A stretch of 64,000 nucleotides of DNA from Saprospiraceae bacterium (lineage in GTDB: Bacteria > Bacteroidota > Bacteroidia > Chitinophagales > Saprospiraceae). Positions 1 to 64,000 of this stretch are shown here, piece after piece (the first letter of the stretch is position 1; each line of letters opens with the position of its first letter). The notes beneath the pieces are model-generated. The model worked only from the letters and a program-made list of their open reading frames with translations. It was not told the origin of the DNA and did no database searches. A program made the position numbers and the translations under genes. The stretch covers positions 6,846 through 70,845 of the forward strand of contig JADZFD010000078.1 of the NCBI GenBank assembly GCA_020850225.1, in the 5' to 3' direction.

Positions 1-602
1 TCCTTTTCTATCTCTTCAAAGGTCTTGCCTGTGTGGAATGCCATGATTTCATACAATTCTTTTCTTAACTGCTTGATGAGATTGTATGATATTTCCATAT
101 CTGTAAACTGCCCCTGCATTCCTCCGGAAGGTTGGTGAATCATTACTCTTGAATGCTGAAGACATGTTCTTTTTCCTTTGTTGCCTGCACATAGCAAAAC
201 TGCACCCATCGAAGCAGCCAATCCTGTACATATTGTTGCAACATCAGGTGTGACATACTGCATGGTATCATAAATCCCCATACCAGCGATTACTGATCCA
301 CCGGGACTGTTGATAAACATCTGTATATCCCGCTTAGGATCTGTAGATTCCAAAAACAAAAGCTGGGCCTGAGTTACATTGGCTACATAATCATTGACAG
401 GTACACCCATAAAAATAATTCTGTCCATCATCAATCTTGAAAAAACGTCCATTCCTACGATGTTCATCGGCCTCTCTTCGATAACCTGAGGTGTAAATCC
501 GGTTATGTCCGGTACTGACTGCTGCATGTATTTTTCTAAATGCATGCTACTCATGCCCATATGCTTTACTGCAAACTTTTTGAATTCATCCTGTGGATAC
601 AT
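1..602 (-). CDS. clpP: ATP-dependent Clp protease proteolytic subunit ClpP (C-terminus runs off the window edge)
   Basis: Own translation of the minus strand from the ATG at 600-602: MYPQDEFKK...DRIIFMG...FINSPGGSV...GLAASMGAVLL...VMIHQPSGG, carrying the ClpP Ser and His motifs. It is absent from the ORF track because no stop lies inside the window. The listed 49..231 ORF is out of frame. Confidence 0.9.
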   Translation of the reverse strand, partial: MYPQDEFKKFAVKHMGMSSMHLEKYMQQSVPDITGFTPQVIEERPMNIVGMDVFSRLMMDRIIFMGVPVNDYVANVTQAQLLFLESTDPKRDIQMFINSPGGSVIAGMGIYDTMQYVTPDVATICTGLAASMGAVLLCAGNKGKRTCLQHSRVMIHQPSGGMQGQFTDMEISYNLIKQLRKELYEIMAFHTGKTFEEIEK

Positions 603-677
603 ATATGATTATTAGATTATAGTTAGATAACAATAAAAATATCTATAGGTTTAATACCTTAACTAATATAACAATGC

Positions 678-2057
678 TTATTGTGAATTGTTAAGCCGGT
701 TATTTAACTCTTTAACTTTCTGATTAAAGTCATCATAAGATATATCAACCATGTTTTTCTGAACTGTTAAATCAATTCTATTGAATAATTTATCAGCAAG
801 TAACTCATCATACACTTTCTGAACCTGGTCCTTGTCCTCCATCAAACGATCAACTGTAGAGTCAATAAACCTACTATCCAAATTACCATATTTGTATAAA
901 TATGACACGACAGATTGTTGGAAATGTCCCCTGATTTCATGTTCTGAAACTTGAATTTCCATATCTTTTACCAATTGTCCCTTAATAAGTGTCCATTGCA
1001 TATTTTTTGCAAAAACATCAAATTCTTCATCTATCTGCTCAACAGATATATTATCATTGGATTCTTTCAGATATCTCTTCAGGAATGCTACCGGTAATTC
1101 AACCTGGTTATTCTCCAGGATTGCATCCATGATATCGCGATTCATGAAGTTCTGTGCCTGAATATCATAATGTCTCTTTATATCATCATGTACTGCCTTC
1201 CTAAAACTCTCTTCATCAGTTACAGCTTCATTATACAAATTATCAAAAAATTCCTGATTCATTTCTGCTGGAATAATTCTTGAAACCTCTGTTATTTCAG
1301 CTCTGAACATATCACTTGTTTCGATATTTTCAGCTTTTCTAAGCATATATTTATCAATGTGTTCACGAGACTTATCTTCCAATTTATATACATCTACATC
1401 CAATATATCCCCTACCTTTTTGGATAAAAATGTACTTTTAAGATCAGTATCAGGTATCAGATTAACCAAAATTGAAAATGAAGCAGCAAATCCATCATTC
1501 TTTATGGTATCACCATCCAGTTCTGATGCTTCCATTTTTACCATGTCGTCTTCAGTAATCCCATCTTCTATCAATTGTTGTTTACCATACTGTTTTCTTA
1601 TATTCAGTATCTCATCATTAACGATATTTTCCGGAATTTCAACATTATATAAATTATAAGTATCCGTCTCGCTTACGCCCGTGATTTCTATTTTTTTGAC
1701 AAGGCCAAGATCAAACTTGAAAGTATATTCTTTATTGAGATTATTAATATCGAGATCAATAATTGTATTCTCATCTTTATCAGGTAATGGCTGTCCGAGG
1801 TAATTCAATTTTTCGTTATCCAGATAATCAAATAATTCCTTTTGTATAGTCTCATTAATGATATCGGAAAAAACTGATTTACCATACATCTTTTTAAGCA
1901 TGGGAACAGGAGTCATGCCCTTTCTGAAACCTTTAATCTGCGCCTGACTTTTTAGTTTCTTTAACCGGGTTTCAAATTCATTGGCATAGTCAACCGGTTC
2001 AATTGTAAGCTCAATAGTAGTATTTAATGCATCAGCATCCTTTCTTACGATACGCAT
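678..2057 (-). CDS. tig: trigger factor
   Basis: 459 aa. The N-terminus (ELTIEPVDY...IKGFRKGMTPVPMLKKMYGKSV) is typical of the trigger factor ribosome-binding domain. It lies directly upstream of clpP, the classic tig-clpP order. Confidence 0.9.
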   Translation of the reverse strand: MRIVRKDADALNTTIELTIEPVDYANEFETRLKKLKSQAQIKGFRKGMTPVPMLKKMYGKSVFSDIINETIQKELFDYLDNEKLNYLGQPLPDKDENTIIDLDINNLNKEYTFKFDLGLVKKIEITGVSETDTYNLYNVEIPENIVNDEILNIRKQYGKQQLIEDGITEDDMVKMEASELDGDTIKNDGFAASFSILVNLIPDTDLKSTFLSKKVGDILDVDVYKLEDKSREHIDKYMLRKAENIETSDMFRAEITEVSRIIPAEMNQEFFDNLYNEAVTDEESFRKAVHDDIKRHYDIQAQNFMNRDIMDAILENNQVELPVAFLKRYLKESNDNISVEQIDEEFDVFAKNMQWTLIKGQLVKDMEIQVSEHEIRGHFQQSVVSYLYKYGNLDSRFIDSTVDRLMEDKDQVQKVYDELLADKLFNRIDLTVQKNMVDISYDDFNQKVKELNNRLNNSQ

Positions 2058-2144
2058 AAAAAAATTAAATAATTATTTAGGAAAATATTTTGAATCAATT
2101 TGATCAGATCAATTATTTGTAGCTTTGATTTCAAGATTTAAAAG

Positions 2145-2226
2145 TGCGGGTGGAGGGACTCGAACCCCCAAGCCTCGCGGCACCAGATCCTAAGTCTGGC
2201 GTGTCTACCAATTTCACCACACCCGC
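2145..2226 (-). tRNA. tRNA-Leu (anticodon UAG), long variable arm
   Basis: The reverse complement reads GCGGGTGTGGTGAAATTGGTAGACACGCCAGACTTAGGATCTGGTGCCGCGAGGCTTGGGGGTTCGAGTCCCTCCACCCGCA. It has a 7-bp acceptor stem, anticodon loop CT-TAG-GA, a T-loop GGTTCGAGTCC, and no encoded CCA. Confidence 0.9.
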
Positions 2227-2512
2227 ATTTCAAAGTACAATAAATAAAAAGTGGTGCAAAGATACAATTATCATATCTATATTACATAATATTTATTCTG
2301 TTTTTTTCTATATAATTTTTGTTGATTACCAGAAATAATTTACCTAACATTAGTAAAAATTAGTCAGGTAAATCATGTCACTATACTTAATTGTCACTAT
2401 TTCTCAATAAACTGGTGGAAATTACACCAAAATAAATTGAGAGTACGTTTTTTATCCAAATAATGCGTACAAATTGTTGGTTCATTGGCATTCATGCCAA
2501 ATATTTCTAAAA

Positions 2513-2542
2513 AAGGGGTTGACATAAACATGCCAACCCCTT
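2513..2542 (-). terminator. rho-independent terminator downstream of the OmpA-family gene
   Basis: AAGGGGTTG / CAACCCCTT 9-bp stem, followed on the minus strand by a T-run (plus-strand aaaaa at 2508-2512). Confidence 0.6.
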
Positions 2543-2569
2543 TATATTTACTACTTGAATTTATTTTAA

Positions 2570-4294
2570 TTAATATCCTGAGTTTTTATCTCCTTTAAAA
2601 CTTCCTGTACTTGAGCCGGAACCTGAACCACTCTTAGATGAGCCTGTATTTTTAAATTTGTCTGCACCATCCGGCTTGGTTAATTGTACATTTCCTTCTT
2701 CACCACAAACCTTGATTTCAACTCTACGGTTCATGTAACCTTCACCCTTATTGTTTTTAAAGGTTGGGCTTACATCCTGACCAAAACCTACTTTAATCCG
2801 GCTCCTGTCTATACCATATTTATTTACCAAATAGTCAGCTACATTTTCAGCTCTTGCATAGGAAAGTGCATCTTTATTTTTATTCTTATTGTTAACATCT
2901 GAATATCCGATAGCTGAAATACACAAATCAGGGCACATTTTCATTACTGTTGCAACATGGTGTAAGTGACCATAATATTCCGGTTTAACATTGGATTTAT
3001 CAGGATCAAAATGAACCATAGGTAAGAACCATTTGCCACAGTCAGATTTAGACATACTCCACTTGGCATCGATGGCTTTATTGACATCATCCATTGTAAT
3101 ACAACATTTAACATCTGCTTTACCATCTTTATCTACCAAATATCCCGGAGGAGAGAAAGGTTCTTTATCTTTATAATCAGGAATACCATCGCCATCACTA
3201 TCCAAAGCTACACCTTTGGTATCTACTTTTGCACCCATTGGTGTATCCGGCTCCTGATCCAGCATATCGATTACTCCGTCTCCATCTGAATCTGTCAAAT
3301 CAAACACAGGTCTTTGCTTAAGTTCAGCTATATCATTCATCTGGTACTTCAAAGGATTAAGCCAGTATAACGGTTCAGTAACTTTGTCAAAACTTCCAAG
3401 ATTTATGGCAAGTCTCAAATTGGTATAATGTGCAATATCGTTATTATTGGTCTGGTCATATGCAGTTCTGAATCTGATTCCATCCAGCATATCATTATCA
3501 GACAACATTACCTGATGCTCCAAACCGAGGTTGATTCTTTTGCTTAATTTTCTGGATACACCTACGGATGCAGTAAAGACAACGTGGATATTGGTCTCAT
3601 CACCCAATCTGAAAATACCCTTCTTCTCCCAACTTGGAGTTTCATATGTATTATCATATAAATTATCCAATTTCTTCTTTATTTCCTTACGGCCTGCTTT
3701 CGTATTGAAGTCATCTTTTATAGAACTTAGTCCACTGTATGGTTGATTGTTGTCTCCCAAAAGATTAAGTTTAGTACTGAAGTTGCTCAACCCTGCTCCT
3801 AAAGTTGTGTACCAATTCCACTTATTATTTTCTTTGTGAAACAAAATGTTACCGATATTCAGAACACCTTCCAAAGCTAAATAACCGTAAGATGTTTTAT
3901 AAGCCGGAAACCATCCATCCTGATTAGTATATGGTGCAAAAACATCTTCAACCAATCCACCACCTTTGGAAAAATGTGACCACATCTGAGGATCCAATCC
4001 GCGTGTTTGGCCATACATAAAATCTGCACGTACCGAAAAAGCATAATGTATAGCTTTACGAAGATGTAATCCTACACCATATCCGCCTGGTAAACGTGTA
4101 TCTACATCACCATCAATAAAAAAATGGCCACCATGCAAGCCTAATTCCCAGGCATTTTTGGGTTTTGGGGGAAAAACAGAACTCTCGGATTTTTTCTCAA
4201 CTTCACTTATGGGTTGTACTTCTGTTTCCTGAGCTGTACTCATATAAGAGACGAGCAAAAAAGAGAAACATAAAATTCTAACATTGAAATTCAT
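2570..4294 (-). CDS. OmpA-family outer membrane protein with thrombospondin type-3 (Ca-binding) repeats
   Basis: 574 aa with a signal peptide. It has DSDGDGVIDMLDQEPDTP and DSDGDGIPDYKDKEP TSP3-like repeats. The C-terminal OmpA-like domain ends ...NRRVEIKV, followed by a Gly/Ser-rich tail. Confidence 0.85.
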   Translation of the reverse strand: MNFNVRILCFSFLLVSYMSTAQETEVQPISEVEKKSESSVFPPKPKNAWELGLHGGHFFIDGDVDTRLPGGYGVGLHLRKAIHYAFSVRADFMYGQTRGLDPQMWSHFSKGGGLVEDVFAPYTNQDGWFPAYKTSYGYLALEGVLNIGNILFHKENNKWNWYTTLGAGLSNFSTKLNLLGDNNQPYSGLSSIKDDFNTKAGRKEIKKKLDNLYDNTYETPSWEKKGIFRLGDETNIHVVFTASVGVSRKLSKRINLGLEHQVMLSDNDMLDGIRFRTAYDQTNNNDIAHYTNLRLAINLGSFDKVTEPLYWLNPLKYQMNDIAELKQRPVFDLTDSDGDGVIDMLDQEPDTPMGAKVDTKGVALDSDGDGIPDYKDKEPFSPPGYLVDKDGKADVKCCITMDDVNKAIDAKWSMSKSDCGKWFLPMVHFDPDKSNVKPEYYGHLHHVATVMKMCPDLCISAIGYSDVNNKNKNKDALSYARAENVADYLVNKYGIDRSRIKVGFGQDVSPTFKNNKGEGYMNRRVEIKVCGEEGNVQLTKPDGADKFKNTGSSKSGSGSGSSTGSFKGDKNSGY

Positions 4295-4381
4295 AGGATT
4301 AAATTTAAAACTTGTTAATATGTTAAGATTTTTTCACGGTAAAGATAAATATAATATTTCAACAAAACATTTATTTTATAT

Positions 4382-5620
4382 TTAATTTTTTATTGCTTTG
4401 GCTATACTTCTCTGGCTTAAATTTAAATTTGATTTATTATCTATATATAATTCATTCATAAAACTATAAATTATATTTGAAACATCTTCAAAAATGGATT
4501 TATCATCTATCTGTATATTTTTTTTCATCAGATAGGCAAATACTCTCGCCATGCCACAATTTGCAACAAAATCCGGAATAAGAGCTATCTGCTGATCTAC
4601 CCAATTAGCCGTCTCACCAAAGAAAATTTTATCATCTGTAAAGGGCACATTGGCTCCGCAAGTGATCACTTTCAATCCATTTTGCATCATTCTTCTAACC
4701 TGATCCGATGTCACAAGTCTGGAAGCTGCGGCGGGAATAAATATATCACATGGTGTATCCCAAATAAGGTTGTTTGCTGATGCAAAATCCAATTTATCAC
4801 CTTCCAGTGTGTTACCAGTTTTGTTTACAAACAGATTGCTGACTACTTCAGTACTCATACCTTCAGGCTCTATCAATCCTCCATCCTTGTCAATGATACC
4901 CACTATTTTAGCTCCTGCTCCTGCCAGGTAATATCCGGCAGCAGCAGCGACATTGCCCCACCCCTGAATAATAATCTTTTTGTTTCTTACCTCTTCGTTA
5001 TGGAAGATAGCATAATAATGTTTAACAGCTGCAGCGACACCATATCCTGTAATCATATCGGCTACAGCATATTCTTTCTGACAATCCGGAACATAATTTG
5101 TATCCGTAACAATCTTTGAAACACCTGTCCTCAATTGATTGATGATCCGTATTTTTTCACCTTCATCCGGTTTGATATGTCCATTTACAACACCTTCCTG
5201 TGGATGCCAAAGGCCTAATTGTTCTGTAACTGGAATAACATCCTTTAATTCATCTATATTAAGATCACCGCCGGTACCGTAACATGTCTTGAGCAATGGC
5301 ATAACAGCTTTAAACCATCGTGCCAAAACCTCATCCTTTCTTGGATCATGCGGATCAAAATCTATCCCTGATTTTGCGCCGCCGATGGGTGGCCCACTGA
5401 TTCCAAATTTAATTTCCATAACTTTTGAGAGCGCAACTACTTCGTCTTTAGTCAAACCCTTTCTCATTCTCGTTCCTCCACCTGCAGCTCCATTCTTTAA
5501 TGAATTAATGACAATCCAACCTCTTGCTTCTGTCTCAGAATCATGCCATTCAAAAACTATTTCCGGCTCCTTAGAAGTATATGATTTTAGCAGATTATAA
5601 AAATCAGTTTGTTGCTCCAT
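4382..5620 (-). CDS. Glu/Leu/Phe/Val dehydrogenase family protein (amino-acid dehydrogenase)
   Basis: 412 aa. It has a GGGTRM...GPPIGGAKSGIDFDP catalytic-Lys region and a Rossmann GWGNVAAAAGYYL motif. Confidence 0.8.
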   Translation of the reverse strand: MEQQTDFYNLLKSYTSKEPEIVFEWHDSETEARGWIVINSLKNGAAGGGTRMRKGLTKDEVVALSKVMEIKFGISGPPIGGAKSGIDFDPHDPRKDEVLARWFKAVMPLLKTCYGTGGDLNIDELKDVIPVTEQLGLWHPQEGVVNGHIKPDEGEKIRIINQLRTGVSKIVTDTNYVPDCQKEYAVADMITGYGVAAAVKHYYAIFHNEEVRNKKIIIQGWGNVAAAAGYYLAGAGAKIVGIIDKDGGLIEPEGMSTEVVSNLFVNKTGNTLEGDKLDFASANNLIWDTPCDIFIPAAASRLVTSDQVRRMMQNGLKVITCGANVPFTDDKIFFGETANWVDQQIALIPDFVANCGMARVFAYLMKKNIQIDDKSIFEDVSNIIYSFMNELYIDNKSNLNLSQRSIAKAIKN

Positions 5621-5661
5621 ATCGAAAAAATAAATTTAATTTACTATTTATTAATAATTTA

Positions 5662-5669
5662 TATCTTTG
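5662..5669 (+). promoter_or_regulatory. Bacteroidota-type -7 box TATCTTTG
   Basis: Matches TAnnTTTG, with 22 nt to the ATG at 5692. This supports the shorter start for the downstream ORF. Confidence 0.45.
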
Positions 5670-5691
5670 TGAAAATTTTAATATAGAAGGT

Positions 5692-6696
5692 ATGTTCGAT
5701 AAATCCTTACATCTTATACCACATAACAATGAAGCTATTTCCTTCTTTAACTATACGCATAACCATAGCAATCCAGAATTTACCTTCAATCAAAAGGGAA
5801 TAGCATTTATAACTGATTCCAGTGATTTTTCTACTAATCTGCGCAAATGTATTGAAAAATTCAAAAATCATTTTAAAAATATTTCCATTTATGATGCAGG
5901 ATTAACAGATGACTGTAGTTTCAAAGACATTTCAACACTTATTCAACATCTAAACCAAAAACAGATAATACCTTTCATTATAGGTAATCATGTGGATTAT
6001 ACAGGTGACATTGCAGCTCACCTTGACAGCAACCTGTATCACATCTCCAATTCAATCAATAATATAACCGGAAACGCACAGTATGTAAAAAACAATTATA
6101 TTGCATATCAACGACATCTCTGTGATTTGGACGACGTATTAGAAATTGAAAGCGTACACGTTAATTCTATAAGTTTAGGTAAAATCAGATCTTATCCATA
6201 TCTGCCTGAACCTGTTTTACGCGATTGTCAGATGCTGCATATTCATCTAAGTGCCATCCGTTCTTCAGAATGTCCGGGACTAACAGATACATTACCTACT
6301 GGTTTAAATATCGAAGAATTGTGTCAACTAATGAAATATGCTGGTACTGCCAATAATTTAAAAAGTATATTTATTCATTCAGGGGATATACCTGCTGATA
6401 ATCCTGAAGCAGCCAATATTATAGCTGAGTCATTATGGTATTTTGCTGAAGGTATGAACTTACAACAGAATTTTGACCACCCATACAAAAATCCGGATTA
6501 TAGTCAGTTTATAGTTTCAAATGCATCTGATGCTGATGACTTGATTTTTATTAAAAACAATAGAACACATCGATGGTGGGTCAATAAATCCAACAATGAC
6601 CAACATGAATACCTTGCCTGTGCTTTCGAAGAATACGAATATGCTTTAAGCAACGGGGAAGCTAGTGATAGAATTTCTAAATTTTTAAGCGAATAA
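5692..6696 (+). CDS. hypothetical protein, possible degenerate arginase/formiminoglutamase-fold protein
   Basis: The ORF track gives 5581..6696. I prefer the ATG at 5692 (MFDKSLHL...) because the longer form overlaps the divergent dehydrogenase gene and the -7 box. IGNHVDYT and HLSAIRSSECPGLTDTLPTGLNIEEL resemble ureohydrolase motifs with the metal-binding Asp residues replaced. Confidence 0.5.
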   Translation: MFDKSLHLIPHNNEAISFFNYTHNHSNPEFTFNQKGIAFITDSSDFSTNLRKCIEKFKNHFKNISIYDAGLTDDCSFKDISTLIQHLNQKQIIPFIIGNHVDYTGDIAAHLDSNLYHISNSINNITGNAQYVKNNYIAYQRHLCDLDDVLEIESVHVNSISLGKIRSYPYLPEPVLRDCQMLHIHLSAIRSSECPGLTDTLPTGLNIEELCQLMKYAGTANNLKSIFIHSGDIPADNPEAANIIAESLWYFAEGMNLQQNFDHPYKNPDYSQFIVSNASDADDLIFIKNNRTHRWWVNKSNNDQHEYLACAFEEYEYALSNGEASDRISKFLSE

Positions 6697-6776
6697 TTTC
6701 CAATTATTATTTTTTAGGTTAAAAAACTACCATATTTCCACCCAAAATGCAACATTCCAGTTTTATCAGCAATATT

Positions 6777-6956
6777 TCACGAATACTTAAATAAATCGAA
6801 AGCTAAGGGCTGAAAGTTGATATGGGCACTATCCTCATCAAACTGCAATACCGGATCATTGCCCCAGTACCCCATAACCATCTGTGCATCGTATCGATAC
6901 TGTCCCTGCACTACTGTCACTAACAATAGGGCATGCAGGATATATACCCATCTCAT
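6777..6956 (-). pseudogene. truncated 59-codon N-terminal fragment, paralogous to the 6958..8466 gene
   Basis: Own translation: MRWVYILHALLLVTVVQGQYRYDAQMVMGYWGNDPVLQFDEDSAHINFQPLAFDLFKYS*. DNA at 6841-6890 matches 8339-8388 at 48/50 positions. Confidence 0.55.
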
Positions 6957-6957
6957 A

Positions 6958-8466
6958 TCAACGCAGTATGATTAGTTTTTTAAATATGGTCCTTTCCTTT
7001 CCGCTATGGTCTATCCGTACCCAATACACCCCTTCCGGCAGTCGTGATACGTCGGCTTCCCATACCGTATCCGGCCATTGTTCGGGGATAATGACTGTCC
7101 TTCCTGTCATATCTATTATGCTTACGCTACGTATCACGTGACTACTCCTGATCGTTACCCTGTTATCTGCCGGATTGGGATACAGGGTAGTGGCGACATC
7201 ATCCGAATATGGTGCGACGTGCTGATTTGTCGAGGTAACGACTTTGATATCGGGATCGCAGTACGGATAGCCTGTACCTAAGCGGTAGTTGGGAAAGTGC
7301 GGTACATAGCATATCGGTGTCTTCAGCGTAAAGAAATGCTGCCGAACATCACATGCCTTCCCGGGCTTGTCCGGCTCCATGATCACGTGCATGAAGGGTA
7401 CACAAAATCCGGGTGCCATATAGATGCGGCAATCAGGGCCTATCTGCATCGCACCGAAGTAGGCTGGCTGCCCCCATCTTGCTACCGTACCATCCCATAC
7501 CGCTATCGTATCCGCTACCAGCTCCTCTGCCTCAGCGTCTATCTGCATGAGGTAAGGGCCATTGCCGATATAGATATATCTACCGCTTGGCGAAAAACTA
7601 CCTCCAAGCGCAAATATATTTGCCTGTGATACCGGCAGATGCCGCTCATGTGAGAAAAGTCCTGTCTCCCGGTCAAAGTCCATCACCGACAAGCCACTAC
7701 GGTAATTGGAATAGCGGAAATACTTACTGCCATCAGGGCTGAATCCAGCATGATAATATTGCCCCCACTTCGGCCCAATGTCTTGGCTACCGGTAGGGAT
7801 TAATGCACCATCCCTGAGTAGTGTCGTGTATATCGTATTACTCCAATACTCATCGGGATTAATGATCCACCAATCCCGATTATTGGCGTGCCGTACTGCT
7901 GTAAAAGCACCAGGCTGCATTGTCGTATCGGGATGATACATTTGATTCTTCAGGATAACACGCCCTTTACCACTATTTGCCTTCATATCCACTATCGAAT
8001 ACCGGGGTATTCCATATAAGTTTACAGTATCCTTTATATAATAGTAATCCGAGGTGATATGTAACAACATAAAGAGACTGTCTTTATTATCTAAAGGAAG
8101 AATTAAACTTGACTGGTCACTACCTCCATATGCTGAAGTGCTATCACGGCAAAAGTTGTCATAATCCTTGCCCGGATTAAATCCCGTTCCATTCTCCATA
8201 ATCTCATGATCCGCATTCGACATGCTGCATCCGTTATAATAAAATAAGAGATTCCCCTCTTTATCCGATATATTGCTTGAAGACCCTACCATATCGAAAG
8301 CTAAAGATTGATATTCAATCTGCACACTGTCAGGCCTAAACTGTAATACCGGATCATTGCCCCAGTACCCCATGACCATCTGTGCATCATGTCTATACTG
8401 CGCCAGTATTTCTACTCCCGATATACATATCAGCATGACCGGAAGGATATAGTATATATGTCTCAT
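6958..8466 (-). CDS. secreted protein with T9SS type A C-terminal sorting domain (propeller-like body, FSPDGSKY / FSPSGRYIY motifs)
   Basis: 502 aa with a signal peptide. The C-terminus (LYPNPADNRVTIRSS...GVYWVRIDHSGKERTIFKKLIILR) is typical of a type A CTD. Confidence 0.8.
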   Translation of the reverse strand: MRHIYYILPVMLICISGVEILAQYRHDAQMVMGYWGNDPVLQFRPDSVQIEYQSLAFDMVGSSSNISDKEGNLLFYYNGCSMSNADHEIMENGTGFNPGKDYDNFCRDSTSAYGGSDQSSLILPLDNKDSLFMLLHITSDYYYIKDTVNLYGIPRYSIVDMKANSGKGRVILKNQMYHPDTTMQPGAFTAVRHANNRDWWIINPDEYWSNTIYTTLLRDGALIPTGSQDIGPKWGQYYHAGFSPDGSKYFRYSNYRSGLSVMDFDRETGLFSHERHLPVSQANIFALGGSFSPSGRYIYIGNGPYLMQIDAEAEELVADTIAVWDGTVARWGQPAYFGAMQIGPDCRIYMAPGFCVPFMHVIMEPDKPGKACDVRQHFFTLKTPICYVPHFPNYRLGTGYPYCDPDIKVVTSTNQHVAPYSDDVATTLYPNPADNRVTIRSSHVIRSVSIIDMTGRTVIIPEQWPDTVWEADVSRLPEGVYWVRIDHSGKERTIFKKLIILR

Positions 8467-8467
8467 C

Positions 8468-8872
8468 TTAACGCAATTTGATTAATTTCTTTATCGCTGT
8501 ATGGTACTGCTCACCATAGACCACCCGCACCATATAGATGCCCGGTAGTAGCTTACTGATATCCATTTCTACCTCTGCTACGCCACTCGCTTGCTGTTCT
8601 TTGACTATACTCCCCGATACATCCATCAACTGTACTTCCGTGATCTCTGTCCCTGTGATCCGTATCCTGTCCGTTGCCGGATTGGGCATGACGGATACCT
8701 CCCTATCACTATGTATAGCCCGTGTGCGATAAGCTGTCGGCTGGCACAGTGCGTGGTCGTCATAGCTTTGCTCACAGCTGATACCCAACTCTATAAATCT
8801 CCACCCATTATTCTGTCCATAAATCAAATGGATTTGTACAAAAAACACAAGTATTAATATGAATCGTTTCAT
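8468..8872 (-). CDS. small T9SS type A CTD protein (signal peptide, ~40 aa, then CTD)
   Basis: 134 aa. VMPNPATDRIRITG...PGIYMVRVVYGEQYHTAIKKLIKLR is a CTD. Its stop lies 1 nt from the start codon of the next gene. Confidence 0.7.
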   Translation of the reverse strand: MKRFILILVFFVQIHLIYGQNNGWRFIELGISCEQSYDDHALCQPTAYRTRAIHSDREVSVMPNPATDRIRITGTEITEVQLMDVSGSIVKEQQASGVAEVEMDISKLLPGIYMVRVVYGEQYHTAIKKLIKLR

Positions 8873-9203
8873 AATACAATCAGATTTTAAAATATAGATT
8901 ATATTATTACAAAGTTAATACAATTATTCTAAGCTTGTATAAATTTAAAATACATATTGTTTATATGCATATTATTTACCAACTCTATATTACATAAAAA
9001 AGGAATACATTATTCTTACCTATTTCCGATTTGGCGAAGTACTTTTAGATAAGACCATTCATGAAAATATGAAATCATCATTCAATTAATATTCATACGT
9101 ATTTATTGGATTACCTACCCGGATATGTAATTTGGATCAGAATTTTAGAAAAATCAATACAACTTTATTGTATCATCTCCACCATCATCAATGAAAACAA
9201 GAT

Positions 9204-10475
9204 TCACTCTAATATCTTTTCTACTGAGATACCACGAGAACCTTTCAACAAGATTTTTTTGTTCTGATAGCCCTGAGCAACGAAGTATGCCTTTGCCTCT
9301 GATATATTTGTAAAGAAATGTCCTTTATGCCCATCGGATAGGCTTGATAGCATAGGGCCGATATATATAATGTCAATAAAATTGTACTGTTCAATCATCC
9401 GAATCAATGCTAAATGCTCTTCCTGGCTATATGTCCCTAATTCGAACATATCTCCAATGACAATGACTTGGTCGCCGCCCAACCTGACAAAACTTTCTAT
9501 ACTCGCTTTCATGGAAGAAGGATTGGCGTTATAGGCATCCAAAATAATCTTATTCCCATTATATTCTAAAATCTGTGAACGATTATTTTCCGGTTTGTAG
9601 TTCATAATAGCCGTATGGATGTCAGTCTCAGCAACACCGAAATACTGACCGCAAGCTATTGCAAATGCGATGTTGGACAGGTTATATGTACCGTACAAAT
9701 GCGTTTGATATACTTTATCTTTGTATTGATACGCTAATATATCCGTATTTTGAGCATTAATATGTAGAACAGATGCATGAAAAGTTAGTAGATGCGCATC
9801 TGTTGGGAGCAGCGATTTTAAAATTTCGTCATCCATATTAACAAAAATATGGCCGTCGGCAGCAGCCACATATCTGTACATTTCAGATTTACCCCTTTTT
9901 ATGCCTTCCACACCACCAAATCCTTCAAGATGTGCTTTCCCTATATTGGTTATAACACCATAATCCGGTCGGGCAATATTACAAAGCATATCAATTTCTC
10001 CCTGATGATTGGCACCCATTTCGATTATAGCAAATTCGATATCATCGCTGATTGACAAGATAGTAAGTGGTACACCAATGTGGTTGTTCAGATTGCCTAT
10101 GGTTGCATAAACTTTATATTTTGCTGACAGGACATCTCTAGTCAGTTCTTTAGTTGTAGTTTTCCCATTAGATCCTGTAATGGCAAGAAATGGAATTTTT
10201 AATTGACTCCTGTGATATCCGGCAAGATGCTGAAGGGTTTCCAATGCATCTTCCACCCATATAACTCTTGCATTGTCGTTATTTTTAAAAGCGGTGTCAT
10301 CAACAACTACAAAATCAGCACCTGACTCAATAGCGTCATATGCAAATGTATTGCCATCAAATTTGTCACCTTTTAATGCAAAAAATATACATCCTGGATT
10401 GACTTTACGACTGTCGGTAACAATACCTGTGGATTGTTTCCAATGATTATATAAAATATCTATTTCCATAAACAA
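9204..10475 (-). CDS. murF: UDP-N-acetylmuramoyl-tripeptide--D-alanyl-D-alanine ligase
   Basis: 423 aa. It has the Mur ligase P-loop ITGSNGKTTTKE and DAYNANPSSM, and sits next to gldJ as in Flavobacterium johnsoniae. Confidence 0.9.
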   Translation of the reverse strand: MFMEIDILYNHWKQSTGIVTDSRKVNPGCIFFALKGDKFDGNTFAYDAIESGADFVVVDDTAFKNNDNARVIWVEDALETLQHLAGYHRSQLKIPFLAITGSNGKTTTKELTRDVLSAKYKVYATIGNLNNHIGVPLTILSISDDIEFAIIEMGANHQGEIDMLCNIARPDYGVITNIGKAHLEGFGGVEGIKRGKSEMYRYVAAADGHIFVNMDDEILKSLLPTDAHLLTFHASVLHINAQNTDILAYQYKDKVYQTHLYGTYNLSNIAFAIACGQYFGVAETDIHTAIMNYKPENNRSQILEYNGNKIILDAYNANPSSMKASIESFVRLGGDQVIVIGDMFELGTYSQEEHLALIRMIEQYNFIDIIYIGPMLSSLSDGHKGHFFTNISEAKAYFVAQGYQNKKILLKGSRGISVEKILE

Positions 10476-10477
10476 AA

Positions 10478-10503
10478 AAACCTTTGCTATAGAGCAAAGG
10501 TTT
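10478..10503 (-). terminator. rho-independent terminator after gldJ
   Basis: AAACCTTTGCT-atag-AGCAAAGGTTT hairpin, followed on the minus strand by TTTTTTTGTT, which runs directly into the murF ATG at 10475. Confidence 0.65.
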
Positions 10504-10530
10504 ATATTTTAAATAATTTAAATAAGATAA

Positions 10531-12030
10531 TTATTTATATCTTCTTTTAATTGTTTTTCCACTTTCTTTAAATCTGTTACCACCGACGTCTTCATTACCT
10601 GCCTGACCTCCTACTCTTATCATGGCACATCTGAATCCGATTGTCCTATCGGACTTATCTTCATCCTTGTATCTGCGTGCTCCCGGAGACAACCAGAATA
10701 ATCTGTCAGCCCATGAACCTCCTTTATATACTTTGGATTTGTTACTAACCAGGGTAGTCTCACCATATAAATAATTTATGTATTCGGCATCACCGTCATC
10801 ATAATCACGAAGGTCACCTTTCTTATAATTCTCTCTGTCACGGGCTTCTTCATCATCTACATATCTTTTCTTCAGACTTCCCAATGAATCCTTTTCAACT
10901 GGTTTACCTTCTTCATCCAATATTAATTGCTGGAACTGGTTACCTCTGAATGGGTTCAGGTCGTGATTTTCTACATCATTCAATGTCAGGGATGTCATTG
11001 GTCTATAGGTATCTTCTGTCCACTCATTGACATTACCTGCCATGTTGTATAAACCAAAATCGTTAGGAAAATATGCACGTACAGGTGCACAGAAAGATGC
11101 GTTGTCATTCAGATTACCTGCAAGACCCATATAGTCTCCACGTCCTCTTTTGAAGTTGGCAAGGATACGTCCCTGATTTTTAGTTCTCTTTTTATATCTG
11201 GCAGTATTGCCATTCCATGGGAAAAATCTTCTGTCCAGATATACTTCATCTTCGGAAGTAGGTTGATTGCCCTGTAAAGCAAGTGCTGCATACTCCCATT
11301 CAGCTTCTGTAGGAAGTCTGTAATCAGGCAATAATATACCATCATCAAACATCACCTGACGTTCTCCGCCAGTTGCCAGGTCAGGTAGATTTTTATTCAC
11401 ACTACCCTGATATTGTCCTGTAAGATATGCTTTTGAATCAAATACATTTGAATCGGTACCGTCATTGGACAAGTGTAATATACCTCTCTCCACAAGTATC
11501 ATTTCATTCACCCTGTTGGATCTCCACTTACAGAAATCATTCGCCTGCAACCAGGTAACACCCACTACAGGATAATCGTCATAAGAAGGGTGTCTGAAAT
11601 ATGTTTCTACCAAAGGTTCATTAAACGCGAGTTCTTCCCTCCATACCAATGTATCCGGTAATGCCTTTCTGTATACTTCAGGATAACTTACATATTTATT
11701 TCTCAACCAGTGCAGATATTCTCTGTAGTTGATATTGGAAACTTCAGTTTCATCCATATAGAAAGATGATACAGTAACTCTTCTTGGTACATTATTAAAT
11801 TCGTAGGTTACATCATCCAATGTAGTACCCATATTAAAGGTTCCACCTTCTACAAGTACGAGATTAGGGCCATTGATCTGACCTTCATAATCCTTCTTTT
11901 CAAACCCACCCCATTCGGTATCATTATATTTCCATCCTGTAGATGAGGATACTTCTTCTTTCCTGCTGCAGGAAGTCATTAATATGGCAATAACAGCCAG
12001 TAAGCTTAATGGATTAATTAAATTTTTCAT
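10531..12030 (-). CDS. gldJ: gliding motility lipoprotein GldJ (SUMF1/FGE-like fold)
   Basis: The start is taken at MKNLINPLSLLAVIAILMTSC (lipobox). The upstream part of the ORF-track ORF (to 12105) contains the predicted -7 box. SUMF1-like motifs are present (RVxRGGSW-like GGSWADR; NVNEWTED). Confidence 0.85.
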   Translation of the reverse strand: MKNLINPLSLLAVIAILMTSCSRKEEVSSSTGWKYNDTEWGGFEKKDYEGQINGPNLVLVEGGTFNMGTTLDDVTYEFNNVPRRVTVSSFYMDETEVSNINYREYLHWLRNKYVSYPEVYRKALPDTLVWREELAFNEPLVETYFRHPSYDDYPVVGVTWLQANDFCKWRSNRVNEMILVERGILHLSNDGTDSNVFDSKAYLTGQYQGSVNKNLPDLATGGERQVMFDDGILLPDYRLPTEAEWEYAALALQGNQPTSEDEVYLDRRFFPWNGNTARYKKRTKNQGRILANFKRGRGDYMGLAGNLNDNASFCAPVRAYFPNDFGLYNMAGNVNEWTEDTYRPMTSLTLNDVENHDLNPFRGNQFQQLILDEEGKPVEKDSLGSLKKRYVDDEEARDRENYKKGDLRDYDDGDAEYINYLYGETTLVSNKSKVYKGGSWADRLFWLSPGARRYKDEDKSDRTIGFRCAMIRVGGQAGNEDVGGNRFKESGKTIKRRYK

Positions 12031-12063
12031 TGATTGATATTCTAATTTTACAATTTTAGCGCC

Positions 12064-12071
12064 CAAATATA
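12064..12071 (-). promoter_or_regulatory. -7 box TATATTTG (minus strand) for gldJ
   Basis: Plus strand reads CAAATATA, with 33 nt to the ATG at 12030. Confidence 0.45.
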
Positions 12072-12141
12072 AGCATAATTTAAAAAGCACAAATTTTTTT
12101 AACAAAAAAAAGATAATTTATTCAGTATTTTATGAAAAACA

Positions 12142-13167
12142 TTAGCGAAATATCTCAAAACAATCATTAAAGTTCTGTTTTTTAGGATAGAGATAGTCAA
12201 AATTTACCCCTATTCCAAGCTCGTGACTGCCTCCCTGATCCAACCCCAATTCTGACATCGTCAGGTCAAAACTATATGTAAGACGAAGGAAGTCTTTTTT
12301 AATTCCAAAAGATGCTATCAAGGCATCATTATTATAAAATGTATGTCTGTACCATAACCCACCATGCACCTGATTGACAGATAGATAAGCACCTGCTACT
12401 ACCTGATTGAAATTCTTCTGCCTTTGCAACATGAGATTCGGTGATAAAAACGTTCCGATTCTGTTTTTATTGCCCGGCTGTAATATGATTTGTCCTCCTG
12501 CATGGAGTGAATACCGGATGGGTACATTAAGAAGCGATCCGGATGTATTTGAAGAATTACCTAAAAAATGAAGTTCAGGACTATTTATATTCTTTACACT
12601 TGCCCCGATATAATAATTTGAATTGTATAATAAAAAACCGGCTCCTAGCCTCAGATGATTGAGAGAAAGATTGTCAGCAGGTACTTCTATGCTGGATATT
12701 TGGGTACCTCCGGGTGTTCCTCCCTGTAATGTAGCTTCCAATGCATCTCCAAACTGTAATTTTTGCCAGTCAAGAGCTGTATTGCTCCAACCTGCTTCAA
12801 TGCCACCCTTGATATAGATTTCCTTTTTTATACGTATTCTGTAACTATAATAAGCATTCAGGTTCGTAGTTTTGAGCGTACCATCACCTGCATTATCTGT
12901 TAGCAGAGAAAGCCCTAATCCACCATTAATGTTGTCAAAATACTGGTCGTAACTCAGTGCGTATGTCGTATATATATTCCCTAATCCCGGCCATTGATTC
13001 CGATAATGCAGCGTAAACATAGGTGTGTACGTATTCCCTGTAAAAGCAGCATTCATGTGTAAGGGCGTATTATAGAATTGACTGAATACCGGATCTTGTC
13101 CGGATACCCACATCCAACAACTGAATTGTATTGCAACTATATACAGGATTTTACCGATACGCACCAA
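12142..13167 (-). CDS. PorP/SprF family type IX secretion system membrane protein
   Basis: 341 aa. The family-typical N-terminus QDPVFSQFYNTPLHMNAAFTG follows the signal peptide. The start is non-ATG (GTG at 13167, or TTG one codon upstream). Confidence 0.85.
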   Translation of the reverse strand: MVRIGKILYIVAIQFSCWMWVSGQDPVFSQFYNTPLHMNAAFTGNTYTPMFTLHYRNQWPGLGNIYTTYALSYDQYFDNINGGLGLSLLTDNAGDGTLKTTNLNAYYSYRIRIKKEIYIKGGIEAGWSNTALDWQKLQFGDALEATLQGGTPGGTQISSIEVPADNLSLNHLRLGAGFLLYNSNYYIGASVKNINSPELHFLGNSSNTSGSLLNVPIRYSLHAGGQIILQPGNKNRIGTFLSPNLMLQRQKNFNQVVAGAYLSVNQVHGGLWYRHTFYNNDALIASFGIKKDFLRLTYSFDLTMSELGLDQGGSHELGIGVNFDYLYPKKQNFNDCFEIFR

Positions 13168-13234
13168 ATCATTTTAATTTTACAACTCACATTAATGCAG
13201 CCCGTTTCTTAACACTTATTGTGCAATAGAATGA

Positions 13235-13242
13235 CAAAGATA
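13235..13242 (-). promoter_or_regulatory. -7 box TATCTTTG (minus strand) upstream of porP/sprF
   Basis: Plus strand reads CAAAGATA, with 67 nt to the start codon. Confidence 0.35.
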
Positions 13243-13382
13243 GACGTTTAATATCTGATTTTCTTTAATTATTAACAAAATTTTATATTAAATAAACAAT
13301 AAAGGTGTTTTAGTATTAATATTGAGCATCATTTTTGTATTTCCATATTCAATTTTGAATCGGAACAACAGTTTAGACAAGC

Positions 13383-16300
13383 ATGAGTTTTGAAAGATAT
13401 TTTTTAAAGTGTTTATTTTCTTGTATATTTATAAGCTACAGTGTTGTGATCTTCTCACAAGGTAGCGATGATATTCAACTTCCATTGCGATGGAGCCATA
13501 CCCATCTGAATGAAGGGCCAATGAAACTGGAAGCGTATGGTATCTACAATGAAAAGCTACCGGAAGTTGATGCAGTTTACTTTACCCAACCTTATTTTAA
13601 CCGGGAAATACAGCAAGCTGAACTAGTAGTTGTTTCTTCCCAAATCATTTCAGTTCCGGACAGTATTGCTTTAAGGCTAAGTGATTCATTTACTTATGAT
13701 ATCAGTGTCATAGAAGTAAGAAACCAATATGAACTTCAGCTATTTCTGAATCCGATCAGAAAAGTCAATAACAATCAGGCAGAAGTTATCACCAAATTTT
13801 CCATAAATTTCAATTACGATATACCATTTCCAATACAATCCAGAAATCCGGAGGCAACCTTTCAATCTGTATTAGCTTCAGGCGACGTATATAAAATAAA
13901 GGTTAGTCAAACAGGCCTGTATAAAATCACCAAAACATTTTTAGAAAATGCATTGGGTATCAATATCAATACCGTTAATCCTAAAAAGATAAAGATATTT
14001 GGCAACCGGGGCGGAAGAATTCCTGAAGCCAACAATATTCCCCGTCAGGATGACCTGAAACAACTCAGTATATATGTAGCAGGAGAGGCTGATGGAAAAT
14101 TTGATGCAGGAGACTATATCCTGTTTTATGCAGAAGGAGCTGATCTTTGGTCATATAACTACGATATGCAATCCTATAATTTTGATAAAAATATATACGA
14201 TGACTTTAACTATTATTTCATCAAAATTGATAGTGAAGACGGGCTTAGAATAGAAAAACCAGCTGAAATCACAGGTAGCCCGGATTTTATTACGTCAGTA
14301 TACGAAAAACTTCAGAGATGGGAAGAAGATAAAACCAATCTTTTAGGCAGTTTCAATGCTACCGAAGGCACCGGAAAGGATTGGTATGGAGATATATTTA
14401 ACAGTGTGAAGGAAAAAAAATACACTTCTTCTTTTAATTTCTCTGATCTGGAAATGGATTCTACTATACATCTGACGATGGCTTTTGCTGCCAGAGGAAA
14501 AAACTCAAGTAGTGTAACCATTAAAACAGGCGATAAATCTTTTTCAAAAAACATTTCTTCAGTCAATACCATTAATTTTGAAAGTTTATATGCCCGAAGA
14601 GTCGCATTCAATGAAAAATTCAAATTAAACACGGTTACGCCTGAAATTACATTATCATTTCCACAGGCTTCCATAGACAATACCGGATGGTTAGACTATA
14701 TACAATATGTCAGTAAGCATCGATTAAATACGTCCTCTACCCTGCAATTTGCATTCAGGAACAGTGAATCACAGCCTTATAATATTGCTGCATTTGAAAT
14801 ATCAGACATTAAAGACGGGACAATCTGGGAAATTACTGATCCATTCAATCCCAAACTCAGTACATTAACAGGCAATCTGCTTAAGTTTTTACCTGAAAAA
14901 CAAAATAAGGAATTCTTATTTCATCATTTGGACAAAGGAGCATACGAGCCAACAGCGGTTGGTAAAGTACCTGCTCAGAATCTTCATGCCATGCTTGACG
15001 AAGATATGATTATAGTTTATCACCCTGATTTTAAAACAGAAGCTCAACGATTGGCCGGCTTTCGCAACCAACAATCAGGACTCAGGGTATTGCTGGCAAG
15101 TACTGAAGAGATCTATAATGAATTCGGTGGTGGAAAAGCCGATCCGGGAGCCATAAGAGATATGGCAAGATTGCTTTTGTTTCGTAATCCCGCATTTAAG
15201 TTCCTGCTTTTGATGGGTGACGGCAGTTATGATTATAAAGGAACAGATAAAAATCTATCCTATGAGAACTATATACCCGTCTATGAAACAGATGAATCCC
15301 TGGATCCTATCAATGGTTTCCCTTCAGATGATTTTTATGGATTACTTGGAGAAAATGAAGGTGCAGACCTTCGTGGTGGTCTGGATATATATATCGGCAG
15401 ATTACCCGTACGTAATGTAAGTGAAGCCAAAACCATAGTAGATAAAATCATACATTACGAAACCAATCCGGCTACCCTGGGAGACTGGCGTACCAGGACA
15501 GGCTTTGTATGTGATGATGAAGATGGCAATACGCATATTCGCGATACAGATGATATCGCCCGTAAGGATGAAAGCCGCCATCCATTGTACACACAGCAGA
15601 AGATATATATTGACGCTTACAAACAAGTGTCCACATCCGGTGAAAAGCGCTATCCGGATGCCAACAAGGCAATCAACAACAACATATTCAAAGGTTTGCT
15701 ATCCATGACCTATCTCGGACACGGAGGACCGTTGGGCTGGGCACAGGAGCGCATTTTAACTATTCCTGATATAGAAAGCTGGACGAATGCCGACAACCTG
15801 ACGCTTTTTATTACGGCAACATGTTCATTCGGAGCGTATGACAATCCTTCAAAACTCAGCCCGGCAGAATATGCCATACTGAACCCTAAGGGTGGAGCCA
15901 TAGCACTCATGACGACAACAAGGGCTGTATATACCAATACCAACAAACTTCTTACGGATGCCACACATGAGAATCTGCTTGATAAAGTGCAAGGTGAGCG
16001 CCCCACTTTAGGTTATATAATGACTGAAGGGAAAAACAAATATCAGTCCGATAATTCATTCAGGGTTAACTCACGGAAATTCGTATTGTTAGGAGATCCT
16101 TCCATGCCGCTGGCATTGCCAAAATACAATATAGTGACCGAGAAAATCAATGGCTCGGATGCGGCACTGGCAACTGATACTATGGCTGCTCTCCAAAAAG
16201 TACAGCTAAGCGGATATATAGCAGGTAGTGACAATGCAATCCTGTCAGACTTCAATGGTACTCTGTATATAACCGTTTATGATAAAAAATCATCACTGCG

Positions 16301-17213
16301 TACTTTGTCCAATGATGGTAACACTTCATCCGTGTTCCCATTTACAATGTACAAGAATATATTGTTCAAAGGTTCAGCTACGGTAAATAACGGAAGATGG
16401 ACCGTCAGTTTCAGAATACCTAAAAATATTGATTACAATTATGGATATGGGCGTATCACCTATTATGCACATGATGGTCAGAGCCGTGACGCTTCCGGAA
16501 ATTATGACAAAATCATCATCGGCGGCTCCTCCTCCGACCTGTTGACTGACAATCAGCCACCTCAATTATCCGCCTATATGAACGATGTAAGTTTTGTTCA
16601 TGGAGGCATAACCAATTCCAGTCCTGTACTCCTGCTGCATTTATCAGACGACCTTGGTATAAATGTAACCGGAAATGCCATTGGACAGGATATTACTGCT
16701 ATACTGGATGGAGACAACAGGAATATTCTTATACTGAATGATTTTTACGAAGCACAAAAGGATGATTACACTTCCGGTATAGTAAGATACCCTTTGAGTA
16801 AACTTTCTGCAGGTAGTCATTATATCACAACCAAAGCCTGGGATATCTCCGGCAACTCAGCAGAAACACGTATAGATTTTATTGTAGCTGACCTTAACGA
16901 CAACAAATTGAAAAGGGTACTCAATTATCCCAATCCGTTTACTTCCCACACGCAGATACAGTTTGATCACAATTTACCCAATACCGAGCTGGATATTGTA
17001 GTCAACATCTATACAATTACCGGAAAACTTGTAAAAAGTATCACCGAAACAAAATATTCTACCGGATTTAGAGTTAATGATATTGTCTGGAATGGAAAGG
17101 ATGATTTTGAAGGAGATTTAGCCCGTGGAATATATCTGTATAAGGTATTAATACATTCAAAAGAACTAAACATTACCAAGGAGAGTAATTTTGAGAAGCT
17201 TATTAAGTTATAA
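13383..17213 (+). CDS. porU: type IX secretion system sortase PorU (C25 peptidase family)
   Basis: 1276 aa. It has a gingipain-like His/Cys dyad context (YLGHGGPLGW; FITATCSFGAYD), its own CTD (LNYPNPFTSHTQIQFD...GIYLYKVLI), and is followed by porV. Confidence 0.85.
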   Translation: MSFERYFLKCLFSCIFISYSVVIFSQGSDDIQLPLRWSHTHLNEGPMKLEAYGIYNEKLPEVDAVYFTQPYFNREIQQAELVVVSSQIISVPDSIALRLSDSFTYDISVIEVRNQYELQLFLNPIRKVNNNQAEVITKFSINFNYDIPFPIQSRNPEATFQSVLASGDVYKIKVSQTGLYKITKTFLENALGININTVNPKKIKIFGNRGGRIPEANNIPRQDDLKQLSIYVAGEADGKFDAGDYILFYAEGADLWSYNYDMQSYNFDKNIYDDFNYYFIKIDSEDGLRIEKPAEITGSPDFITSVYEKLQRWEEDKTNLLGSFNATEGTGKDWYGDIFNSVKEKKYTSSFNFSDLEMDSTIHLTMAFAARGKNSSSVTIKTGDKSFSKNISSVNTINFESLYARRVAFNEKFKLNTVTPEITLSFPQASIDNTGWLDYIQYVSKHRLNTSSTLQFAFRNSESQPYNIAAFEISDIKDGTIWEITDPFNPKLSTLTGNLLKFLPEKQNKEFLFHHLDKGAYEPTAVGKVPAQNLHAMLDEDMIIVYHPDFKTEAQRLAGFRNQQSGLRVLLASTEEIYNEFGGGKADPGAIRDMARLLLFRNPAFKFLLLMGDGSYDYKGTDKNLSYENYIPVYETDESLDPINGFPSDDFYGLLGENEGADLRGGLDIYIGRLPVRNVSEAKTIVDKIIHYETNPATLGDWRTRTGFVCDDEDGNTHIRDTDDIARKDESRHPLYTQQKIYIDAYKQVSTSGEKRYPDANKAINNNIFKGLLSMTYLGHGGPLGWAQERILTIPDIESWTNADNLTLFITATCSFGAYDNPSKLSPAEYAILNPKGGAIALMTTTRAVYTNTNKLLTDATHENLLDKVQGERPTLGYIMTEGKNKYQSDNSFRVNSRKFVLLGDPSMPLALPKYNIVTEKINGSDAALATDTMAALQKVQLSGYIAGSDNAILSDFNGTLYITVYDKKSSLRTLSNDGNTSSVFPFTMYKNILFKGSATVNNGRWTVSFRIPKNIDYNYGYGRITYYAHDGQSRDASGNYDKIIIGGSSSDLLTDNQPPQLSAYMNDVSFVHGGITNSSPVLLLHLSDDLGINVTGNAIGQDITAILDGDNRNILILNDFYEAQKDDYTSGIVRYPLSKLSAGSHYITTKAWDISGNSAETRIDFIVADLNDNKLKRVLNYPNPFTSHTQIQFDHNLPNTELDIVVNIYTITGKLVKSITETKYSTGFRVNDIVWNGKDDFEGDLARGIYLYKVLIHSKELNITKESNFEKLIKL

Positions 17214-17268
17214 ATATACAATTTAACAAATTTAATTAGTAATATTGCGCCAGTTTTAAACACAGAAT

Positions 17269-18510
17269 ATGAATTTTAACATTAAAAATCTCTATTTAAG
17301 TATAATATTTCTATTACCTGCATTGCTTCAGGCACAGGTTTTCGATCCCAATAAAGGTTGTGTAATTGATAATAATGGAAATTGCGTATCCAACACTTTA
17401 CTCACCGCCATGCCTTTTTTGCGTATCACACCGGATGCCCGTTCAGGAGCCATGGGAGATATGGGTCTGGCACTGAGTCCCAATTCCAACTCCATGCATT
17501 TCAACGCATCCAATCTTGTCTTTTCGCCTCAGGAATCCGGTTTTTCCATAACCTACACGCCTTGGCTGACTAACCTGAATCTGGACGATATATTTCTGTT
17601 ATACACTTCAGGATACTATAAGATAGATAAAAATTCGGCTATTGGTGGCTCTATCCGGTTTTTCTCTTTGGGTGATATCGACTTTACGGATGCTCAAGGT
17701 GGATCTCTGGGTACAGGAAGACCGCGTGAAGGTGAATTTTCAGTAGCATACGCCCGAAAATTAGGTGACAAATTATCAGCTTCCCTTACCGGTAAATATA
17801 TATTCAGCAATCTGGCTTCCGGTCAGCAGGTGAATGGTGTTGATATCAACACAGCCAAGGCATTTGCTGCTGATCTTGGCGTTAATTACCGTACAAACTC
17901 TACATTGTGGGGATACAAGAGTGAGGTGTCTTTAGGAGCAGCTATAACCAATATAGGTTCTAAAGTATCCTATACCAGAGACAACTTAGTCAAGGATTTT
18001 ATACCGGCGAATATGGGTTTAGGGACGGCAATAAAACTGAATTTTGATCAGCACAATACACTTACCTTTGGCGTTGATTTCAACAAACTGTTAGTTCCCA
18101 CACCCATTGCTTATAAAATGATTGATGCCAACAATAATGAAATCGTCAATCCTGAATGGGATAAAGATGGAAATGATATAGCTGATTACCGTGAAAAATC
18201 ACTTTTCTCCGGTATTTTAGGATCATTTACGGATGCTCAGGGCGGTTTCAGGGAGGAATTAAAAGAAGTAGCCGTAAGTATTGGAGCAGAATACTGGTAT
18301 GATAATCAATTTGCTTTCAGAACAGGCTATTACTGGGAAAGTCAGGAAAAAGGTAACAGACAGTATTTTACAGTTGGTGCTGGTATCAAGTACAACGTAT
18401 TTGGAATCGATCTTTCTTATCTGGTACCTACTTCTGTTATTCCAAACCCATTGGATAATACACTCAGATTTTCTCTTTTGTTTGACTTCTCATTGTTTCA
18501 GGCAGATTAA
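17269..18510 (+). CDS. porV: type IX secretion system outer membrane shuttle protein PorV (LptO)
   Basis: 413 aa. It has the motif PFLRITPDARSGAMGDMGLALSP, a beta-barrel-like alternating sequence, and sits downstream of porU. Confidence 0.85.
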   Translation: MNFNIKNLYLSIIFLLPALLQAQVFDPNKGCVIDNNGNCVSNTLLTAMPFLRITPDARSGAMGDMGLALSPNSNSMHFNASNLVFSPQESGFSITYTPWLTNLNLDDIFLLYTSGYYKIDKNSAIGGSIRFFSLGDIDFTDAQGGSLGTGRPREGEFSVAYARKLGDKLSASLTGKYIFSNLASGQQVNGVDINTAKAFAADLGVNYRTNSTLWGYKSEVSLGAAITNIGSKVSYTRDNLVKDFIPANMGLGTAIKLNFDQHNTLTFGVDFNKLLVPTPIAYKMIDANNNEIVNPEWDKDGNDIADYREKSLFSGILGSFTDAQGGFREELKEVAVSIGAEYWYDNQFAFRTGYYWESQEKGNRQYFTVGAGIKYNVFGIDLSYLVPTSVIPNPLDNTLRFSLLFDFSLFQAD

Positions 18511-18541
18511 TTTGTAATTGACTTATTAGATATATCCAAAT

Positions 18542-18581
18542 ACAAAAAAGGGAGTAAAAATTGTTTTACTCCCTTTTTTGT
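18542..18581. terminator. bidirectional rho-independent terminator between porV and rbfA
   Basis: Perfect 18-bp stem ACAAAAAAGGGAGTAAAA / TTTTACTCCCTTTTTTGT with a 4-nt loop. The A/T runs lie inside the arms, so it reads as a terminator on both strands. Confidence 0.8.
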
Positions 18582-18599
18582 ATCTATGATGCAAATTTG

Positions 18600-18977
18600 T
18601 TATTCCTCTTCCTGAACAGAAGGCGGATACATTTTTTTAACATTTTCAAACATCGCATCTATTTTAAACATTTCATCGATGGTTTCATCTGAATAGAAAT
18701 GTACTACCGGAATCCGGCGTACCTGACTTTTGATGCGTTGTACCAATGCCTGCTTTAAAAGGTGTGTATGATTGGAAATGCTTTTCAGCACACCTTCCTT
18801 GTCATTTGTATTAAAAATACTGACATAAATCTTGGCTTGAGACAAATCAGGAGCTACTTTTACAGTTGTCACTGAAACGAATGCGTCACCATATATGTAG
18901 CGTCCATGTTCCTGCAGAATAGGAGCAAAACTTCGCTTAATCAACTCACCAATTTGCAATTGTCGCTTACTATCCAT
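18600..18977 (-). CDS. rbfA: ribosome-binding factor A
   Basis: The start is taken at MDSKRQLQIGELIKRSFAPIL (ATG 18975-18977). The ORF-track N-terminal extension overlaps the recG promoter and start. Confidence 0.85.
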   Translation of the reverse strand: MDSKRQLQIGELIKRSFAPILQEHGRYIYGDAFVSVTTVKVAPDLSQAKIYVSIFNTNDKEGVLKSISNHTHLLKQALVQRIKSQVRRIPVVHFYSDETIDEMFKIDAMFENVKKMYPPSVQEEE

Positions 18978-19000
18978 GATCAATAGTGTTATAATTAGTG

Positions 19001-19008
19001 CAAAATTA
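19001..19008 (-). promoter_or_regulatory. -7 box TAATTTTG (minus strand) for rbfA
   Basis: Plus strand reads CAAAATTA, with 23 nt to the rbfA ATG. Confidence 0.4.
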
Positions 19009-19009
19009 A

Positions 19010-19017
19010 TAAATTTG
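19010..19017 (+). promoter_or_regulatory. -7 box TAAATTTG for recG
   Basis: 29 nt to the TTG at 19047. It lies back-to-back with the rbfA box. Confidence 0.4.
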
Positions 19018-19046
19018 CGGATAAAGACGTTGTTAATATTAATAAT

Positions 19047-21167
19047 TTGGCAAATCAACGCAACATACTGGAACTGCCCGTAGAGTATATCAAAGGCATA
19101 GGACCTGCGAAAGGAGAAACCATTCGCAAGGAATTGAACATCCATACTGTTGAGGACTTTTTGTATAGTTTCCCTTTCAGGTATATAGACAGGACTACAT
19201 ATCAGGTAATCAGTGATGTCAGGGAAGACGGAGATTTAGTCCAACTCAAGGGCAGATTGATTAACTTTGAAAAAATCAAGGGTAAAAACAACCGGTACCG
19301 GCATCAGGGAAAGTTTATGGATGCATCAGGCTCGTTGGATCTGGTATGGTTTCAGAGTGGTATCTGGTTGGAGAAGATTTTGCAACCTGGAGAAGAGTAC
19401 ATCATTTTTGGTAAAATTTCCATTTTTAGTGGTAAAAAATCAATGATTCACCCCGAAATGGAATTAGTCAAGGATGCCAATACAAATTTGGCACCGACAT
19501 TCAGTCCAGTATATTCCAGCACTGAAAAACTGAATGCCAAAGGTCTTGACCAGAAAGCCCGACGAAAAATCATCCGGCAAATACTGGATACACTAACATC
19601 TGATGATATTCCCGAAACTTTGCCGGATTATATGTTGGCAAAACTCAACCTATGCAGTCGGCGTGAAGCGTTGCTGTGGATACATTTTCCTGAGAATGAG
19701 ACTCAGAAAAATGCTGCTACCAACCGCATAAAATACGAAGAATTCTTTTATGTTCAGATACGGCTTTTACACGGTAAAATCCAACGGAAACAAAAATTTA
19801 TAAGTATTCCTTTTTCAACCATAGGTACAAACTTCAATACATTCTATAAAGAGAAGATGAAGTTCGAACTCACAGGTGCACAAAAACGTGTGATCAAAGA
19901 GATACGTGCTGATGTATCCAAAACTACTCAAATGAATCGTTTATTGCAGGGAGATGTCGGTAGCGGAAAAACGATAGTTGCGCTGCTATCCATGCTGATG
20001 GCAATAGATAACGGTCTCCAGTGCTGTATGATGGCACCGACGGAGATACTTGCCCAGCAACATTACGACTCCATACTATCTACTTTGGACGATATGGATA
20101 TAAATGTGGCGTTTCTGACAGGTAGTATCAAAGGGAAAAAAAGGGAAAAAATACTGCAGGATCTGGCTGATGGTAGTATACATATCATAATCGGCACACA
20201 TGCTTTGATAGAGGAAACTGTAATTTTTAAAAAGTTAGGATTGGCAATCGTGGATGAGCAACACCGGTTCGGAGTAGCTCAGCGAGCGAGTCTGTGGTAT
20301 AAAAATGATAGTTTCGCACCTCATATTCTCGTCATGACAGCCACGCCTATTCCGCGTACACTGGCGATGACACTGTACGGAGATCTTGACGTGTCGGTAA
20401 TTGACGAATTGCCTCCGGGTCGAAAAGATATCCAAACACTGCATAAATATGAGTCAGCAAGGCCACAAGTGATAGAATTTATGCATAAGGAAATCGCCAA
20501 AGGCCGTCAAATATACATCGTATATCCACTCATCGAAGAATCTGAAAAACTGGATCTTCAGAATCTGCAGGAAGGTTATGAGCGACTTTTACAATATTTT
20601 CCACTTCCTGAATACCAGATCAGTGTCGTACACGGACGTATGAAAGCTAAAGATAAGGATTGGGAAATGCAGCGATTTGTCAATAAAACCACACATATCA
20701 TGGTAGCGACCACCGTGATAGAAGTCGGAGTCAATGTACCCAATGCTTCCGTGATGATTATCGAAAATGCAGAACGCTTCGGTCTGTCACAACTGCATCA
20801 GCTGAGAGGACGCGTAGGACGAGGAGCGGAACAGTCATATTGTATCCTGATGAGTGACTATAAATTGACAAAAGAAAGTCGCGAACGCATTGCTACAATG
20901 GTACGTACGAATAATGGATTTGATATAGCAGAAGCCGACTTAAAGCTGCGGGGTCCCGGTGATATTCAGGGTACACAGCAAAGCGGATTAATGGACTTCA
21001 AACTACTGGAATTAAGCAAGGACAGACCCATAATGGATACTGCACGAAACATTGCTCTGAGAATTATAGAAAACGACCCCAATCTGGAGCGCGATATTCA
21101 CATAACGATACGTCAGCAGATACAGAGACTGAGAAGAAAAAACAAAGATTGGGCAAGATTCTCTTAA
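19047..21167 (+). CDS. recG: ATP-dependent DNA helicase RecG
   Basis: 706 aa. It has a wedge-domain N-terminus (LELPVEYIKGIGP...FPFRYIDRT) and the helicase motifs GDVGSGKT, DEQHRFG and QLRGRVGRG. The start appears to be TTG; there is no in-frame ATG before the conserved N-terminus. Confidence 0.9.
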   Translation: MANQRNILELPVEYIKGIGPAKGETIRKELNIHTVEDFLYSFPFRYIDRTTYQVISDVREDGDLVQLKGRLINFEKIKGKNNRYRHQGKFMDASGSLDLVWFQSGIWLEKILQPGEEYIIFGKISIFSGKKSMIHPEMELVKDANTNLAPTFSPVYSSTEKLNAKGLDQKARRKIIRQILDTLTSDDIPETLPDYMLAKLNLCSRREALLWIHFPENETQKNAATNRIKYEEFFYVQIRLLHGKIQRKQKFISIPFSTIGTNFNTFYKEKMKFELTGAQKRVIKEIRADVSKTTQMNRLLQGDVGSGKTIVALLSMLMAIDNGLQCCMMAPTEILAQQHYDSILSTLDDMDINVAFLTGSIKGKKREKILQDLADGSIHIIIGTHALIEETVIFKKLGLAIVDEQHRFGVAQRASLWYKNDSFAPHILVMTATPIPRTLAMTLYGDLDVSVIDELPPGRKDIQTLHKYESARPQVIEFMHKEIAKGRQIYIVYPLIEESEKLDLQNLQEGYERLLQYFPLPEYQISVVHGRMKAKDKDWEMQRFVNKTTHIMVATTVIEVGVNVPNASVMIIENAERFGLSQLHQLRGRVGRGAEQSYCILMSDYKLTKESRERIATMVRTNNGFDIAEADLKLRGPGDIQGTQQSGLMDFKLLELSKDRPIMDTARNIALRIIENDPNLERDIHITIRQQIQRLRRKNKDWARFS

Positions 21168-21189
21168 TTTCCGGAATTCAGTTCATCAT

Positions 21190-21912
21190 TTAAAACAGAT
21201 CAAAAAGATTGTTGACTCCGGGACAACGGTCAACATTAAATCCTTCAGCATAATCCACACCTAAATCCCTGCCATAAACCCTATCTTTACTTTTAACTGA
21301 ATCAATAAAAGACGGACCTGAAATCGGTGTCAGAGGTTCTTTAGAATCCGGATCAAAAAACTGGGATTTAAATGCCTTGATAACGGCAATTTTTCTGTCC
21401 ATATAGTCTGTAATATCCACTGCAAAGTCCACTTTCTGATGTCTGTCCTGCGTATAATGATATACAGATTTAGGACGCCAGGCAGCCAAATCCTCATCTC
21501 CATCTACTATGATTTTTCTCAGGCCTGCAAGAAAACAGGCATCACTAACCAGTTTGGCAGCCCTGCCATGATCCGGATGCCGGTCGCTTATAGCATTGCA
21601 AAGAACGATTTCCGGCTGAAATTGACGTATAACCTTGACTATGGACATGAGATTTTCTCTCGTATGTGTGAAAAAGCCATCAGCCAATCCCAGATTTACC
21701 CTTGGCACATCACCAAAATGCTTTCTTGCAGCTTCAGCCTCTTCCAGTCTTAATGCAGCGCTTCCCCTGGTACCCAATTCTCCCTGTGTCAAATCACATA
21801 GTGCGATGGAATATCCCAAATCCAAATGCCTGAACAAGGTACCGGAAGCACTCAACTCAATATCATCAGGATGGACTCCAATCGCCAGTATATCTACTTT
21901 ATTTGTCGTCAT
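21190..21912 (-). CDS. bshB1: PIG-L family deacetylase, probably bacillithiol biosynthesis deacetylase BshB1
   Basis: 240 aa with the VHPDDIELSASG metal-binding motif. The size fits BshB1. The specific function is inferred. Confidence 0.7.
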   Translation of the reverse strand: MTTNKVDILAIGVHPDDIELSASGTLFRHLDLGYSIALCDLTQGELGTRGSAALRLEEAEAARKHFGDVPRVNLGLADGFFTHTRENLMSIVKVIRQFQPEIVLCNAISDRHPDHGRAAKLVSDACFLAGLRKIIVDGDEDLAAWRPKSVYHYTQDRHQKVDFAVDITDYMDRKIAVIKAFKSQFFDPDSKEPLTPISGPSFIDSVKSKDRVYGRDLGVDYAEGFNVDRCPGVNNLFDLF

Positions 21913-21961
21913 TCAGTTGTCAATTTCTAATTTTAAAACATATTCAATACCTTATCATAAT

Positions 21962-21969
21962 CAAAATTA
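21962..21969 (-). promoter_or_regulatory. -7 box TAATTTTG (minus strand)
   Basis: Plus strand reads CAAAATTA, with 49 nt to the ATG at 21912. Confidence 0.35.
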
Positions 21970-22155
21970 CTATGAAAATGTTTAATTATGTTGTATTCAG
22001 TAAAGTAATATATTCAACAGATTCTGAATAGTATATCTACCATTTTACGTTATGTAATTGTATAAAGCTTTCAGAGAAATTAAAAAAATGACTGATATTT
22101 ATGTTTTTGATTGAATTTTACCCGTACCTTGTGTACTTGTAATAATCAGTAGAAA

Positions 22156-22731
22156 ATGAGCATTATTAACTGGGATATACATCTATTTGAAATGATCAAT
22201 ACAGGAATGTCATCCAATATACTGGATATGATACTTCCTTGGATGCGGGCTCCGCTATTCTGGATTCCGTTGTATGTTTTTTTAATAGCTTTTGTATTAT
22301 TTAATTTTGGCAAAAAGGGATTCTGGCTCATACTCTTCATCACCATGACTGTAAGTACATCAGATATAGTAAGTTCGAGATTAATAAAAAAATCAGTAGA
22401 AAGATTACGTCCTTGCAATGATACCAGCATAAACGTAGTCAAGCGCGTACGATGTGGTGGTGGTTACAGTTTCACATCTTCGCACGCTACCAATCATTTT
22501 GCTGTAGCTTCATTCCTCTTTTCAACCCTGGGTCTTCATTTCAGAAGGTATCGCTTCTGGCTTTGGATTTGGGCAGCGATTATATCGTTTGCACAGGTGT
22601 ATGTCGGTGTACATTTTCCTTTGGATATATTGGCAGGTGCAATTATCGGTACACTAATCGGGCAATTCTGGGTATTCATTTTCAATAAATATCATAGGCA
22701 TACGCTGAATATAAATCTTATAACGGCATGA
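22156..22731 (+). CDS. PAP2 superfamily (phosphatidic acid phosphatase type 2) membrane phosphatase
   Basis: 191 aa with the KxxxxxxRP, SFTSSH and VGVHFPLD PAP2 motifs and several TM segments. Confidence 0.8.
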   Translation: MSIINWDIHLFEMINTGMSSNILDMILPWMRAPLFWIPLYVFLIAFVLFNFGKKGFWLILFITMTVSTSDIVSSRLIKKSVERLRPCNDTSINVVKRVRCGGGYSFTSSHATNHFAVASFLFSTLGLHFRRYRFWLWIWAAIISFAQVYVGVHFPLDILAGAIIGTLIGQFWVFIFNKYHRHTLNINLITA

Positions 22732-23216
22732 CAAAATCCGAAATATATAAAATCCTGTCTGAGGTAGCTGATCCTGAAATACCTGTAATTTCCATAGAAG
22801 AACTGGGTATATTAAGAGATGTGAAAATCGATGATAATAATCAATCTATAAGCGTCTTCATCACTCCTACCTATAATGGCTGCCCCGCAATGGATATGAT
22901 CTCCTTCAATATCCGTACAGCACTGACAGATGCCGGAATTACAGATTTTGAAATCATATCACTTATTGAACCGGCATGGACAACCGATTGGATTTCGGAT
23001 GCGGGAAGACAGAAATTACTGGACTACGGCATCGCACCGCCGGCAGAAAGCAGTACTGACACCGCTTTTCTTAAAGGCAAATCACCTGTAGTCGCCTGTC
23101 CGCAATGTGGTTCAGTCGATACCGAAATGGTCAGTAGATTCGGTTCTACACCGTGTAAGGCTTTATACAGATGCCTGAGTTGTCAGGAACCTTTTGACTA
23201 TTTCAAATGTCATTAG
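22728..23216 (+). CDS. paaD: PaaD-like protein (1,2-phenylacetyl-CoA epoxidase subunit D family, DUF59 plus C-terminal Cys cluster)
   Basis: 162 aa with DPEIPVISIEELGILRDV and CPQCGS...CLSCQEPFDYFKCH. It overlaps the PAP2 stop by ATGA. Confidence 0.7.
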   Translation: MTKSEIYKILSEVADPEIPVISIEELGILRDVKIDDNNQSISVFITPTYNGCPAMDMISFNIRTALTDAGITDFEIISLIEPAWTTDWISDAGRQKLLDYGIAPPAESSTDTAFLKGKSPVVACPQCGSVDTEMVSRFGSTPCKALYRCLSCQEPFDYFKCH

Positions 23217-23259
23217 TAATATTATCAGATTATAAGTTACAGTACCTATTTTCAATACA

Positions 23260-23267
23260 TATATTTG
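23260..23267 (+). promoter_or_regulatory. -7 box TATATTTG
   Basis: 53 nt upstream of the ATG at 23321. Confidence 0.35.
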
Positions 23268-23320
23268 CACTTACCCGTGCATTTTAAATGAAACTTTAAA
23301 TTAAAAAATATTCTTAAAAC

Positions 23321-24097
23321 ATGTCTTACATAACCACATCCATATCAGATAAAGTAGCCACAATAACTTTTTCTCGTGCAGATAAACTCAATAGTTTTAT
23401 CAGAGAAATGGCATTTGAACTGCAATCAGCACTTGACCAGCTTGCCGTTAATGAAGCCGTTCGCTGTATAGTCATAACCGGAGAAGGAAGAGCTTTTTGT
23501 GCTGGTCAGGATCTCATAGAAGCTACCGATCCGGATGGTCCTTCATTATCAAGTATTGTAAGCGAGCACTATAATCCTGTAATCATACGCATCCGCAATA
23601 TACCAAAGCCCGTAATAGCTGCTGTCAATGGAGTTGCTGCCGGTGCAGGAGCTAATATTGCACTTGCCTGCGATATAGTAGTAGCCTCAGAATCAGCATC
23701 ATTTATCCAGATATTCAGCAAGATAGGACTTATTCCGGATAGTGGCGGCACCTATATGCTGCCACGTCTTATTGGAATGCAACGTGCTACTGCATTGATG
23801 ATGCTCGGAGATAAAGTCAATGCTATAAAAGCCAGGGAAATGGGTATGATATACGAAGTATATAAAGATGAATCATTCTCAGAGGAAGTTAGAAAACTTG
23901 CTCTTCAACTTGCAGAAATGCCTACCTATGGACTTGCTTTGACAAAACAGGCATTGAATCAATCTTACATGAACAATCTTGTACAACAATTGTCTCTGGA
24001 AGATGAATTGCAAACACTTGCAGGTAATAGTGCTGACTATAAAGAGGGAACTTCTGCTTTTTTAGAAAAGAGAAAACCCTTGTTTAAAGGCAGATAA
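23321..24097 (+). CDS. enoyl-CoA hydratase/isomerase family protein (PaaG-like)
   Basis: 258 aa with the crotonase fold motifs ITGEGRAFCAGQDL and AAVNGVAAGAGANIALACD. Confidence 0.85.
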   Translation: MSYITTSISDKVATITFSRADKLNSFIREMAFELQSALDQLAVNEAVRCIVITGEGRAFCAGQDLIEATDPDGPSLSSIVSEHYNPVIIRIRNIPKPVIAAVNGVAAGAGANIALACDIVVASESASFIQIFSKIGLIPDSGGTYMLPRLIGMQRATALMMLGDKVNAIKAREMGMIYEVYKDESFSEEVRKLALQLAEMPTYGLALTKQALNQSYMNNLVQQLSLEDELQTLAGNSADYKEGTSAFLEKRKPLFKGR

Positions 24098-24179
24098 AGT
24101 GTTGAATAAAGTGATCAATAAAGTATTGCCAATTATCTATTTTTTTAATAATTATTTTTATAAATTTAATTAATCCTGA

Positions 24180-25067
24180 ATGTTCATAAAAAAGCTAAGC
24201 AACATAACAAGGCAAATGAGCACATATCTGCTACCCAAAAAAGGATTTTATTTTTTGGGAATGATATTAGTCCGAATCATCAGATATTTTCGTAAAATCA
24301 CAAACCGCAACTTACTTGAACGGGATTATCAAACAGTAACAGTATATCCGGGATCAAAAATGCGAGTGGACAGACTTTCCTATATGGGTGGTAGTTTGTA
24401 TTGGACAGGATTTCATCATATTAATGAGATTTTGTTTTTAAAATCTTTTCTCAGACAAGATATGGTATTCATTGATGTAGGTGCAAATCAGGGAGAATTT
24501 TCCATATTTGCAGCTAAACTTCTTTCACAAGGAAAAGTAATCGCCTTTGAACCGGTATCTTATTCACGAAATTTATTAGAAAAAAATAAACATATCAACC
24601 AGTTCCATAACCTGGAAATCATACCATGCGGGCTGGGAAACCAGGAAACCAGATTGCCTATATTCACAACTTCCTATGACCCAGCCTATGCAGGCAGGAA
24701 TGATGGTCTTTCATCTGTATATAAAACAGAATACAGAAATTGTTTTGAAGAAATAATTGACATAACGGTATTTGACACGCATTTTTTAACTTCAATGACC
24801 CGGATGGATTTTGTAAAAATCGATATCGAAGGTGGTGAATTGTACGCACTTCAGGGTATGAAACAGTCTCTTCTTAAATTCAAGCCGTGGATATTGATAG
24901 AAGTAGGTAATGATACGATTGAGGCAGCAGGTTATACTATAGACGATCTTATTCATTTTTTTAATGACATAGATTATAGTTTTTATGCGATAAAAAGAGG
25001 TGTTTTGCAAAATAGCAAAATCACAAAATTTGATTATTGGGGAAATTATATAGTCAGACCAAATTAG
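24180..25067 (+). CDS. FkbM family methyltransferase
   Basis: 295 aa with the SAM-binding motif IDVGANQGEFS and KIDIEGGE. Confidence 0.8.
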   Translation: MFIKKLSNITRQMSTYLLPKKGFYFLGMILVRIIRYFRKITNRNLLERDYQTVTVYPGSKMRVDRLSYMGGSLYWTGFHHINEILFLKSFLRQDMVFIDVGANQGEFSIFAAKLLSQGKVIAFEPVSYSRNLLEKNKHINQFHNLEIIPCGLGNQETRLPIFTTSYDPAYAGRNDGLSSVYKTEYRNCFEEIIDITVFDTHFLTSMTRMDFVKIDIEGGELYALQGMKQSLLKFKPWILIEVGNDTIEAAGYTIDDLIHFFNDIDYSFYAIKRGVLQNSKITKFDYWGNYIVRPN

Positions 25068-25072
25068 CATTC

Positions 25073-26137
25073 ATGTCTTCAGCCATCTTATATAACTATC
25101 AAAAATGGACATCCTTTATCGAAGGAGATGTGGTTATTTTGGAAAGTGAATATCCGGTAATCCTCAGCGATTTTGATCCAAAGTCTAAACTTCAACATAT
25201 CACCTGTTTTTTCAAACAAGTATATACACTACTGAAAAACTGGAAGCAATATCAGGTTATTATAACTCAAATATCAGGCTATCATGCCTTTATTCCTTCA
25301 TTGCTGAGTTTAATGAAATTAAAAAAACATATCATACTCCTGCATGGCACTGATTGTAATATTATCTATAAAATCAACTACGGTAATCTCGGAAAACCAA
25401 TGCTTGGATGGTTTACAAAAAAATCCATGCAATGGGCATCTCTATTGTTACCTGTAAGTAATTCACTGGTTCATAATACATCAACCTATCTTGACGAAGA
25501 TGAATGTTCATTAGGACTTAGTAAAAACATCCCAAACCTGACTACACCCATCGTGATTCTGGCCAATGGCATAAGGACAGAACAATTTGTTATCACCCAA
25601 ACAGAAAGACCGCCCAAGAGCTTCCTTACCGTTGCTTTGCATTTGGAAAAAGAACGAAATTTTATACTCAAAGGAATCGACTTGATAATAGATCTGGCAA
25701 AATTAAACCCGGATTATACATTTACAATTCTCGGTTCAGGCACCTTATATAATTATAATAACACATTGCCCAACGTGCACATTATTAACAAAGTGCCGCA
25801 TAATGATTTGCCTGATTATTACAACCGGCACAGATACTATCTTCAGTTATCCATGTCAGAAAGTTTTGGCCTTGCACTCTGTGAAAGTATGCTTTGCGGA
25901 TGTATACCCATCGTTAGCGATACGGGTATCATGCCAGAGATTGTTCAAGATTATGGGTATATTTTGAAAAAAAAGGATGTAGCAACTTTAAATTCTATGA
26001 TTATAAAAGCTATAGAACAACCTCAATCAGCTGTTCCTGATATGATGAAAAAAATGCATGATTCAGTCAGTGAAAGATTTGATATGCGGTTACGCAAAAC
26101 AAATTTATTAAACATTGTGCAAAAAATAATGAATTGA
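25073..26137 (+). CDS. glycosyltransferase (GT4-like, GT-B fold)
   Basis: The start is taken at MSSAILYNY (25073), just after the FkbM stop. The C-terminal motif is SESFGLALCESMLCGCIPIVSDTGIMPEIV. Confidence 0.75.
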   Translation: MSSAILYNYQKWTSFIEGDVVILESEYPVILSDFDPKSKLQHITCFFKQVYTLLKNWKQYQVIITQISGYHAFIPSLLSLMKLKKHIILLHGTDCNIIYKINYGNLGKPMLGWFTKKSMQWASLLLPVSNSLVHNTSTYLDEDECSLGLSKNIPNLTTPIVILANGIRTEQFVITQTERPPKSFLTVALHLEKERNFILKGIDLIIDLAKLNPDYTFTILGSGTLYNYNNTLPNVHIINKVPHNDLPDYYNRHRYYLQLSMSESFGLALCESMLCGCIPIVSDTGIMPEIVQDYGYILKKKDVATLNSMIIKAIEQPQSAVPDMMKKMHDSVSERFDMRLRKTNLLNIVQKIMN

Positions 26138-26709
26138 AAAAGATCGTCCTTATAGACAATTACGATTCCTTCACCTATAATCTGGTTCACCTCATCCGGG
26201 AAGTTACCGATAATCCGGTTACAGTCTTAAAAAATGATGCATTTGTACTTTCAGATTTAGAACCATATGATTATATAGTCCTGTCACCCGGTCCCGGATT
26301 ACCTGATGAAGCCGGGCTACTCAAAGAAGTAATCCGCCACTTTTACACTAGTAAAAAAATCCTGGGTGTTTGTCTGGGTTTGCAGGCTATAGGAGAAGTA
26401 TTTGGTGCTACCTTAAAAAACCTGTCCCAAGTTTTCCATGGTATGAAAACCAATGTTCATTGTACATCATCCTTTGATCCTATATTTGATGGTATCGGTA
26501 ATGCATTTGAAGCAGGAAGATATCACTCCTGGGTTATCGACCGGACAACTTTGCCTGATGACTTGGTTATCACAGCTATAGATACTGAAAATGAGATTAT
26601 GGCCATCAGGCATAGCACATATCCCGTATTCGGTGTACAGTTTCACCCGGAATCGTACATGACATCAAAAGGAAAAAGAATGATTGAAAACTTTCTTTCG
26701 ATAGAGTAA
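26134..26709 (+). CDS. anthranilate/aminodeoxychorismate synthase component II (glutamine amidotransferase)
   Basis: 191 aa with IDNYDSFTYNL, the nucleophile context GVCLGLQ, and FGVQFHPES. It has a TTG start that overlaps the upstream stop (TTGA). Confidence 0.85.
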   Translation: MKKIVLIDNYDSFTYNLVHLIREVTDNPVTVLKNDAFVLSDLEPYDYIVLSPGPGLPDEAGLLKEVIRHFYTSKKILGVCLGLQAIGEVFGATLKNLSQVFHGMKTNVHCTSSFDPIFDGIGNAFEAGRYHSWVIDRTTLPDDLVITAIDTENEIMAIRHSTYPVFGVQFHPESYMTSKGKRMIENFLSIE

Positions 26710-26907
26710 ACATTAACATTTCTCCATTGAAATTTACTTACCGACTATTCAACATTTAAGACAATACTATCTTAAAACATGACAAAAACATGATAAAAAT
26801 CTATCATCTTTTTGGATATAATTTATGTTATATATACGGAATGTATTAGTGAAGGTTATTAACCGGAAACAGGACATTTCAAATATTTAACAAGTAAAAC
26901 ATAAAGT

Positions 26908-28245
26908 ATGAAAAAGCGGATTGTAGTAATTGGAGGCGGATTTGCAGGATATAATTTTATTAAGAATCTGAATCATCCGGATTATCATATTGTGTTGGTA
27001 GACAGAAATAACTATCTCTTTTTTCCTCCATTGTTATATCAGGTAGCTACAGGTTTTTTAGAACCTTCCAATATCAGTTATCCTTACAGGAAAATGATAA
27101 GAAATAGGCGTAATATCAGTTTCAAAATGGGTGAATTGATACGGATAGAACCTGACAAAAAACGTATTTTACTTACTACGGGTGAACTCGATTATGATTA
27201 TCTTGTTTTGGCTACAGGTACAGAGTCCAATTATTTTGGAATGGCGAATGTTAAAAATAATGCCATTCCGATGAAAACGATTAATGATGCAATCGAAATG
27301 CGCAACTATCTCCTCAATCAGATGGAGCGTGCTACAACAATGCTTGACAACCCCGGTCAACTACGCAAGATACTGAATATCGTTGTAGTAGGTGGCGGTC
27401 CGACAGGTGTTGAAATTTCAGGAATGCTTGCAGAAATGGTTGCATCTGTTTTTTATAAGGACTATCCCGAAATTAAAAATACGGGTGTTCCGATACAAAT
27501 ATTTCTCATTGATGGTCAATCTCAGCTACTGTCACCGATGAGCCGGGCATCACAGGTCAATACATACCGGGATCTTAAAAATTTAGGTGTTAATATTATT
27601 TTGGGCTGTTCTGTCAAGGACTATACAGATAATCAGGTAGAATTGACAGATGGGACATACATCGAAACAGAAAACCTGATATGGGCTGCGGGAATCACCG
27701 GATCTTTTTTTGAAGGCATACCCAAAGAGTTTTATGGTCGCGGAAAAAGGTTGATAGTTGATGCATACAATCAAATCATAGGTTTATCTGACATATATGC
27801 CATAGGCGACAATTGCATCCAAACTACTGATAAATCATTTGAAAATGGTCATCCTCAGGTAGCTCAGGTTGCACTGCAACAGGGAAAAAATCTCGCTTAT
27901 AATTTTATCAACGTGATAAAAGCCAAAGCTTTACATCCATTTACCTATAAAGACAAAGGATCAATGGCTGTAATAGGGCGCAATAAGGCCGTTGCAGACT
28001 TACCACCAAAATTACATTTCAGAGGTTTTATTGCTTATTTTATATGGGGATTTATACACCTGATATCATTGGTACATTACCGAAACAGGTTTACAACTTT
28101 CTACAACTGGGTAGTGGCGTATTTTACTAAAGATCAGGCATTGCGGATGATCATCCGACCTGAAACTAAATATAATGCAACAGATTCAAAAATCGATAAA
28201 AAAAAGATAAAAAGCGATGTAAACCCTGAATGTACAACTTTATAA
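26908..28245 (+). CDS. ndh: type II NADH dehydrogenase (NDH-2), FAD-dependent pyridine nucleotide-disulfide oxidoreductase
   Basis: 445 aa with two dinucleotide folds, VVIGGGFAG and VVVGGGPTGVE, plus AIGDN. Confidence 0.85.
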   Translation: MKKRIVVIGGGFAGYNFIKNLNHPDYHIVLVDRNNYLFFPPLLYQVATGFLEPSNISYPYRKMIRNRRNISFKMGELIRIEPDKKRILLTTGELDYDYLVLATGTESNYFGMANVKNNAIPMKTINDAIEMRNYLLNQMERATTMLDNPGQLRKILNIVVVGGGPTGVEISGMLAEMVASVFYKDYPEIKNTGVPIQIFLIDGQSQLLSPMSRASQVNTYRDLKNLGVNIILGCSVKDYTDNQVELTDGTYIETENLIWAAGITGSFFEGIPKEFYGRGKRLIVDAYNQIIGLSDIYAIGDNCIQTTDKSFENGHPQVAQVALQQGKNLAYNFINVIKAKALHPFTYKDKGSMAVIGRNKAVADLPPKLHFRGFIAYFIWGFIHLISLVHYRNRFTTFYNWVVAYFTKDQALRMIIRPETKYNATDSKIDKKKIKSDVNPECTTL

Positions 28246-28264
28246 AACAATACAGAGACACTTC

Positions 28265-30226
28265 TTATAATGAATCTTTGCTGTAAGGTTTGACATCAAA
28301 CTTCCAGATGAAGCCCTCAATTCTGAGGTCATTGTGATTAGCTTTTTGCATTGGATGTACACGTGAATTTGGCTCTGTATAAGCTTTAAAATCCGTAAGT
28401 TGCTTATCTTTAAATATAAAACGCATCGTAGATGACTCTGTAGTGTTTACACCAATATAGGCTTTGTCGTCGTCTTTCATGTAATATACCAGTCTCGCAT
28501 TACCATCTACGAAAACATCGTGCAAAACGCCATCCAAAAACCCGGCGTCAATCTCTCTTCCCTGAATCTGATCGTAAAAAAGTAAGTCGTCCGTTTTTAA
28601 AATGGTACCATGTTGCCGTACCTTAACGCTTTTCATTTTTCCACCTTTGACAAACATCGAAATCGTATCACCCGCTATCTGCGTACTATCCGACCACATA
28701 AACGGAGCTTCATATAATGTAAATACTGAATCCGTCTTACTGAACACAATTGAGTCACAAACTGCTTGCATATCCGATTTAAAAATCCGTACCAATCCAT
28801 CACCGATAAAATAATCCAGGGTATCCATAATACCTGTAAAGATCGTATCTGATTGGAAGCTGACATTCAAACTATCTTTAGTAACTGACATTGAATCCTT
28901 TAAGACTGGAATCGGAATGAGCGTTATACTATCCGTTTCTAAGTTGTTACGATCCCTTATACTTTTCTGACTTTGATTCCTTCTTTTATCCGGATATAGG
29001 ATGCGTTCTTTAATAACCCTGTGCGACCTGAATGTATCGGCTTTCATATACAGGCTGTCACCATCCATATTAAAAGCAATCAATGGTCTGTTCTGATAAT
29101 TAAAAACCTTCATATCGTTTTCGGCCTCGTTGAATGTGATGTGATCTGCATACATGGTTGACTGTGCAGAAGTATCCTTCCAGATTACATTGCCCAGAGC
29201 AATACCGATCTTTTGGGTTTTATCGTAATCCAGCGTATCCGCTTTGATATGTGTCGCCCCATCCCTGATTTCTGATCTGCCTGTAACATTAAATTTTTCG
29301 GTTTTTTTATTGAAGGTTATTTTATCGCCGTTTACTTCATTGGATTTACTTTTATAATATCCGTGTTCTTTCAAAGTATATTCCTCTGTAGTTTCATTGT
29401 AAACAATAATACGTGCAAATGCTGTATCATTATTTGTAATATATTTACTTAATTTCCCTTCATTTTTAGCAATCAGTTCAATTTTTTTTATCGTGCCATT
29501 ATATCGGATTGTATCAGAAGTTGCATATTTTTCTACTTCTATATATTGTGCATTACCGATAAATTCTCCATTTTCATCATCCATGTCAAACCATCCAGAC
29601 TGACTGTAAATCTGTGAAGAATCTTTGTGAATTTCTACGGGAGCTATAAATTTTACTTTTTGTTCAGCAGTATTGTAGACAAGTGAATCAGACTTCAATT
29701 CAAAGTGTTCTCCGGATACTTTTACATATTCATAAAAATAAGCCTGTTTTTCTTTAAGGACATACTTGCCTCTCTTACTTACGATGCTTGAAAGCTGATC
29801 CTCAAGTCTTGCATTCCGGTTATAGTAAGCGATCTTATTTTTGACATCATACTTGAGGTAGGTCGTAAATAGTTTTTTGGTCGGACCGTTTTCCAGGATG
29901 ACATTACCATACAGATAAGCCACCAGCGAATCCCCGTCGTATCTCAGTGAATCAGAAAATATACGTATGGTGTCATTTTGCAACATTGCCACATTGTGTC
30001 GCATCTTCAATATATTGCCACGCAAAATGGCAGTATCACAATACATAAACGTATTGGCGTGGTATATCTTTACTTCTCCATTGAGATACTGTGTAGCAGG
30101 TAGTAAAGTAGCATCAATAATCTGATTATTTTCACTATGTATCGAAATACTTTTCTGTGCATAGCTGCTTGCTATCCAACCCAATAGTAATATCCAAATC
30201 CATAAAAAACGATTCTTCATACACAT
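28265..30226 (-). CDS. OstA/LptD-N-terminal-like repeat protein
   Basis: LNGEVKIYHANTFMYCDTAILRGN...HNVAM resembles the OstA-like pattern. The start is taken at MCMKNRFLWIWILLLG (or M at 30220), because the TTG at 30295 abuts the predicted -7 box. Confidence 0.6.
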   Translation of the reverse strand: MCMKNRFLWIWILLLGWIASSYAQKSISIHSENNQIIDATLLPATQYLNGEVKIYHANTFMYCDTAILRGNILKMRHNVAMLQNDTIRIFSDSLRYDGDSLVAYLYGNVILENGPTKKLFTTYLKYDVKNKIAYYNRNARLEDQLSSIVSKRGKYVLKEKQAYFYEYVKVSGEHFELKSDSLVYNTAEQKVKFIAPVEIHKDSSQIYSQSGWFDMDDENGEFIGNAQYIEVEKYATSDTIRYNGTIKKIELIAKNEGKLSKYITNNDTAFARIIVYNETTEEYTLKEHGYYKSKSNEVNGDKITFNKKTEKFNVTGRSEIRDGATHIKADTLDYDKTQKIGIALGNVIWKDTSAQSTMYADHITFNEAENDMKVFNYQNRPLIAFNMDGDSLYMKADTFRSHRVIKERILYPDKRRNQSQKSIRDRNNLETDSITLIPIPVLKDSMSVTKDSLNVSFQSDTIFTGIMDTLDYFIGDGLVRIFKSDMQAVCDSIVFSKTDSVFTLYEAPFMWSDSTQIAGDTISMFVKGGKMKSVKVRQHGTILKTDDLLFYDQIQGREIDAGFLDGVLHDVFVDGNARLVYYMKDDDKAYIGVNTTESSTMRFIFKDKQLTDFKAYTEPNSRVHPMQKANHNDLRIEGFIWKFDVKPYSKDSL

Positions 30227-30302
30227 AGTCCACTTATGCCAGATCTCAGATATAAACGATTTGCCCTGATAAATAGTATGGCTAACAAAGTTCAAAAACG
30301 GA

Positions 30303-30310
30303 CAAAGATA
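30303..30310 (-). promoter_or_regulatory. -7 box TATCTTTG (minus strand)
   Basis: Plus strand reads CAAAGATA, upstream of the OstA-like gene. Confidence 0.4.
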
Positions 30311-30540
30311 AATAAATTATGTTTGAAAAATTATGCTAACATCATCAAATGTCAAAATCTTACGAACCTTCAATATAATATCCGGTATTTATAATTCTTA
30401 ATTCGTCTTCAAAGATTCAACCCGATTTTTTTAATATTTACAATAATAATCTATACGTAAAGCATTGAAAGTACAACTAATACTTTATTTTTACATTAAA
30501 ATTAATATTTTTTTACTAAATCTATAAAAATCAATTATTT

Positions 30541-31119
30541 ATGAAATCATACATTTTTTTTATTGCTATACTTTTTATGTCAGCAAATCTAAGTTATAGT
30601 CAAACTTTTCAAATTGGAGTGAAAGGAGGTGTTAATTTTTCAAATTTTTACGGAAATGATCTTTCGAATATCAGTTCTGATGTTTTACTGGGGTTTCATG
30701 CAGGAGGATTAATAAATCTAAAATTCGGTTCTGTTTTCTCAGTTCAGCCTGAGCTTTTGATTTCTTCACAGGGAGCCAAACTGAAAAACGCTGTAAATAA
30801 AGAAAATTTCAAGGCTACCTATTTTAATATTCCCCTGATGCTGAAATTCAACATTCATTCAGGTATTTATGCAGAAGTCGGACCCCAGGCAGGTTTTAAA
30901 ATAGGTGAAAACAACAATACAAATACGGATATCAAAAATCTCGATACGGCTATTGCTGGTGGTTTGGGTTATCACAGTAATTCGGGTTTTGGTATCGGTG
31001 CGCGTTATATTGCTGGTTTGTCCAAAGTTGGAGATATAAATTTTGGTGGTGGTGTCAACCCTGATTATAAAAACAGTACTATCCAGGTCAGTTTATTTTA
31101 TACCTTTTTTAATAACTGA
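30541..31119 (+). CDS. small outer membrane beta-barrel (porin family) protein
   Basis: 192 aa with a signal peptide, alternating hydrophobic strands, and a C-terminal aromatic residue (YTFFNN). Confidence 0.7.
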   Translation: MKSYIFFIAILFMSANLSYSQTFQIGVKGGVNFSNFYGNDLSNISSDVLLGFHAGGLINLKFGSVFSVQPELLISSQGAKLKNAVNKENFKATYFNIPLMLKFNIHSGIYAEVGPQAGFKIGENNNTNTDIKNLDTAIAGGLGYHSNSGFGIGARYIAGLSKVGDINFGGGVNPDYKNSTIQVSLFYTFFNN

Positions 31120-31217
31120 TTTTCAGATAGTCAATCTATATTATATCAATAAAAATTTTCTGTGAGACATTCCATCTCATACATTCTGTTTAAAAAAGTT
31201 TAAAATATCAACAATAC

Positions 31218-33005
31218 ATGCAGCTATCCTCATTTGACTGGAGTATAATATTCCTTTATTTTGTGGTCACTTTAATTTTAGGTACAATAATTACCAGCAA
31301 ATCCGGTAAAAACAGTGAGGAATTTTTCCTGGGTAGTCGTAAAATGCCTTGGTGGTTGTTGGGTATATCCATGGTAGCTACTACATTTTCAGCAGATACA
31401 CCCAATCTTGTAACAGATATAGTCAGAAATCACGGTGTATCGGGCAACTGGGCATGGTGGGCATTTCTGCTTACCGGAATGCTGACTGTATTTATTTATG
31501 CTAAACTATGGCGCAGATCTGAGGCTACCACCGATCTGGAATTTTATGAATTAAGATACAGTGGTAAAGATGCCAGTTTTCTTCGGGGATTCAGGGCCGT
31601 ATATCTGGGTGTTTTCTTCAATGTGGTGATAATGGCTACTGTCATACTTGCCGGCATTAAAATCGCGGGCATCCTGTTAGGTATCAGTGCAATAAAAACG
31701 GTGATGATTATCTCCCTGATTACAGTAGTATATTCAGCTGTAGGAGGATATAAAGGTGTACTGTATACTGACTTTTTTCAATTTATTTTAGCCATGATAG
31801 GAATGGTATGGGCAAGTGTATATATCGTAAACATGCCGGAAATAGGTGGACTTTCACAACTCTTATCTCATCCGGAGATTCAGTCAAAAATGGACTTTAT
31901 ACCACCTATGGACAATATGGATGTAGTTATTCCTCTTCTATTGATTCCTTTGGCTGTACAGTGGTGGAGTGTATGGTATCCGGGAGCTGAGCCCGGAGGA
32001 GGCGGCTATATAGCTCAAAGAATGCTCTCTGCCAAAGACGAAAAAAATGCGGTCGTAGCTACATTATTGTTTAATGTAGCACATTATGCGCTACGTCCAT
32101 GGCCTTGGATTTTGATTGCATTTGCTTCCATAGTTGTCTTTCCTGAACTGAGTGATATCGCTGCCAAGTTTCCTTCAATAGAATCATCCTTTGTAAAAGA
32201 CGATTTAGCCTTTCCGGCGATGTTGTACTTTCTTCCTTCCGGATTGATGGGATTAGTGATAGCAGCACTTATAGCTGCACTTATGTCTACCATATCCACA
32301 CATCTCAATTGGGGCAGTTCATATATAGTAAACGATGTATATCAACGCTTTATTAACAAAACTGCATCAGAAAAACAACTTGTTTTTACAGCAAGGATTA
32401 GTACTGTCATTCTGATGATACTGGCAGCAATCCTGTCCTTGTATCTGACAAGTGCCAAATCATCATTTGATATATTGCTTCAGATAGGAGCAGGAACGGG
32501 ATTGTTATTTATACTCCGCTGGTTTTGGTGGAGAATCAATGCTGTTAGCGAGATAGTAGCGATGGTTATCTCATTTGTCATAGCACTCATTATGGAGTTA
32601 ATAGTCAAAGACAAGCTTGACAGCCATGAAAAAATGGTAATAGGTGTTGCAATAACTACCATTTTCTGGATTGGGGCTACATATTTAAGCAAGCCTACCG
32701 ATATGCGTACTTTGATAAGCTTTTATACCAAGATTCGTCCGCATAGTATCGGCTGGGCACCTGTCATCCAGGAAGGTAAAAAACTCGGATTAATAAAAGA
32801 TGAGGATATAACTCAGGGCGCACTCCCATCGGAGATTCTGATGATGTTTCTGGGGTGTATTGCTGTTTATGCTTTATTATTTGGTATGGGATATGTCATC
32901 TATGGTCAGTATCCGGAGGCAACCTTATCAACAATCATTGCAGTACTGGCATCCTGGACGCTCTATAAAACCTGGATAAAAAAGGAAAAGAAATACATTG
33001 GGTAA
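31218..33005 (+). CDS. sodium:solute symporter family transporter
   Basis: 595 aa with about 13-14 TM segments and SSF-like motifs (FFLGSRKMPWW..., GGGYIAQRMLSAKDE). Confidence 0.85.
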   Translation: MQLSSFDWSIIFLYFVVTLILGTIITSKSGKNSEEFFLGSRKMPWWLLGISMVATTFSADTPNLVTDIVRNHGVSGNWAWWAFLLTGMLTVFIYAKLWRRSEATTDLEFYELRYSGKDASFLRGFRAVYLGVFFNVVIMATVILAGIKIAGILLGISAIKTVMIISLITVVYSAVGGYKGVLYTDFFQFILAMIGMVWASVYIVNMPEIGGLSQLLSHPEIQSKMDFIPPMDNMDVVIPLLLIPLAVQWWSVWYPGAEPGGGGYIAQRMLSAKDEKNAVVATLLFNVAHYALRPWPWILIAFASIVVFPELSDIAAKFPSIESSFVKDDLAFPAMLYFLPSGLMGLVIAALIAALMSTISTHLNWGSSYIVNDVYQRFINKTASEKQLVFTARISTVILMILAAILSLYLTSAKSSFDILLQIGAGTGLLFILRWFWWRINAVSEIVAMVISFVIALIMELIVKDKLDSHEKMVIGVAITTIFWIGATYLSKPTDMRTLISFYTKIRPHSIGWAPVIQEGKKLGLIKDEDITQGALPSEILMMFLGCIAVYALLFGMGYVIYGQYPEATLSTIIAVLASWTLYKTWIKKEKKYIG

Positions 33006-33368
33006 AATAAATATTATTGACAACTTGATAAGTCAATAATATCGCAATGAATTAGCTCAGATAATATACCCACATAAGTATAAATTGGATGTTATGTGTA
33101 TAAAATAGCCATAAAAATACCTTCTATGAATATTAATTCCTGATGTATTCAGGGAAAAGACCTGAAATTTAATTGGATAATTTCATGAAATCGAATCTTT
33201 CAGCTCAGGCTTAATTAAGGTATCAAAAGTGCATTAATAACGAAGATATCTCAATATTCTATCTTCAGGATTGAACTGTTTAAAAACTATAAAATTAGCT
33301 TTTAAAAACAAAAAAAGTGCTCCTGTCTTTATCGAAAGGAACACTTTTTATAATATCAACAACAAAAA

Positions 33369-33974
33369 TTATTTTTTCTTACCGCCTTTTCCAACTTCTT
33401 TTGCAGCAGCAGCAGCAGCAGCTTTCAATGCTCTTGGTATTTCGATTAGTGCTATAGGAGTAGATGGGTTGGTCATGATTTCAATACCATTTGGAACAAT
33501 AATGTCTCTGATTCTCAATGCCTGACCCAATTCCAGCTTAGAAATGTCTGCTTTCAACTCATCAACCAAAAATTCTGGTTTGGTTTTGATTTTAATCTTT
33601 CTGATTTGCTGAATCAATTTTCCACCTACTTTTACACCTGGAGATGACCCTTTAAATCTCAAAGGAATTTCCACTTTAATCGGCGTATCAGCGATAATTC
33701 TTAAAAAATCAATATGGATAACTTCATCCGTTACCGGATCTTGTTGCATTGACTTTAGTATAGCTTTAAATTTTTTGCCTTCAATATCCAAATTGGCTAT
33801 TTTGAAATCGGCAGTATAAATCAGATGTCTTACGCTAGCAGGAGAAACAGTAAAGTGAACTACTTCGTCTCCTCCATATAATACTGCTGGTATATTACCA
33901 GACTTTCTAACTTCTTTTGAACCTTTTTTTCCTAAATCGGCCCTATTAAATCCTTGAATTTCTAATGATGTCAT
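33369..33974 (-). CDS. rplY: 50S ribosomal protein L25 / general stress protein Ctc
   Basis: 201 aa with GKKGSKEVRKSGNIPAVLYGG and a C-terminal Ala/Lys tail. Confidence 0.9.
   Translation of the reverse strand: MTSLEIQGFNRADLGKKGSKEVRKSGNIPAVLYGGDEVVHFTVSPASVRHLIYTADFKIANLDIEGKKFKAILKSMQQDPVTDEVIHIDFLRIIADTPIKVEIPLRFKGSSPGVKVGGKLIQQIRKIKIKTKPEFLVDELKADISKLELGQALRIRDIIVPNGIEIMTNPSTPIALIEIPRALKAAAAAAAKEVGKGGKKK
33403..33420. repeat. (GCA)6 trinucleotide repeat inside the rplY 3' end
   Basis: Directly visible as gcagcagcagcagcagca. It encodes most of the 7-residue poly-Ala run in the L25 tail (remaining Ala codon adjacent at 33421-33423). Confidence 0.9.
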
Positions 33975-34009
33975 GACTAAAATATCTTAGCGTTATTTCT
34001 AAAGAGCCG

Positions 34010-34017
34010 CAAAGATA
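34010..34017 (-). promoter_or_regulatory. -7 box TATCTTTG (minus strand) for rplY
   Basis: Plus strand reads CAAAGATA, with 35 nt to the ATG at 33974. Confidence 0.45.
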
Positions 34018-34220
34018 GGCATTTATTATTATTTATATTCATTTTTATTAAAAAAATATTTTTGAACATCAATTTATAAAATATATAGTAATTGATCATC
34101 TCATTCAAAATGTCAAAAATATGCAAACATTTTGGGTACTTCATCTGAATCCCAACAATAATTCTTTCGAAATAAATTCCATAGCTTAAAAAATATGTAA
34201 TTTTGATTTCATATTTCACT

Positions 34221-34228
34221 TATCTTTG
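34221..34228 (+). promoter_or_regulatory. -7 box TATCTTTG
   Basis: 25 nt to the ATG at 34254. This supports the shorter start for the protease gene. Confidence 0.45.
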
Positions 34229-34253
34229 TTTTATAAATCCAATTACATCTCCT

Positions 34254-35513
34254 ATGTTTCTATTGGAAAAATTCAGACTTATCAGGTCAGGGCTATTACT
34301 TTTAGTTGCATTATTGATAATTGCACCACATATGTCTATCGGACAAATACAAGATTACGCACCTGTTGTTAAGAAAGGACATACAGATATACCTTTCGAA
34401 TACATCAATGGATTTATCATTGTAGATGTGCTCTTCCAGAAGATTGTTCCGATGAAATTCATCTTTGACACCGGTGCTGAATATTCCGTTTTATTCAAAC
34501 CTGAATATATTACTGCACTTCAGATTCCATGCAGCAAGAAAGTCCGGTTGGTAGGAACGGATCTGAATACAGAAATATGGGCAGATATATGTTCAGGTGT
34601 TTATCTTCAGGTATCATCAGTCCAATCCAAACTGCAACAAATCATAGTTCTGGATGAAGATTATACTGATGTTGACGAATTTATAGGAAAGCAAATTAGT
34701 GGTATCTTAGGAGCTGATTATTTTCATAATAATGTAGTTTCAATCGATTATAAAAAAATGTTAATCACAATAATTGAATCCACATCTTTCATACCCGAGA
34801 AATACCATAAATATGAATCCTTCGATCTGGATATCATAAATAACAAACCTTACCTGAACTGCAGGACATCATTCACACCTGACAGTACGAAAACAATGAA
34901 AATGCTAATAGATACCGGAGCTGGTATTTCTGCAATATTTCATTACAATGATACGCTTAACTTAAAAAAAGAAAAATGGATTCAAGGTGTTCTGGGAAAG
35001 GGCCTGAGCGGTGATATTGCAGGTTATGTCGGAAGGGTACATTCTTTTCAGTTCGGATCTTTCGAATTTGGTCAGATGATTTCCAGTTTTCAATGGTTCG
35101 ATGAGGAAATACTAAAAAATTATAAGATTGTCAAAAGCGGACTAATCGGAAACGTATTACTCGAACGGTTTCATCTTGTTATAGATTACCCATCCAAAAA
35201 ACTATACATCAAACCGATAAAAAAATACAATCAACCTTTCGAATATGACAAAAGTGGCCTGACAATCTATGCTTATGGTGACAATCTCAATCAATATTAT
35301 ATTAAACACATACTCACGGATTCTCCGGCATATAAGGCCGGTTTACTGGAAAATGATATTATCCTGAAGATAAATGGCTGGTCATATAAATTGTTTTCAC
35401 TCAAAAAAATCAATAAAAAACTCAGTGCCAAAGCAGGCAGGAAGGTTACTTTAAAAATAAAACGTGGTGATCAGACACTTAAAAAGCAAATCATCCTGAA
35501 AGACTTGTTTTAA
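34254..35513 (+). CDS. two-lobed retropepsin-like aspartic protease with C-terminal PDZ domain
   Basis: It has a signal/TM N-terminus (MFLLEKFRLIRSGLLLLVALLIIA), two DTGA motifs (FIFDTGAEYSVLF and LIDTGAGISAIF), and a PDZ-like C-terminus (SPAYKAGLLENDIILKINGW). Confidence 0.7.
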   Translation: MFLLEKFRLIRSGLLLLVALLIIAPHMSIGQIQDYAPVVKKGHTDIPFEYINGFIIVDVLFQKIVPMKFIFDTGAEYSVLFKPEYITALQIPCSKKVRLVGTDLNTEIWADICSGVYLQVSSVQSKLQQIIVLDEDYTDVDEFIGKQISGILGADYFHNNVVSIDYKKMLITIIESTSFIPEKYHKYESFDLDIINNKPYLNCRTSFTPDSTKTMKMLIDTGAGISAIFHYNDTLNLKKEKWIQGVLGKGLSGDIAGYVGRVHSFQFGSFEFGQMISSFQWFDEEILKNYKIVKSGLIGNVLLERFHLVIDYPSKKLYIKPIKKYNQPFEYDKSGLTIYAYGDNLNQYYIKHILTDSPAYKAGLLENDIILKINGWSYKLFSLKKINKKLSAKAGRKVTLKIKRGDQTLKKQIILKDLF

Positions 35514-35543
35514 GACATCTCATGTATACAAATTCGGATATTC

Positions 35544-36455
35544 TTACGGCAATACCTGTATGCTCAGTTCTTTTTTTAGTGACGCTATTTCTTTTTCCAT
35601 CATACTGTAATTCGTAGTTGACATTGGAAATAATGGAAGTCTGACTTCTTTGGAGCAAAGACCCAGGATTTCCATTGCTGCCTTGATTCCTACCGGATTG
35701 CCTTCTGTATATAGCCATTTGTGCAGGTCATACGTTTTCATATTGAGTTGATTGGCTGCAAAAACATCCCTGTCAAGTCCAAAATTGATCATCTGGCTGA
35801 ATGCTTTAGGCAAAGCATTGGCAATCACCGAAATAACACCATCACATCCTGTAAGCACCATAGGTAAGGCCACATAATCATCACCGGAAGTGACAATAAA
35901 ATGTTCCGGCTTATGCTTGATTATATTGATGGACTGTATCAGGTCACCCGATGCTTCCTTAATACCAACGAAAACCCTGCTGTATTCAGCTAATCGCACT
36001 GTGGTTTCCCATGTCATATTGGAATGTGTCCTACCCGGCACATTATATAATATGATGGGCACAGGACTTACATCAGCCATAGCTTTATAATGTTGAAAAA
36101 TACCTTCCTGTGTGGGTTTTACATACGCTGGGCTAGCAGATAAGACTGCAGCTATTCCATCAAAATTGTAGGTTTTGAGCTTATGAACCAGCGCGTGGGT
36201 ATTATTGCCCCCAAAGTTGCCCGCTACCAGAGGTACCCGGTTGTTGATATGGCGAATACAGAAATCCAGCACTTCCCTTTCTTCATCAACGCTTAATGTT
36301 GCCGCTTCACCCGTAGAACCCAATGCTACAATAAAATTGACACCGCCATGAATTACATAATCAATTATATTGCCAAATGACTGGTAATCAATCTCATTAT
36401 TCCTGAATGGTGTGATTATTGCCACACCTGTTCCTATAAATCTCTGGTCTTTCAT
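35544..36455 (-). CDS. dapA: 4-hydroxy-tetrahydrodipicolinate synthase
   Basis: 303 aa with GSTGEAATLS, the YNVPGRT motif, and the active-site Lys context VGIKEASG. Confidence 0.9.
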   Translation of the reverse strand: MKDQRFIGTGVAIITPFRNNEIDYQSFGNIIDYVIHGGVNFIVALGSTGEAATLSVDEEREVLDFCIRHINNRVPLVAGNFGGNNTHALVHKLKTYNFDGIAAVLSASPAYVKPTQEGIFQHYKAMADVSPVPIILYNVPGRTHSNMTWETTVRLAEYSRVFVGIKEASGDLIQSINIIKHKPEHFIVTSGDDYVALPMVLTGCDGVISVIANALPKAFSQMINFGLDRDVFAANQLNMKTYDLHKWLYTEGNPVGIKAAMEILGLCSKEVRLPLFPMSTTNYSMMEKEIASLKKELSIQVLP

Positions 36456-36471
36456 TATTATTGTATTATTC

Positions 36472-36999
36472 TTATTTTAAAGCTACTAAATTCAATGCTT
36501 TCAGAATATTGTTCTGCAATAATTCTGTATTATGATCTCCGGGCAAATCTACAATCAATTCCAAATAATTTTCAGCTCTTTTGATTGATGGACCTACTTT
36601 AAATTTTGCAGTACTGTGCGCAATTATGTATTCGTATTGAGGCAACATCTTACGCGTCAGAATAATCAGCAAATCAAAGTTGTTTTTTATAAATTCACTT
36701 ACTTTATCACCTGAAGGAATACCATACCAATTGATATCCGTTCGGTTGAATGCAGCATAGTCCACATTGTCAAGAGGCAGCCTGTTGTCGACAAAAGCCA
36801 AAGACTTTACTTCCACCCTACCCGACTGACTGATATATTTTTTAAACTGATGTACCAGTTTTCGCTCTGACTCACTTGTTCCATCAAAAAGCACACCAAC
36901 AGTCTTAAGTTGATTAACTGAATGTGTCTGTTGAACATTTCTCCTGGAATCGACTGTAAAAGACCGGTAAAAAAGCCATTTCTTAATACCTTTTATCAT
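36472..36999 (-). CDS. hypothetical protein
   Basis: 175-aa ORF tightly packed between accA and dapA on the same strand. I recognise no motif. Confidence 0.55.
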   Translation of the reverse strand: MIKGIKKWLFYRSFTVDSRRNVQQTHSVNQLKTVGVLFDGTSESERKLVHQFKKYISQSGRVEVKSLAFVDNRLPLDNVDYAAFNRTDINWYGIPSGDKVSEFIKNNFDLLIILTRKMLPQYEYIIAHSTAKFKVGPSIKRAENYLELIVDLPGDHNTELLQNNILKALNLVALK

Positions 37000-37011
37000 A
37001 CTGTTGAATGC

Positions 37012-37968
37012 TTATTCGACAATTTGATACTTACCCATATTGTCATATTTGTCAATTCGGATGCGAATTCGTTCTTCAGCATCCTGAGGCATCAGCTCTC
37101 CCAATTCAGCCTTGATATGTGCTTTCAGTGTCTTAGCCATTTTTTCAGGATCCACATGTGCACCTCCCAACGGCTCTTTGATGATATCATCAATCAATCC
37201 AAAACTCAGCATATGTTCCGGTGTCAGTTTCAATGCCTCAGCAGCTTCTTCCTTGTGATCCCAACTACGCCACAATATCGAAGAACAGGACTCAGGTGAA
37301 ATAACCGTATACCATGTATTTTCCAGCATAAACACCTTATCTCCCACACCTATCCCCAAGGCTCCTCCGGAAGCACCCTCACCGATTACATAGCATAAAA
37401 CAGGAACTTTCAGCTGCGCCATCTCAAATAAATTTCTGGCTATAGCTTCTGCCTGTCCACGCTCCTCTGCCTCAAGTCCAGGATAAGCACCCGGTGTATC
37501 AATAAGTGTTACTATGGGTATATTGAACCGCTCCGCCATCTTCATCAACCGGAGTGCTTTTCTATAGCCATCTGGATTTGCCATTCCAAAATTACGGTAC
37601 TGCCTACTTTTAGTATTCGTACCTTTCTGATGACCGATTATCATTACCGACAAATTGTCAATTTTTGCCAATCCACCCACGATAGCCTTGTCATCAGCAA
37701 AATACCTGTCTCCGTGAAGTTCTGTAAATTTTTTACAAATCTGTTCTATATAATACAAAGTATAGGGACGTTCCGGGTGTCTGGACAACTGTACCCGCTG
37801 CCATCCTGTTAAGTTGGAATAAATTTCTTTTTTAGTATGCTGAATCTTCTTTTCGAGTTCCTTGATGCTCTCTGCCACATCTACTGTTCCCTCTGCTTCA
37901 ACATCTCGTAATTTTTCCATTTGCTCATACAAGCTCTCTAAGGGTTTTTCGAAGTCTAAATAAATCAT
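37012..37968 (-). CDS. accA: acetyl-CoA carboxylase carboxyltransferase subunit alpha
   Basis: 318 aa with [21 protein letters not shown] and [13 protein letters not shown]. Confidence 0.9.
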
Positions 37969-38254
37969 TGAACAAAAAATTTATATTAGTTTAAGGTTAT
38001 ATTTAGGTTATATTTTTTTATATCTCAATTATGTATACATAATATTAAACTATTATATTAAAATCAGATACCGACATTGCCTTTCTTTTCTATTGATTGA
38101 TTATCTTCTTATAAGGCATTCAGCAAGATACACATCGGTTTGACTGATATTTAATACAACTTACAAAATTAACGAATCCTATCCGTAAACAACCATAAAT
38201 AAAAAAAATAAATATTTTTTTTTGGAATTTCTTTTGTAAACATAAAAGAACATA

Positions 38255-38262
38255 TATCTTTG
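38255..38262 (+). promoter_or_regulatory. -7 box TATCTTTG with a TTTG at 38233-38236 (-33-like) for tRNA-Asp
   Basis: 18-nt spacer between TTTG and TATCTTTG, and 26 nt to the tRNA 5' end. Confidence 0.55.
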
Positions 38263-38288
38263 CGTCGCTTTTAGAGAAAGGCATTCAA

Positions 38289-38362
38289 GGTCTGGTAGTT
38301 CAGTTGGTTAGAATACATGCCTGTCACGCATGGGGTCGCGGGTTCGAGTCCCGTCCAGACCG
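38289..38362 (+). tRNA. tRNA-Asp (anticodon GUC)
   Basis: GGTCTGGTAGTTCAGTTGGTTAGAATACATGCCTGTCACGCATGGGGTCGCGGGTTCGAGTCCCGTCCAGACCG. It forms a cloverleaf with anticodon loop CT-GTC-AC and has no encoded CCA. Confidence 0.95.
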
Positions 38363-38369
38363 CTTAAAT

Positions 38370-38410
38370 AAACCCTTATTTCCGTTGGAAGTAAGGGTTT
38401 ATTTATTTTA
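38370..38410 (+). terminator. rho-independent terminator after tRNA-Asp
   Basis: 14-bp stem AAACCCTTATTTCC / GGAAGTAAGGGTTT (one G-U pair), loop GTTG, followed by ATTTATTTT. Confidence 0.75.
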
Positions 38411-38595
38411 GGATGACAAGATGTAAAATCAATAATCTTTATATGCTAAGTAGTAAATCTAATATCACTCTAACTACTTTTAAGCTATATTAATATACCG
38501 ATTATTTATGAATTGTATTTTCAAGAGTAACAGTTTAATTATATTAGACATATACAATGCTTAATCACAGCAAGATGATAAGCACAACTTATTAT

Positions 38596-38645
38596 AAAAA
38601 AAAGCATGCAGAGACTTTTGGGTAAGCTAACTGCATGCAAAAAAA
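38596..38645 (-). terminator. hairpin flanked by A/T runs, likely terminator of the minus-strand repeat-protein cluster
   Basis: GCATGCAG ... CTGCATGC 8-bp stem with a 19-nt loop. There is an A8 run on one side and an A7 run on the other, so it is T-tailed on both strands. Confidence 0.5.
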
Positions 38646-38750
38646 GTATTACGGATCGCCTTTTTTTTGGTTTAAATTCAAGGTATAATTTTTACCATAT
38701 TTCCAATTTGTTGCTTATAAGAATTGTTATTTCAAAATATCTGAAAGTTT

Positions 38751-40064
38751 TTAATTTCCGGTTTTCATTGTAAAACTTATATTATTCAGTTTTACAACCC
38801 AGGCATTCCATTCTCCTGTATGATGTTTATTGACATCGCCATCACTTGAAGAAGTGAATCCTGCCAGTACGAAACTATTGTTATCAGATGAAGTGACCGA
38901 ACAAGCTACATCCCAATCGGAACCACCTATTGTTTGTTCCCATTCAACAGATCCGGCGTAATTCAATTTTACTATCCAAATATCACTTCCGCCTTTATTT
39001 ATCCCAATATCTCCATTATCTGACTCTGTCCAACCTGTGACAATATACCCATCACTTCCCGAATTGATAACAGATGTTGCTGTATCATAACCCGATCCAC
39101 CCATTGATTTTTCCCACTCTAGATTGCCTGAAACATCCAGCTTGACTATCCATACATCTTCCTTGTCGTGGTGATTGGATACATGTCCATCAACTGACTC
39201 CGTAAACCCAACTACTAAGATACCATTATCAGCCGACTGAACGAGTGCATATCCTACGTCATTGTTACCTCCACCCAGTGATTTTTCCCACTCTAATATT
39301 CCTTTATTGTCAATTTTTAAAACCCACAGATCACCGGAACCATGATTTTTGCTTACATCACCATTACATGATTCTGTATAGCCACATAGTGCAAATCCAC
39401 CATCCAGAGTTTGTGTTATTGAGTACAATTCATCATAATCCGAACCTCCGTAAGTATATTGCCATTCCATGTCTCCGGACTGATTAAGTTTAACAATCCA
39501 GCCATCTGCCTTGCCCTTGTTCATAGCAATGTCATAATCTGATGATTCAGTAAATCCTGCAAGTACAAAACCATTGTCAGAAGTTTGAACCACAGAATTA
39601 AGAATATCAAATTCTGAACCACCTAAAGTTACATCCCATTCTACCTCTCCATTGCCATTTAATTTCAATACTCGGGCATCACCATTATTGATCCGGCCGG
39701 AATAGTTAAAATCACATGATGCTGAAAGTGCAGTAACAACATAACCACCATCATTCGTACAAACCACAGCATAAGCTTCATCAAATCCGGAACTTCCATA
39801 GTTTTGTTGCCATTCAACATTACCTCTGCTGCTTAATTTGGTTAACCAGATGTCTCCATAAATACACGCCTCACTGATTGCCATATCGCTTTCTATCTGT
39901 CCTGCTACTATAAAACCACCATCAGGTGTAGAAACTACATCACGTGCACTTGCCATTTTATGTCCTCCCAATACGTGTTGCCATTCAATGAATGACTGTC
40001 CTTTGATAAATCCTGCTGATGTTATCAACAGTAAAATAACGAGTAAAAAAATTTGCTTTTTCAT
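38751..40064 (-). CDS. secreted 7x58-aa repeat (predicted 7-bladed beta-propeller) protein, no C-terminal sorting domain
   Basis: The start is taken at MKKQIFLLVILLLITSAGFIKGQ (signal peptide). Seven tandem repeats follow, of the form EWxxxxGGSxxDxxxSVxQTxDGGFxxxGxTxSxDGDVxxxHGxxDxWxVKLxxxGxx. The protein ends ...VVKLNNISFTMKTGN with no CTD. Confidence 0.8.
   Translation of the reverse strand: MKKQIFLLVILLLITSAGFIKGQSFIEWQHVLGGHKMASARDVVSTPDGGFIVAGQIESDMAISEACIYGDIWLTKLSSRGNVEWQQNYGSSGFDEAYAVVCTNDGGYVVTALSASCDFNYSGRINNGDARVLKLNGNGEVEWDVTLGGSEFDILNSVVQTSDNGFVLAGFTESSDYDIAMNKGKADGWIVKLNQSGDMEWQYTYGGSDYDELYSITQTLDGGFALCGYTESCNGDVSKNHGSGDLWVLKIDNKGILEWEKSLGGGNNDVGYALVQSADNGILVVGFTESVDGHVSNHHDKEDVWIVKLDVSGNLEWEKSMGGSGYDTATSVINSGSDGYIVTGWTESDNGDIGINKGGSDIWIVKLNYAGSVEWEQTIGGSDWDVACSVTSSDNNSFVLAGFTSSSDGDVNKHHTGEWNAWVVKLNNISFTMKTGN
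38754..39995 (-). repeat. seven tandem ~58-aa protein repeats (paralogue C)
   Basis: The period was counted by hand, e.g. EWQYTYGGSDYDELYSITQTLDGGFALCGYTESCNGDVSKNHGSGDLWVLKIDNKGIL is 58 aa. Confidence 0.8.
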
Positions 40065-40277
40065 AATTAACAGATTTAAATTGTTACGTAATTTTAATAG
40101 TTTTTGCAATGAACATCAGGTACATTTTAGATATAAAAAGACATTAAAAGTATACTAACTCATTAAGAAAATGTTATGTAACCATTAAATTAGGATAAAT
40201 AATTATCCTGATGTATATATTGTCAATGATACCCGATGTTCGATTTTATAATTAATTTTTGCATTATATGGTTGAAA

Positions 40278-42803
40278 TTATTCTTTATTGAGTACAATTT
40301 TCCTTGTGATTGAGAAATCCTGCTTACTGAGTCGTACAAAATAGACCCCTGAATTCAATCTTGAGATATCGATGGACTGAACATCCAAAGGAAGGCTTTG
40401 AATCACTTTACCATCAATAGTAACTATCTCAGCAGATGTTATATCAGGGTCGTGATTAAGCCTGATAACACCAGAAGAAGGATTAGGATAAACATCTGAT
40501 TCAAGTGTAAAATTAGCGTCAACAGATGTGTGACTAATAATTTTAACTATACCGGTTTTCACATTCAAATTAGCATTTTCCATGTTATTATCAACAAACA
40601 TAGATGTAAAAGGAAGTGTTGACATCTTAATTTCAGTCAGGTTATCACCTTTGCCAATGATTCTGAATTTTAACTTCATACACACTGCATTAACAGCTAT
40701 TGTGTTACCTTTGTCCAGATTATCTGCTTCCCAAATCACACCCAAAACTCCATTTGAAACCAGTGTTTCATTAAAGTAATATTTTCCTGGAAATTTTGTT
40801 CCTGTATAAGAAACAGGTGATATCAATTGCAATTTATCCGTAGACCATGTTATTGAAAATTGCATTCCAACTCCATTCGTAAAGTTATTACATATCACAG
40901 GTACTTCAATTACTGATCCAGGAAACCCCTGCGCATTTTGAATCTTCAATTCAACATTGGTTAGGTTTGGGTTGAAAAAATCAGAATCATTTAATAAAGA
41001 ACTATGGTCGAGATCTCCCTTTTTATATCCGATAAACACCTGATTATCCTGATCTTTCCTTACATTCTTCAACGTGATAGCATAAGGAATTTCAACAAAA
41101 ATATTGGAATCTTTAACAGTTGACTGAGGTACAAAGTGCCATACATTTTCAATATCTTGATTATTATTTCCCATACTGGTTAAAATCTGTCTCATAGCGA
41201 GTACATCATCTTTATCCACATTATTGTCATTGTCAATATCAGCGGCCAGGTAGGTATACAAATCTTCAATTGATTTATCTCCTTCAAGATATTTTCTCAA
41301 AACAAGTACATCCTTGACGTTCATACCATTCGTAATATTATCCTTTTTATCAGCCTTCACAGTATAGTTTTTGCCATTTTGGAAAGCAGGAGAAATATAT
41401 CTTCCTGAATCATCAATTTCAAATGCTGATATGAGTTTCTCATCAGAAAAAACATTTATTTGTACATCTCTAACAGGGGCATAATCTGAAGTCACTACAT
41501 TTCCCGACATTTGAAATTCCTTACTTAGCTTACATATGAATCCTGAAGCTACGCCCTTTTGACCTTCAAAATCTCCATTTTTCGAATCAGTCGAGCCAAC
41601 GACAATATAATCATCTATACCTGAGCGTATAATATTTGTAGCCATATCGCGTTCTGATCCTCCTAATAGCTTTTGCCATTCTACAATACCTGACCTGTTA
41701 ATTTTTACAATCCAAGCATCTTCTTTACCATGGTGACCTATACTTTTTACCAGGTTAATAGTAGAATATCCAGCTACCATAAATCCTTCATCCGATGTTT
41801 GGACAATAGAAAATATCATATCATCTTTAGAACCTCCAATGTAATTTCTCCACTCTATTTCGCCTGAAGCATTAAGCTTAACTACCGATCCATTCCACTT
41901 GCTGTTTTTTGGATCTGAATCATCATATAATGAATTAGAATAACAAGCAAGTGCATAACCTCCATCAGCAGTACGAATCATATCACTGACAAAATCCAAG
42001 CCTTTTCCTTCAAATACTTTTTCCCATTCAATTTCTCCTAAAGCATTCAGTTTCAGCACACAGGCTTTTTGATATTGATTAAATTTCTTATCAGTTTCCT
42101 GAGTTTTCTTAAGACCCCATCCTGCTATAACTATACTAAAGTCACTAGTTTCCAATACTGACTTAGCTTCACCCTGATCAAGTGATGTAATTGTCTTATT
42201 CCATATAATTTCACCTGTGATATCAACTTTAACAAGCCACATTTTCCTGCCTGATAAAGTGCCGATTGAAACATCACCATTTCTTGAATGCGTGTATCCT
42301 GCTATCAATAAACTTCCATCAGCACTTTCTATGATATCATTCGCACCTTCCTGCAGTGTGCCTCCAATGGACTTTTTCCATTCAATATCACCTTTGGCAT
42401 TTAGTTTCAGGAGCCATATATCCTGTATGCCTTTGAGATCTGAAACATCTCCGTCAGATGATTTGGTTTCGCCCACGACTGCATACCCGCCATCAGATGT
42501 TTGAATAACTGCTGTTGCTCTCTCATCTTCAGAGCCACCCAGTATTTTCTGCCATTCTACTTTCTTACTGCTGTTCATTTTAACTATCCACATATCATAT
42601 TTGCCATGATAATTTTTCAAATTACCTGAAGAAGTTGATCCTGCCATTATAAAACCACCATCCTTAGTCTGGTTTACAGATAGCAGACTTTGTAATTCGG
42701 TACCACCTAACGTTCGGTTCCATACCATATCATGCTGACCAAATACTGCATTTGTCATTGTCATAATAATCCAAATACATCCGATTAAAAAAATCTTTTT
42801 CAT
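40278..42803 (-). CDS. secreted 7x58-aa repeat protein with CarboxypepD_reg-like, dockerin-like and cohesin-like modules and a T9SS type A CTD
   Basis: 841 aa. The order is signal peptide, seven repeats (residues ~24-427), and a dockerin-like EF-hand pair (NGMNVKDVLVLRKYL; DIDNDNNVDKDDVLAMRQIL). Then come a cohesin-like module (VELKIQNAQGFPGSVIEVPVICNNFTNGVGMQFSITWSTDKLQL...) and the CTD (VYPNPSSGVIRLN...GVYFVRLSKQ). Confidence 0.8.
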   Translation of the reverse strand: MKKIFLIGCIWIIMTMTNAVFGQHDMVWNRTLGGTELQSLLSVNQTKDGGFIMAGSTSSGNLKNYHGKYDMWIVKMNSSKKVEWQKILGGSEDERATAVIQTSDGGYAVVGETKSSDGDVSDLKGIQDIWLLKLNAKGDIEWKKSIGGTLQEGANDIIESADGSLLIAGYTHSRNGDVSIGTLSGRKMWLVKVDITGEIIWNKTITSLDQGEAKSVLETSDFSIVIAGWGLKKTQETDKKFNQYQKACVLKLNALGEIEWEKVFEGKGLDFVSDMIRTADGGYALACYSNSLYDDSDPKNSKWNGSVVKLNASGEIEWRNYIGGSKDDMIFSIVQTSDEGFMVAGYSTINLVKSIGHHGKEDAWIVKINRSGIVEWQKLLGGSERDMATNIIRSGIDDYIVVGSTDSKNGDFEGQKGVASGFICKLSKEFQMSGNVVTSDYAPVRDVQINVFSDEKLISAFEIDDSGRYISPAFQNGKNYTVKADKKDNITNGMNVKDVLVLRKYLEGDKSIEDLYTYLAADIDNDNNVDKDDVLAMRQILTSMGNNNQDIENVWHFVPQSTVKDSNIFVEIPYAITLKNVRKDQDNQVFIGYKKGDLDHSSLLNDSDFFNPNLTNVELKIQNAQGFPGSVIEVPVICNNFTNGVGMQFSITWSTDKLQLISPVSYTGTKFPGKYYFNETLVSNGVLGVIWEADNLDKGNTIAVNAVCMKLKFRIIGKGDNLTEIKMSTLPFTSMFVDNNMENANLNVKTGIVKIISHTSVDANFTLESDVYPNPSSGVIRLNHDPDITSAEIVTIDGKVIQSLPLDVQSIDISRLNSGVYFVRLSKQDFSITRKIVLNKE
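40281..40502 (-). other. T9SS type A C-terminal sorting domain of the 841-aa protein
   Basis: VYPNPSSGVIRLNHDPDITSAEIVTIDGKVIQSLPLDVQSIDISRLNSGVYFVRLSKQDFSITRKIVLNKE. Confidence 0.8.
40539..40967 (-). other. cohesin-like module
   Basis: Residues ~613-755. The pattern is a beta-sandwich starting VELKIQNAQGFPGSVIEVPV...GMQFSITWSTDKL...LKFRIIGKGDNLTEIKMS...GIVKI. Confidence 0.55.
41169..41351 (-). other. dockerin-like duplicated EF-hand segment
   Basis: Residues ~485-545. The D-x-D-x-D-x-x-x-D-x-x-D loop (DIDNDNNVDKDD) plus helix VLAMRQIL is preceded by a degenerate first copy, NITNGMNVKDVLVLRKYL. Confidence 0.6.
41523..42734 (-). repeat. seven tandem ~58-aa protein repeats (paralogue B)
   Basis: The repeats start VWNRTLGG, EWQKILGG, EWKKSIGG, IWNKTITS, EWEKVFEG, EWRNYIGG and EWQKLLGG. 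Confidence 0.8.
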
Positions 42804-42845
42804 GTTGTAAATTTTTAGAAGATTAAATAATTTTTATAGTTAGTT

Positions 42846-43217
42846 TTAAAAAATAATTCCCGTTTTCAAAGCAAATAGCACTAATTCCTGAACATTCCTG
42901 ATATTGCACTTGGCGTAAATATTTGACCGATGTTTTTCAACAGTGTTAATTGATATAAATAATTTTTCTGCTATCTCTGTAGTAGTTAGTCCAACACTTG
43001 TATATTTTGCAACTTCAATCTCCCTGTTGGTCAACTCATTACATTCATTACTGTTTATCTGCCGACAAATTTTCTGATTGATAAGTGCACACTTTTTCAT
43101 CAGACCTGTAAGCTTTTCGCATGGATATTTATGATTAACTTCTGCTTTATATTCCTTAATCATAGCTTCAATTTCCATAATTATCTGGTTTACGTCTTCA
43201 TTCAAAATCTTTGTCAT
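42846..43217 (-). CDS. LuxR/GerE-family helix-turn-helix transcriptional regulator without a receiver domain
   Basis: 123 aa. The C-terminal LTNREIEVAKYTSVGLTTTEIAEKLFISINTVEKHRSNIYAKCNI is a LuxR-type HTH. The ~60-aa N-terminal part is helical and carries 4 Cys. Confidence 0.8.
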   Translation of the reverse strand: MTKILNEDVNQIIMEIEAMIKEYKAEVNHKYPCEKLTGLMKKCALINQKICRQINSNECNELTNREIEVAKYTSVGLTTTEIAEKLFISINTVEKHRSNIYAKCNIRNVQELVLFALKTGIIF

Positions 43218-43332
43218 AGTCCATTTTATTAGGCTATATGAAACAATATATTATAATTAATAATTCATATTATACATTTAATATTCTTTATTGAATTATA
43301 GTAACCCTATTTTAAGTACATATAAATTAATT

Positions 43333-46300
43333 TTATCGCAATATTGTTACATTCCCATAAAATGTTTTTAAATTGTCATTTTTTAGCTTAACAGAGGCGA
43401 CCCATACATATACTCCAGTCGAAACCTTTTCACCATCCAATGTACCATTCCATCCCATTTCAGGAACATTGGGTGGAAAATTTTCATTTTGGAAAACCTT
43501 ATTACCCCATCGGTCAAAAACTGACATAGTATTAATTACTACATCCTGATTTGTGTAAGCCGTAAAATACCTGTTTCTTCCATTTCTTCCCAAAACATTA
43601 GGAAACTCGATATCCACACTTTCTTCTATTTGCAGTACCAAATGATAAATTGAATCGCATCCATGTGAAGTTGATAAAGCCTCAGTATACATACCGGCAT
43701 AGGCATATTCGACATTGGTTACCGGCCATCTGTATTTGTTTTCAGAAGTTATTGTATCAAAATATTCATATTCGGGATAAATCTGAAGGGACAATTCAAC
43801 TATTGAATCACAGCCGTATATATTAGAAAATATTTGACTATAACTTCCGCTTTCTTCATATAATTGATCTCCCCAGGCAAAGCTTCCACAGGAAGTTTGA
43901 TACACCGTCTCTACATTATTAGGATGGACAACCAAATCCAAAATCAGGAAGCTATCACATCCTAATACAGTTTCAGATTTGTAATAATACCGCCCACTTG
44001 TATCATGCATTATACCTTGCCAGTAATAAGGACTGCATGATTCTACATGTAAAAATAATTGTTCTTCCTTACCGACTCGAATTTCCAGCATACCTACAGA
44101 ATAGCATTGTGCTGATTTACGAACTCCATTTTTATAAGTAATGCGTACAAACAATGTTATGGATCCTGTAAAATATGTTCGTGGAGCTTGTATAAAATTA
44201 TCATTTCCCAAAATAGCTTCTGCAAACGACTTATAATAGGTAAAATTATAATAATCAGGTTTGTCAACAAAAAGCGATTCGCTTTCCGACAAATCAAATT
44301 CAGCCATCCCAATTCCTTCATCATCACATACTGTTGGCAATACAACCATTGAAGTCATGAGCTCAGGAGATGGTGTCACTTCAAGATACACCTTAATTAT
44401 ACGTATAAGTACACCTCTTTCATCCTCTACTCTTATAAATAAATTATTTGTATTGCCATCCTTGATATCTATCATTACAGGTAAATCAATATCCATTGAA
44501 TCCCTTTTTGCATCATCCAAACTCTTGAAAAAAGAATATTTCTCAATAGGGCATATATTGTAAAATGCTGGTTTTAAGTCTTGGTATTCAAAAAAAACTT
44601 TACCTGTTCCATTAATATCGCATTTACTTAGAGTGATACCATCTACTACACATTTGACATCTGCATTACCACCAAATGTCAGCGTATATCCTAATTTTGT
44701 TTGAGGTTTGCGGCTGACTGCAATTAAAATCTCATCATAACCCTGTACATCATAATGCTTTAAAAATCCGGATGATTTATGGGGTTTTGTTGTAGCATCT
44801 TCACAATATTCAACTGCTACAGGCGACAAACCTGTCATATACTGATGTGTAATCTCAGGATCATATAAAGAACTTCGAATATTCTGTTGTCCGGTTGATA
44901 AAAGATTACTCCAATCAGGATTGAGCCATGAAATAAAATCATAATCTTCATCGCCATCAGGTACAACAGTAAAAGTAAAAGTCGATCCTTTATTTATTCG
45001 TACCAGGTAAAAATCAGTATAAGGCGACAACAACTCATCATCGTTACAAAGGCTGCTTAAATAATTTATTGAAGTAACATTTGGAAGGTCTTTTTTAATT
45101 GACTCATTATCACATACTCTTGTTATCAAGTGTTCGGGTATGATAACCGGATTATTGACAATCGGTATATTGAGCTTAACAATCCATGCATCGAAACCGC
45201 CAAAATACTCTTTAATATCCCCGTCACTTGACTGTATCCATCCCGCCATTAAAAAACCTCCATCTTTAGTTTGTACGACTGTATTGGCAACATCATTTTC
45301 ACTTCCTCCTAAAGCCATCTGCCATTCTATACTACCTCTGCAATTAAGTTTGACAATCCACGCATCAAGCTCACCATGTTTATCTTTAATATTTGCGTCA
45401 TCCGATCCTGCCCATCCAGCAATGACATAGCCACCATCGTATGTTTGAACTACAGAATTTGCTGAATCACTGTCTGACCCACCCATTGTCCTTTGCCATT
45501 CAATATCACCAGTCTGATTGAGTTTGATTACCCACCCATCTTCAGAACCATGCTGACCCTTTACATCACCGTCATGGGACTCAGTTTTTCCCACCAGCAG
45601 ATACCCATAATCCTGCGTTTGGATAATATCATAAGCCCAATCACCCCAGGAACCACCCAACAATTTTTGCCATTCAATATCACCATTATTAGATAGTTTA
45701 CAAATCCACGCATCACTACCACCATGATTCCATGATTGGTTCTTATTCGATGATTCTGACCATCCGGCTATGGCATAGCCACCATCCAGCGTATTGACAA
45801 CAGACTGAGCTCTGTCATATCCTGAACCTCCAATGGTTTTCTGCCATACTAAAGTACCTGCATTATCCAGTCTAAAAACCCAGGAATCAAATCCACCATT
45901 ATTCCCGGTCATGGCTCCATCCGTTGATGATGTCCAGCCAACACCAATACACCCACCATCCGGAGTTGGTTTGATACTATATATATGATCAAAGCCAGAT
46001 GCCCCCAATACTGTTTTCCATATGATATTTCCTGATACATCGATTTTCAATACCCAACCATCGTCCTGTCCATGGTTTCCGGATACATCCCCGTCATGGG
46101 AATTGGTAGTACATGCTATTATAAACCCTTTATCTGATGTTTCAACAACATTATATCCCATCTCATTTCCACTACCTCCAAACGCTTTTTGCCATAAAAC
46201 ATCACCTTTACCACTGAGCTTGACTACCCAAACGTCATAACCACCATGATAAGTATCTATTCCAATGATCCTGGAATATGTATAACCTACCATAACATTG

Positions 46301-46449
46301 CTCCCATCTGAAACTTCAATCGCAGCGAGAGCACTTTCACCTCCTGAGCCACCTAATGTTTTTTGCCATGATATACCGGGTTGTCCCCAAGAACTAACAG
46401 TTGTAAGTACAACTAGAATCCATGTAATAAGTGTATTCGTATTTCTCAT
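43333..46449 (-). CDS. secreted 7x58-aa repeat protein with adhesin-like modules, three Cys modules and a T9SS type B (gliding-associated) CTD
   Basis: 1038 aa. The order is signal peptide, seven repeats (residues ~25-427), and a jelly-roll-like segment (YLVRINKGSTFTFTVVPDGDEDYDFISW). Then come three ~45-aa C..Y.W......SG.Y......GCDS...L.L modules. The C-terminus is FPNVLGRNG...VFDRWGNKVF...GWNGTLDGEKVSTGVYVWV...GNVTILR. Confidence 0.8.
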   Translation of the reverse strand: MRNTNTLITWILVVLTTVSSWGQPGISWQKTLGGSGGESALAAIEVSDGSNVMVGYTYSRIIGIDTYHGGYDVWVVKLSGKGDVLWQKAFGGSGNEMGYNVVETSDKGFIIACTTNSHDGDVSGNHGQDDGWVLKIDVSGNIIWKTVLGASGFDHIYSIKPTPDGGCIGVGWTSSTDGAMTGNNGGFDSWVFRLDNAGTLVWQKTIGGSGYDRAQSVVNTLDGGYAIAGWSESSNKNQSWNHGGSDAWICKLSNNGDIEWQKLLGGSWGDWAYDIIQTQDYGYLLVGKTESHDGDVKGQHGSEDGWVIKLNQTGDIEWQRTMGGSDSDSANSVVQTYDGGYVIAGWAGSDDANIKDKHGELDAWIVKLNCRGSIEWQMALGGSENDVANTVVQTKDGGFLMAGWIQSSDGDIKEYFGGFDAWIVKLNIPIVNNPVIIPEHLITRVCDNESIKKDLPNVTSINYLSSLCNDDELLSPYTDFYLVRINKGSTFTFTVVPDGDEDYDFISWLNPDWSNLLSTGQQNIRSSLYDPEITHQYMTGLSPVAVEYCEDATTKPHKSSGFLKHYDVQGYDEILIAVSRKPQTKLGYTLTFGGNADVKCVVDGITLSKCDINGTGKVFFEYQDLKPAFYNICPIEKYSFFKSLDDAKRDSMDIDLPVMIDIKDGNTNNLFIRVEDERGVLIRIIKVYLEVTPSPELMTSMVVLPTVCDDEGIGMAEFDLSESESLFVDKPDYYNFTYYKSFAEAILGNDNFIQAPRTYFTGSITLFVRITYKNGVRKSAQCYSVGMLEIRVGKEEQLFLHVESCSPYYWQGIMHDTSGRYYYKSETVLGCDSFLILDLVVHPNNVETVYQTSCGSFAWGDQLYEESGSYSQIFSNIYGCDSIVELSLQIYPEYEYFDTITSENKYRWPVTNVEYAYAGMYTEALSTSHGCDSIYHLVLQIEESVDIEFPNVLGRNGRNRYFTAYTNQDVVINTMSVFDRWGNKVFQNENFPPNVPEMGWNGTLDGEKVSTGVYVWVASVKLKNDNLKTFYGNVTILR
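43336..43620 (-). other. T9SS type B sorting domain (gliding motility-associated C-terminal domain)
   Basis: Residues ~944-1038. The hallmark motifs DRWGNxVF, W.G...G..v..GvY.w and G.vtllR are present. Confidence 0.75.
43621..44049 (-). repeat. three tandem ~45-50-aa Cys-containing modules ending in GCDS...L.L
   Basis: SCSPYYWQGIMHDTSGRYYYKSETVLGCDSFLILDLVVHP; SCGSFAWGDQLYEESGSYSQIFSNIYGCDSIVELSLQIYP; NKYRWPVTNVEYAYAGMYTEALSTSHGCDSIYHLVLQIEE. Confidence 0.7.
45169..46377 (-). repeat. seven tandem ~58-aa protein repeats (paralogue A)
   Basis: The repeats start SWQKTLGG, LWQKAFGG, IWKTVLGA, VWQKTIGG, EWQKLLGG, EWQRTMGG and EWQMALGG. Confidence 0.8.
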
Positions 46450-46541
46450 AGTTTAAGTAGTTTTTATCAGAAATACAGTGCTAAGTTTGATTATCTGAAA
46501 TACATATTAGCGTCATTATCAGATTATATACTAAAATAAGT

Positions 46542-46549
46542 CAAAGATA
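46542..46549 (-). promoter_or_regulatory. -7 box TATCTTTG (minus strand) upstream of the 1038-aa gene
   Basis: Plus strand reads CAAAGATA, with 92 nt to the ATG at 46449. The leader contains three TTATCWGA repeats. Confidence 0.4.
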
Positions 46550-47043
46550 CAAAGCCACATATGACACCTTGTAGTATACACTATCTTTAAGCTTATGCGT
46601 ATCTTTTAGTGCCAATATTTTATATCCGTAGCAAATCTAAAAAATATGCTTACTTCTTTATTAGCCGTATCCTTATTGCGAATATTTTTTGCTGATAATG
46701 CAATCAAACTTTTTCACCTGTTGCTGATTTGTTAATTGAATCATAATTTTTTTAAAAGTTAATTAGTTAATCTACGTAGAATTTTTTATAAATTACAGAA
46801 CAAAGATAATAAGCATAATTTATACAATTATTACGGTATTCCGTAATTTTATGATTCTGATATTAATTTTTTTAAAACTATCGATAATGAACCATCATTC
46901 AACTTTCTATTCAGACTGTTTTGGGGGTCTTGTTAAAAAATGTAAACATATATTTTTAACTATACTTATTATATTGTACTTTTGTTAAACACTTTTTTAC
47001 CTTTGAAGGCAATAAATAACCTGAGATTACAAAATAACTATGT

Positions 47044-47409
47044 ATGAGAAAATTATTATTAATCATTTTAGTTGTCATTAATACACAATTAGAGGCTCAA
47101 GACCCCAGTTATCAGAATTTTGCACAAAACAGATTTCTTTTCAATCCATCCCTTACAGGTAGTTATGGAGCACAGAGCTGGATGGTACGTTCTAAGATGC
47201 AATGGAATAATGATGGAGGTAATGGATACAAAACGTTGAGTCTTTTGTTTGAGGAGACCATGCCGTGCAGTATTCTGGATATAGGTGCTAAAGTTAATTA
47301 CAATGAAGAAGGCGCCGGATTATACCGCACACTTGAGTTGGGATTTTTATCATCTGCATTACACAACAACACCATTTTTCACATTCCAATCACAAAACAA
47401 TTCGGATGA
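47044..47409 (+). pseudogene. truncated PorP/SprF family gene (121 codons, versus 341 in the full-length paralogue at 12142..13167)
   Basis: A signal peptide is followed by QDPSYQNFAQNRFLFNPSLTG...MQWNNDGGNGYKTLSLLFEE, which aligns with the N-terminal third of PorP/SprF. Only 78 nt separate its stop from the convergent ATPase stop, so the rest is absent rather than frameshifted. Confidence 0.65.
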
Positions 47410-47487
47410 CAGATTGTCGGAATTTCACTGATTACAACCCTTAACTCTATATTGTTTAGCAGTTTTTGGACAATTTTCTTATATCCT

Positions 47488-49887
47488 TTATCTATCACCA
47501 GCACCTCTGAATAACCAGGTACTGGACAGCAATCCATATATCATAACCGTAATCGAGCTGACAGGCATGAGGATAGCTGCGACTATGGGTGATAGTTCTC
47601 CTCGTACTGCAAAATACAAACCGATGACATTATATAGAAACGCTAGTATAAATGCGCCTTTTATAAGGTTTCTTGCCTGATGAAGTTTAATCAGATAGTA
47701 CAATAGTCGATCAAATACACCTGCACCCAGTATGGCATCACAGGCTGGAGTGAAATTATTAGAGTCTTCTGAAATGACGATTCCTACATCACTCTGCATT
47801 AAAGCACCGGCATCGTTCAGCCCATCACCTATCATAATCACATGATGTCCCTCTGACTGTACATTTTTGACATAGGTCAATTTATCCATAGGTGACTGTT
47901 CAAAAATCATCTTACTATCTGCTGGAAAAATAGCCCTCAACCTTGATTCTTCACGGTTATTGTCTCCCGACAAAATCGTAATTTTATATCTGCTACTCAG
48001 CGTATCAACCAATTCTTCGACGCCGGTGCGTAGCTGGTGTTCGATATCGAACCTGGTTATATATTGCCCGTCGATGGTTATGAATACTCCTTTCAGATCA
48101 CCATGGGCTTCACATTCGGTATAAAATGCGGAGCCTACTTTGATGACATGTTCCTCTATTACCGTTGATGTACCCTTTCCGGGAACCTCTTCAAAACTTT
48201 CTACAACGGTACTAAAGTCGCCTTCAAGTATCTTGAAAATCGCCTTACTCAAGGGATGACCGGATTGAAATACGGCCGTTTTAATCAGATACCGCTCTTT
48301 TTCTGACAAAGATTTATCCGTATTTATTGCTTTGATGTTTCTATGGTCAGTTAAAGTACCCGTTTTATCAAATATGATCTCATCAATATGCTGGATACGG
48401 TCTATAACCTGCACATTCTTAAGGTAAAATTGATTTCTTCCCAGTATCCGCATGATATTTCCATAGCTGAACGGCATTGCAAGTGCAAGTGCACACGGAC
48501 AGGCAACAATCAGAACGGCGGTAAATGCATTGAATGCCAGGGCTTTATCGGCAATCAGCCAATATACCAGCGTCAGTACGGCTATACTCATCACTGTAAT
48601 TGTAAAATATTTGCCTATTTTATCAATCAGTGTCTGTGTCCGGGCTTCCTTATCGATTCTGAATGTATCTTCATCCCAGAGTTTGGTCAGGTAGGACTGA
48701 TCTACCTTTTTTAGCGTTTGTACCTGTATATTGGCACCTGAATTTTTACCTCCGGCAAACAGTTTATCTCCTTTCTGCTTGCGTATCGGTTCAGACTCCC
48801 CGGTTACAAAGCTGTAGTCTATCCGGGCATTATCCACCATAAGTACGGAATCAACAGGAATGATTTCTTCATTTTTTATCATCACCAGGTCACCTGTATC
48901 GATGTTGTCCAAGGTTCTGGATTCCCACTCATTCCCCACTTTTACCAATGCTGAGATTGGAAAATAGGATTTATAATTCCTGTCAAACGTGATAGAGTAA
49001 AAGGTATAATGCTGAAACCATTTGCCTACCAACAAAAAGAAAACAAAACCAGCCAGACTATCAAGGTAGCCTTCACCCGTTGCTGAAACAATTTCATAGA
49101 CACTTCTGAAATAAAGCGTCAACATACCTACAGCGATAGGAATATCTATGTTGATCTGCTTCATTTTCAATGTCCAGTATGCAGATCTGATGTACCCAAA
49201 TCCACTGTACAGCAATACCGGTGTCGCCAACATTATATTCAGATATCCCAGATAAAACCTGACGGAAGCTTTTTCAAAGCCCAGGTATTCGGGAAAACTC
49301 AGCAACATAATATTGCCAAAAGCAAAACCTGCGAGTCCCAATTTGTAAAACAGACTTCTGTCCTGGCCTATGGTATTCGTTCCTGATAATTTCTGAAGGT
49401 TCAATTCGGGAGGATATCCTATTGAAGCCAGCGTCTCTACCACCTTTCTCAAAGAGACAATCTGAGGATTAAAACTGATTGTAGCTGTCTTGGCCAAAAA
49501 ATTAACCCTTGAGTGAATAATACCCGTTTGTAGTTTATTGATATTTTCAAGCAACCACAGACAAGATGCACAATGGATCTGTGGCAATGAAAACGATATT
49601 TTGTACAGATGCTCCTCTCTGAATTCCAGCAAACTCGCAATAACGCTATCATCATCCAAAAATGCATAATTATTATCACGTATTGTTTTTTGACTCACTC
49701 CGGGAGTATCCTGAAATGTATAGTAGTCTCCCAGTCCATTCTCCTGCAATACTGTATAAATCACCTGACAGCCATTGCAGCAAAAGTCCTTTCCATCCAT
49801 AATAGGATGGTCATCCGGACATTCGTCACCACAATGACTACATACTGTTTTTACAACTTTATCAGGTGCGATTGTCTTAATCATCAC
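47488..49887 (-). CDS. ccoI: heavy-metal (Cu) translocating P-type ATPase, CcoI/FixI type
   Basis: 799 aa. It has an N-terminal Cys-rich domain (CSHCGDECPDD...FCCNGCQVIY), the CPC motif (VACPCALALAMP), DKTGTLT and GDGLNDAGAL. Confidence 0.85.
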   Translation of the reverse strand: MMIKTIAPDKVVKTVCSHCGDECPDDHPIMDGKDFCCNGCQVIYTVLQENGLGDYYTFQDTPGVSQKTIRDNNYAFLDDDSVIASLLEFREEHLYKISFSLPQIHCASCLWLLENINKLQTGIIHSRVNFLAKTATISFNPQIVSLRKVVETLASIGYPPELNLQKLSGTNTIGQDRSLFYKLGLAGFAFGNIMLLSFPEYLGFEKASVRFYLGYLNIMLATPVLLYSGFGYIRSAYWTLKMKQINIDIPIAVGMLTLYFRSVYEIVSATGEGYLDSLAGFVFFLLVGKWFQHYTFYSITFDRNYKSYFPISALVKVGNEWESRTLDNIDTGDLVMIKNEEIIPVDSVLMVDNARIDYSFVTGESEPIRKQKGDKLFAGGKNSGANIQVQTLKKVDQSYLTKLWDEDTFRIDKEARTQTLIDKIGKYFTITVMSIAVLTLVYWLIADKALAFNAFTAVLIVACPCALALAMPFSYGNIMRILGRNQFYLKNVQVIDRIQHIDEIIFDKTGTLTDHRNIKAINTDKSLSEKERYLIKTAVFQSGHPLSKAIFKILEGDFSTVVESFEEVPGKGTSTVIEEHVIKVGSAFYTECEAHGDLKGVFITIDGQYITRFDIEHQLRTGVEELVDTLSSRYKITILSGDNNREESRLRAIFPADSKMIFEQSPMDKLTYVKNVQSEGHHVIMIGDGLNDAGALMQSDVGIVISEDSNNFTPACDAILGAGVFDRLLYYLIKLHQARNLIKGAFILAFLYNVIGLYFAVRGELSPIVAAILMPVSSITVMIYGLLSSTWLFRGAGDR

Positions 49888-49975
49888 AGTCTGTTTAATA
49901 GAAAGGTATTCCGGCTTACAGCCAAAACACCTTTAATCTATTCAATATAATATTTAATACTTAAAAATAAAGATA

Positions 49976-51505
49976 CTACAAATCAAACTTAATACCTTGT
50001 GCCAAAGGCAATTGTGTACTGTAATTAATCGTATTTGTCTGACGTCGCATATATGCCTTCCATGAATCAGAACCGGATTCTCTTCCTCCACCTGTTTCTT
50101 TCTCACCACCAAAGGCACCTCCAATTTCTGCACCACTTGTGCCGATATTAACATTGGCTATACCACAGTCTGACCCTGCACAAGACAGATATCTTTCAGC
50201 TTCCCTCAGATTATTTGTCATAATTGCTGATGACAGTCCTTGTGGTACATCATTCTGAATGTCAATCGCATTTTCAACGCTTCCACTGTACTGCAGTAAA
50301 TAAAGTATTGGCGCGAAGGTTTCATGCTGAACAATAGGCATACTGTTTTCAGCTTCAACTATACACGGTTTGACATAGCATCCAGTTTCGTAACCTTCAC
50401 CCGTAATCACACCACCTTCAACCAGTATATTGGCACCTTGCTCTTTTGCCGCTTTCAAAGCATTCATATAGTTATCTGCTGCCTGTGTATCAATCAGAGG
50501 ACCTACATGGAAAGAAGGATCCAATGGGTTGCCTATGCGAAGCTGACCATAAGCCTTGACTAATTTGGATTTTACTTCTTCATATACATCTTTGTGGACG
50601 ATGAGCCTTCGTGTAGTCGTACATCTTTGTCCACAAGTTCCTACAGCACCAAACAATGCACCAGTCAATACGAGATTCAGGTCAGCAGAAGGTGTCACAA
50701 TGATGGCATTATTACCTCCCAGCTCCAACAAACTCTTTCCCAATCGTTCAGCAACCGTTTTGCCTACTATTTTTCCCATGCGGGTACTTCCTGTAGCAGA
50801 TATCAGGGCAACGCGGCTATCCTGAGTCATCCACTCTCCTACTTTATAATCTCCGGTGATTATACTGTTTACACCTTCGGGAACATTATTAGCCTTCAGT
50901 ACATCATGAAGTAAATTCTGACATGCAACAGCACATAATGGTACTTTTTCACTAGCTTTCCAAACGCATACATCTCCGCATACGAGAGCTATCATAGAGT
51001 TCCATGACCATACAGCTACGGGAAAGTTGAAAGCAGAGATGATGCCTACAATACCCAGTGAATGCCATTGTTCATACATACGGTGGTGTGGTCTTTCAGA
51101 ATGCATCGTCAAACCATACAATTGCCTTGACAGTCCTACTGCAAAGTCACAGATATCAATCATCTCCTGTACTTCACCGTACCCTTCCTGCAGAGATTTA
51201 CCCATTTCATACGAAACGAGTTTACCTAAAGCTTCCTTGTTTTTTCGCAGTACATCTCCATATTGTCTTACGATTTCACCACGCTTGGGAGCGGGCATCT
51301 CTCTCCACGCTACAAATGCTTTTTGTGCCTGACTGATGACCTTCTCGTAGTTCTCATGCGTCGTAGTACTCACACTACCTATCAGTTTCCCGTCAACAGG
51401 AGAATAGGAATCAATAAAATTGCCGGAAGTGAGTGCATTTTGCCCTGTCCAGGTTCCTTCATTTTTAGCATGAAGATTAAGATTTTTTAAAAATGATGTA
51501 TCCAT
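49976..51505 (-). CDS. aldehyde dehydrogenase family protein, ALDH7-like (aminoadipate-semialdehyde / piperideine-6-carboxylate dehydrogenase)
   Basis: 509 aa with an ALDH7-like N-terminus (LHAKNEGTWTG...IDSYSPVDGKLIG) and the catalytic motifs ELGGNNA and GTCGQRCTT. Confidence 0.8.
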   Translation of the reverse strand: MDTSFLKNLNLHAKNEGTWTGQNALTSGNFIDSYSPVDGKLIGSVSTTTHENYEKVISQAQKAFVAWREMPAPKRGEIVRQYGDVLRKNKEALGKLVSYEMGKSLQEGYGEVQEMIDICDFAVGLSRQLYGLTMHSERPHHRMYEQWHSLGIVGIISAFNFPVAVWSWNSMIALVCGDVCVWKASEKVPLCAVACQNLLHDVLKANNVPEGVNSIITGDYKVGEWMTQDSRVALISATGSTRMGKIVGKTVAERLGKSLLELGGNNAIIVTPSADLNLVLTGALFGAVGTCGQRCTTTRRLIVHKDVYEEVKSKLVKAYGQLRIGNPLDPSFHVGPLIDTQAADNYMNALKAAKEQGANILVEGGVITGEGYETGCYVKPCIVEAENSMPIVQHETFAPILYLLQYSGSVENAIDIQNDVPQGLSSAIMTNNLREAERYLSCAGSDCGIANVNIGTSGAEIGGAFGGEKETGGGRESGSDSWKAYMRRQTNTINYSTQLPLAQGIKFDL

Positions 51506-51770
51506 TAATACTTATTATTTTGATATATATTTTAAATGTTAGTCCGAACTATTGTTAATCGGAATGCAAAACTAAGAAAATACTGCTATAAGCAATGACC
51601 TTTTGAACAAAACGTGATCTATATCATATCCGCCAATATTGTGCCTGCACCTGAATTACCGTTTTTCATAACAGCATCAACTATAACCCTTATCTGAAAA
51701 CCGCAGCTTACAATTTTTGACTGTTTCAAAATCCTCTAAATCCGTTCAGGGAGTATAATTGTTGTCAATT

Positions 51771-53450
51771 TTATTCCATCAGTTTTTCAACTATTGCCAG
51801 TATCTCCTGTTCCATTGTCTTGGCTTTTTCAAGCATTTCATACACCTGTGCCTTGGCTTGCTCAACATATTCAGTATCCTTAAATCCTACACAATTGATC
51901 TTTACATTCAGACCGGCACCTTCTACTGCTGTACGGACACATATAGCACCGACACCCGCATCTGAAACAGAGTTGGGATTACCATGTGTAGCCATTTCCT
52001 TAATCAATTCTAAAGAGGAGAGACTAACCCTCATTACTTCCAATGGTACCTCAATAGCGCCTTTTGTAGCCGCATTCAGTGCCTGGGAGCGCAATACTTT
52101 CTCTTCATCATTCGTTTTCGGCATGCGGATAGCTTCGATTATCTTGTTATAGGCTGATGTATCTGCATCGACCAGCATCATCAGTTTATCCTTGATCGCC
52201 TGGCCTTTTTCTGCCCATTCCGAGAAAAAATCTATTTTATCATCCCAGCCTTTTTTATGGGAGCTCAAGTTGGCAACCATCGTTCCTAAGGAAACACCCA
52301 AAACACCTACATATGCAGAAGCACTTCCTCCACCCGGTACAGGACCTTCACCTGCTGTGGCATCTGCAAACTCAAGCAACGTTTTATGCGCCAAAGGTCG
52401 TGCAGCCTTGTCTTCAAGCAGATACTCGATTACTTTTTTATCCGGATCAAAAGGAGCTAGCTCATCCAATCCAAGCGTTCGAACAGCAATGTGGATAAGT
52501 TCTCTTTCTGAAACTCCCACTGATCTTCTTTGCTGCTTCAGGAAGTATTTTCCAGCATCTGTAAGAACAGATTTAGGTACCAGGCCCACCAGTTCAGAGC
52601 CCGTTACCCGCATACCTCTTTGTGTTGCACTTGTACAGCATGCATCAAAAGCTATATGCAGCGGTGTATCGTTGATATTGGTCAGATTCATAGATATCTG
52701 AGCGACACCATATTCTTCTATATACCAGCCGATTGCTTTTACGGACTTACATTTGCCCGGTATTCTTACTGGATCTCCATTTTCATCCAACACCGGTTTA
52801 CCTTTATCATTGGTCTTCACACGACCCACTTCTCTGACATCGAATGCTATTGAATTTGCCCTCCTTTCAGAAGTAGTGTTCAGATTTATATTGTAGGCAA
52901 TCAGAAAATCACGTGCTCCGATAGCTGTGGTACCTGAATGCGTATTCATCTCTGCCCTGCCATAGTCAGGTTTCCATCTGCCATCTTTGATTTTTGCAGC
53001 AAATCCCTCATACTCTCCGGCACGTATATGCGCCAGATTTTTCCTTTCAGGTTGTGTCGCAGCTGATTCGTACATATATACAGGTATATTCAGTTCTTCG
53101 CCGACTCTTTTACCCAGCTTATGTGCATATGAGGCCGTTTCTTCCATTGTTATACCTGATATCGGTATTAAAGGACATACATCCGTTGCACCCATACGCG
53201 GATGTTCACCTTTATGCTTTGTCATATCGATAAGTTCTCCTGCTTTTTTTATGGCTCTGTAAGCAGCTTCTATGACCACATCAGGATGTCCGACGAAGGT
53301 GACTACTGTCCTGTTTGTAGCTTTCCCCGGATCAACATCCAGCAGTCTGACACCTTCTACTGCTTCTATTTCATCTGTGATCTGTTTGATGATTTTCATG
53401 TCCCTTCCTTCGCTGAAATTAGGGACACATTCTATAATAGGTTGGTACAT
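51771..53450 (-). CDS. ftcD: bifunctional glutamate formimidoyltransferase / formimidoyltetrahydrofolate cyclodeaminase
   Basis: 559 aa. It has the hallmark N-terminus IECVPNFSEGRD. The C-terminal ~200 aa are helical and cyclodeaminase-like (GGGSASAYVGVLG...). Confidence 0.85.
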   Translation of the reverse strand: MYQPIIECVPNFSEGRDMKIIKQITDEIEAVEGVRLLDVDPGKATNRTVVTFVGHPDVVIEAAYRAIKKAGELIDMTKHKGEHPRMGATDVCPLIPISGITMEETASYAHKLGKRVGEELNIPVYMYESAATQPERKNLAHIRAGEYEGFAAKIKDGRWKPDYGRAEMNTHSGTTAIGARDFLIAYNINLNTTSERRANSIAFDVREVGRVKTNDKGKPVLDENGDPVRIPGKCKSVKAIGWYIEEYGVAQISMNLTNINDTPLHIAFDACCTSATQRGMRVTGSELVGLVPKSVLTDAGKYFLKQQRRSVGVSERELIHIAVRTLGLDELAPFDPDKKVIEYLLEDKAARPLAHKTLLEFADATAGEGPVPGGGSASAYVGVLGVSLGTMVANLSSHKKGWDDKIDFFSEWAEKGQAIKDKLMMLVDADTSAYNKIIEAIRMPKTNDEEKVLRSQALNAATKGAIEVPLEVMRVSLSSLELIKEMATHGNPNSVSDAGVGAICVRTAVEGAGLNVKINCVGFKDTEYVEQAKAQVYEMLEKAKTMEQEILAIVEKLME

Positions 53451-53554
53451 AATATTTGATTTTGTAAAACAATATTCTAAACAGCATATTACTTATTAAG
53501 TTGACACAAAATATAAATTAAGTCCTTTCCCTTCCCTGTATTTTAAAAATACCT

Positions 53555-53562
53555 TATATTTG
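53555..53562 (+). promoter_or_regulatory. -7 box TATATTTG
   Basis: 25 nt to the ATG at 53588. Confidence 0.45.
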
Positions 53563-53587
53563 AATAAATTTTAAAAAAAGCACACGT

Positions 53588-55018
53588 ATGAGATGGATTG
53601 GATTTCTATTGTTATTTATAGTCATATATGACTTGCCGGCGCAGAAAGTTACCGTATCCCGTGAAATCCTTGTCAGAAATAATTTCAATTACGATATCCT
53701 TCCTAATATTGGTAAAAATACAATTTTCTACCACGACAGAGGTACAGAACAGCTATTTGAAATCTACGACAAATCACTAAAATTCATAGGCGACGCTCAA
53801 CCACAGTTTGAAGTGCGTAATATTCAGCCGGTTGCTGTTGTAGCTTTGGATTCTACGTTCAATTTCTATTACAGTTATCGGGATGAGGGAATGACATACA
53901 CAAGAGTAATAGCTTTTGACGACGAAATCAACATGGTAGACTCTTTAACCATATCCGGCAGAAACAACAAAAAAACGAATACATCAACGAGATATGTCGT
54001 CTCCGGAGACAAATCCAAAGTCCTGCTTTTTTCACCTGCAGACAAACAAATTTTTCTGCAACTCATAGACAATCACAATTTACAGGTTATATATGAGTAC
54101 ACTTTGAATATTGAAGCCATCAATTTCCGTACTGATTTTGAAAAAATACTTTTGAATAACGCCGGTGAAATTTTTATAATAACACGTAAAAATTCTCTTT
54201 GGAGCCGGGATAAAAACAAAGGCTTCAATCTCGTACATTTCTTTCCCAACCATCAGTATTCTGTCAAACGTTTTTCTGCTGAATTGGGTGAAATATCAAC
54301 GATTAAATTGGAATATGATGAAAAAAATGACAAACTCGCCCTTGGAGGACTTATCCATGATGGAAATGAAAGAACTGCCATGGGGTATTTCGGATTTTCC
54401 GTTTCTCCGGAAAAAGTACCGCTGGATGCTGAAATCATAGTCAATAAATTTTCAAGGGAATTTATAATTGAGGCCTCCGGCAATATCAATAAAAAGGCTA
54501 AGGAACTTGAAGACTTTCAGATCAGGGATATGTTTCTGCGCAATGATGGCGGAGTAATACTTATAGCTGAACAAATCAGAGAATTTGTAAGAAGAAGCCC
54601 AATGTCCAATCCTGCACAGTTTCACAATGGTGTACCTATGTCAGGATACGTTGACTATTATAATGAAAACCTTATCGTTTTAGCCAATTATCCTGATGGA
54701 AACGAACAATGGAAAAAAGTCCTGTATAAAAAGCAATTTTCGCAGGATGACAACAGTATTTATTCTTCCTTTTTTCTGTTCAAAACGCCTTCAAGACTAC
54801 GCCTTCTGTACAATGACGAAATCAAATCCAGCAATACCGTCTCTGAATACCTGATGGATCCGTTAGGCAATTACGAGCGCAAAAGTGTTCTCAGTACAGA
54901 ATATCAAAACCTGAAATTGCGTTTCCGTGACGCTATCCAAACCAGCTCTACAAGCATCATCGTACCCAGTGAAAGAAGTTCAAAAATCTATTTAGTGAAA
55001 ATCGAATATGATATATAA
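53588..55018 (+). CDS. hypothetical secreted protein
   Basis: 476-aa ORF with a signal peptide (MRWIGFLLLFIVIYDLPAQ). I recognise no motif. Confidence 0.6.
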   Translation: MRWIGFLLLFIVIYDLPAQKVTVSREILVRNNFNYDILPNIGKNTIFYHDRGTEQLFEIYDKSLKFIGDAQPQFEVRNIQPVAVVALDSTFNFYYSYRDEGMTYTRVIAFDDEINMVDSLTISGRNNKKTNTSTRYVVSGDKSKVLLFSPADKQIFLQLIDNHNLQVIYEYTLNIEAINFRTDFEKILLNNAGEIFIITRKNSLWSRDKNKGFNLVHFFPNHQYSVKRFSAELGEISTIKLEYDEKNDKLALGGLIHDGNERTAMGYFGFSVSPEKVPLDAEIIVNKFSREFIIEASGNINKKAKELEDFQIRDMFLRNDGGVILIAEQIREFVRRSPMSNPAQFHNGVPMSGYVDYYNENLIVLANYPDGNEQWKKVLYKKQFSQDDNSIYSSFFLFKTPSRLRLLYNDEIKSSNTVSEYLMDPLGNYERKSVLSTEYQNLKLRFRDAIQTSSTSIIVPSERSSKIYLVKIEYDI

Positions 55019-55023
55019 TTATT

Positions 55024-55440
55024 TTATCGAGGTAGTTTCATGATATATATCAGACGTTTGATGCTGAATCTTCCGGCACCATTGGCTATAAGAAGCAGCA
55101 GACTACCGATAATAGCCAGATTTCTCATAAAATATATGGCATGGATTCGCTTATAATCCGGAGCATCATCCCAAAATGAATATACAATCAATGTATATGG
55201 CAACCAATACAACAACAACAATACAGCACCTAAACGGGCATGATATCCTATCAGCACCAAAACCCCACCTACCAGCAGGATACCTATCAAAAACTTCAGC
55301 AGGAGATCCTGTTGCCAAACTATACCATAAGCTGTCATCGTAGCTTTGGTCTTGTTAAAAAAAACAATGGCATCCAATGCCTCATATATAAATACAAACG
55401 CAATTAAAATCCTCGCAAGCAGTTCGGCTATATCCTTCAT
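55024..55440 (-). CDS. DoxX family membrane protein
   Basis: Four TM segments and the N-terminus LLARILIAFVFIYEALD. The start is taken at MKDIAELL; the longer ORF runs to 55467. Confidence 0.7.
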   Translation of the reverse strand: MKDIAELLARILIAFVFIYEALDAIVFFNKTKATMTAYGIVWQQDLLLKFLIGILLVGGVLVLIGYHARLGAVLLLLYWLPYTLIVYSFWDDAPDYKRIHAIYFMRNLAIIGSLLLLIANGAGRFSIKRLIYIMKLPR

Positions 55441-55619
55441 ACCACAAAGGTAGATATTACAAAACACTATTTTACATCCTTCATAGGAAAAATACTGTTT
55501 ATTACGTCAGAAGCAGCACTTATAATATCCGGAAAATCATTCAGCACATATTGATACTAATCACCAATCGCAACTTAAAACACACTACAATTTTACTGCT
55601 TACACATAATAACGGCACT

Positions 55620-56711
55620 TCATTCCCTGACTTCCCTTAGCTTTAATTCCGCAGACATCACCCGTTCCTGTTGCTCGATACTCTCATCGTGTATTGCCTT
55701 GATAATCTGAGTAATAAAGTCCTCACTCAATCCATTATCCTGACTCCTGTCAATAAATTTCTGTAATATCTCTTTCCATCGCTCACTTTGCAGGATGGTC
55801 ATGTTGTGGTTGCGCTTATAATAACCGATCTCACGTGCCAGTTCCATTCTGGATGCCAATACATGCATGATTTCATCATCCAGTATATCTATCTCCCGGC
55901 GCAATCTGTCCAGATGGGATTTAACCAACGAGTCTGCCGGCTCTATATCACGTATTTTTAGATTTTCTATCAGAGATTTGTATGTTTCAGGGGTAATTTG
56001 CTGAGCGGCATCACTCCACGCCTGATCAGGTGTGATGTGCGTCTCTATCATCAGGCCATCAAAATTGAGATCCAACGCTTTTTGCGCTATCTTCGCCAGC
56101 AAATGCCTGTTGCCACATATATGGCTGGGGTCGTTAATCATACATATATCCGGCATCTGCGTTTTAAAATCTATTGCTATCTGCCACTGCGGACGGTTGC
56201 GGTATATTTTTTCTCCAAAAAACGAGAATCCTCTGTGTATAGCTCCCAACCTGGTTAATCCGGCATTGATCAATCGCTCCATCCCGCCCAACCAGAGATC
56301 CAGATCAGGATTTACTGGATTTTTCAGAAAGACTATCTGATTGGTACCACGCAATGCATCGGCAATTTCCTGCACTGCAAAAGGATTGACAGTGGTTCTC
56401 GCACCAATCCACATAATATCAATACCGTACTTCAGACATATTTCGACATGTTCGGCTTTCGCTACTTCTACAGCCAGAGGAATGCCTGTCTCTTTTTTAG
56501 CATTTATCAACCAGGGAATGCCTGACTCTCCTACTCCTTCAAACGCACCGGGACGGGTACGTGGCTTCCATATCCCAGCCCTGAAAACATCGGCTTTACC
56601 GGTATTCTTTAATCGGATAGCCGTTTGAAGTACCTGATCTTCTGTCTCAGCACTGCACGGACCAGCGATCAAAAGGGGTTTTCCTGGTTTATTGAACCAT
56701 TTATCTGACAT
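55620..56711 (-). CDS. bifunctional 3-deoxy-7-phosphoheptulonate (DAHP) synthase / chorismate mutase type II
   Basis: 363 aa. It has a type I-beta DAHPS/KDSA-like TIM barrel (IAGPCSAE...DPSH) and a C-terminal CM motif (RREIDILDDEIMHVLASRMELAREIGYYK). Confidence 0.85.
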   Translation of the reverse strand: MSDKWFNKPGKPLLIAGPCSAETEDQVLQTAIRLKNTGKADVFRAGIWKPRTRPGAFEGVGESGIPWLINAKKETGIPLAVEVAKAEHVEICLKYGIDIMWIGARTTVNPFAVQEIADALRGTNQIVFLKNPVNPDLDLWLGGMERLINAGLTRLGAIHRGFSFFGEKIYRNRPQWQIAIDFKTQMPDICMINDPSHICGNRHLLAKIAQKALDLNFDGLMIETHITPDQAWSDAAQQITPETYKSLIENLKIRDIEPADSLVKSHLDRLRREIDILDDEIMHVLASRMELAREIGYYKRNHNMTILQSERWKEILQKFIDRSQDNGLSEDFITQIIKAIHDESIEQQERVMSAELKLREVRE

Positions 56712-56896
56712 TAAATGCTTCGTTTTAAATACACGTTTTTTTTAATAATAAATACAAAACTACTACATTCAGCTATTTTTTAGTTAATATGATGGACTAA
56801 TTCACAAAAAATAAACATTTTCAAAAAGTAGAATATCTCTTTTCTGTAATAAATGGCCGGTACAGCCCCAAATTGCGTTTATATCAAGCAAATGTT

Positions 56897-56904
56897 TATC
56901 TTTG
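56897..56904 (+). promoter_or_regulatory. -7 box TATCTTTG for ettA
   Basis: 27 nt to the ATG at 56932. It lies inside the longer ORF-track ORF, so it supports the shorter start. Confidence 0.45.
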
Positions 56905-56931
56905 TACCCACATATCAAAAAATACATATAT

Positions 56932-58602
56932 ATGGCAGACAATAAGATTATTTTTTCCATGGAAGGCGTTACCAAAACATATCCTCCTCAGAAAACAGTA
57001 CTTAAAAACATATGGCTCTCCTTCTATTACGGAGCTAAAATCGGAGTACTGGGTCTGAACGGTTCCGGTAAATCATCTCTCTTAAAGATCATAGCTGGCC
57101 TGGACACCAACTTTCAGGGAAAAGTTACCTTTGATAAAGAATATAAAATTGGTTATCTGGAGCAGGAGCCTATACTGGACGACAGTAAAACCGTTCGCGA
57201 AATTGTTGAAGAAGGGGTTAGCGAAATAGTTCAGGTCGTCAAAGCTTACGAGGAAATCAATAACCGACTAATGGAACCCCTCGATGAGGACGAAATGATG
57301 AAAGCCATCGAAATCCAGGGTGAACTCATGGAAAAAATGGATGTCTTTGATGCATGGAACCTTGACCACAAGCTGGAGACTGCTATGGATTCTTTACGAT
57401 GTCCTGAGGGAAGCACGGCCATTTCAGTGTGCTCAGGAGGTGAAAAACGCCGTGTTGCGCTCTGTCGATTACTCCTAAGTCAGCCTGACATACTACTACT
57501 TGACGAACCTACCAACCACCTGGATGCAGAATCTGTCAACTGGTTGGAACAATATCTCAAGAATTTCCCTGGAACAGTTATAGCAGTGACACACGACCGT
57601 TACTTCCTCGATAATGTAGCAGGATGGATACTCGAACTCGACCGCGGAGAAGGTATTCCATGGGAGGGCAATTACTCTTCATGGCTCGACCAGAAAGCCA
57701 GACGCCTCGAACAGGAAGAAAAACACGAGTCCAAACGCAGAAAAGCACTCGAACGTGAATTGGAATGGGTACGTATGGGTGCCAAGGGACGACAGGCTAA
57801 AGGTAAGGCCCGTCTGAATGCCTATGATAAACTCAGCAATGAGGAAGTTAAAGAAAAAGAAGCAAAACTCGAATTATTCATACCACCGGGAGAGAGGTTG
57901 GGAGAAAAGGTAATTGATATCAAGGGTATTACCAAAGCTTACGGTAAACGCATCCTGATTGACAATTTTACAGCTTCCATCCCCAAAAACGCCATTGTGG
58001 GTATCATCGGAGCCAATGGAGTGGGAAAATCTACGCTATTCCGCATGATCATGGGTGTAGAACAACCTGATAGCGGTGACATAACTGTAGGTGACACAGT
58101 ACAGTTAAGCTATGTGGACCAATCTCATCAGGACCTTAAACCTGAACTATCGGTGATGGAAGCCGTCGGCAAAGGTCAGGAACTTATCATGGTTGGTAAA
58201 ACTCAGGTTAATGTACGCGCCTATCTGAGCAAGTTCAACATAGCAGGTAATGACCAGCAGAAAAAAATAGGCGTACTGTCCGGAGGAGAAAGAAACAGGG
58301 TCCATCTTGCCATGACACTTAAAGAAGGTGGCAACGTACTGCTCCTTGACGAACCTACCAACGATATAGATGTCAATACGCTACGGGCACTGGAAGAAGC
58401 CATTGAGAGTTTTGCAGGCTGTGTATTGGTCATTTCTCACGACAGATGGTTTATAGACCGGCTTGCCACACATATCATGGCATTTGAAGACAATTCAGAA
58501 GTCGTTTTCTTTGAAGGCAATTTCAGCGACTATGAAAAGGCAAAAATCGAAAGATTAGGAAATATCACATTAAAACGCCCAAGCTTCAAGAGTCTGTTAT
58601 AA
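56932..58602 (+). CDS. ettA: energy-dependent translational throttle protein EttA (ABC-F ATPase)
   Basis: It starts MADNKIIFSMEGVTKTYPPQK and has two ABC cassettes (GLNGSGKSS, LSGGEKRR; GANGVGKST, LSGGERNR). Confidence 0.9.
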   Translation: MADNKIIFSMEGVTKTYPPQKTVLKNIWLSFYYGAKIGVLGLNGSGKSSLLKIIAGLDTNFQGKVTFDKEYKIGYLEQEPILDDSKTVREIVEEGVSEIVQVVKAYEEINNRLMEPLDEDEMMKAIEIQGELMEKMDVFDAWNLDHKLETAMDSLRCPEGSTAISVCSGGEKRRVALCRLLLSQPDILLLDEPTNHLDAESVNWLEQYLKNFPGTVIAVTHDRYFLDNVAGWILELDRGEGIPWEGNYSSWLDQKARRLEQEEKHESKRRKALERELEWVRMGAKGRQAKGKARLNAYDKLSNEEVKEKEAKLELFIPPGERLGEKVIDIKGITKAYGKRILIDNFTASIPKNAIVGIIGANGVGKSTLFRMIMGVEQPDSGDITVGDTVQLSYVDQSHQDLKPELSVMEAVGKGQELIMVGKTQVNVRAYLSKFNIAGNDQQKKIGVLSGGERNRVHLAMTLKEGGNVLLLDEPTNDIDVNTLRALEEAIESFAGCVLVISHDRWFIDRLATHIMAFEDNSEVVFFEGNFSDYEKAKIERLGNITLKRPSFKSLL

Positions 58603-58933
58603 TATTCGGAAGGATTATATGCAATACTTATTATTGTACATATAAATGAACAAATATCATATTGGATTATCCTGTTTACAATGATTACAATCCATATTTT
58701 TCTTATTTTATATATTAAAGAAAATATAGAATTTGATAGCTTTAAAATACTCAATCTTACAAATTACCATATATGAGCAAGTCAAAAATCCAATTGTTGT
58801 ATAGCAATTGATTTAACACCATTTTGTAAGCTTTTCAATAAATGTCAGGATGCTAATTTTAATCATATTATTTATATAAAAAAACTGTTAACTTCGCACG
58901 CAATTATTTTAACAAGCAAAAATGTTTTAAAAA

Positions 58934-61810
58934 ATGACCTTACATTCAATATCCGGTTTTTCAAGAAGACATATCGGTATACAGGGTGCAGAAGCTGAAG
59001 AAATGCTCCAAGCAATCGGATTCAGTAGTTTAGATCAGTTGATTGACAAAACTGTACCCCAAAGTATCAGAATGTCACGCAATCTCAACATACCCAACGC
59101 ACTCAATGAGTATGAGTACCTGAAGATGTTAAAAACTGTAGCTTCAAAAAACAAGGTTTTTAAAAATTATATCGGTCAGGGTTATTATGACACCATAACA
59201 CCATCCGTAATCCTCAGAAATATTTTTGAAAATCCGGGTTGGTATACACAGTACACACCATATCAGGCTGAGATAGCCCAGGGAAGACTGGAAGCACTGT
59301 TGAATTTCCAGACGATGGTTTCTGAGCTGACAGGACTACCTATTGCCAATGCCTCTTTGCTGGATGAAGGAACAGCAGCAGCTGAAGCCATGTTTATGGC
59401 AGAATCCATTCATAACAAAAAGAAAAAAAACCAGCCGGCAACCCGGTTTTTTGTTGATAAAAACGTTTTCGCTCAAACCCTGGACGTTGTCATCACCAGA
59501 GCCAAACCACTCAATATTGAAGTTGTAACGGGTGATTGGCAAAATTTTGATTTTGACGATTCTTATTTTGGTGTATTGTTGCAATATCCGGATGTACAGG
59601 GCGAGGTACACGATTACAGAGCTTTTACATCCAAATGCAATGAGAAGGATATTCAGGTAGTAGTAGCAGCTGATATCATGGCCTTAACATCCATTGAGGC
59701 TCCAGGCAACTGGGGTGCCGACGTAGTGGTCGGCAATACGCAGCGTTTCGGTGTACCTATGGGTTTTGGCGGTCCTCATGCTGCATATTTTGCTACAAAA
59801 GAAGATAACAAGCGTTTGATACCCGGGCGTATCATCGGTGTTTCGGTTGATACACACGGAAATCCGGCACTCAGGATGGCACTTCAGACCAGAGAACAAC
59901 ATATCCGTAGAGAAAAAGCAACTTCCAATATATGTACTGCACAAGCATTACTCGCTATTATGGCAGGAATGTACGCTGTATATCACGGACCTGAAGGTAT
60001 GAAGCATATTGCAGGTAAGATACATCATCAGGCTTCCAAACTGGCAAAAGCGCTACAAAGTGGCGGATTCAATGTTATTAACACGTATTTTTTTGATACA
60101 ATAACAATTGAAACGGATAAGGCAACCTTTGACTCAGTTCGCAAGTATAGTCTGGAAGCCGGCATCAACCTGAATTATTTTGATAATGGATATGTTTCAA
60201 TTTCAGTAGACGAAACTACATTGGATGAGGATATCAAAAACCTGGTACAAGTCTTTGAACAAGTCAAAGGAAGCACAATAAATATTTCTAATACCGCTCC
60301 ATCTTCATTGGGTAGCATGGAAAGAAAGAGCGATATACTCACACACCCGGTATTCAGTATGTATCATACTGAAAGTAAAATGATGCGCTATATTAAAAGG
60401 TTGGAAAACAAAGACCTTTCACTCGTCCATTCCATGATTTCTCTGGGATCCTGTACGATGAAACTCAACGCCGCTACCGAAATGATTCCGGTATCGTGGC
60501 CTGAATTTGCATCCATTCACCCATTCGCACCAGCAGATCAAACGCAGGGATACCAGCAGATCATCCATGAACTGGAACAGTACCTGTCCGAAATTACAGG
60601 ATTTGTAGCATGTTCTTTACAGCCTAATTCAGGTGCTCAGGGAGAATACACTGGTTTACTTACGATTCGGGCATATCACGAAGATAAAAAAGATTTTCAC
60701 AGAAATGTAGCTCTGATACCTTCTTCAGCACACGGTACCAATCCTGCTTCTGCTGTACTTTGCGGCATGGAAGTAGTTGTAGTCAACTGTGATGAAAGTG
60801 GTAATGTCGATGTCGATGACCTGAAAGCCAAAGCTGTACAGCACAAGGAAAATCTCGCATGTCTTATGATTACATACCCAAGTACGCACGGAGTATTCGA
60901 GACATCCGTCAAAGAAATTTGTCAGATTATCCACGACAATGGTGGTTTGGTATATATGGATGGTGCCAATATGAATGCTCAGGTAGGATTAACGAATCCA
61001 GGTATTATCGGTGCCGATGTTTGCCATCTGAATCTGCATAAAACGTTTGCTATTCCGCACGGCGGTGGCGGACCCGGCATGGGCCCCATCTGTGTCAATG
61101 AAAAATTAGCAGCATTTCTGCCTGGACATACCATGGTATCCACAGGTGGAGACAAGGCCATTCCTGCAGTTTCTTCAGCACCATACGGCAGTGCCAGTAT
61201 ACTGCTTATATCCTACGGTTATATACGGATGCTTGGATATGACGGACTGACGGATGCGACCAAATATGCCATACTTAATGCCAACTATATCAAATCAAAA
61301 CTTGAAAAAGCTTACCCCATACTTTTTTCCGGAGAAAATGGTACCGCTGCACACGAATTAATCGTAGATTTGCGACCATTCAAGGCTGCCGGTGTGAGCG
61401 CTGAAGATGTAGCCAAGCGTCTCATGGATTATGGTTTTCATGCACCAACACTGTCGTTTCCTGTAGCCGGAACCATCATGATAGAACCGACGGAAAGTGA
61501 GGACAAGGCGGAATTGGACCGATTTATAGATGCACTTCTGGAAATACGCAAAGAAATAGACGAAGTCGCTTCCGGTAGTATGCCGGTAGATTCCAATGTA
61601 CTCTGCAATGCACCTCACACTGCATCCATAGTCTGCAACGATGCATGGCCATACGCTTATTCCCGTAAAAAGGCAGCTTATCCTTTGGAATATATAGCTA
61701 ATGGCAATAAATTCTGGCCAAGCGTAAGTAGAGTGGACAGTGCATACGGAGACAGAAACTTAATATGTGTTTGCCCTCCTATAGAAAGTTATATGAATAC
61801 CGGAGAATAA
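58934..61810 (+). CDS. gcvP: glycine dehydrogenase (decarboxylating), glycine cleavage system P protein
   Basis: 958 aa with [27 protein letters not shown] and the PLP-Lys context [18 protein letters not shown]. Confidence 0.95.
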
Positions 61811-61831
61811 AAAATATCTGTATAACAAGCA

Positions 61832-61871
61832 AAAGAGCCTGTGCATCGCAAGAATGTACAGGCTCTTTTTT
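61832..61871 (+). terminator. rho-independent terminator after gcvP
   Basis: AAAAGAGCCTGTGCAT / ATGTACAGGCTCTTTT stem (one G-U pair), followed by TTTTTT. Confidence 0.8.
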
Positions 61872-62023
61872 ATCGTTGTATTATGCTTACATTTGCTATG
61901 AATAAATCCTGCAAATCATCCAATTGAATGTATCATATTATTGATACGTTGGATTTTGTATATTTGGCATTTCCGGATTCAATGAACGAATCCTCTCAGC
62001 ATCTTTTCAAATTGATTATGGGA

Positions 62024-62536
62024 TTACTTTACCAGATCGGCTATCTTTTTTTCCAATTCCAATTCGTCACCCGGGTTATATCCATTGTGCGAATAAACAA
62101 TCTCGCCTTTTTGATTTAATAAAAACGTCTGCGGTATCGTCTGAAAATTCAGTGCTCTCTGTAATTCCTGTTTGCTGTCTGCCAACACTGTAAATTCCCA
62201 TCCCTTACTCTTGACCATGGCAGGAACCTTGGACAATCCACGTGCATCATCAATGGTAATGGCCAGTAACTGTATATCATATTTTTCTACCCATTCATCA
62301 TATATTTCATGTATGGCGTCCAATTCTCTTTTACATGGCGTACACCAAGAAGCCCAGAACGAAACTACTGTTATTTTACCATTATTGGTATATTCCTGAA
62401 TATTAACACTTTTTCCATCGAGGGTCTTGATGGATACTGAAGGAAATGGATTATTATTGGCAAAAATGATGCTGGTAGTCACAAAAAAGCAAACTGCAAC
62501 AAATAGAGCGTGTCTGAAATTTATCATAAAAATCAA
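62024..62536 (-). CDS. TlpA/thioredoxin-family thiol-disulfide oxidoreductase
   Basis: 170 aa with a signal/TM N-terminus and the active-site motif FWASWCTPCKRE. Confidence 0.85.
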   Translation of the reverse strand: MIFMINFRHALFVAVCFFVTTSIIFANNNPFPSVSIKTLDGKSVNIQEYTNNGKITVVSFWASWCTPCKRELDAIHEIYDEWVEKYDIQLLAITIDDARGLSKVPAMVKSKGWEFTVLADSKQELQRALNFQTIPQTFLLNQKGEIVYSHNGYNPGDELELEKKIADLVK

Positions 62537-62662
62537 TTTTTATATACGACGTTTCAAAAAAAGGCTAAGTGATATTCAAAAAGAAATTTAACTATTTTTT
62601 AACCAAATCTTTATACTGAATATACCGGGATTCAGGTTCCCGATACCTATCGGAATAGTATG

Positions 62663-63646
62663 TTAATCCAGCGACTGATTGTCCGTACCTGCCCTTTTAA
62701 CCAATTCCTGATATTCCTTAGGTGTAAGGCCATCCAGACAATAGTCAATTGGGTTTATAGGATTGCCATTGTACCATACTTCATAATGCAAATGTGAACC
62801 GGTTGAGGCTCCGGTACTGCCGACCAATCCAATCTTCTGACCTTTTTTTACGACCTGACCTTCTTTGACAGAAATAGAACTCATATGGGCGTATAAGGTC
62901 TTGTATCCGTAGCCATGATCGATCAGTACATTCTTGCCATATCCACTACCTGCTTTATTTACTTCTACTATTTTACCATTACCGGTAGCCTGTATATCCG
63001 TGCCTTTAGGTGCAGTAAAGTCTATACCCTTATGGAAGCGTCTCAACTTATGAATAGGATGCATACGCATACCAAAACCAGACAAAAACTTAACTTCTCT
63101 TTTTAGCGAGGTTTCTTTTACAGGCTTAATGGAAGGAACAGATGCCAGTTTTTTCTCTCTTGTCACAGCTACTTTATACAAACTGTCCAATGAGCTTTTC
63201 TGAATATCTATTTTGAGTTTTAATTCGTCAATGCGTTTCAGATTATTGACTATTAATGCTCCTGTATTTTTATAGTTCTCCAATCCTTTATATTTATTAT
63301 GACCTCCCGTACCACCATTCCAAACGGACTCGTCTATTGGATTAGCACCCAATATCATTCTGTTTATCTCGTTATCCTTGGTATGTAGTGTCTCTATTTT
63401 GTTGGAAAGCAATTCATATTCATCCTGTAATTGAGTCAGATAAAATTCATTGGCTTCACTTTCCTTTTCCAGTAATCTCTCCTTGGGTGTAGGGAAATAT
63501 TGGTATGCCAGTACAAATAATATTACTGAAGTCAGGATAACAGTTGATATAAATGCAAAACTCTTTTTTACCTTCTCTTTTCTCGTAAGTTTATGCTCCT
63601 CATACTTGAGTGTATGTGCGTTATAAACGTATTTTACATGTTTCAT
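62663..63646 (-). CDS. M23 family metallopeptidase
   Basis: 327 aa with an N-terminal TM segment and a coiled coil. The M23 motifs are HKGIDFTAPKGTDI and GSTGASTGSHLHYEV. Confidence 0.85.
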   Translation of the reverse strand: MKHVKYVYNAHTLKYEEHKLTRKEKVKKSFAFISTVILTSVILFVLAYQYFPTPKERLLEKESEANEFYLTQLQDEYELLSNKIETLHTKDNEINRMILGANPIDESVWNGGTGGHNKYKGLENYKNTGALIVNNLKRIDELKLKIDIQKSSLDSLYKVAVTREKKLASVPSIKPVKETSLKREVKFLSGFGMRMHPIHKLRRFHKGIDFTAPKGTDIQATGNGKIVEVNKAGSGYGKNVLIDHGYGYKTLYAHMSSISVKEGQVVKKGQKIGLVGSTGASTGSHLHYEVWYNGNPINPIDYCLDGLTPKEYQELVKRAGTDNQSLD

Positions 63647-63663
63647 AAATACGGGGTTTAAAC

Positions 63664-63671
63664 CAAAATTA
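63664..63671 (-). promoter_or_regulatory. -7 box TAATTTTG (minus strand)
   Basis: Plus strand reads CAAAATTA, with 17 nt to the ATG at 63646. Confidence 0.35.
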
Positions 63672-64000
63672 AGTATATTAATAAAGGTTTGAAATACGGA
63701 ATGTCGATTAAACAGGACAAAGCTAAATATAAATTATTATTTAACAAAATAAATATATAACTATTTAATTCATACCACATATATCTAAATAAATTATATG
63801 TATATTAAATTTTTTACCAGTAGTCTTACCGTATAAAATTTGCTATTAAAAATTTTCTAAGATCTTTATCCTGACATGTACATATTTGGTGTATATAAAT
63901 CAAACTATACACTGTTGAACTTATTACTCTTTTGTTTAATTACAACGGTATATTCATCCTTTTTACCTATTTTAGAAAAATAATTTAACAACACATAATA

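Follow-up and report, generated by a model that had tools for sequence, protein, structure and literature searches.

Among the closest described systems is that of Porphyromonas gingivalis, in which T9SS surface proteins, among them the gingipains and HagA, undergo domain rearrangement and allelic exchange (PMC5266723). The locus described here resembles that system in that T9SS cargo genes, including a protease and its companions, have been diversified by homologous recombination or gene conversion, and in that near-identical segments lie beside diverged ones (PMC5266723). It differs in that whole genes are arranged head-to-tail with 1-nt boundaries in an environmental Saprospiraceae bacterium, and in that the copy found in the window (the whole 64,000-nt stretch of DNA that was analysed) is decayed and is not an active variation system. 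When compared with T9SS type A cargo (PF18962/TIGR04183), both complete ORFs of the locus carry an above-cut-off sorting domain and a hydrophobic, signal-like start, but the passenger of the 502-aa product matches no Pfam family and that of the 134-aa ORF is just ~40 residues long. A literature search returned no description of this propeller family or of tandem T9SS cargo arrays. We assign a probability of roughly 0.8 to the reading that an insertion downstream of murF carries a decayed protease-propeller module. The insert is a tidy, fairly ordinary piece of variable surface-protein equipment.

Organization of the locus

Three minus-strand ORFs were found where the original prediction had placed them, at 8468-8872 (134 aa), 6958-8466 (502 aa) and 6777-6956 (59 aa, here called the stump), and both of the proposed 1-nt junctions were confirmed, with a single nucleotide at 8467 separating the TAA of the 134-aa ORF from the ATG of the 502-aa gene and another at 6957 separating the TGA of the 502-aa gene from the ATG of the stump. 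The two junctions had been described as near-identical; they agree at 25 of 33 positions and are similar rather than identical. The two T9SS sorting domains were likewise recovered by Pfam Por_Secre_tail (45.1 bits for the 134-aa product and 47.3 bits for the 502-aa product; cut-off, 27), with which TIGR04183 agreed (42.3 and 34.3 bits, respectively; cut-off, 23). The N-termini of the two complete ORFs are hydrophobic and signal-like as judged by eye, no signal-peptide predictor having been used (MKRFILILVFFVQIHLIYGQ; MRHIYYILPVMLICISGVEILAQ).

The three ORFs lie within a 2507-nt segment (6697-9203) that fills the interval between the stop codons of two convergent genes, namely a conserved 371-aa gene on the plus strand (5581-6696) and murF on the minus strand (9204-10475), the latter encoding a Mur ligase with matches to Pfam Mur_ligase, Mur_ligase_M and Mur_ligase_C. 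Orthologues of the 371-aa gene are present in 38 of the 40 other genomes of the genus; their matches start at ORF residues ~14-69 (30-38 in the closest relatives), and the true start of the gene probably lies near 5692. Of 38 other genomes of the genus, 23 have murF and the 371-aa gene <300 nt apart, and in G001 and G010, the two whose interval was read, the stop codons touch or overlap. Relative to its congeners, 6697-9203 is an insertion. The same site beside murF is filled by unrelated inserts in G041 (2.07 kb) and G051 (15 kb), and the segment would have entered immediately downstream of murF, at a site that has taken up insertions repeatedly. The insert contains no integrase or transposase ORF, and searches for flanking direct or inverted repeats, an att site or a target duplication gave only chance-level matches at the insert; the module copy of G015, unlike this one, has a ~120-nt direct repeat on its flanks.

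Upstream of the 134-aa ORF, on the same strand, lies an AT-rich spacer (8873-9203; 20-28% G+C). In blastn and tblastx searches this 331-nt spacer matched none of the fetched loci and nothing else in the genome, and the left edge of the module is therefore undefined; the 80 nt at 6697-6776 also had no match in the fetched loci or the genome by the same two methods. One candidate Bacteroidota-type -7 box, TAACTTTG, is located in the spacer at 8917-8910, the sigma-70 promoter scan being uninformative for Bacteroidota, and no terminator-like sites were found across 6500-9400, including the interval between murF and the ORFs. Expression of the 502-aa gene might either start at a promoter of its own within the AT-rich spacer or depend on read-through from murF.

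Two remnants beside an intact gene

The original prediction had treated the three units as tandem copies of one gene, but the first of them derives from a different gene. Residues 1-37 of the 134-aa ORF correspond to residues 1-38 of the G004 and G015 proteases (50-53%) and residues 35-134 to protease residues ~1139-1241 in the same two genomes (39-42%), the two matches overlap at Q-x-Y, and together the protease's first 38 and final ~100 residues cover the entire ORF. What is retained is the signal peptide and 17 further residues, fused to the C-terminal ~100 residues, in which the type A sorting domain lies; homology to the 502-aa protein is limited to that domain (37% identity). The 134-aa ORF lacks a zincin catalytic domain and an HExxH motif; in the G004 and G015 proteins, Reprolysin and NosD match at residues ~32-773, a stretch that the deletion has removed in full. 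By these alignments the 134-aa ORF is an in-frame deletion remnant of a ~1240-aa zincin/beta-helix T9SS protease gene, with end-points known at the protein level only, the parent sequence being lacking; ~1100 codons would have been lost in frame at a short common Q-x-Y(D) motif. The remnant could have gained a function of its own. Export studies could use the collapsed 1240-aa protease, now just a signal peptide followed by ~40 residues and a sorting domain, as a minimal T9SS substrate of natural origin.

The stump is longer than its ORF. The fragment had been said to diverge and stop, but homology to the propeller gene continues past the TGA for ~12-16 codons, to about 6732-6745, delimiting a 5' stump of a second propeller gene of ~71-75 codons (6732-6956, minus strand). 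Stump and 502-aa gene are 73% identical over a 154-nt ungapped register (blastn E = 5e-20; tblastn 1e-16 to 1e-20). Within it, the patch at 6841-6890, which encodes the mature-protein start DAQMVMGYWGNDPVLQF, matches 8339-8388 at 48 of 50 positions, exactly as the earlier count had it, and this similarity is beyond chance, an equally good 50-nt window having been obtained in 5e-5 of position shuffles; outside the patch, identity is only ~60-70%. The in-frame TGA (6777-6779) stands at a Cys codon (TGY) that is kept in all seven of the copies compared from three relatives. The stump is a propeller copy cut off close to the insert edge, with an added nonsense mutation: the propeller copies beyond the first would have been lost, leaving a ~75-codon 5' stump near the edge of the insert, which would then have gained the Cys-to-stop mutation. 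A 12-nt deletion common to the stump and the full copy (GYWGN-DPVLQF) was considered as proof of a conversion event specific to the present genome (G000) and was rejected, because the short form, GYWGNDPVLQF, recurs in P0002 and P0013, which together with P0003 make up the clade nearest to the G000 copy. For annotation purposes, the 134-aa and 59-aa ORFs are to be regarded as remnants and not as members of a three-gene family.

The module in related genomes

G004 and G015 carry the protease gene together with two (G004) or at least four (G015) ~503-aa propeller copies joined by 1-nt junctions, whereas G001 has a single propeller copy and G000 has one plus the stump, and the copy number thus varies among the four genomes. 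A divergent XRE-type regulator gene accompanies the module in G004 and G015 and is missing in G000. The genes flanking the G004 and G015 modules map to C3 and C90 of G000, where they are spaced ~500 nt and ~100 nt apart, and the module occupies three different loci in three congeners. We picture an accessory module of this Saprospiraceae genus that would comprise an XRE-type regulator (in two relatives), a ~1240-aa T9SS protease and tandem ~503-aa propeller genes, and of which the G000 copy would be a decayed version reduced by three lesions, in an order that we infer. The 1-nt spacing is customary across the whole family, in which adjoining genes either leave a +1 gap or overlap as TAATG, and the one-base gap or overlap between array genes probably couples their translation.

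In G015 the 3' ~600 nt of the copies are 100% identical and the middle is 63-75% identical, while over the 5' ~100 nt two of three copies are 100% identical and the third is 95% identical. The G004 copies have the same homogenised 3' end; in G000 only the 48/50-nt patch qualifies as a homogenised tract. Propeller copies group by genome in the tree. Junction-spanning stretches are 100% identical in these relatives, which shows that recombination across that unit does take place. Diversifying selection in the variable middles of the array copies was examined as a candidate and rejected (dN/dS of 0.07-0.12, with saturated dS). With its varied landing sites, array growth, junction homogenisation and decay, the locus is a miniature of surface-protein turnover in abundant wastewater Saprospiraceae.

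Origin of the insert

An assembly artefact, in which a chimeric or collapsed bin contig mimics an insertion with a truncated copy, might be suspected in a genome that is a 113-contig metagenome bin, the more so as arrays of this family break the assemblies of relatives (contig ends in G001 C70, G015 and G004). Both insert edges are nevertheless internal to a 74.6-kb contig, all sampled words of the 6400-9500 interval are present in 13 DNA runs, and independent contigs span 6470-6788, 6480-6884, 6759-7959 and 8353-10000, with those at 6480-6884 and 6759-7959 belonging to ~96%-identical variants. Positions 6000-10000 are also matched without difference by one DNA contig, possibly from the source sample. 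Other studies supply RNA-library contigs that span both edges of the insert, although strand, level and even RNA nature are not readable from them, and the gaps that they leave over parts of the region carry no expression information. The structure is real and common to diverged strains, and an artefact is exceedingly improbable. The module could instead be ancestral at the murF locus and have been deleted precisely in other genomes, and the relatives whose flanks are most similar (G004, G015 and G041) indeed also lack the simple adjacency of murF and the 371-aa gene; the adjacency in the 23 genomes is, however, spread across the genus, with touching stops in the two that were read, G041 and G004 have unrelated genes inserted at the murF site, and the G004 and G015 modules sit at other loci, all of which makes ancestry at this site very improbable. 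The original prediction saw in the region the footprint of unequal crossing-over, by which three copies of one sorting-domain unit would have arisen in place and the third would have been cut. The 25/33 junction identity and the 48/50-nt patch are in keeping with that account, as are the homogenised junction-spanning stretches and variable copy number of the relatives, and the part of it that stands is that recombination between the sorting-domain end and the next gene start occurs in the family (G015, G004). The stump, however, is left unexplained, because crossing-over gains or loses whole units, and an in-register exchange would yield such units rather than a 75-codon stump close to the insertion edge; moreover, unit 1 is the remnant of another gene, homologous only in its sorting domain, and identity between stump and full copy falls to only ~60-70% beyond the patch. 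As an explanation of this locus, crossing-over in place is quite unlikely.

Composition bears on a further alternative. The raised G+C content of the region was borne out (45.6%, compared with 37.0% for the genome; no more than 0.07% of 2.1-kb windows across the genome reach the former value), and codon usage departs from the norm as well, the 502-aa gene having a GC3 of 0.478 against 0.347 ± 0.047 (fifth of 1456 long ORFs) and an NCG-codon share of 0.353 (highest of the 1456). Such extremes, in a segment that is inserted and a module that is found at three loci in three congeners, are what a recent horizontal transfer from a GC-richer outside lineage would leave if the host composition had not yet been reached. 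The description of the region as compositionally foreign holds insofar as it is atypical and inserted, but a recent import from another lineage is unsupported: the best matches of the 502-aa protein, rather than lying outside the host lineage, are to same-genus genomes and to Chitinophagales/Saprospiraceae metagenome bins at 64-70% identity, and no near-identical donor was found among the database matches. Furthermore, synonymous changes have reached saturation between the G000 copy and each of the relatives, yet the GC3/NCG codon bias is common to the module in four genomes and is kept in all; moderate NCG enrichment extends to the single-copy paralogue on C27; and GC3 along the gene tracks within-array third-position identity (rho of 0.78 in G015 and 0.66 in G004), not protein conservation. 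Because the closest relatives belong to the same genus, recent transfer from outside the lineage is unlikely. GC-rich, NCG-rich codon usage is a trait of the module at each of its sites, strongest in the parts kept identical by gene conversion. We suggest tentatively, and with the odds against it, that the GC-rich, G-ending, NCG-rich usage may be no foreign relic but the product of GC-biased gene conversion, which would also maintain it, in the junction-spanning stretch that array copies go on swapping, the cassette moving between loci without a recombinase of its own. If this is true, the propeller family would be a compact natural test case of biased gene conversion in bacteria, on which the link between conversion tracts and GC3 provides a testable lead.

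The intact propeller gene

Within the inserted, decayed module, the 502-aa gene (6958-8466, minus strand) is intact and encodes a signal peptide, a 7-bladed beta-propeller (~24-410) and a type A sorting domain (428-500). The AlphaFold2 model (pLDDT of 89.1) has the 7-bladed propeller and a helix at residues 3-20. All 39 invariant columns of a 44-sequence alignment are retained, and the gene has evolved under purifying selection (dN/dS of 0.04-0.17 relative to the G001 copy in four of five gene regions with computable dS). The cell probably still produces and exports the protein.

The propeller part of the 502-aa protein has no Pfam match at E <= 0.1 and none in NCBIfam; the C27 paralogue has a weak match to Pfam Lactonase (PF10282; E = 0.001), unlike the 502-aa protein. 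In a fold search with the model, the best structural matches were lactonase-type/YVTN propellers (PF10282; 4qrj, 3fgb, 3scy, 1l0q and 1jof), which align to residues ~22-390 with Z scores of 23.4-22 for the lactonase-type propellers (Z 23.4 for 4qrj_A over 300 residues), 298-311 aligned residues, an rmsd of 3.4-5.3 and a sequence identity of 10-13%. A shared function with lactonase-type propellers is not inferable because these scores are only ~2-3 Z above those of generic WD40 proteins, and an assignment of function from the fold search was rejected, the result being that of a generic propeller only. The intact gene stands for a large unnamed family of T9SS propeller cargo, with 846 database matches, mostly in Saprospiraceae, and at six of the loci examined its members adjoin secreted metalloproteases.

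Structure and relatives of the array

Three minus-strand ORFs, each separated from its neighbor by one nucleotide, make up the array: a 134-aa ORF (8468-8872), a 502-aa gene (6958-8466), and a 59-codon ORF (6777-6956) resembling the 5' end of the 502-aa gene. The products of the first two carry a C-terminal type A T9SS sorting domain (Pfam scores of 45.1 and 47.3 bits, respectively, against a cut-off of 27 bits; NCBIfam concurs). These ORFs, junctions, and domains had been soundly observed in the original prediction, whose interpretation proved half right. The feature is an insertion that holds a decayed copy of a T9SS module, widespread though uncharacterised, in which a zincin/beta-helix protease gene is followed by tandem ~503-aa propeller genes. 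It is of an ordinary kind and neat in its details.

In two congeners, G004 and G015, the module comprises an XRE-type regulator gene (divergent), a gene for a 1237-1241-aa protein that matches a reprolysin-like zincin, a NosD-like beta-helix, and the sorting domain, and tandem ~503-aa genes (two in G004, at least four in G015) that are 62-68% identical to the 502-aa protein. Every array boundary in both is either a stop codon, one base, and ATG or a TAATG overlap, so the 1-nt spacing is a family habit and not, as had been proposed, the footprint of one recombination event. The G004 and G015 module flanks map to contigs C3 and C90 of the host genome (G000), where the module-flanking genes lie about 500 and 100 nt apart, respectively; in each of the three congeners the module thus sits at a different locus. 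A more distant pair of paralogues in G000 (C27:13906-19413; L015:4906-10414) consists of a 1320-aa protease with thermolysin-like (M4), NosD, and sorting-domain matches and, 7 nt after its gene, a 512-aa propeller gene whose product is 30% identical to the 502-aa protein.

Homology to the ends of the G004 and G015 proteases covers the whole 134-aa ORF and leaves no residue unexplained: residues 1-37 align with protease residues 1-38 (50-53% identity) and residues 35-134 with the last ~100 protease residues (39-42%), the two alignments overlapping at Q-S-Y, for which the protease equivalents are 'DQHY' near the N-terminus and 'QDYDD' near the C-terminus. Rather than one of three copies of a single unit, as first supposed, the 134-aa ORF is a protease remnant, left when an in-frame deletion between two short similar motifs removed about 1100 codons. 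The closest match to its tail is a partial protease gene on G001 C70 (47% identity, with an identical 'YDDHALCQ'), and the tree likewise places the 502-aa gene with the G001 copy and the database proteins P0002/P0003 (support 97/96). After the lone propeller copy on G001 C70, a minus-strand ORF (L003:6-550) starts with the propeller-family signal peptide MRYICYILSVLLISIS and continues, in AT-rich sequence, as protease-family residues ~232-369; it resembles a chimeric gene start at the boundary of an array. On G010 C1, a 5'-truncated, 143-aa protease remnant without signal peptide (L005:2969-3400) sits just upstream of a 508-aa propeller gene that is intact (L005:1450-2976) and overlaps its start. 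This decayed module is independent of the G000 case, and the parallel means that the propeller gene has survived loss of the protease gene more than once.

The predicted model of the 502-aa protein (pLDDT 89.1) consists of a signal helix, a 7-bladed propeller, and a sorting-domain sandwich. Structurally it matches lactonase-type and YVTN propellers best (Z 23.4-22, about 300 residues aligned), with scores just slightly higher than those of generic WD40 propellers (near Z 20). The protein keeps 39/39 invariant columns of a 44-sequence family alignment, and dN/dS against the G001 copy is 0.04-0.17 in 4/5 gene regions with computable dS, synonymous sites being near or at saturation throughout; the gene has been under selection for most of its history. 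A 110-aa antisense ORF (7297-7629, plus strand) seems conserved in relatives (54-58% identity) but is no gene: it shadows the most conserved and GC-richest part of the propeller gene.

Origin of the stump and recombination among copies

The 59-codon ORF matches the 5' end of the 502-aa gene at 73% identity in a 154-nt ungapped register, including a patch (6841-6890 versus 8339-8388) identical at 48/50 positions; the two junctions are 25/33 identical. The homology had been thought to end at the stop codon, but it runs on in frame through the TGA at 6777-6779, extends over 71-75 codons in total (53% amino-acid identity), and stops at about 6732-6745. The TGA site is a Cys codon (TGY) in 7/7 copies compared from three relatives, and the intact G000 gene has Ser at this position. 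Homology past a TGA in a Cys position identifies the third unit as the 5' stump of a propeller gene, nonsense-mutated and cut off at about 6732-6745.

Unequal crossing-over across the junction unit, the origin first proposed for the stump, has support in the family at large. The three complete G015 copies are 100% identical over their last ~600 nt; in the first ~100 nt, one pair is identical and the remaining copy is at 95%, while their middles are 63-75% identical (pS 0.66-0.79, dN/dS 0.07-0.12); G004 copies share 99-100% identity across the last ~300 nt, and array copies cluster by genome in the tree. Identical ends, diverged middles, and clustering by genome together mark the array members as old paralogues whose junction-spanning parts are held identical by gene conversion or unequal exchange. 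The G000 stump, however, ends within about 35-50 nt of the insert edge, and this fits a deletion or insertion end-point better than a product of crossing-over. G000 itself shows little recent homogenisation: the stump matches the full copy well in the 50-nt patch only, a patch also conserved between species (43/50 against G001), and the sorting domains of the 134-aa ORF and 502-aa gene are 37% identical.

Insertion site

The array lies between murF and a convergent 371-aa gene, whose stop codons touch or overlap in the congeners G001 and G010; fewer than 300 nt separate the two matches on one contig in 23 of the 38 other genus genomes with both genes. In G000 the interval is 2507 nt, and segment 6697-9203 is an insertion. 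The site takes inserts repeatedly and looks like an insertion hotspot for secreted-protein genes. G041 carries 2.07 kb here, with three tandem 185-188-aa paralogues unrelated to the module (L030:1525-3278, C35), all with a signal-peptide-like start and a common C-terminus '...GALLRFGVIL'; in G051 (L031, C4) the two flanking genes are about 15 kb apart; and in G004 (L022:1-7459, C1) at least 7.4 kb of other genes follow the 371-aa gene up to the contig start, some encoding proteins with a HEIGHARY zincin-like motif that matched no Pfam family. Both flanking genes are at contig ends in G015. As listed, the 371-aa ORF runs into the gene upstream of it (window 5581-5692); orthologue matches start at residues ~14-69 (30-38 in the closest relatives), which makes the ATG near 5692 the probable true start. 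No Pfam family was found for its product.

Elsewhere, a ~120-nt direct repeat (L014:2050-2167 and 15730-15850, C3), which is a duplication of the upstream host gene's 3' end and terminator, flanks the G015 module, and a ~340-nt, 96%-identical repeat in G004 (L013:11892-12230 and 15857-16195, C4) lies on both sides of a low-GC gene pair that comes right behind the array. Target duplications of such length suggest that circular DNA integrated by a single crossover.

Base composition

The atypical composition noted originally was confirmed: G+C is 45.6% in the region versus 37.0% for the 3.25-Mb genome, a level reached by only 0.07% of 2.1-kb genome windows, with peaks of 50-54% at 7000-7800 and 8500-8800. 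Third codon positions account for most of the excess (GC3 0.478 versus 0.347 +/- 0.047, ranking fifth of 1456 long ORFs), and the NCG-codon share of 0.353 is the genome's highest (mean 0.129, sd 0.047). G-ending codons are favored and two-fold Y-ending codon use is host-like, a pattern that differs from the C-ending bias that would be expected of highly expressed genes. The accompanying claim that the region is foreign to the lineage did not hold. The nearest relatives are in the same genus, and the G3-rich, NCG-rich usage recurs in the modules of G001, G004, and G015, whose flanking genes are host-like; since the bias is common to module lineages saturated at synonymous sites, recent import from a GC-rich outsider finds no support. 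GC-biased gene conversion is a candidate cause, a lead and not a result. Along the gene, GC3 tracks within-array third-position identity in G015 (rho 0.78, p=3e-4) and G004 (rho 0.66, p=0.006), p-values that are optimistic because neighbors among the 16 windows are not independent; its correlation with between-species protein identity was not significant (rho 0.25-0.30).

Occurrence in sequencing runs and possible expression

Every sampled word of 6400-9500 was present in 13 DNA runs (activated sludge, wastewater, bioreactor, and one soil sample, dated 2015-2024), some possibly from the source sample. RNA-library contigs from three studies, from which strand, level, and the RNA nature of the signal are not readable, cover both the 502-aa gene and the 134-aa ORF in part. 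A single TAnnTTTG box, a promoter candidate, lies 38 nt upstream of the 134-aa ATG, and no terminator-like site was found between it and murF; an own promoter and read-through from murF would both be possible. One RNA-library contig runs from 8353 into murF, and others bridge the 371-aa gene to the stump and the stump to the 502-aa gene. Variants about 96% identical occur among these bridging contigs, which suggests that the decayed state is older than the divergence of those strains. Over 6759-7959, an RNA-library contig of run X15 shows 49 differences from the window, at least 23 of them clustered in 7699-7822; this cluster resembles a recombinant patch carried by a co-occurring strain.

Follow-up and report, generated by a model that had tools for sequence, protein, structure and literature searches.

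The tDNA-associated locus described here is a variable interval between a tRNA-Asp gene and ccoI in an activated-sludge (wastewater) Saprospiraceae species, and lies within a 64,000-nt stretch of DNA, hereafter the window. It contains three co-directional genes, A, B and C, the gene for a small helix-turn-helix (HTH) protein, and a truncated PorP/SprF gene. The open reading frames, coordinates and strands are exactly as given in the first-pass annotation, which was made from the sequence alone. The features are as follows.

38289..38363, plus strand: tRNA-Asp (GTC), found by ARAGORN and by Rfam (68.6 bits)
38365..38405, plus strand: hairpin directly 3' of the tRNA, 19-nt arms, 95% complementary (inverted repeat I4)
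38751..40064, minus strand: gene C, 437 aa, signal peptide (G/Q junction) and seven-bladed propeller alone, from the ORF, blade alignment and AlphaFold2
40278..42803, minus strand: gene B, 841 aa, signal peptide, propeller, cohesin and type A C-terminal domain (CTD)
41523-42737, minus strand: seven-bladed propeller of B
41169-41522, minus strand: small beta-sandwich and dockerin-like segment of B, Dockerin_1 below cut-off
40611-40955, minus strand: cohesin of B, Pfam Cohesin 31.3 bits, above cut-off
40290-40493, minus strand: T9SS type A CTD of B, Por_Secre_tail 45.6 bits, TIGR04183 48 bits
42846..43217, minus strand: 123-aa stand-alone GerE/LuxR-type HTH protein, GerE E=5.6e-17
43333..46449, minus strand: gene A, 1038 aa, signal peptide, propeller, middle module, Cys repeats and CTD
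45169-46380, minus strand: seven-bladed propeller of A
44059-45168, minus strand: 370-aa module of A, typical of type B CTD adhesin-like proteins by homologue search
43618-44058, minus strand: three ~45-aa Cys repeats of A
43336-43617, minus strand: type B CTD of A, CHU_C
46450..47043, no strand: divergent intergenic region of 594 nt that separates A from PorP/SprF, with TAnnTTTG occurrences as weak evidence of promoters
47044..47409, plus strand: PorP/SprF stub, 121 codons, Pfam PorP_SprF profile positions 3-81 of 273
47352..47357, no strand: deletion junction, 6-nt microhomology ATCTGC common to both ends of the intact haplotype
47488..49887, minus strand: ccoI-type P-type ATPase gene, outside the locus, from the ORF list and synteny with L007

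The tRNA-Asp gene, whose 3' end faces the locus, is the conserved left boundary, and ccoI is the conserved right boundary. Homology to the sister species L007 stops at 38369, 6 nt beyond the tRNA 3' end, and on the other side at the ccoI stop; ccoI itself is 78% identical to its L007 counterpart at the amino acid level, with synteny kept. The hairpin is probably the tRNA terminator. It was considered as an att repeat and rejected, as the sole 11-mer match to the tRNA tail is the hairpin arm itself.

All three proteins open with a Sec-type signal peptide ending at a G/Q junction, directly followed by seven ~58-aa repeats, and each of the 21 blades recognized in the first-pass annotation could be aligned. 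The repeats are visible in the DNA as a 174-nt period, with 15 copies that share 60-71% identity and are spaced by multiples of 174 nt. An AlphaFold2 model of C consists of 7 x 4 strands and one strand that closes the propeller (pLDDT 89.7, pTM 0.88). Its best Foldseek match is CylK (TM 0.82, 2.6 A rmsd), which is the only close solved relative and is also linked to C by phmmer (E=1.6e-20). Based on this model, the repeat region is confidently assigned as a seven-bladed, CylK-like (SBBP-type) beta-propeller. CylK is a cyanobacterial Friedel-Crafts alkylating enzyme, the C-terminal propeller of which (PDB 7FH6 / 7RON) likewise has seven blades of ~58-aa repeats. Ca2+ sites bridge its adjacent blades (PMC8916777), and the conserved acidic DGD...D.W motifs of the locus propellers may bridge blades in the same manner. 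In CylK the active site sits between the propeller and a Ca2+-binding domain at the N terminus that provides Arg105 (PMC8916777), whereas the locus propellers come straight after the signal peptide and lack such a domain. Given that A, B and C are exported T9SS cargo, a CylK-like enzymatic role is unlikely. The same repeat superfamily includes the SBBP-repeat lipoproteins of Leptospira (NCBIfam NF047494, LipL53 family) and the 'delta-60 repeat' proteins (TIGR02608), which like the locus proteins are exported proteins of the cell envelope. A and C match this superfamily at E about 1e-14 over the whole propeller, but the scores are far under the family cut-offs (52 vs 400 bits) and there is no lipobox.

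The propeller family comprises at least 5,821 clusters. Among the best 120 homologues, 92 carry Por_Secre_tail and none carries CHU_C. Its usual form is therefore a propeller with a type A CTD, and it constitutes a very large, uncharacterized family of Bacteroidota T9SS cargo. None of the Pfam repeat models recognizes it (the SBBP model matches 0 of 36 members), and we found no binding or localization data in the literature for any member. The propellers of A, B and C are mutually 34-42% identical, which is no more than the 44% that C shares with foreign homologues, indicating that the paralogues are old.

Beyond the propeller the three proteins differ. C ends 10 residues past the last strand, and no remnant of a T9SS CTD was found downstream in any frame (38364-38750), in keeping with the earlier description of a protein that stops after blade 7 without a sorting signal. 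Established T9SS biology suggests that C would be exported by Sec alone, and so would be periplasmic by default. In B, Por_Secre_tail, TIGR04183 and Cohesin all pass their curated cut-offs, and in the PDB, type II cohesins and a T9SS CTD are matched weakly. The earlier description of a cohesin-like module and a type A CTD is confirmed; the dockerin is sub-threshold (Dockerin_1, 14.5 bits vs a cut-off of 22.9). B resembles the non-cellulosomal cohesin/dockerin proteins of Bacteroidota in having a cohesin that is significant in Pfam and two Asp/Asn-rich segments of F-hand-like type, and differs from them in that both modules are in one polypeptide, between a propeller and a type A CTD. Nor were partner proteins found. 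By analogy with other T9SS cargo, B would be exported by the PorV route, lose its CTD and become attached to the cell surface, where it would display the propeller, dockerin-like segment and cohesin. For A, CHU_C passes the Pfam cut-off (35.6 bits vs 27) although TIGR04131 does not (23.5 vs 35), and the type B assignment holds. For the middle module of A, 286 homologous clusters were found; it begins straight after the signal peptide in the best-matching relatives, its second half occurs as tandem repeats in giant proteins, and all five relatives tested end in CHU_C. Judged by homology, what follows the propeller in A is part of a type B CTD protein family. A would be exported via a PorP/SprF-type shuttle and held non-covalently on the surface.

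The PorP/SprF stub had been read as a gene decayed at the border of an island. A 121-codon stub is indeed present, but its cause is a defined deletion and not border erosion. Contigs L001 and L002 are 99.97-99.995% identical to the window over 28751-47357 (identity in L001 runs up to 47357) and then continue into an intact PorP/SprF gene and a PKD-rich protein. L099, from the same MAG as L001, is identical from ccoI to 47352 and then enters a CHU_C terminus. Residues 1-105 of the stub are identical to the intact 378-aa allele, which in L001 matches profile positions 3-273, and residues 106-121 are read-through into ccoI-proximal DNA. In the intact form, PorP/SprF precedes the PKD/CHU_C gene co-directionally with a 26-nt overlap; the middle of the PKD-rich gene was never recovered in our searches. 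Comparison of these sequences shows that the window haplotype is a deletion derivative that lost PorP/SprF and the following PKD-rich type B CTD gene at the microhomology. The deletion is recent, and this origin of the stub is a new result here. A role for the stub as an island border was rejected, since it was the first gene of the deleted pair. It is conceivable that no true deletion polymorphism exists and that the two haplotypes are an assembly artefact, for instance from contigs joined chimerically at a repeat, given that the intact form is known from contig ends only (L001, L002, L099) and contig L110 breaks exactly at 47357. We consider this very improbable: 12 distinct contigs that were retrieved from independent samples cross the deletion junction, the intact left junction appears in two independent assemblies and completes a full-length, profile-matching PorP/SprF frame, and the right end runs into a bona fide CHU_C terminus. 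Moreover, contigs would be expected to break at such a fork where one sample contains both alleles.

Type B cargo depends on a cognate PorP/SprF protein, the gene for which in most cases immediately follows that of the cargo (PMC12618676, PMC9143113). In the Flavobacterium johnsoniae pairs SprB-SprF and Fjoh_3952-Fjoh_3951, a CHU_C/type B CTD gene adjoins a PorP/SprF gene, as it does in this locus, and the ancestral haplotype similarly linked PorP/SprF to a type B CTD protein that is large and PKD-rich. The order is reversed here, however, with the shuttle upstream of the cargo (PMC12618676); A does not lie upstream of the shuttle gene but diverges from it, and the shuttle of the window is cut to 105 native residues. 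As PorP/SprF lies divergently beside A, it could have served A, in which case A would be stranded cargo in the window strain, stuck in the T9SS translocon or unanchored and becoming a pseudogene. No other PorP/SprF gene is near A, and the intervening region is common to both: three copies of the Bacteroidota -7 motif TAnnTTTG precede A, and others lie 46, 67 and 562 nt before PorP/SprF, against a window background of 0.68 per kb per strand, and on this slender evidence 46450..47043 is probably the promoter region of both genes. Nevertheless, we find this fate for A doubtful. The canonical order is cargo then shuttle, whereas this shuttle precedes and overlaps the PKD/CHU_C gene; the CTDs of A and the PKD protein are only 31% identical over 64 aa; homologues of the A tail elsewhere have no adjacent PorP/SprF and no conserved neighborhood; and the 1038-codon frame of A is still intact in strains that bear the deletion and have diverged by as much as 0.66%. 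The likelier partner of the deleted PorP/SprF is the PKD protein that was lost with it, and the shuttle on which A relies would have its gene at another site in the genome.

L007, the nearest species (AccA 91%), keeps the ALDH-ccoI and tRNA-Asp-accA arrangements, but its interval between ccoI and tRNA-Asp is 2.8 kb with a DUF4349 gene, and none of the locus genes is present. Across five relatives, five different gene sets are found beside tRNA-Asp. The accessory status first proposed for the locus is therefore borne out, and in the deletion that separates the window from L001 and L099 so is its decay. Like tRNA-associated islands and integrative elements, the locus abuts a tRNA 3' end and is missing from the nearest species, and the equivalent site in another relative, L014, holds an integrase-like gene and RteC. 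No other 9.1-kb segment of the window has so large a tetranucleotide distance, and the genes of the locus have a GC3 of 0.27 compared to 0.342 +/- 0.054 (about 1.3 SD below the mean), so that horizontal origin is possible. The locus might then be the remnant of an element acquired at the tRNA-Asp 3' end, with integrase and att site later lost and the deletion as further erosion. We regard this as rather unlikely. Unlike such islands, the locus has no integrase, mobility gene, att repeat or direct repeat of the tRNA 3' end that we could find, as was already reported for integrase and att repeat. The 21 copies of a single repeat inflate its k-mer deviation, its GC content (0.347 vs 0.379) is inside the range of the window, and all of its cargo is typical of the host phylum. 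The four GC counts made by hand in the first-pass annotation are exact, and its caution that composition is only suggestive is appropriate for a locus so mildly atypical.

The remaining gene encodes the 123-aa protein previously termed a receiver-less LuxR solo. Its GerE domain occupies residues 61-116 (HTH at 42870-43037), a profile search found no receiver domain, and its N-terminal 60 aa contain no recognized domain. Because no autoinducer-binding domain was found, 'solo' is better replaced by stand-alone GerE-type HTH protein. Full-length relatives are same-species alleles only, including one with 5-6 clustered SNPs in the gene, and the next matches are NarL/FixJ regulators aligned over the HTH alone. 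The protein may regulate neighboring genes. A, the HTH gene, B and C are separated by 115, 42 and 213 nt, no minus-strand terminator-like sites were found between them, and TAnnTTTG was found before none of the HTH gene, B and C; co-transcription and some functional coupling are therefore possible. In the first-pass annotation, this organization was taken as a dedicated surface recognition or adhesion system, deploying one binding module in free, type A and type B forms under LuxR-type co-regulation, with the adjacent PorP/SprF in its service. The same propeller is present in all three proteins, the genes are close and co-directional with candidate promoter motifs upstream of A only, and the cohesin and dockerin-like segment of B could mediate assembly. 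We nonetheless judge such a system improbable, and do not retain it. The propellers are no closer to one another than to foreign homologues, only one species has the gene set and the HTH protein, and propeller genes in other genomes have unrelated neighbors, none of them conserved. Furthermore, PorP/SprF, which shares its direction and an overlap with the PKD gene and not with A, is lost in most sampled strains while every other gene of the locus is intact.

On balance, we think it fairly probable that the locus is a variable region, specific to its lineage and in decay, in which the T9SS cargo genes are independent of one another, and no conserved multi-gene system. In sludge flocs, the propellers would most likely be heads that bind ligands or mediate adhesion. 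Overall, the locus is of modest interest, representing ordinary, if tidy, variable surface-protein equipment.

In Bacteroidota, T9SS cargo accounts for a large share of the secreted and surface proteome and is mostly uncharacterised. The interval between tRNA-Asp and ccoI is a strain-variable cluster of such cargo genes, of a known type. An ORF map reproduced the coordinates and strands reported in the first-pass annotation, whose four hand counts of G+C were also exact on recount. The features of the locus are:

38289-38363, tRNA-Asp(GTC)
38751-40064, minus strand, gene C, propeller protein of 437 aa
40278-42803, minus strand, gene B, propeller protein of 841 aa
42846-43217, minus strand, HTH gene, 123 aa
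43333-46449, minus strand, gene A, propeller protein of 1038 aa
47044-47409, plus strand, PorP/SprF stub, 121 codons
end at 47488, ccoI-type ATPase gene

Rfam detected two tRNAs and nothing else over the whole window. No core T9SS genes lie inside the 64 kb; these are located outside.

Inspection of the sequences places a classical signal peptide ending at a G/Q site at the start of A, B and C. That of gene B, MKKIFLIGCIWIIMTMTNAVFG followed by Q, has a hydrophobic core and a G/Q site that, on inspection only, fits the Bacteroidota Q-rule. The propeller begins 4-6 residues past the predicted cleavage site in all three proteins, and the 21 blades align cleanly, bearing out the description of a signal peptide followed directly by seven tandem repeats of ~58 aa. 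Their consensus is EW.K.LGGS..D.A.S..QT.DGGY..AG.T.S.DGD..G.HG..D.W.VKL...G. At the DNA level, 15 copies with 60-71% identity are spaced at multiples of 174 nt, a periodicity that is far beyond chance. An AlphaFold2 model of C, made from an input alignment of 36 sequences, reached a pLDDT of 89.7 and a pTM of 0.88 and contains 29 strands (7 x 4 plus a closing strand); C is confidently predicted to fold as a closed seven-bladed propeller with four strands per blade.

The propeller domain of CylK is the sole close solved structure for the C model (TM 0.82, 2.6 A rmsd), and the two are also related in sequence (E=1.6e-20), with the alignment covering the CylK propeller at residues about 225-644. 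CylK chemistry requires an N-terminal Ca2+-binding beta-roll domain, which supplies Arg105 to an active site formed between this domain and the propeller (PMC8916777), whereas A, B and C have no such domain. The likeness is therefore one of fold rather than enzymatic function, and a CylK-like alkylating enzyme was rejected. The repeat falls close to two NCBIfam groups, the Leptospira SBBP/LipL53 propeller lipoproteins and the delta-60 repeat, with scores far under the cut-offs (52 bits against 400 for NF047494, LipL53; TIGR02608, delta-60, also under), and Pfam SBBP (PF06739) gave no match to A, B, C or 36 members of the family. The family is very large, with at least 5,821 clusters at E<=1e-3. 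Type A C-terminal sorting domains (CTDs) occur in 92 of the 120 best clusters (typical total length 510-520 aa) and CHU_C, the type B domain, in none of them; a minority are propeller-only proteins of about 430-440 aa, like C. Our search found no literature on the function of the 58-aa-repeat propeller family. Four homologues with 39-43% identity (P0038, P0042, P0053 and P0076), two of which are annotated as T9SS C-terminal target proteins, come from MAGs labelled Helicobacteraceae, Clostridiales Family XIII and Armatimonadetes. Either these bins are contaminated or the family is more broadly distributed.

Among themselves the propellers of A, B and C are 34-42% identical, and the best foreign match of C reaches 44%. 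Mean blade identity is about 35% whether blades of the same index are compared across proteins, blades are compared within one protein, or different indices are compared across proteins. This absence of positional orthology points to strong consensus constraint or homogenisation within the repeat family. Recent tandem duplication of the propeller genes was rejected on the 34-42% identity and because same-index blades are no closer than those of different index; the three propellers either are old paralogues or arrived independently, with no recent local expansion.

Beyond the propeller the three proteins differ. Gene C ends 10 residues past its last strand. No CTD remnant was found in the three frames of the 387 nt that follow (38364-38750), which are stop-rich, and C is therefore genuinely tag-less, as had been proposed from its stop after blade 7. 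Truncation of a formerly tagged protein in the recent past was rejected on the same stop-filled frames. The product of C would be periplasmic, unless another route carries it out.

Gene B carries a type A CTD at residues 771-838, above the curated cut-offs of both Por_Secre_tail (PF18962, 45.6 bits against 27) and TIGR04183 (48 bits against 23), in agreement with the first-pass annotation, together with a marginal PDB match to the T9SS CTD chain 8glk_D. Of the cohesin-like and dockerin-like modules proposed for B, the former is significant in Pfam (31.3 bits, cut-off 24.1; PDB cohesin matches are marginal, E about 0.008), and the latter falls under the Pfam threshold (Dockerin_1, 14.5 bits against 22.9), with two F-hand-like Asp/Asn segments. 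A CarboxypepD_reg-like sandwich is also present as a weak match. Following established T9SS biology, B would be exported, lose its CTD and then be covalently anchored at the surface. More speculatively, its cohesin and dockerin-like segment might drive self-assembly or partner recruitment, giving a cellulosome-like surface scaffold in Saprospiraceae.

The assignment of a type B CTD to gene A is divided: the C-terminus passes the Pfam CHU_C cut-off (35.6 bits against 27) and misses that of NCBIfam TIGR04131 (23.5 bits against 35). Ahead of the CTD are three Cys repeats of ~45 aa that end with the motif GCDS, and in a model of the tail (mean pLDDT 55) only these repeats and the CTD exceed 70. 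Residues 428-945 matched nothing in Pfam and PDB sequence searches, and the precomputed label PF26689 'FIDD' left no trace in the Pfam copy or the literature. An exhaustive HMMER search found 286 clusters homologous to residues 428-797. In the best-matching relatives the whole 360-aa module directly follows the signal peptide. As many as 15 copies of its second half occur in proteins of 2,000-3,000 aa, and all five relatives tested end in CHU_C. Given this normal position behind a signal peptide and these termini, A reads as a propeller fused ahead of an otherwise complete, ordinary type B adhesin-like cargo. The fusion was not seen in other proteins among the 150 best relatives from a search of 1.84 billion representative proteins.

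The PorP/SprF stub covers profile positions 3-81 of 273. Same-species contigs were collected by exact look-ups of C, A and ccoI, which gave many matches, and two of them, L001 (MAG GCA_963169905.1) and L002 (JGI 3300009870), are 99.97-99.995% identical to window positions 28751-47357 and diverge after that point. Beyond 47357 both carry an intact 378-aa PorP/SprF gene matching the whole family profile (positions 3-273 in L001), followed with a 26-nt overlap by the gene for a PKD-rich protein that is cut by the contig end. The other side is supplied by L099, a contig of the same MAG as L001 with ccoI at its end, which matches the window without a difference between ccoI and 47352 and then contains the last 125 codons of a converging gene with a CHU_C terminus (E=2.3e-8). 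The hexamer ATCTGC (47352-47357) is common to both intact junctions and to the window junction. Together with the L001 and L099 continuations, the shared hexamer shows that the window haplotype arose by microhomology-mediated deletion, of which the stub is the scar. By this alignment the losses comprise codons 106-378 of PorP/SprF, the entire PKD/type B CTD gene and 38 nt of its 3' flank, and stub residues 106-121 are read-through into ccoI-proximal DNA. The deletion measures at least 2.77 kb, the middle of the PKD gene being absent from the assemblies, and a metagenome scan with the PKD fragment to extend the intact haplotype gave one distant match only. The first-pass annotation saw a decayed PorP/SprF at the far border; the truncation is real, and island-edge decay gives way to a defined deletion of a shuttle and a PKD gene.

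Both alleles are found in natural populations. Of the contigs fetched, 12 distinct ones from independent samples span the deletion junction; the intact form occurs in two assemblies, with the intact PorP/SprF gene on a single contig in the collection searched. Contig L110 breaks exactly at 47357, as expected for an assembly fork where both alleles coexist. When window positions 28751-50064 were compared with L001-L006 and L092-L110, contigs with the deletion allele differed from the window by up to 0.66% (L003 and L108, the latter from a sample labelled activated-sludge metagenome), and the intact allele of L001 lay on a background with 1 mismatch in 18.6 kb. Flanking SNPs thus do not track the polymorphism, which implies that strains have recombined or that the deletion has recurred. 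In another same-species contig, L093 (JGI 3300056789), the genes accA, DUF6913 and DHDPS are broken up into numerous short ORFs at 8425-10576. Frameshifts from an error-prone assembly seem a likelier cause than real pseudogenes.

Type B cargo requires a cognate PorP/SprF shuttle, which is usually encoded directly downstream of its cargo (PMC12618676; PMC9143113), and 'orphan' type B cargo with a distant shuttle is documented (PMC12618676). Directly downstream of A is the HTH gene and no PorP/SprF; the only PorP/SprF gene nearby is upstream, divergent and truncated. One explanation, which we keep as a rival, is that A is stranded in the window strain since its own shuttle was lost. Nevertheless, the lost shuttle gene is divergent from A and in the intact haplotype it precedes and overlaps the PKD/CHU_C gene, an arrangement that itself differs from the usual order of cargo then shuttle. 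The CTDs of A and of the PKD protein share 31% identity over 64 aa only, no adjacent PorP/SprF was found at the closest relatives of A's tail, and A is intact in all deletion-bearing strains examined. We favour, with moderate confidence, the reading that the shuttle had the PKD protein as its partner, that the two were lost together, and that A is an orphan cargo, which would be exported and then held by a PorP/SprF-type shuttle encoded elsewhere, as established T9SS biology suggests.

An AccA scan of 185,579 species genomes placed the organism in Saprospiraceae and gave L007 as the closest species (91% AccA identity). L007 keeps ALDH-ccoI and tRNA-Asp-accA, and none of the locus genes is present in its ccoI to tRNA-Asp interval; the 2.8 kb between them hold a gene for a DUF4349 protein, and the ccoI 3' end recurs there as a 401-bp direct repeat. 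Nucleotide homology with the window ends at 38369, 6 nt beyond the tRNA, and at 47505, the ccoI stop. The two copies of the L007 repeat (6894-7294 and 7853-8253) are 99.5% identical with a period of 959 bp, comprise the ccoI 3' end plus about 70 nt downstream, and yield a 96-codon duplicate of the ccoI C-terminus; they could be a footprint of integration or excision, a tandem duplication or an assembly artefact. In other relatives the tRNA-Asp flank holds a gene for a 2,012-aa surface protein (L013) or sugar-metabolism genes and a type A cargo gene (L015). Immediately 3' of the same tRNA-Asp (L014:6562-6636), a related Saprospiraceae MAG carries an integrase-like gene (Arm-DNA-bind_5 and Phage_int_SAM_5) and RteC (L014:4129-6285), which suggests an integrative or conjugative element, and no att repeat was found within the 6.5 kb available there. 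Since the content differs from relative to relative and L014 has an integrase-like gene, the site is variable and serves as an integration site in at least one genus.

Within the window itself, no integrase was found among the ORFs and no direct repeat (>= 11 nt) of the tRNA tail within 38376-48000, confirming what had been noted on both points. Base composition of the locus is lower in GC than the rest of the window (0.347 against 0.379), as is GC3 of A, B and C (0.27 against 0.342 +/- 0.054). Its tetranucleotide distance is 0.173 against 0.123 +/- 0.021 for 9.1-kb segments elsewhere (maximum 0.167), a value inflated by the 21 repeat copies. The earlier proposal of a horizontally acquired or decaying island therefore divides: comparison with L007 supports an accessory locus and the deletion supports decay, and horizontal origin is a possibility. 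Elsewhere in the window, a minus-strand gene at 6958-8466 encodes a protein of 502 aa, with a C-terminus resembling a type A CTD (LYPNPADNRVTIR...), and is the source of a GC spike at 7-8 kb (GC 0.46; GC3 0.48 against a window mean of 0.34). Directly upstream of it on the same strand (8468-8872), a 134-aa product consists of little beyond a signal peptide and a CTD-like tail. This pair (6958-8872) is possibly a more convincing candidate for horizontal transfer than the A-HTH-B-C locus.

The gaps along A-HTH-B-C are 115, 42 and 213 nt, a scan found no terminators on their coding strand, and Bacteroidota -7 motifs occur upstream of A and not between A, HTH, B and C. Co-transcription is plausible on these features. 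This sigma-70 promoter and terminator scan returned 49 promoter-like sites against 45 expected and is no guide in a Bacteroidota genome. In the 123-aa protein a GerE HTH spans residues 61-116; Pfam and NCBIfam gave no receiver or autoinducer-binding domain, and its N-terminal 60 aa have no match there. The receiver-less regulator described between A and B is thus present as a stand-alone GerE-family HTH protein, and 'LuxR solo' in the quorum-sensing sense was rejected, only GerE being found. Its full-length relatives are same-species alleles only, with none recovered by an orthologue search beyond the species; the next-best matches are NarL/FixJ response regulators aligned over the HTH alone. 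Conserved linkage is therefore no argument that it regulates its neighbours. A second allele, P0121, is 97% identical in amino acids, its 5-6 SNPs falling close together within 372 nt, and occurs in strains that are only about 0.1% from the window in the flanking genes. A short stretch of recombination, or diversification at this spot, could account for it.

Propeller genes of other genomes lie in unrelated neighbourhoods, and only 1 of 80 related loci fetched around accA contains one. With propellers no closer to one another than C is to a foreign match, the view of the locus as a dedicated surface recognition or adhesion system was not upheld, and the data do not support a dedicated, conserved system. 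A coordinated system is not demonstrated; the locus is accessory and decaying. The propellers would act as binding heads, which fits the life in flocs, at times as epiphytes, that has been reported for Saprospiraceae of wastewater (PMC9304909).

The locus leaves current understanding of T9SS unchanged. What is modestly novel is the propeller-type B adhesin-like fusion and a deletion of shuttle and cargo that is resolved to the base pair and polymorphic in natural populations, and that provides a marker for surface-protein turnover in an abundant, uncultured sludge lineage. Here, a very common propeller head without a usable Pfam model or a known ligand is recombined with differing sorting tags, and cargo-shuttle gene pairs are gained and lost between near-identical wastewater strains. 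The 58-aa-repeat propeller may serve a very large T9SS surface-protein family, one that Pfam does not model, as its ligand-binding head; taken with the role of B as a scaffold former, this reading is rather improbable. If the propeller is a ligand-binding head, the locus would be a natural experiment, the same head being present untagged and with either a type A or a type B CTD, in co-occurring strains with or without the neighbouring PorP/SprF shuttle, and could be used to test how the location finally reached by similar cargo depends on CTD class and on access to a shuttle.

What the first reader, a model, noticed from the sequence alone, without database searches (positions are those of the whole stretch)
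40539..41351. Dockerin-like and cohesin-like modules in the same T9SS-anchored polypeptide
The 841-aa paralogue carries a duplicated EF-hand dockerin-like segment (NITNGMNVKDVLVLRKYL ... DIDNDNNVDKDDVLAMRQIL). About 70 aa later it carries a cohesin-like beta-sandwich (VELKIQNAQGFPGSVIEVPVICNNFTNGVGMQFSITWSTDKLQL...), followed by a type A CTD.

Cohesin-dockerin pairs are the assembly glue of cellulosomes. Having both partners on one surface-anchored, non-enzymatic propeller protein suggests either head-to-tail self-polymerisation on the cell surface or recruitment of other dockerin or cohesin proteins encoded elsewhere.
Basis: inference. Interest (0 to 1): 0.65.

Follow-up and report, generated by a model that had tools for sequence, protein, structure and literature searches.

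The report
Dockerin–cohesin cassette on T9SS surface protein
A secreted surface protein of a wastewater Saprospiraceae bacterium really does carry a dockerin-like and a cohesin module in one chain, and this is one copy of a widespread, apparently undescribed four-part cassette that sits just before the type IX secretion anchor and probably links surface proteins together.

Summary
The ORF at 40278..42803 (-) encodes 841 aa with this layout:
- signal peptide
- SBBP-like β-propeller
- small CarboxypepD_reg-like β-sandwich (432-486)
- dockerin-like EF-hand pair (487-544)
- conserved linker 'X' (545-612)
- type-I-like cohesin (613-760)
- T9SS type A CTD (771-841)

The cohesin passes Pfam's curated cutoff, and its model matches solved cohesins (TM 0.76-0.82). 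The dockerin is below Pfam's cutoff on its own (12.4 vs 22.9 bits) and its first Ca loop is degenerate. However, it scores 49 bits against a family profile built without it, and that family's profile hits solved dockerins at 1e-10.

The new point is that this is not a one-off fusion. An exhaustive search shows sandwich–Doc–X–Coh recurring as one unit directly before a CTD on proteins with very different passengers: 109 of the best 149 hits, out of 3,658 hits in all. AlphaFold2 models it as one rigid body (pTM 0.83).

Function is inferred, not shown. I favour Ca-dependent cohesin–dockerin linking of anchored surface proteins in trans. A closed, cis-docked pedestal is the main rival.

The parts are known; the cassette is a new variant. 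Interest is moderate.

The parts
40278..42803 (-). Whole gene: 841-aa secreted surface protein (signal peptide, propeller, cassette, CTD)
   Evidence: ORF list. An identical or near-identical protein is in public assemblies on 39+ contigs. It is covered by contigs of four biofilm metatranscriptomes.
42738..42803 (-). Signal peptide, residues 1-22 (MKKIFLIGCIWIIMTMTNAVFG|Q)
   Evidence: Read directly from the sequence. The cleavage site is inferred; Gln follows the cut, as in many Bacteroidota signal peptidase I substrates (own knowledge).
41520..42737 (-). SBBP/delta-60-like β-propeller passenger, residues ~23-428
   Evidence: 1,287 relatives share only this half. It is 34-36% identical to the two neighbouring paralogues. 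There are weak delta_60_rpt and propeller hits and no enzyme domain.
41346..41510 (-). CarboxypepD_reg-like small β-sandwich, residues 432-486 (first cassette module)
   Evidence: Pfam PF13620 is weak for the query (14.5 bits), but 21 of 26 cassette relatives match it. A family HMM built without the query gives 25.2 bits. The AF2 model shows five strands at pLDDT ~94.
41172..41345 (-). Dockerin-like duplicated EF-hand module, residues 487-544; loop 1 at 487-498 (degenerate, K487), loop 2 at 522-533 (canonical); helices 496-506, 515-521, 531-541
   Evidence: Pfam Dockerin_1 is below threshold for the query. A family HMM built without the query gives 49.2 bits. The family profile hits solved dockerins at 1e-10. 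21 of 26 relatives match PF00404, several above the cutoff. The ten best structural matches of the AF2 Doc+X model are all dockerins, e.g. 1ohz_B TM 0.74, rmsd 1.5 Å, with weak E-values.
40968..41171 (-). Conserved linker 'X', residues 545-612 (family motif W.FVP..Y.F..P.NPF…QDFIGIKLGDVN; invariant W556, F558, F591)
   Evidence: Alignment A2. A family HMM built without the query gives 34.6 bits. There is no Pfam or PDB sequence relative and no structural match. AF2 predicts β-strands at 555-559, 576-578 and 585-594.
40524..40967 (-). Type-I-like cohesin β-sandwich, residues 613-760
   Evidence: Pfam PF00963 31.3 bits, above the 24.1 cutoff. A family HMM built without the query gives 120.8 bits. 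The family profile hits 5nrk_A at 2.7e-13. Foldseek top 50 are all cohesins, TM(target) up to 0.82.
40281..40493 (-). T9SS type A C-terminal sorting domain, residues 771-841
   Evidence: TIGR04183 48 bits (cutoff 23) and PF18962 45.6 bits (cutoff 27).
38751..40109 (-). Paralogue 1: signal peptide plus the same propeller, with no C-terminal modules and no CTD
   Evidence: 34% identity to the 841-aa protein over 346 aa. Contains no cassette elements.
43333..46449 (-). Paralogue 2: the same propeller plus a middle region (FIDD) plus a T9SS type B CTD (CHU_C)
   Evidence: 36% identity over 420 aa. PF13585 35.6 bits. PF26689 FIDD is on record for this gene.
42846..43217 (-). LuxR/GerE-type HTH protein (123 aa, no receiver domain) between the paralogues
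   Evidence: PF00196 61.6 bits. One metatranscriptome contig spans 40314-44387.

Best explanation
What it is (high confidence). Residues ~430-770 of this T9SS-secreted, outer-membrane-anchored protein are one copy of a conserved four-module cassette. The cassette consists of a small CarboxypepD_reg-like β-sandwich, a type-I-like dockerin (an EF-hand pair), a conserved ~70-aa β-rich linker 'X', and a type-I-like cohesin. A type A CTD follows immediately. The cassette is a portable C-terminal unit that evolution has attached to many unrelated passengers; here the passenger is a non-enzymatic SBBP-like propeller.

How it most likely works (inferred):
1. The protein is exported by Sec and then by the T9SS.
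2. The CTD is removed and the new C-terminus, which is the end of the cohesin, is fixed to the cell surface.
3. Each anchored molecule therefore presents one cohesin and one Ca-dependent dockerin close to the membrane, with the propeller held outward.
4. The dockerin binds a cohesin of the same family on a neighbouring molecule. That neighbour may be another copy of this protein (head-to-tail) or another cassette or multi-cohesin protein of the cell.
5. This knits T9SS cargo into chains or patches on the surface.

Secretion signals, folds and homology are shown. Binding, Ca dependence, partner identity and the cis/trans choice are inferred.
For: Module identities.

The cassette is a recurrent unit. 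Exhaustive phmmer with residues 475-770 gives 3,658 representative proteins at E<=1e-3 and 447 at E<=1e-10. Among the best 149, 109 align across the whole Doc–X–Coh stretch. In 89 of those 109 the cassette ends 50-140 aa before the C-terminus, and 89 of the 109 carry a PNP motif in the last 140 residues.

The passengers differ: FG-GAP, NHL, Amidase_3, MAM with P-domain, SprB repeats, cadherin. Several of these proteins pass Pfam cutoffs for Dockerin_1, Cohesin and Por_Secre_tail together.

Unpaired modules in the family imply partners in trans. 60 of 109 cassette proteins carry extra cohesin(s). 25 of 149 hits are cohesin-only arrays with up to 7-13 copies. 10 of 149 have Doc–X without a cohesin; P0142 has four such units.

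The family dockerin keeps two near-symmetric loop-helix segments, with an Arg/Lys pair at the helix positions that cellulosomal dockerins use for recognition (the role of those positions is from my own knowledge).

Precedent for self-recognition: the R. bromii Amy4 dockerin binds Amy4's own cohesin (PMC4611034).

Expression and constraint. The gene is covered in four metatranscriptomes at depths similar to accA. Strain variants show only conservative changes in the dockerin helices: V>I, V>I, T>S.
Against: No binding was tested.

AF2 gives pTM 0.83 for the four modules even though the linkers around X have low confidence. The cohesin is therefore predicted to pack against the sandwich–Doc–X part within one chain, which fits a closed cis state at least as well as a trans state.

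This protein's first Ca loop lacks the position-1 Asp (K487), and its dockerin is below Pfam's cutoff, so binding may be weakened.

No partner is encoded in the window, and the rest of the genome could not be surveyed.

The statistics come from the 150 best hits of a query that contains both modules, which biases them towards full cassettes.
Confidence: 0.42

Rival explanations
1. Closed pedestal (cis). The dockerin is docked permanently on the cohesin of the same chain, and/or the four modules pack through X. The cassette is then a rigid, Ca-stabilised stalk that spaces the passenger from the membrane and presents the CTD to the T9SS. It has no role in linking proteins.
For: - The order and spacing of Doc–X–Coh are fixed in 109 of 149 diverse proteins, with 1:1 stoichiometry inside the cassette.
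- AF2 pTM is 0.83 for 346 residues, even though residues 545-550 and ~605-614 have low confidence. This implies a non-covalent interface between the cohesin and the upstream modules.
- X is more confident in the full cassette than in Doc+X alone: pLDDT 94-95 vs 77-83 for the same strands.
- Domains that sit just before the CTD as spacers are common in T9SS cargo (own knowledge).
Against: - Doc–X units occur without any cohesin (P0142 has four), so the dockerin does not need a downstream cohesin to fold.
- More than half of cassette proteins carry extra, unpaired cohesins, and many proteins are cohesin-only arrays. These need partners in trans.
- A monomer AF2 model cannot distinguish a cis contact from a homotypic trans contact.
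- The interface itself was not seen.
Confidence: 0.33
2. Hetero-recruitment only. The cohesin and dockerin of this protein do not recognise each other, as in clostridial adaptor scaffoldins. Each binds a different partner encoded elsewhere. The protein is then an adaptor in a cellulosome-like surface complex that may carry enzymes.
For: - In characterised scaffoldins a cohesin and dockerin on one chain have different specificities (own knowledge).
- Some relatives with cassettes carry enzymes, e.g. Amidase_3.
- A T9SS-anchored scaffoldin-like protein with dockerin-bearing enzymes has been inferred in Cloacimonadota (PMC8542988).
Against: - No dockerin- or cohesin-bearing gene lies nearby.
- The passenger here is non-enzymatic.
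- The rigid AF2 model suggests the modules of one cassette fit each other.
- The genome census was not possible.
Confidence: 0.15
3. Relic folds. The cohesin-like and dockerin-like modules are only structural β-sandwich and helical fillers that no longer bind anything, or that bind a non-protein ligand such as a glycan.
For: - The query's dockerin is divergent: 12.4 bits against Pfam, with K487 in loop 1.
- Many non-cellulosomal cohesin and dockerin homologues have no demonstrated partner (own knowledge).
Against: - Both EF-hand segments and the cohesin are strongly conserved across thousands of proteins.
- D498, D533, D522 and A520 are invariant or nearly so.
- Strain variants show only conservative substitutions.
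Confidence: 0.1

Closest known systems
Type I cohesin–dockerin pairs of clostridial cellulosomes (e.g. 1OHZ, 5NRK, 4UYP)
   Same: The cohesin has the same β-sandwich fold (TM 0.76-0.82). The dockerin has the same duplicated EF-hand loop-helix layout with three helices. The family profile hits these proteins at 1e-8 to 1e-13.
   Different: The host is an aerobic-type wastewater Bacteroidota, not a cellulolytic Firmicute. Anchoring is by a T9SS CTD rather than SLH or sortase. There is no CBM and no glycoside hydrolase. Both modules sit in one fixed cassette with a sandwich and the X linker. Loop positions 6-7 of the dockerin are N-G instead of G-x.
Ruminococcus bromii Amy4 (amylosome)
   Same: One polypeptide carries both a cohesin and a dockerin. 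Amy4's dockerin binds its own cohesin, which is predicted to give multimers (PMC4611034).
   Different: Amy4 is an enzyme of a Gram-positive bacterium. Its modules are far apart and are not a conserved cassette. Binding was shown experimentally for Amy4, but not for this protein.
Non-cellulosomal cohesin/dockerin proteins of Archaeoglobus fulgidus (cohesin 2XDH)
   Same: The modules occur outside any cellulosome, and both kinds are on record in one organism or protein. The cohesin model matches 2xdh at TM 0.81.
   Different: The organism is an archaeon with no T9SS, and there is no sandwich–Doc–X–Coh arrangement.
X-dockerin dyads of type II/III systems (e.g. 2B59, 4FL4, 5M0Y)
   Same: A dockerin is flanked by a conserved non-catalytic module that is likely to buttress it.
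   Different: In those dyads X is an Ig-like module placed before the dockerin. Here the conserved X follows the dockerin, has no sequence or structural match to those X modules, and is paired with a CarboxypepD_reg-like sandwich upstream.
Inferred T9SS-anchored scaffoldin of 'Ca. Stygibacter' (Cloacimonadota)
   Same: Cohesins are combined with a T9SS-type CTD for self-surface attachment, with dockerin-bearing partners (PMC8542988).
   Different: That system has a separate scaffoldin with tandem cohesins plus separate dockerin enzymes, known from annotation only. It is not a single-chain Doc–X–Coh cassette.

Membership tests
Cohesin (Pfam PF00963) | Profile match at or above the curated gathering score | tested here: met
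   31.3 bits vs cutoff 24.1, residues 617-731. Precomputed Pfam for the database copy also lists PF00963.
Cohesin (Pfam PF00963) | Nine-stranded β-sandwich (jelly-roll) fold like solved cohesins | tested here: met
   AF2 pLDDT is ~92-96 over the module. The 50 best Foldseek PDB matches are all cohesins, E down to 2e-12, TM(target) 0.76-0.82.
Cohesin (Pfam PF00963) | Binds a dockerin | not testable with these tools
   Needs a binding assay or a multimer model with an inspectable interface.
Dockerin type I (Pfam PF00404) | Profile match at or above the curated gathering score | tested here: not met
   The query alone gives 12.4 bits vs cutoff 22.9, E 0.2. Relatives of the same module do pass: 24.8-31.3 bits, and 21 of 26 match at E<=0.1. 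The query scores 49.2 bits against the relatives' module HMM.
Dockerin type I (Pfam PF00404) | Two ~22-residue segments, each a 12-residue EF-hand Ca loop followed by a helix | tested here: inconclusive
   Segment 2 is canonical (D522, D524, D526, D530, D533). Segment 1 has K487 at position 1 but keeps N489, T491, N495 and D498. The two loops start 35 residues apart, as in dockerins.
Dockerin type I (Pfam PF00404) | Three-helix dockerin fold | tested here: met
   AF2 places helices at 496-506, 515-521 and 531-541 with pLDDT ~90. The ten best Foldseek matches of the Doc+X model are dockerins (TM(target) 0.53-0.75, apart from 0.32 for the 138-residue double-dockerin 8x39_B; rmsd 1.5-4.9 Å). E-values are only 0.6-3 because the module is small.
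Dockerin type I (Pfam PF00404) | Ca-dependent binding to a cohesin | not testable with these tools
   Needs ITC or pull-down with and without EDTA.
T9SS type A cargo | C-terminal type A sorting domain above the curated cutoff, plus an N-terminal signal peptide | tested here: met
   TIGR04183 48 bits vs 23 and PF18962 45.6 vs 27. The N-terminus is hydrophobic and ends AVFG|Q. The host is Saprospiraceae, Bacteroidota.
Cellulosome / scaffoldin system | A scaffoldin with several cohesins, plus dockerin-bearing carbohydrate-active enzymes and a CBM in the same organism | tested here: not met
   Only this ORF in the 64-kb window has a cohesin or dockerin. It has one cohesin, no CBM and no enzyme. 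The rest of the genome could not be surveyed.
Self-recognising Coh+Doc proteins (Amy4 type) | The protein's own dockerin binds its own cohesin | not testable with these tools
   Only indirect evidence is available: AF2 packs the modules as one body (pTM 0.83), and the interface was not visible.

The most novel reading that the evidence does not exclude
The sandwich–Doc–X–Coh cassette is a general, so far undescribed surface-assembly device of environmental Bacteroidota. Every T9SS cargo that carries it is anchored with one cohesin and one matching dockerin next to the membrane. Different passengers (propellers, adhesins, amidases, proteases) would then polymerise head-to-tail, or plug into multi-cohesin proteins, to form a Ca-dependent modular surface coat. 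This would be a Gram-negative, T9SS-based counterpart of the cellulosome principle, used for cell-surface architecture rather than cellulose breakdown.
Probability: 0.25. Interest if true: 0.75.

Novelty: new variant of a known kind. Interest (0 to 1): 0.5.

Why it matters
Cohesin–dockerin pairing is the best-understood protein 'plug and socket' in microbiology, but it is known almost only from Gram-positive cellulosomes and amylosomes. This work shows a fixed dockerin–linker–cohesin cassette placed directly before the T9SS anchor on thousands of Bacteroidota-type surface proteins with unrelated passengers. If the two modules bind in trans, that would explain how T9SS cargo are organised on the cell surface, which is an open question. 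It would matter for floc and biofilm formation by Saprospiraceae in wastewater plants. It would also supply new orthogonal Coh–Doc pairs and a natural Gram-negative display scaffold for synthetic biology. If they bind in cis, the cassette is an example of a protein–protein interaction pair turned into an intramolecular clasp. Either outcome can be tested directly with two small recombinant fragments.

Tried and rejected
- The word-indexed homolog search with the C-terminal fragment returned nothing, not even the protein itself. With the cassette profile it returned only 2 proteins. The exhaustive search was what worked.
- The genome-contig scan with the whole protein found no relative. The cassette alignment was not conserved enough for pattern scanning.
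- The key review on non-cellulosomal cohesins and dockerins (Peer et al. 2009) is not held. Six literature searches found no description of this cassette. That is absence from the held library only.
- Foldseek on Doc+X gave dockerins as the best matches but with non-significant E-values. I treat this as consistent, not decisive.
- X had no match to anything.
- Model coordinates and PAE are not exposed, so I could not see whether the dockerin touches the cohesin. The pTM argument is indirect.
- I considered Doc–Coh covariation (DCA or mutual information) but dropped it. About 115 cassettes is far too few, and shared ancestry would dominate.
- The sigma-70 promoter scan was uninformative: 50 sites vs 48 expected. 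Bacteroidota promoters also differ from that consensus.
- The HMM scores included the query in the training alignment. They were redone without it.
- I rejected the reading 'part of a cellulosome'. There is no enzyme, CBM or second module nearby, and the host is an activated-sludge Saprospiraceae.
Full report
**Observation**

The window holds an 841-aa ORF at 40278..42803 on the minus strand. The finding's coordinates correspond to residues 485-755, and both quoted peptides are present. Profile searches give the layout:
- a hydrophobic N-terminal signal peptide ending AVFG|Q
- a ~400-aa repeat region with only weak propeller-type hits (delta-60/SBBP-like) and no enzyme domain
- a weak CarboxypepD_reg-like hit at 432-486
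- a Dockerin_1 hit at 495-540 that is below Pfam's cutoff (12.4 vs 22.9 bits, E 0.2)
- a Cohesin hit at 617-731 above the cutoff (31.3 vs 24.1 bits)
- a T9SS type A sorting domain at 771-838 well above its cutoffs (TIGR04183, 48 vs 23 bits)

On the query alone, then, the cohesin and CTD calls are sound and the dockerin call is not.

**Is the dockerin real?**

An exhaustive HMMER search of 1.84 billion representative proteins with residues 475-770 gave 3,658 hits at E<=1e-3 and 447 at E<=1e-10. Most of the best hits align across the entire query in a single stretch.

I cut 26 such regions into alignment A1. Its profile hits solved cohesins (5nrk_A 2.7e-13, 4ums_A 1e-11). Over profile positions 63-125 it separately hits solved dockerins (4uyq_B 1.1e-10, 8x3a_A 3e-10, 5nrk_B 2e-8, 4dh2_B 1.6e-8). 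Scanned one by one, 23 of 26 members match Pfam Cohesin, 21 of 26 match Dockerin_1 (best 1e-9), and 21 of 26 match CarboxypepD_reg. Several full-length relatives pass Pfam's curated cutoffs for Dockerin_1, Cohesin and the T9SS tail together.

HMMs of each module built without the query score the query as follows:

| Module | Bits | Residues |
|---|---|---|
| Dockerin | 49.2 | 486-541 |
| X | 34.6 | 553-602 |
| Cohesin | 120.8 | 615-759 |
| β-sandwich | 25.2 | 431-484 |

The dockerin is therefore established by a two-step chain: the query matches the family module, and the family module matches solved dockerins.

In the alignment D498 and D533 (position 12 of each Ca loop) are invariant, and A520 and D522 are nearly so. 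Loop 2 of the query is a textbook EF-hand loop. Loop 1 has Lys487 where relatives have Asp/Asn, so the first Ca site of this particular protein may be weak or lost.

**Structure**

AlphaFold2 on A1 (residues 425-770) gave mean pLDDT 87.8 and pTM 0.83. The model shows a five-strand sandwich, three helices (496-506, 515-521, 531-541), three strands in the linker, and then a large β-sandwich. Foldseek against the PDB returned only cohesins among the top 50 (E down to 2e-12, TM normalised to target 0.76-0.82). These include the non-cellulosomal A. fulgidus cohesin.

A second model of Doc+X alone (residues 484-612) had pLDDT 83.9 and pTM 0.77. Its ten best PDB matches were all dockerins (1ohz_B: TM 0.74, rmsd 1.5 Å over 48 columns). 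The E-values were 0.6-3, as expected for a ~55-residue module.

The ~70-residue linker 'X' is well conserved (W.FVP..Y.F..P.NPF…QDFIGIKLGDVN; W556, F558 and F591 invariant). It has no Pfam, PDB-sequence or structural match.

**The cassette**

Among the 149 best representative hits:
- 109 contain the full Doc–X–Coh stretch, usually with the sandwich in front.
- In 89 of those 109 the cassette ends 50-140 residues before the C-terminus, and 89 of the 109 have a PNP motif typical of type A CTDs in the last 140 residues.
- 60 of 109 carry one or more additional cohesins, often directly upstream.
- 25 hits are cohesin-only arrays.
- 10 have Doc–X without a cohesin. P0142 has four sandwich–Doc–X units and a CTD.

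The passengers are unrelated to each other: FG-GAP and NHL propellers, an N-acetylmuramoyl-L-alanine amidase, MAM with a P-domain, SprB repeats, cadherin/Ig.

Conversely, the 1,287 relatives found with the whole protein share only the propeller. The cassette's nearest relatives (≤35% identity) sit on other passengers. So the cassette is a shuffled, portable unit, and this propeller-cassette fusion is confined to one species-level cluster of 8 near-identical sequences. Those variants differ at 11 positions. The three changes in the dockerin are conservative: V>I, V>I, T>S.

**Context**

The host is a Saprospiraceae bacterium. AccA is 91% identical to a Chitinophagales MAG and 70-85% identical to many Saprospiraceae MAGs. 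The gene occurs at full k-mer identity in activated-sludge, wastewater and bioreactor metagenomes from 2015 to 2025.

It is covered by contigs in four biofilm metatranscriptomes at depths comparable with the neighbouring accA. One contig spans 40314-44387. This suggests expression, with the caveat that contig depth is a crude measure and DNA carry-over is possible.

The gene is the middle one of three tandem paralogues that share the propeller at 34-41% identity but end differently:
- 38751..40109: nothing after the propeller
- 40278..42803 (this gene): the cassette plus a type A CTD
- 43333..46449: a FIDD region plus a type B CTD

A LuxR/GerE HTH-only gene lies between two of them. No other ORF in any frame of the window matches the dockerin, X or cohesin HMMs.

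**Mechanism**

Shown:
- Secretion and anchoring signals are present.
- The folds and homology of both modules are established.
- The cassette is a conserved unit.
- The gene is probably expressed.

Inferred: what the modules bind.

Arguments for linking in trans:
- The family contains many unpaired cohesins and some unpaired dockerins, and these need partners.
- The dockerin keeps two near-symmetric loop-helix segments, with basic residues at the helix positions used for recognition in cellulosomal dockerins (the role of those positions is from my own knowledge).
- There is experimental precedent for a protein whose dockerin binds its own cohesin and multimerises: R. bromii Amy4 (PMC4611034).

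Arguments for a closed cis state:
- Order and spacing are fixed, and stoichiometry within the cassette is 1:1.
- pTM is 0.83 although the loops on both sides of X are low-confidence. That is hard to obtain unless AF2 packs the cohesin against the sandwich–Doc–X part through a non-covalent interface.

A monomer model cannot distinguish an intramolecular contact from a homotypic intermolecular one, and I could not inspect coordinates. My estimates are: assembly in trans (self or partner) ~0.42, closed pedestal ~0.33, hetero-recruitment only ~0.15, relic folds ~0.10.

**Comparison with what is known**

The modules are type-I-like cohesin and dockerin. The protein is not part of a cellulosome in any tested sense: it has no enzyme, no CBM, a single cohesin, a Bacteroidota host and T9SS anchoring.

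The closest functional analogue is Amy4. The closest architectural idea in the held literature is the annotation-based 'cellulosome-like' system of Ca. Stygibacter, with a CTD-bearing multi-cohesin protein (PMC8542988). X-dockerin dyads resemble the Doc–X pairing, but the order is reversed and there is no detectable similarity.

Six full-text searches found no description of the sandwich–Doc–X–Coh–CTD cassette. The main review of non-cellulosomal modules is not held, so earlier mention cannot be excluded. A newer Pfam family (PF27624), on record for one relative, could not be examined.

**Verdict**

- The parts are known kinds. The conserved cassette and its coupling to the T9SS anchor are a new variant worth a simple binding experiment.
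- Interest: 0.5.

Noticed in passing
window 38751..40109 (-), 40278..42803 (-), 43333..46449 (-): Three tandem paralogues share a ~420-aa SBBP-like propeller (34-41% identity). They have three different C-terminal fates: none, the cassette plus a type A CTD, and a FIDD region plus a type B CTD (CHU_C). This amounts to a natural comparison of how one passenger is targeted.
   Followed up: partly
window 47044..47409 (+); L001:1535-2671: The PorP/SprF-like gene next to the type B CTD paralogue is only 121 aa in the window. In the MAG contig L001 the same gene continues to 378 aa. The 99.99% identity between L001 and the window stops at window position 47357. Three independent assemblies (L004-L006) share the window's truncated form, so this looks like a strain-level rearrangement.
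   Followed up: partly
window 38289..38363 (+): A tRNA-Asp (GTC) lies at one edge of the low-GC (0.33-0.35) propeller-gene island at 38.7-47.4 kb; flanking DNA is ~0.40 GC. Metatranscriptome contigs show loose ends exactly at 38289/38294. This may be a variable or acquired island.
   Followed up: partly
window 42846..43217 (-): A 123-aa LuxR/GerE helix-turn-helix protein without a receiver or ligand domain sits between two paralogues. One metatranscriptome contig (run X27) spans 40314-44387, so it may be co-transcribed with them.
   Followed up: no
relative P0277 (460 aa), not in the window: The precomputed Pfam list for this cassette relative includes PF27624.1, a family absent from the local Pfam copy. 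The local scan finds no cohesin there. PF27624 may be a recently curated model of X or of this cohesin subtype.
   Followed up: partly
window 42735..42737, ~40005..40007 and ~46380..46382 (codons after the predicted signal-peptide cuts): All three paralogues have Gln immediately after the predicted signal-peptide cleavage site (AVFG|Q, IKG|Q, SWG|Q). This fits the Bacteroidota 'Q-rule' of N-terminal pyroglutamate, which I recall from my own knowledge and did not test.
   Followed up: no
relatives P0130, P0136, P0141, P0148 (not in the window): Some hits are long arrays of 6-13 tandem cohesins with no dockerin, in proteins from the same kind of environmental assemblies. These are candidate scaffoldin-like partners for cassette dockerins.
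   Followed up: no
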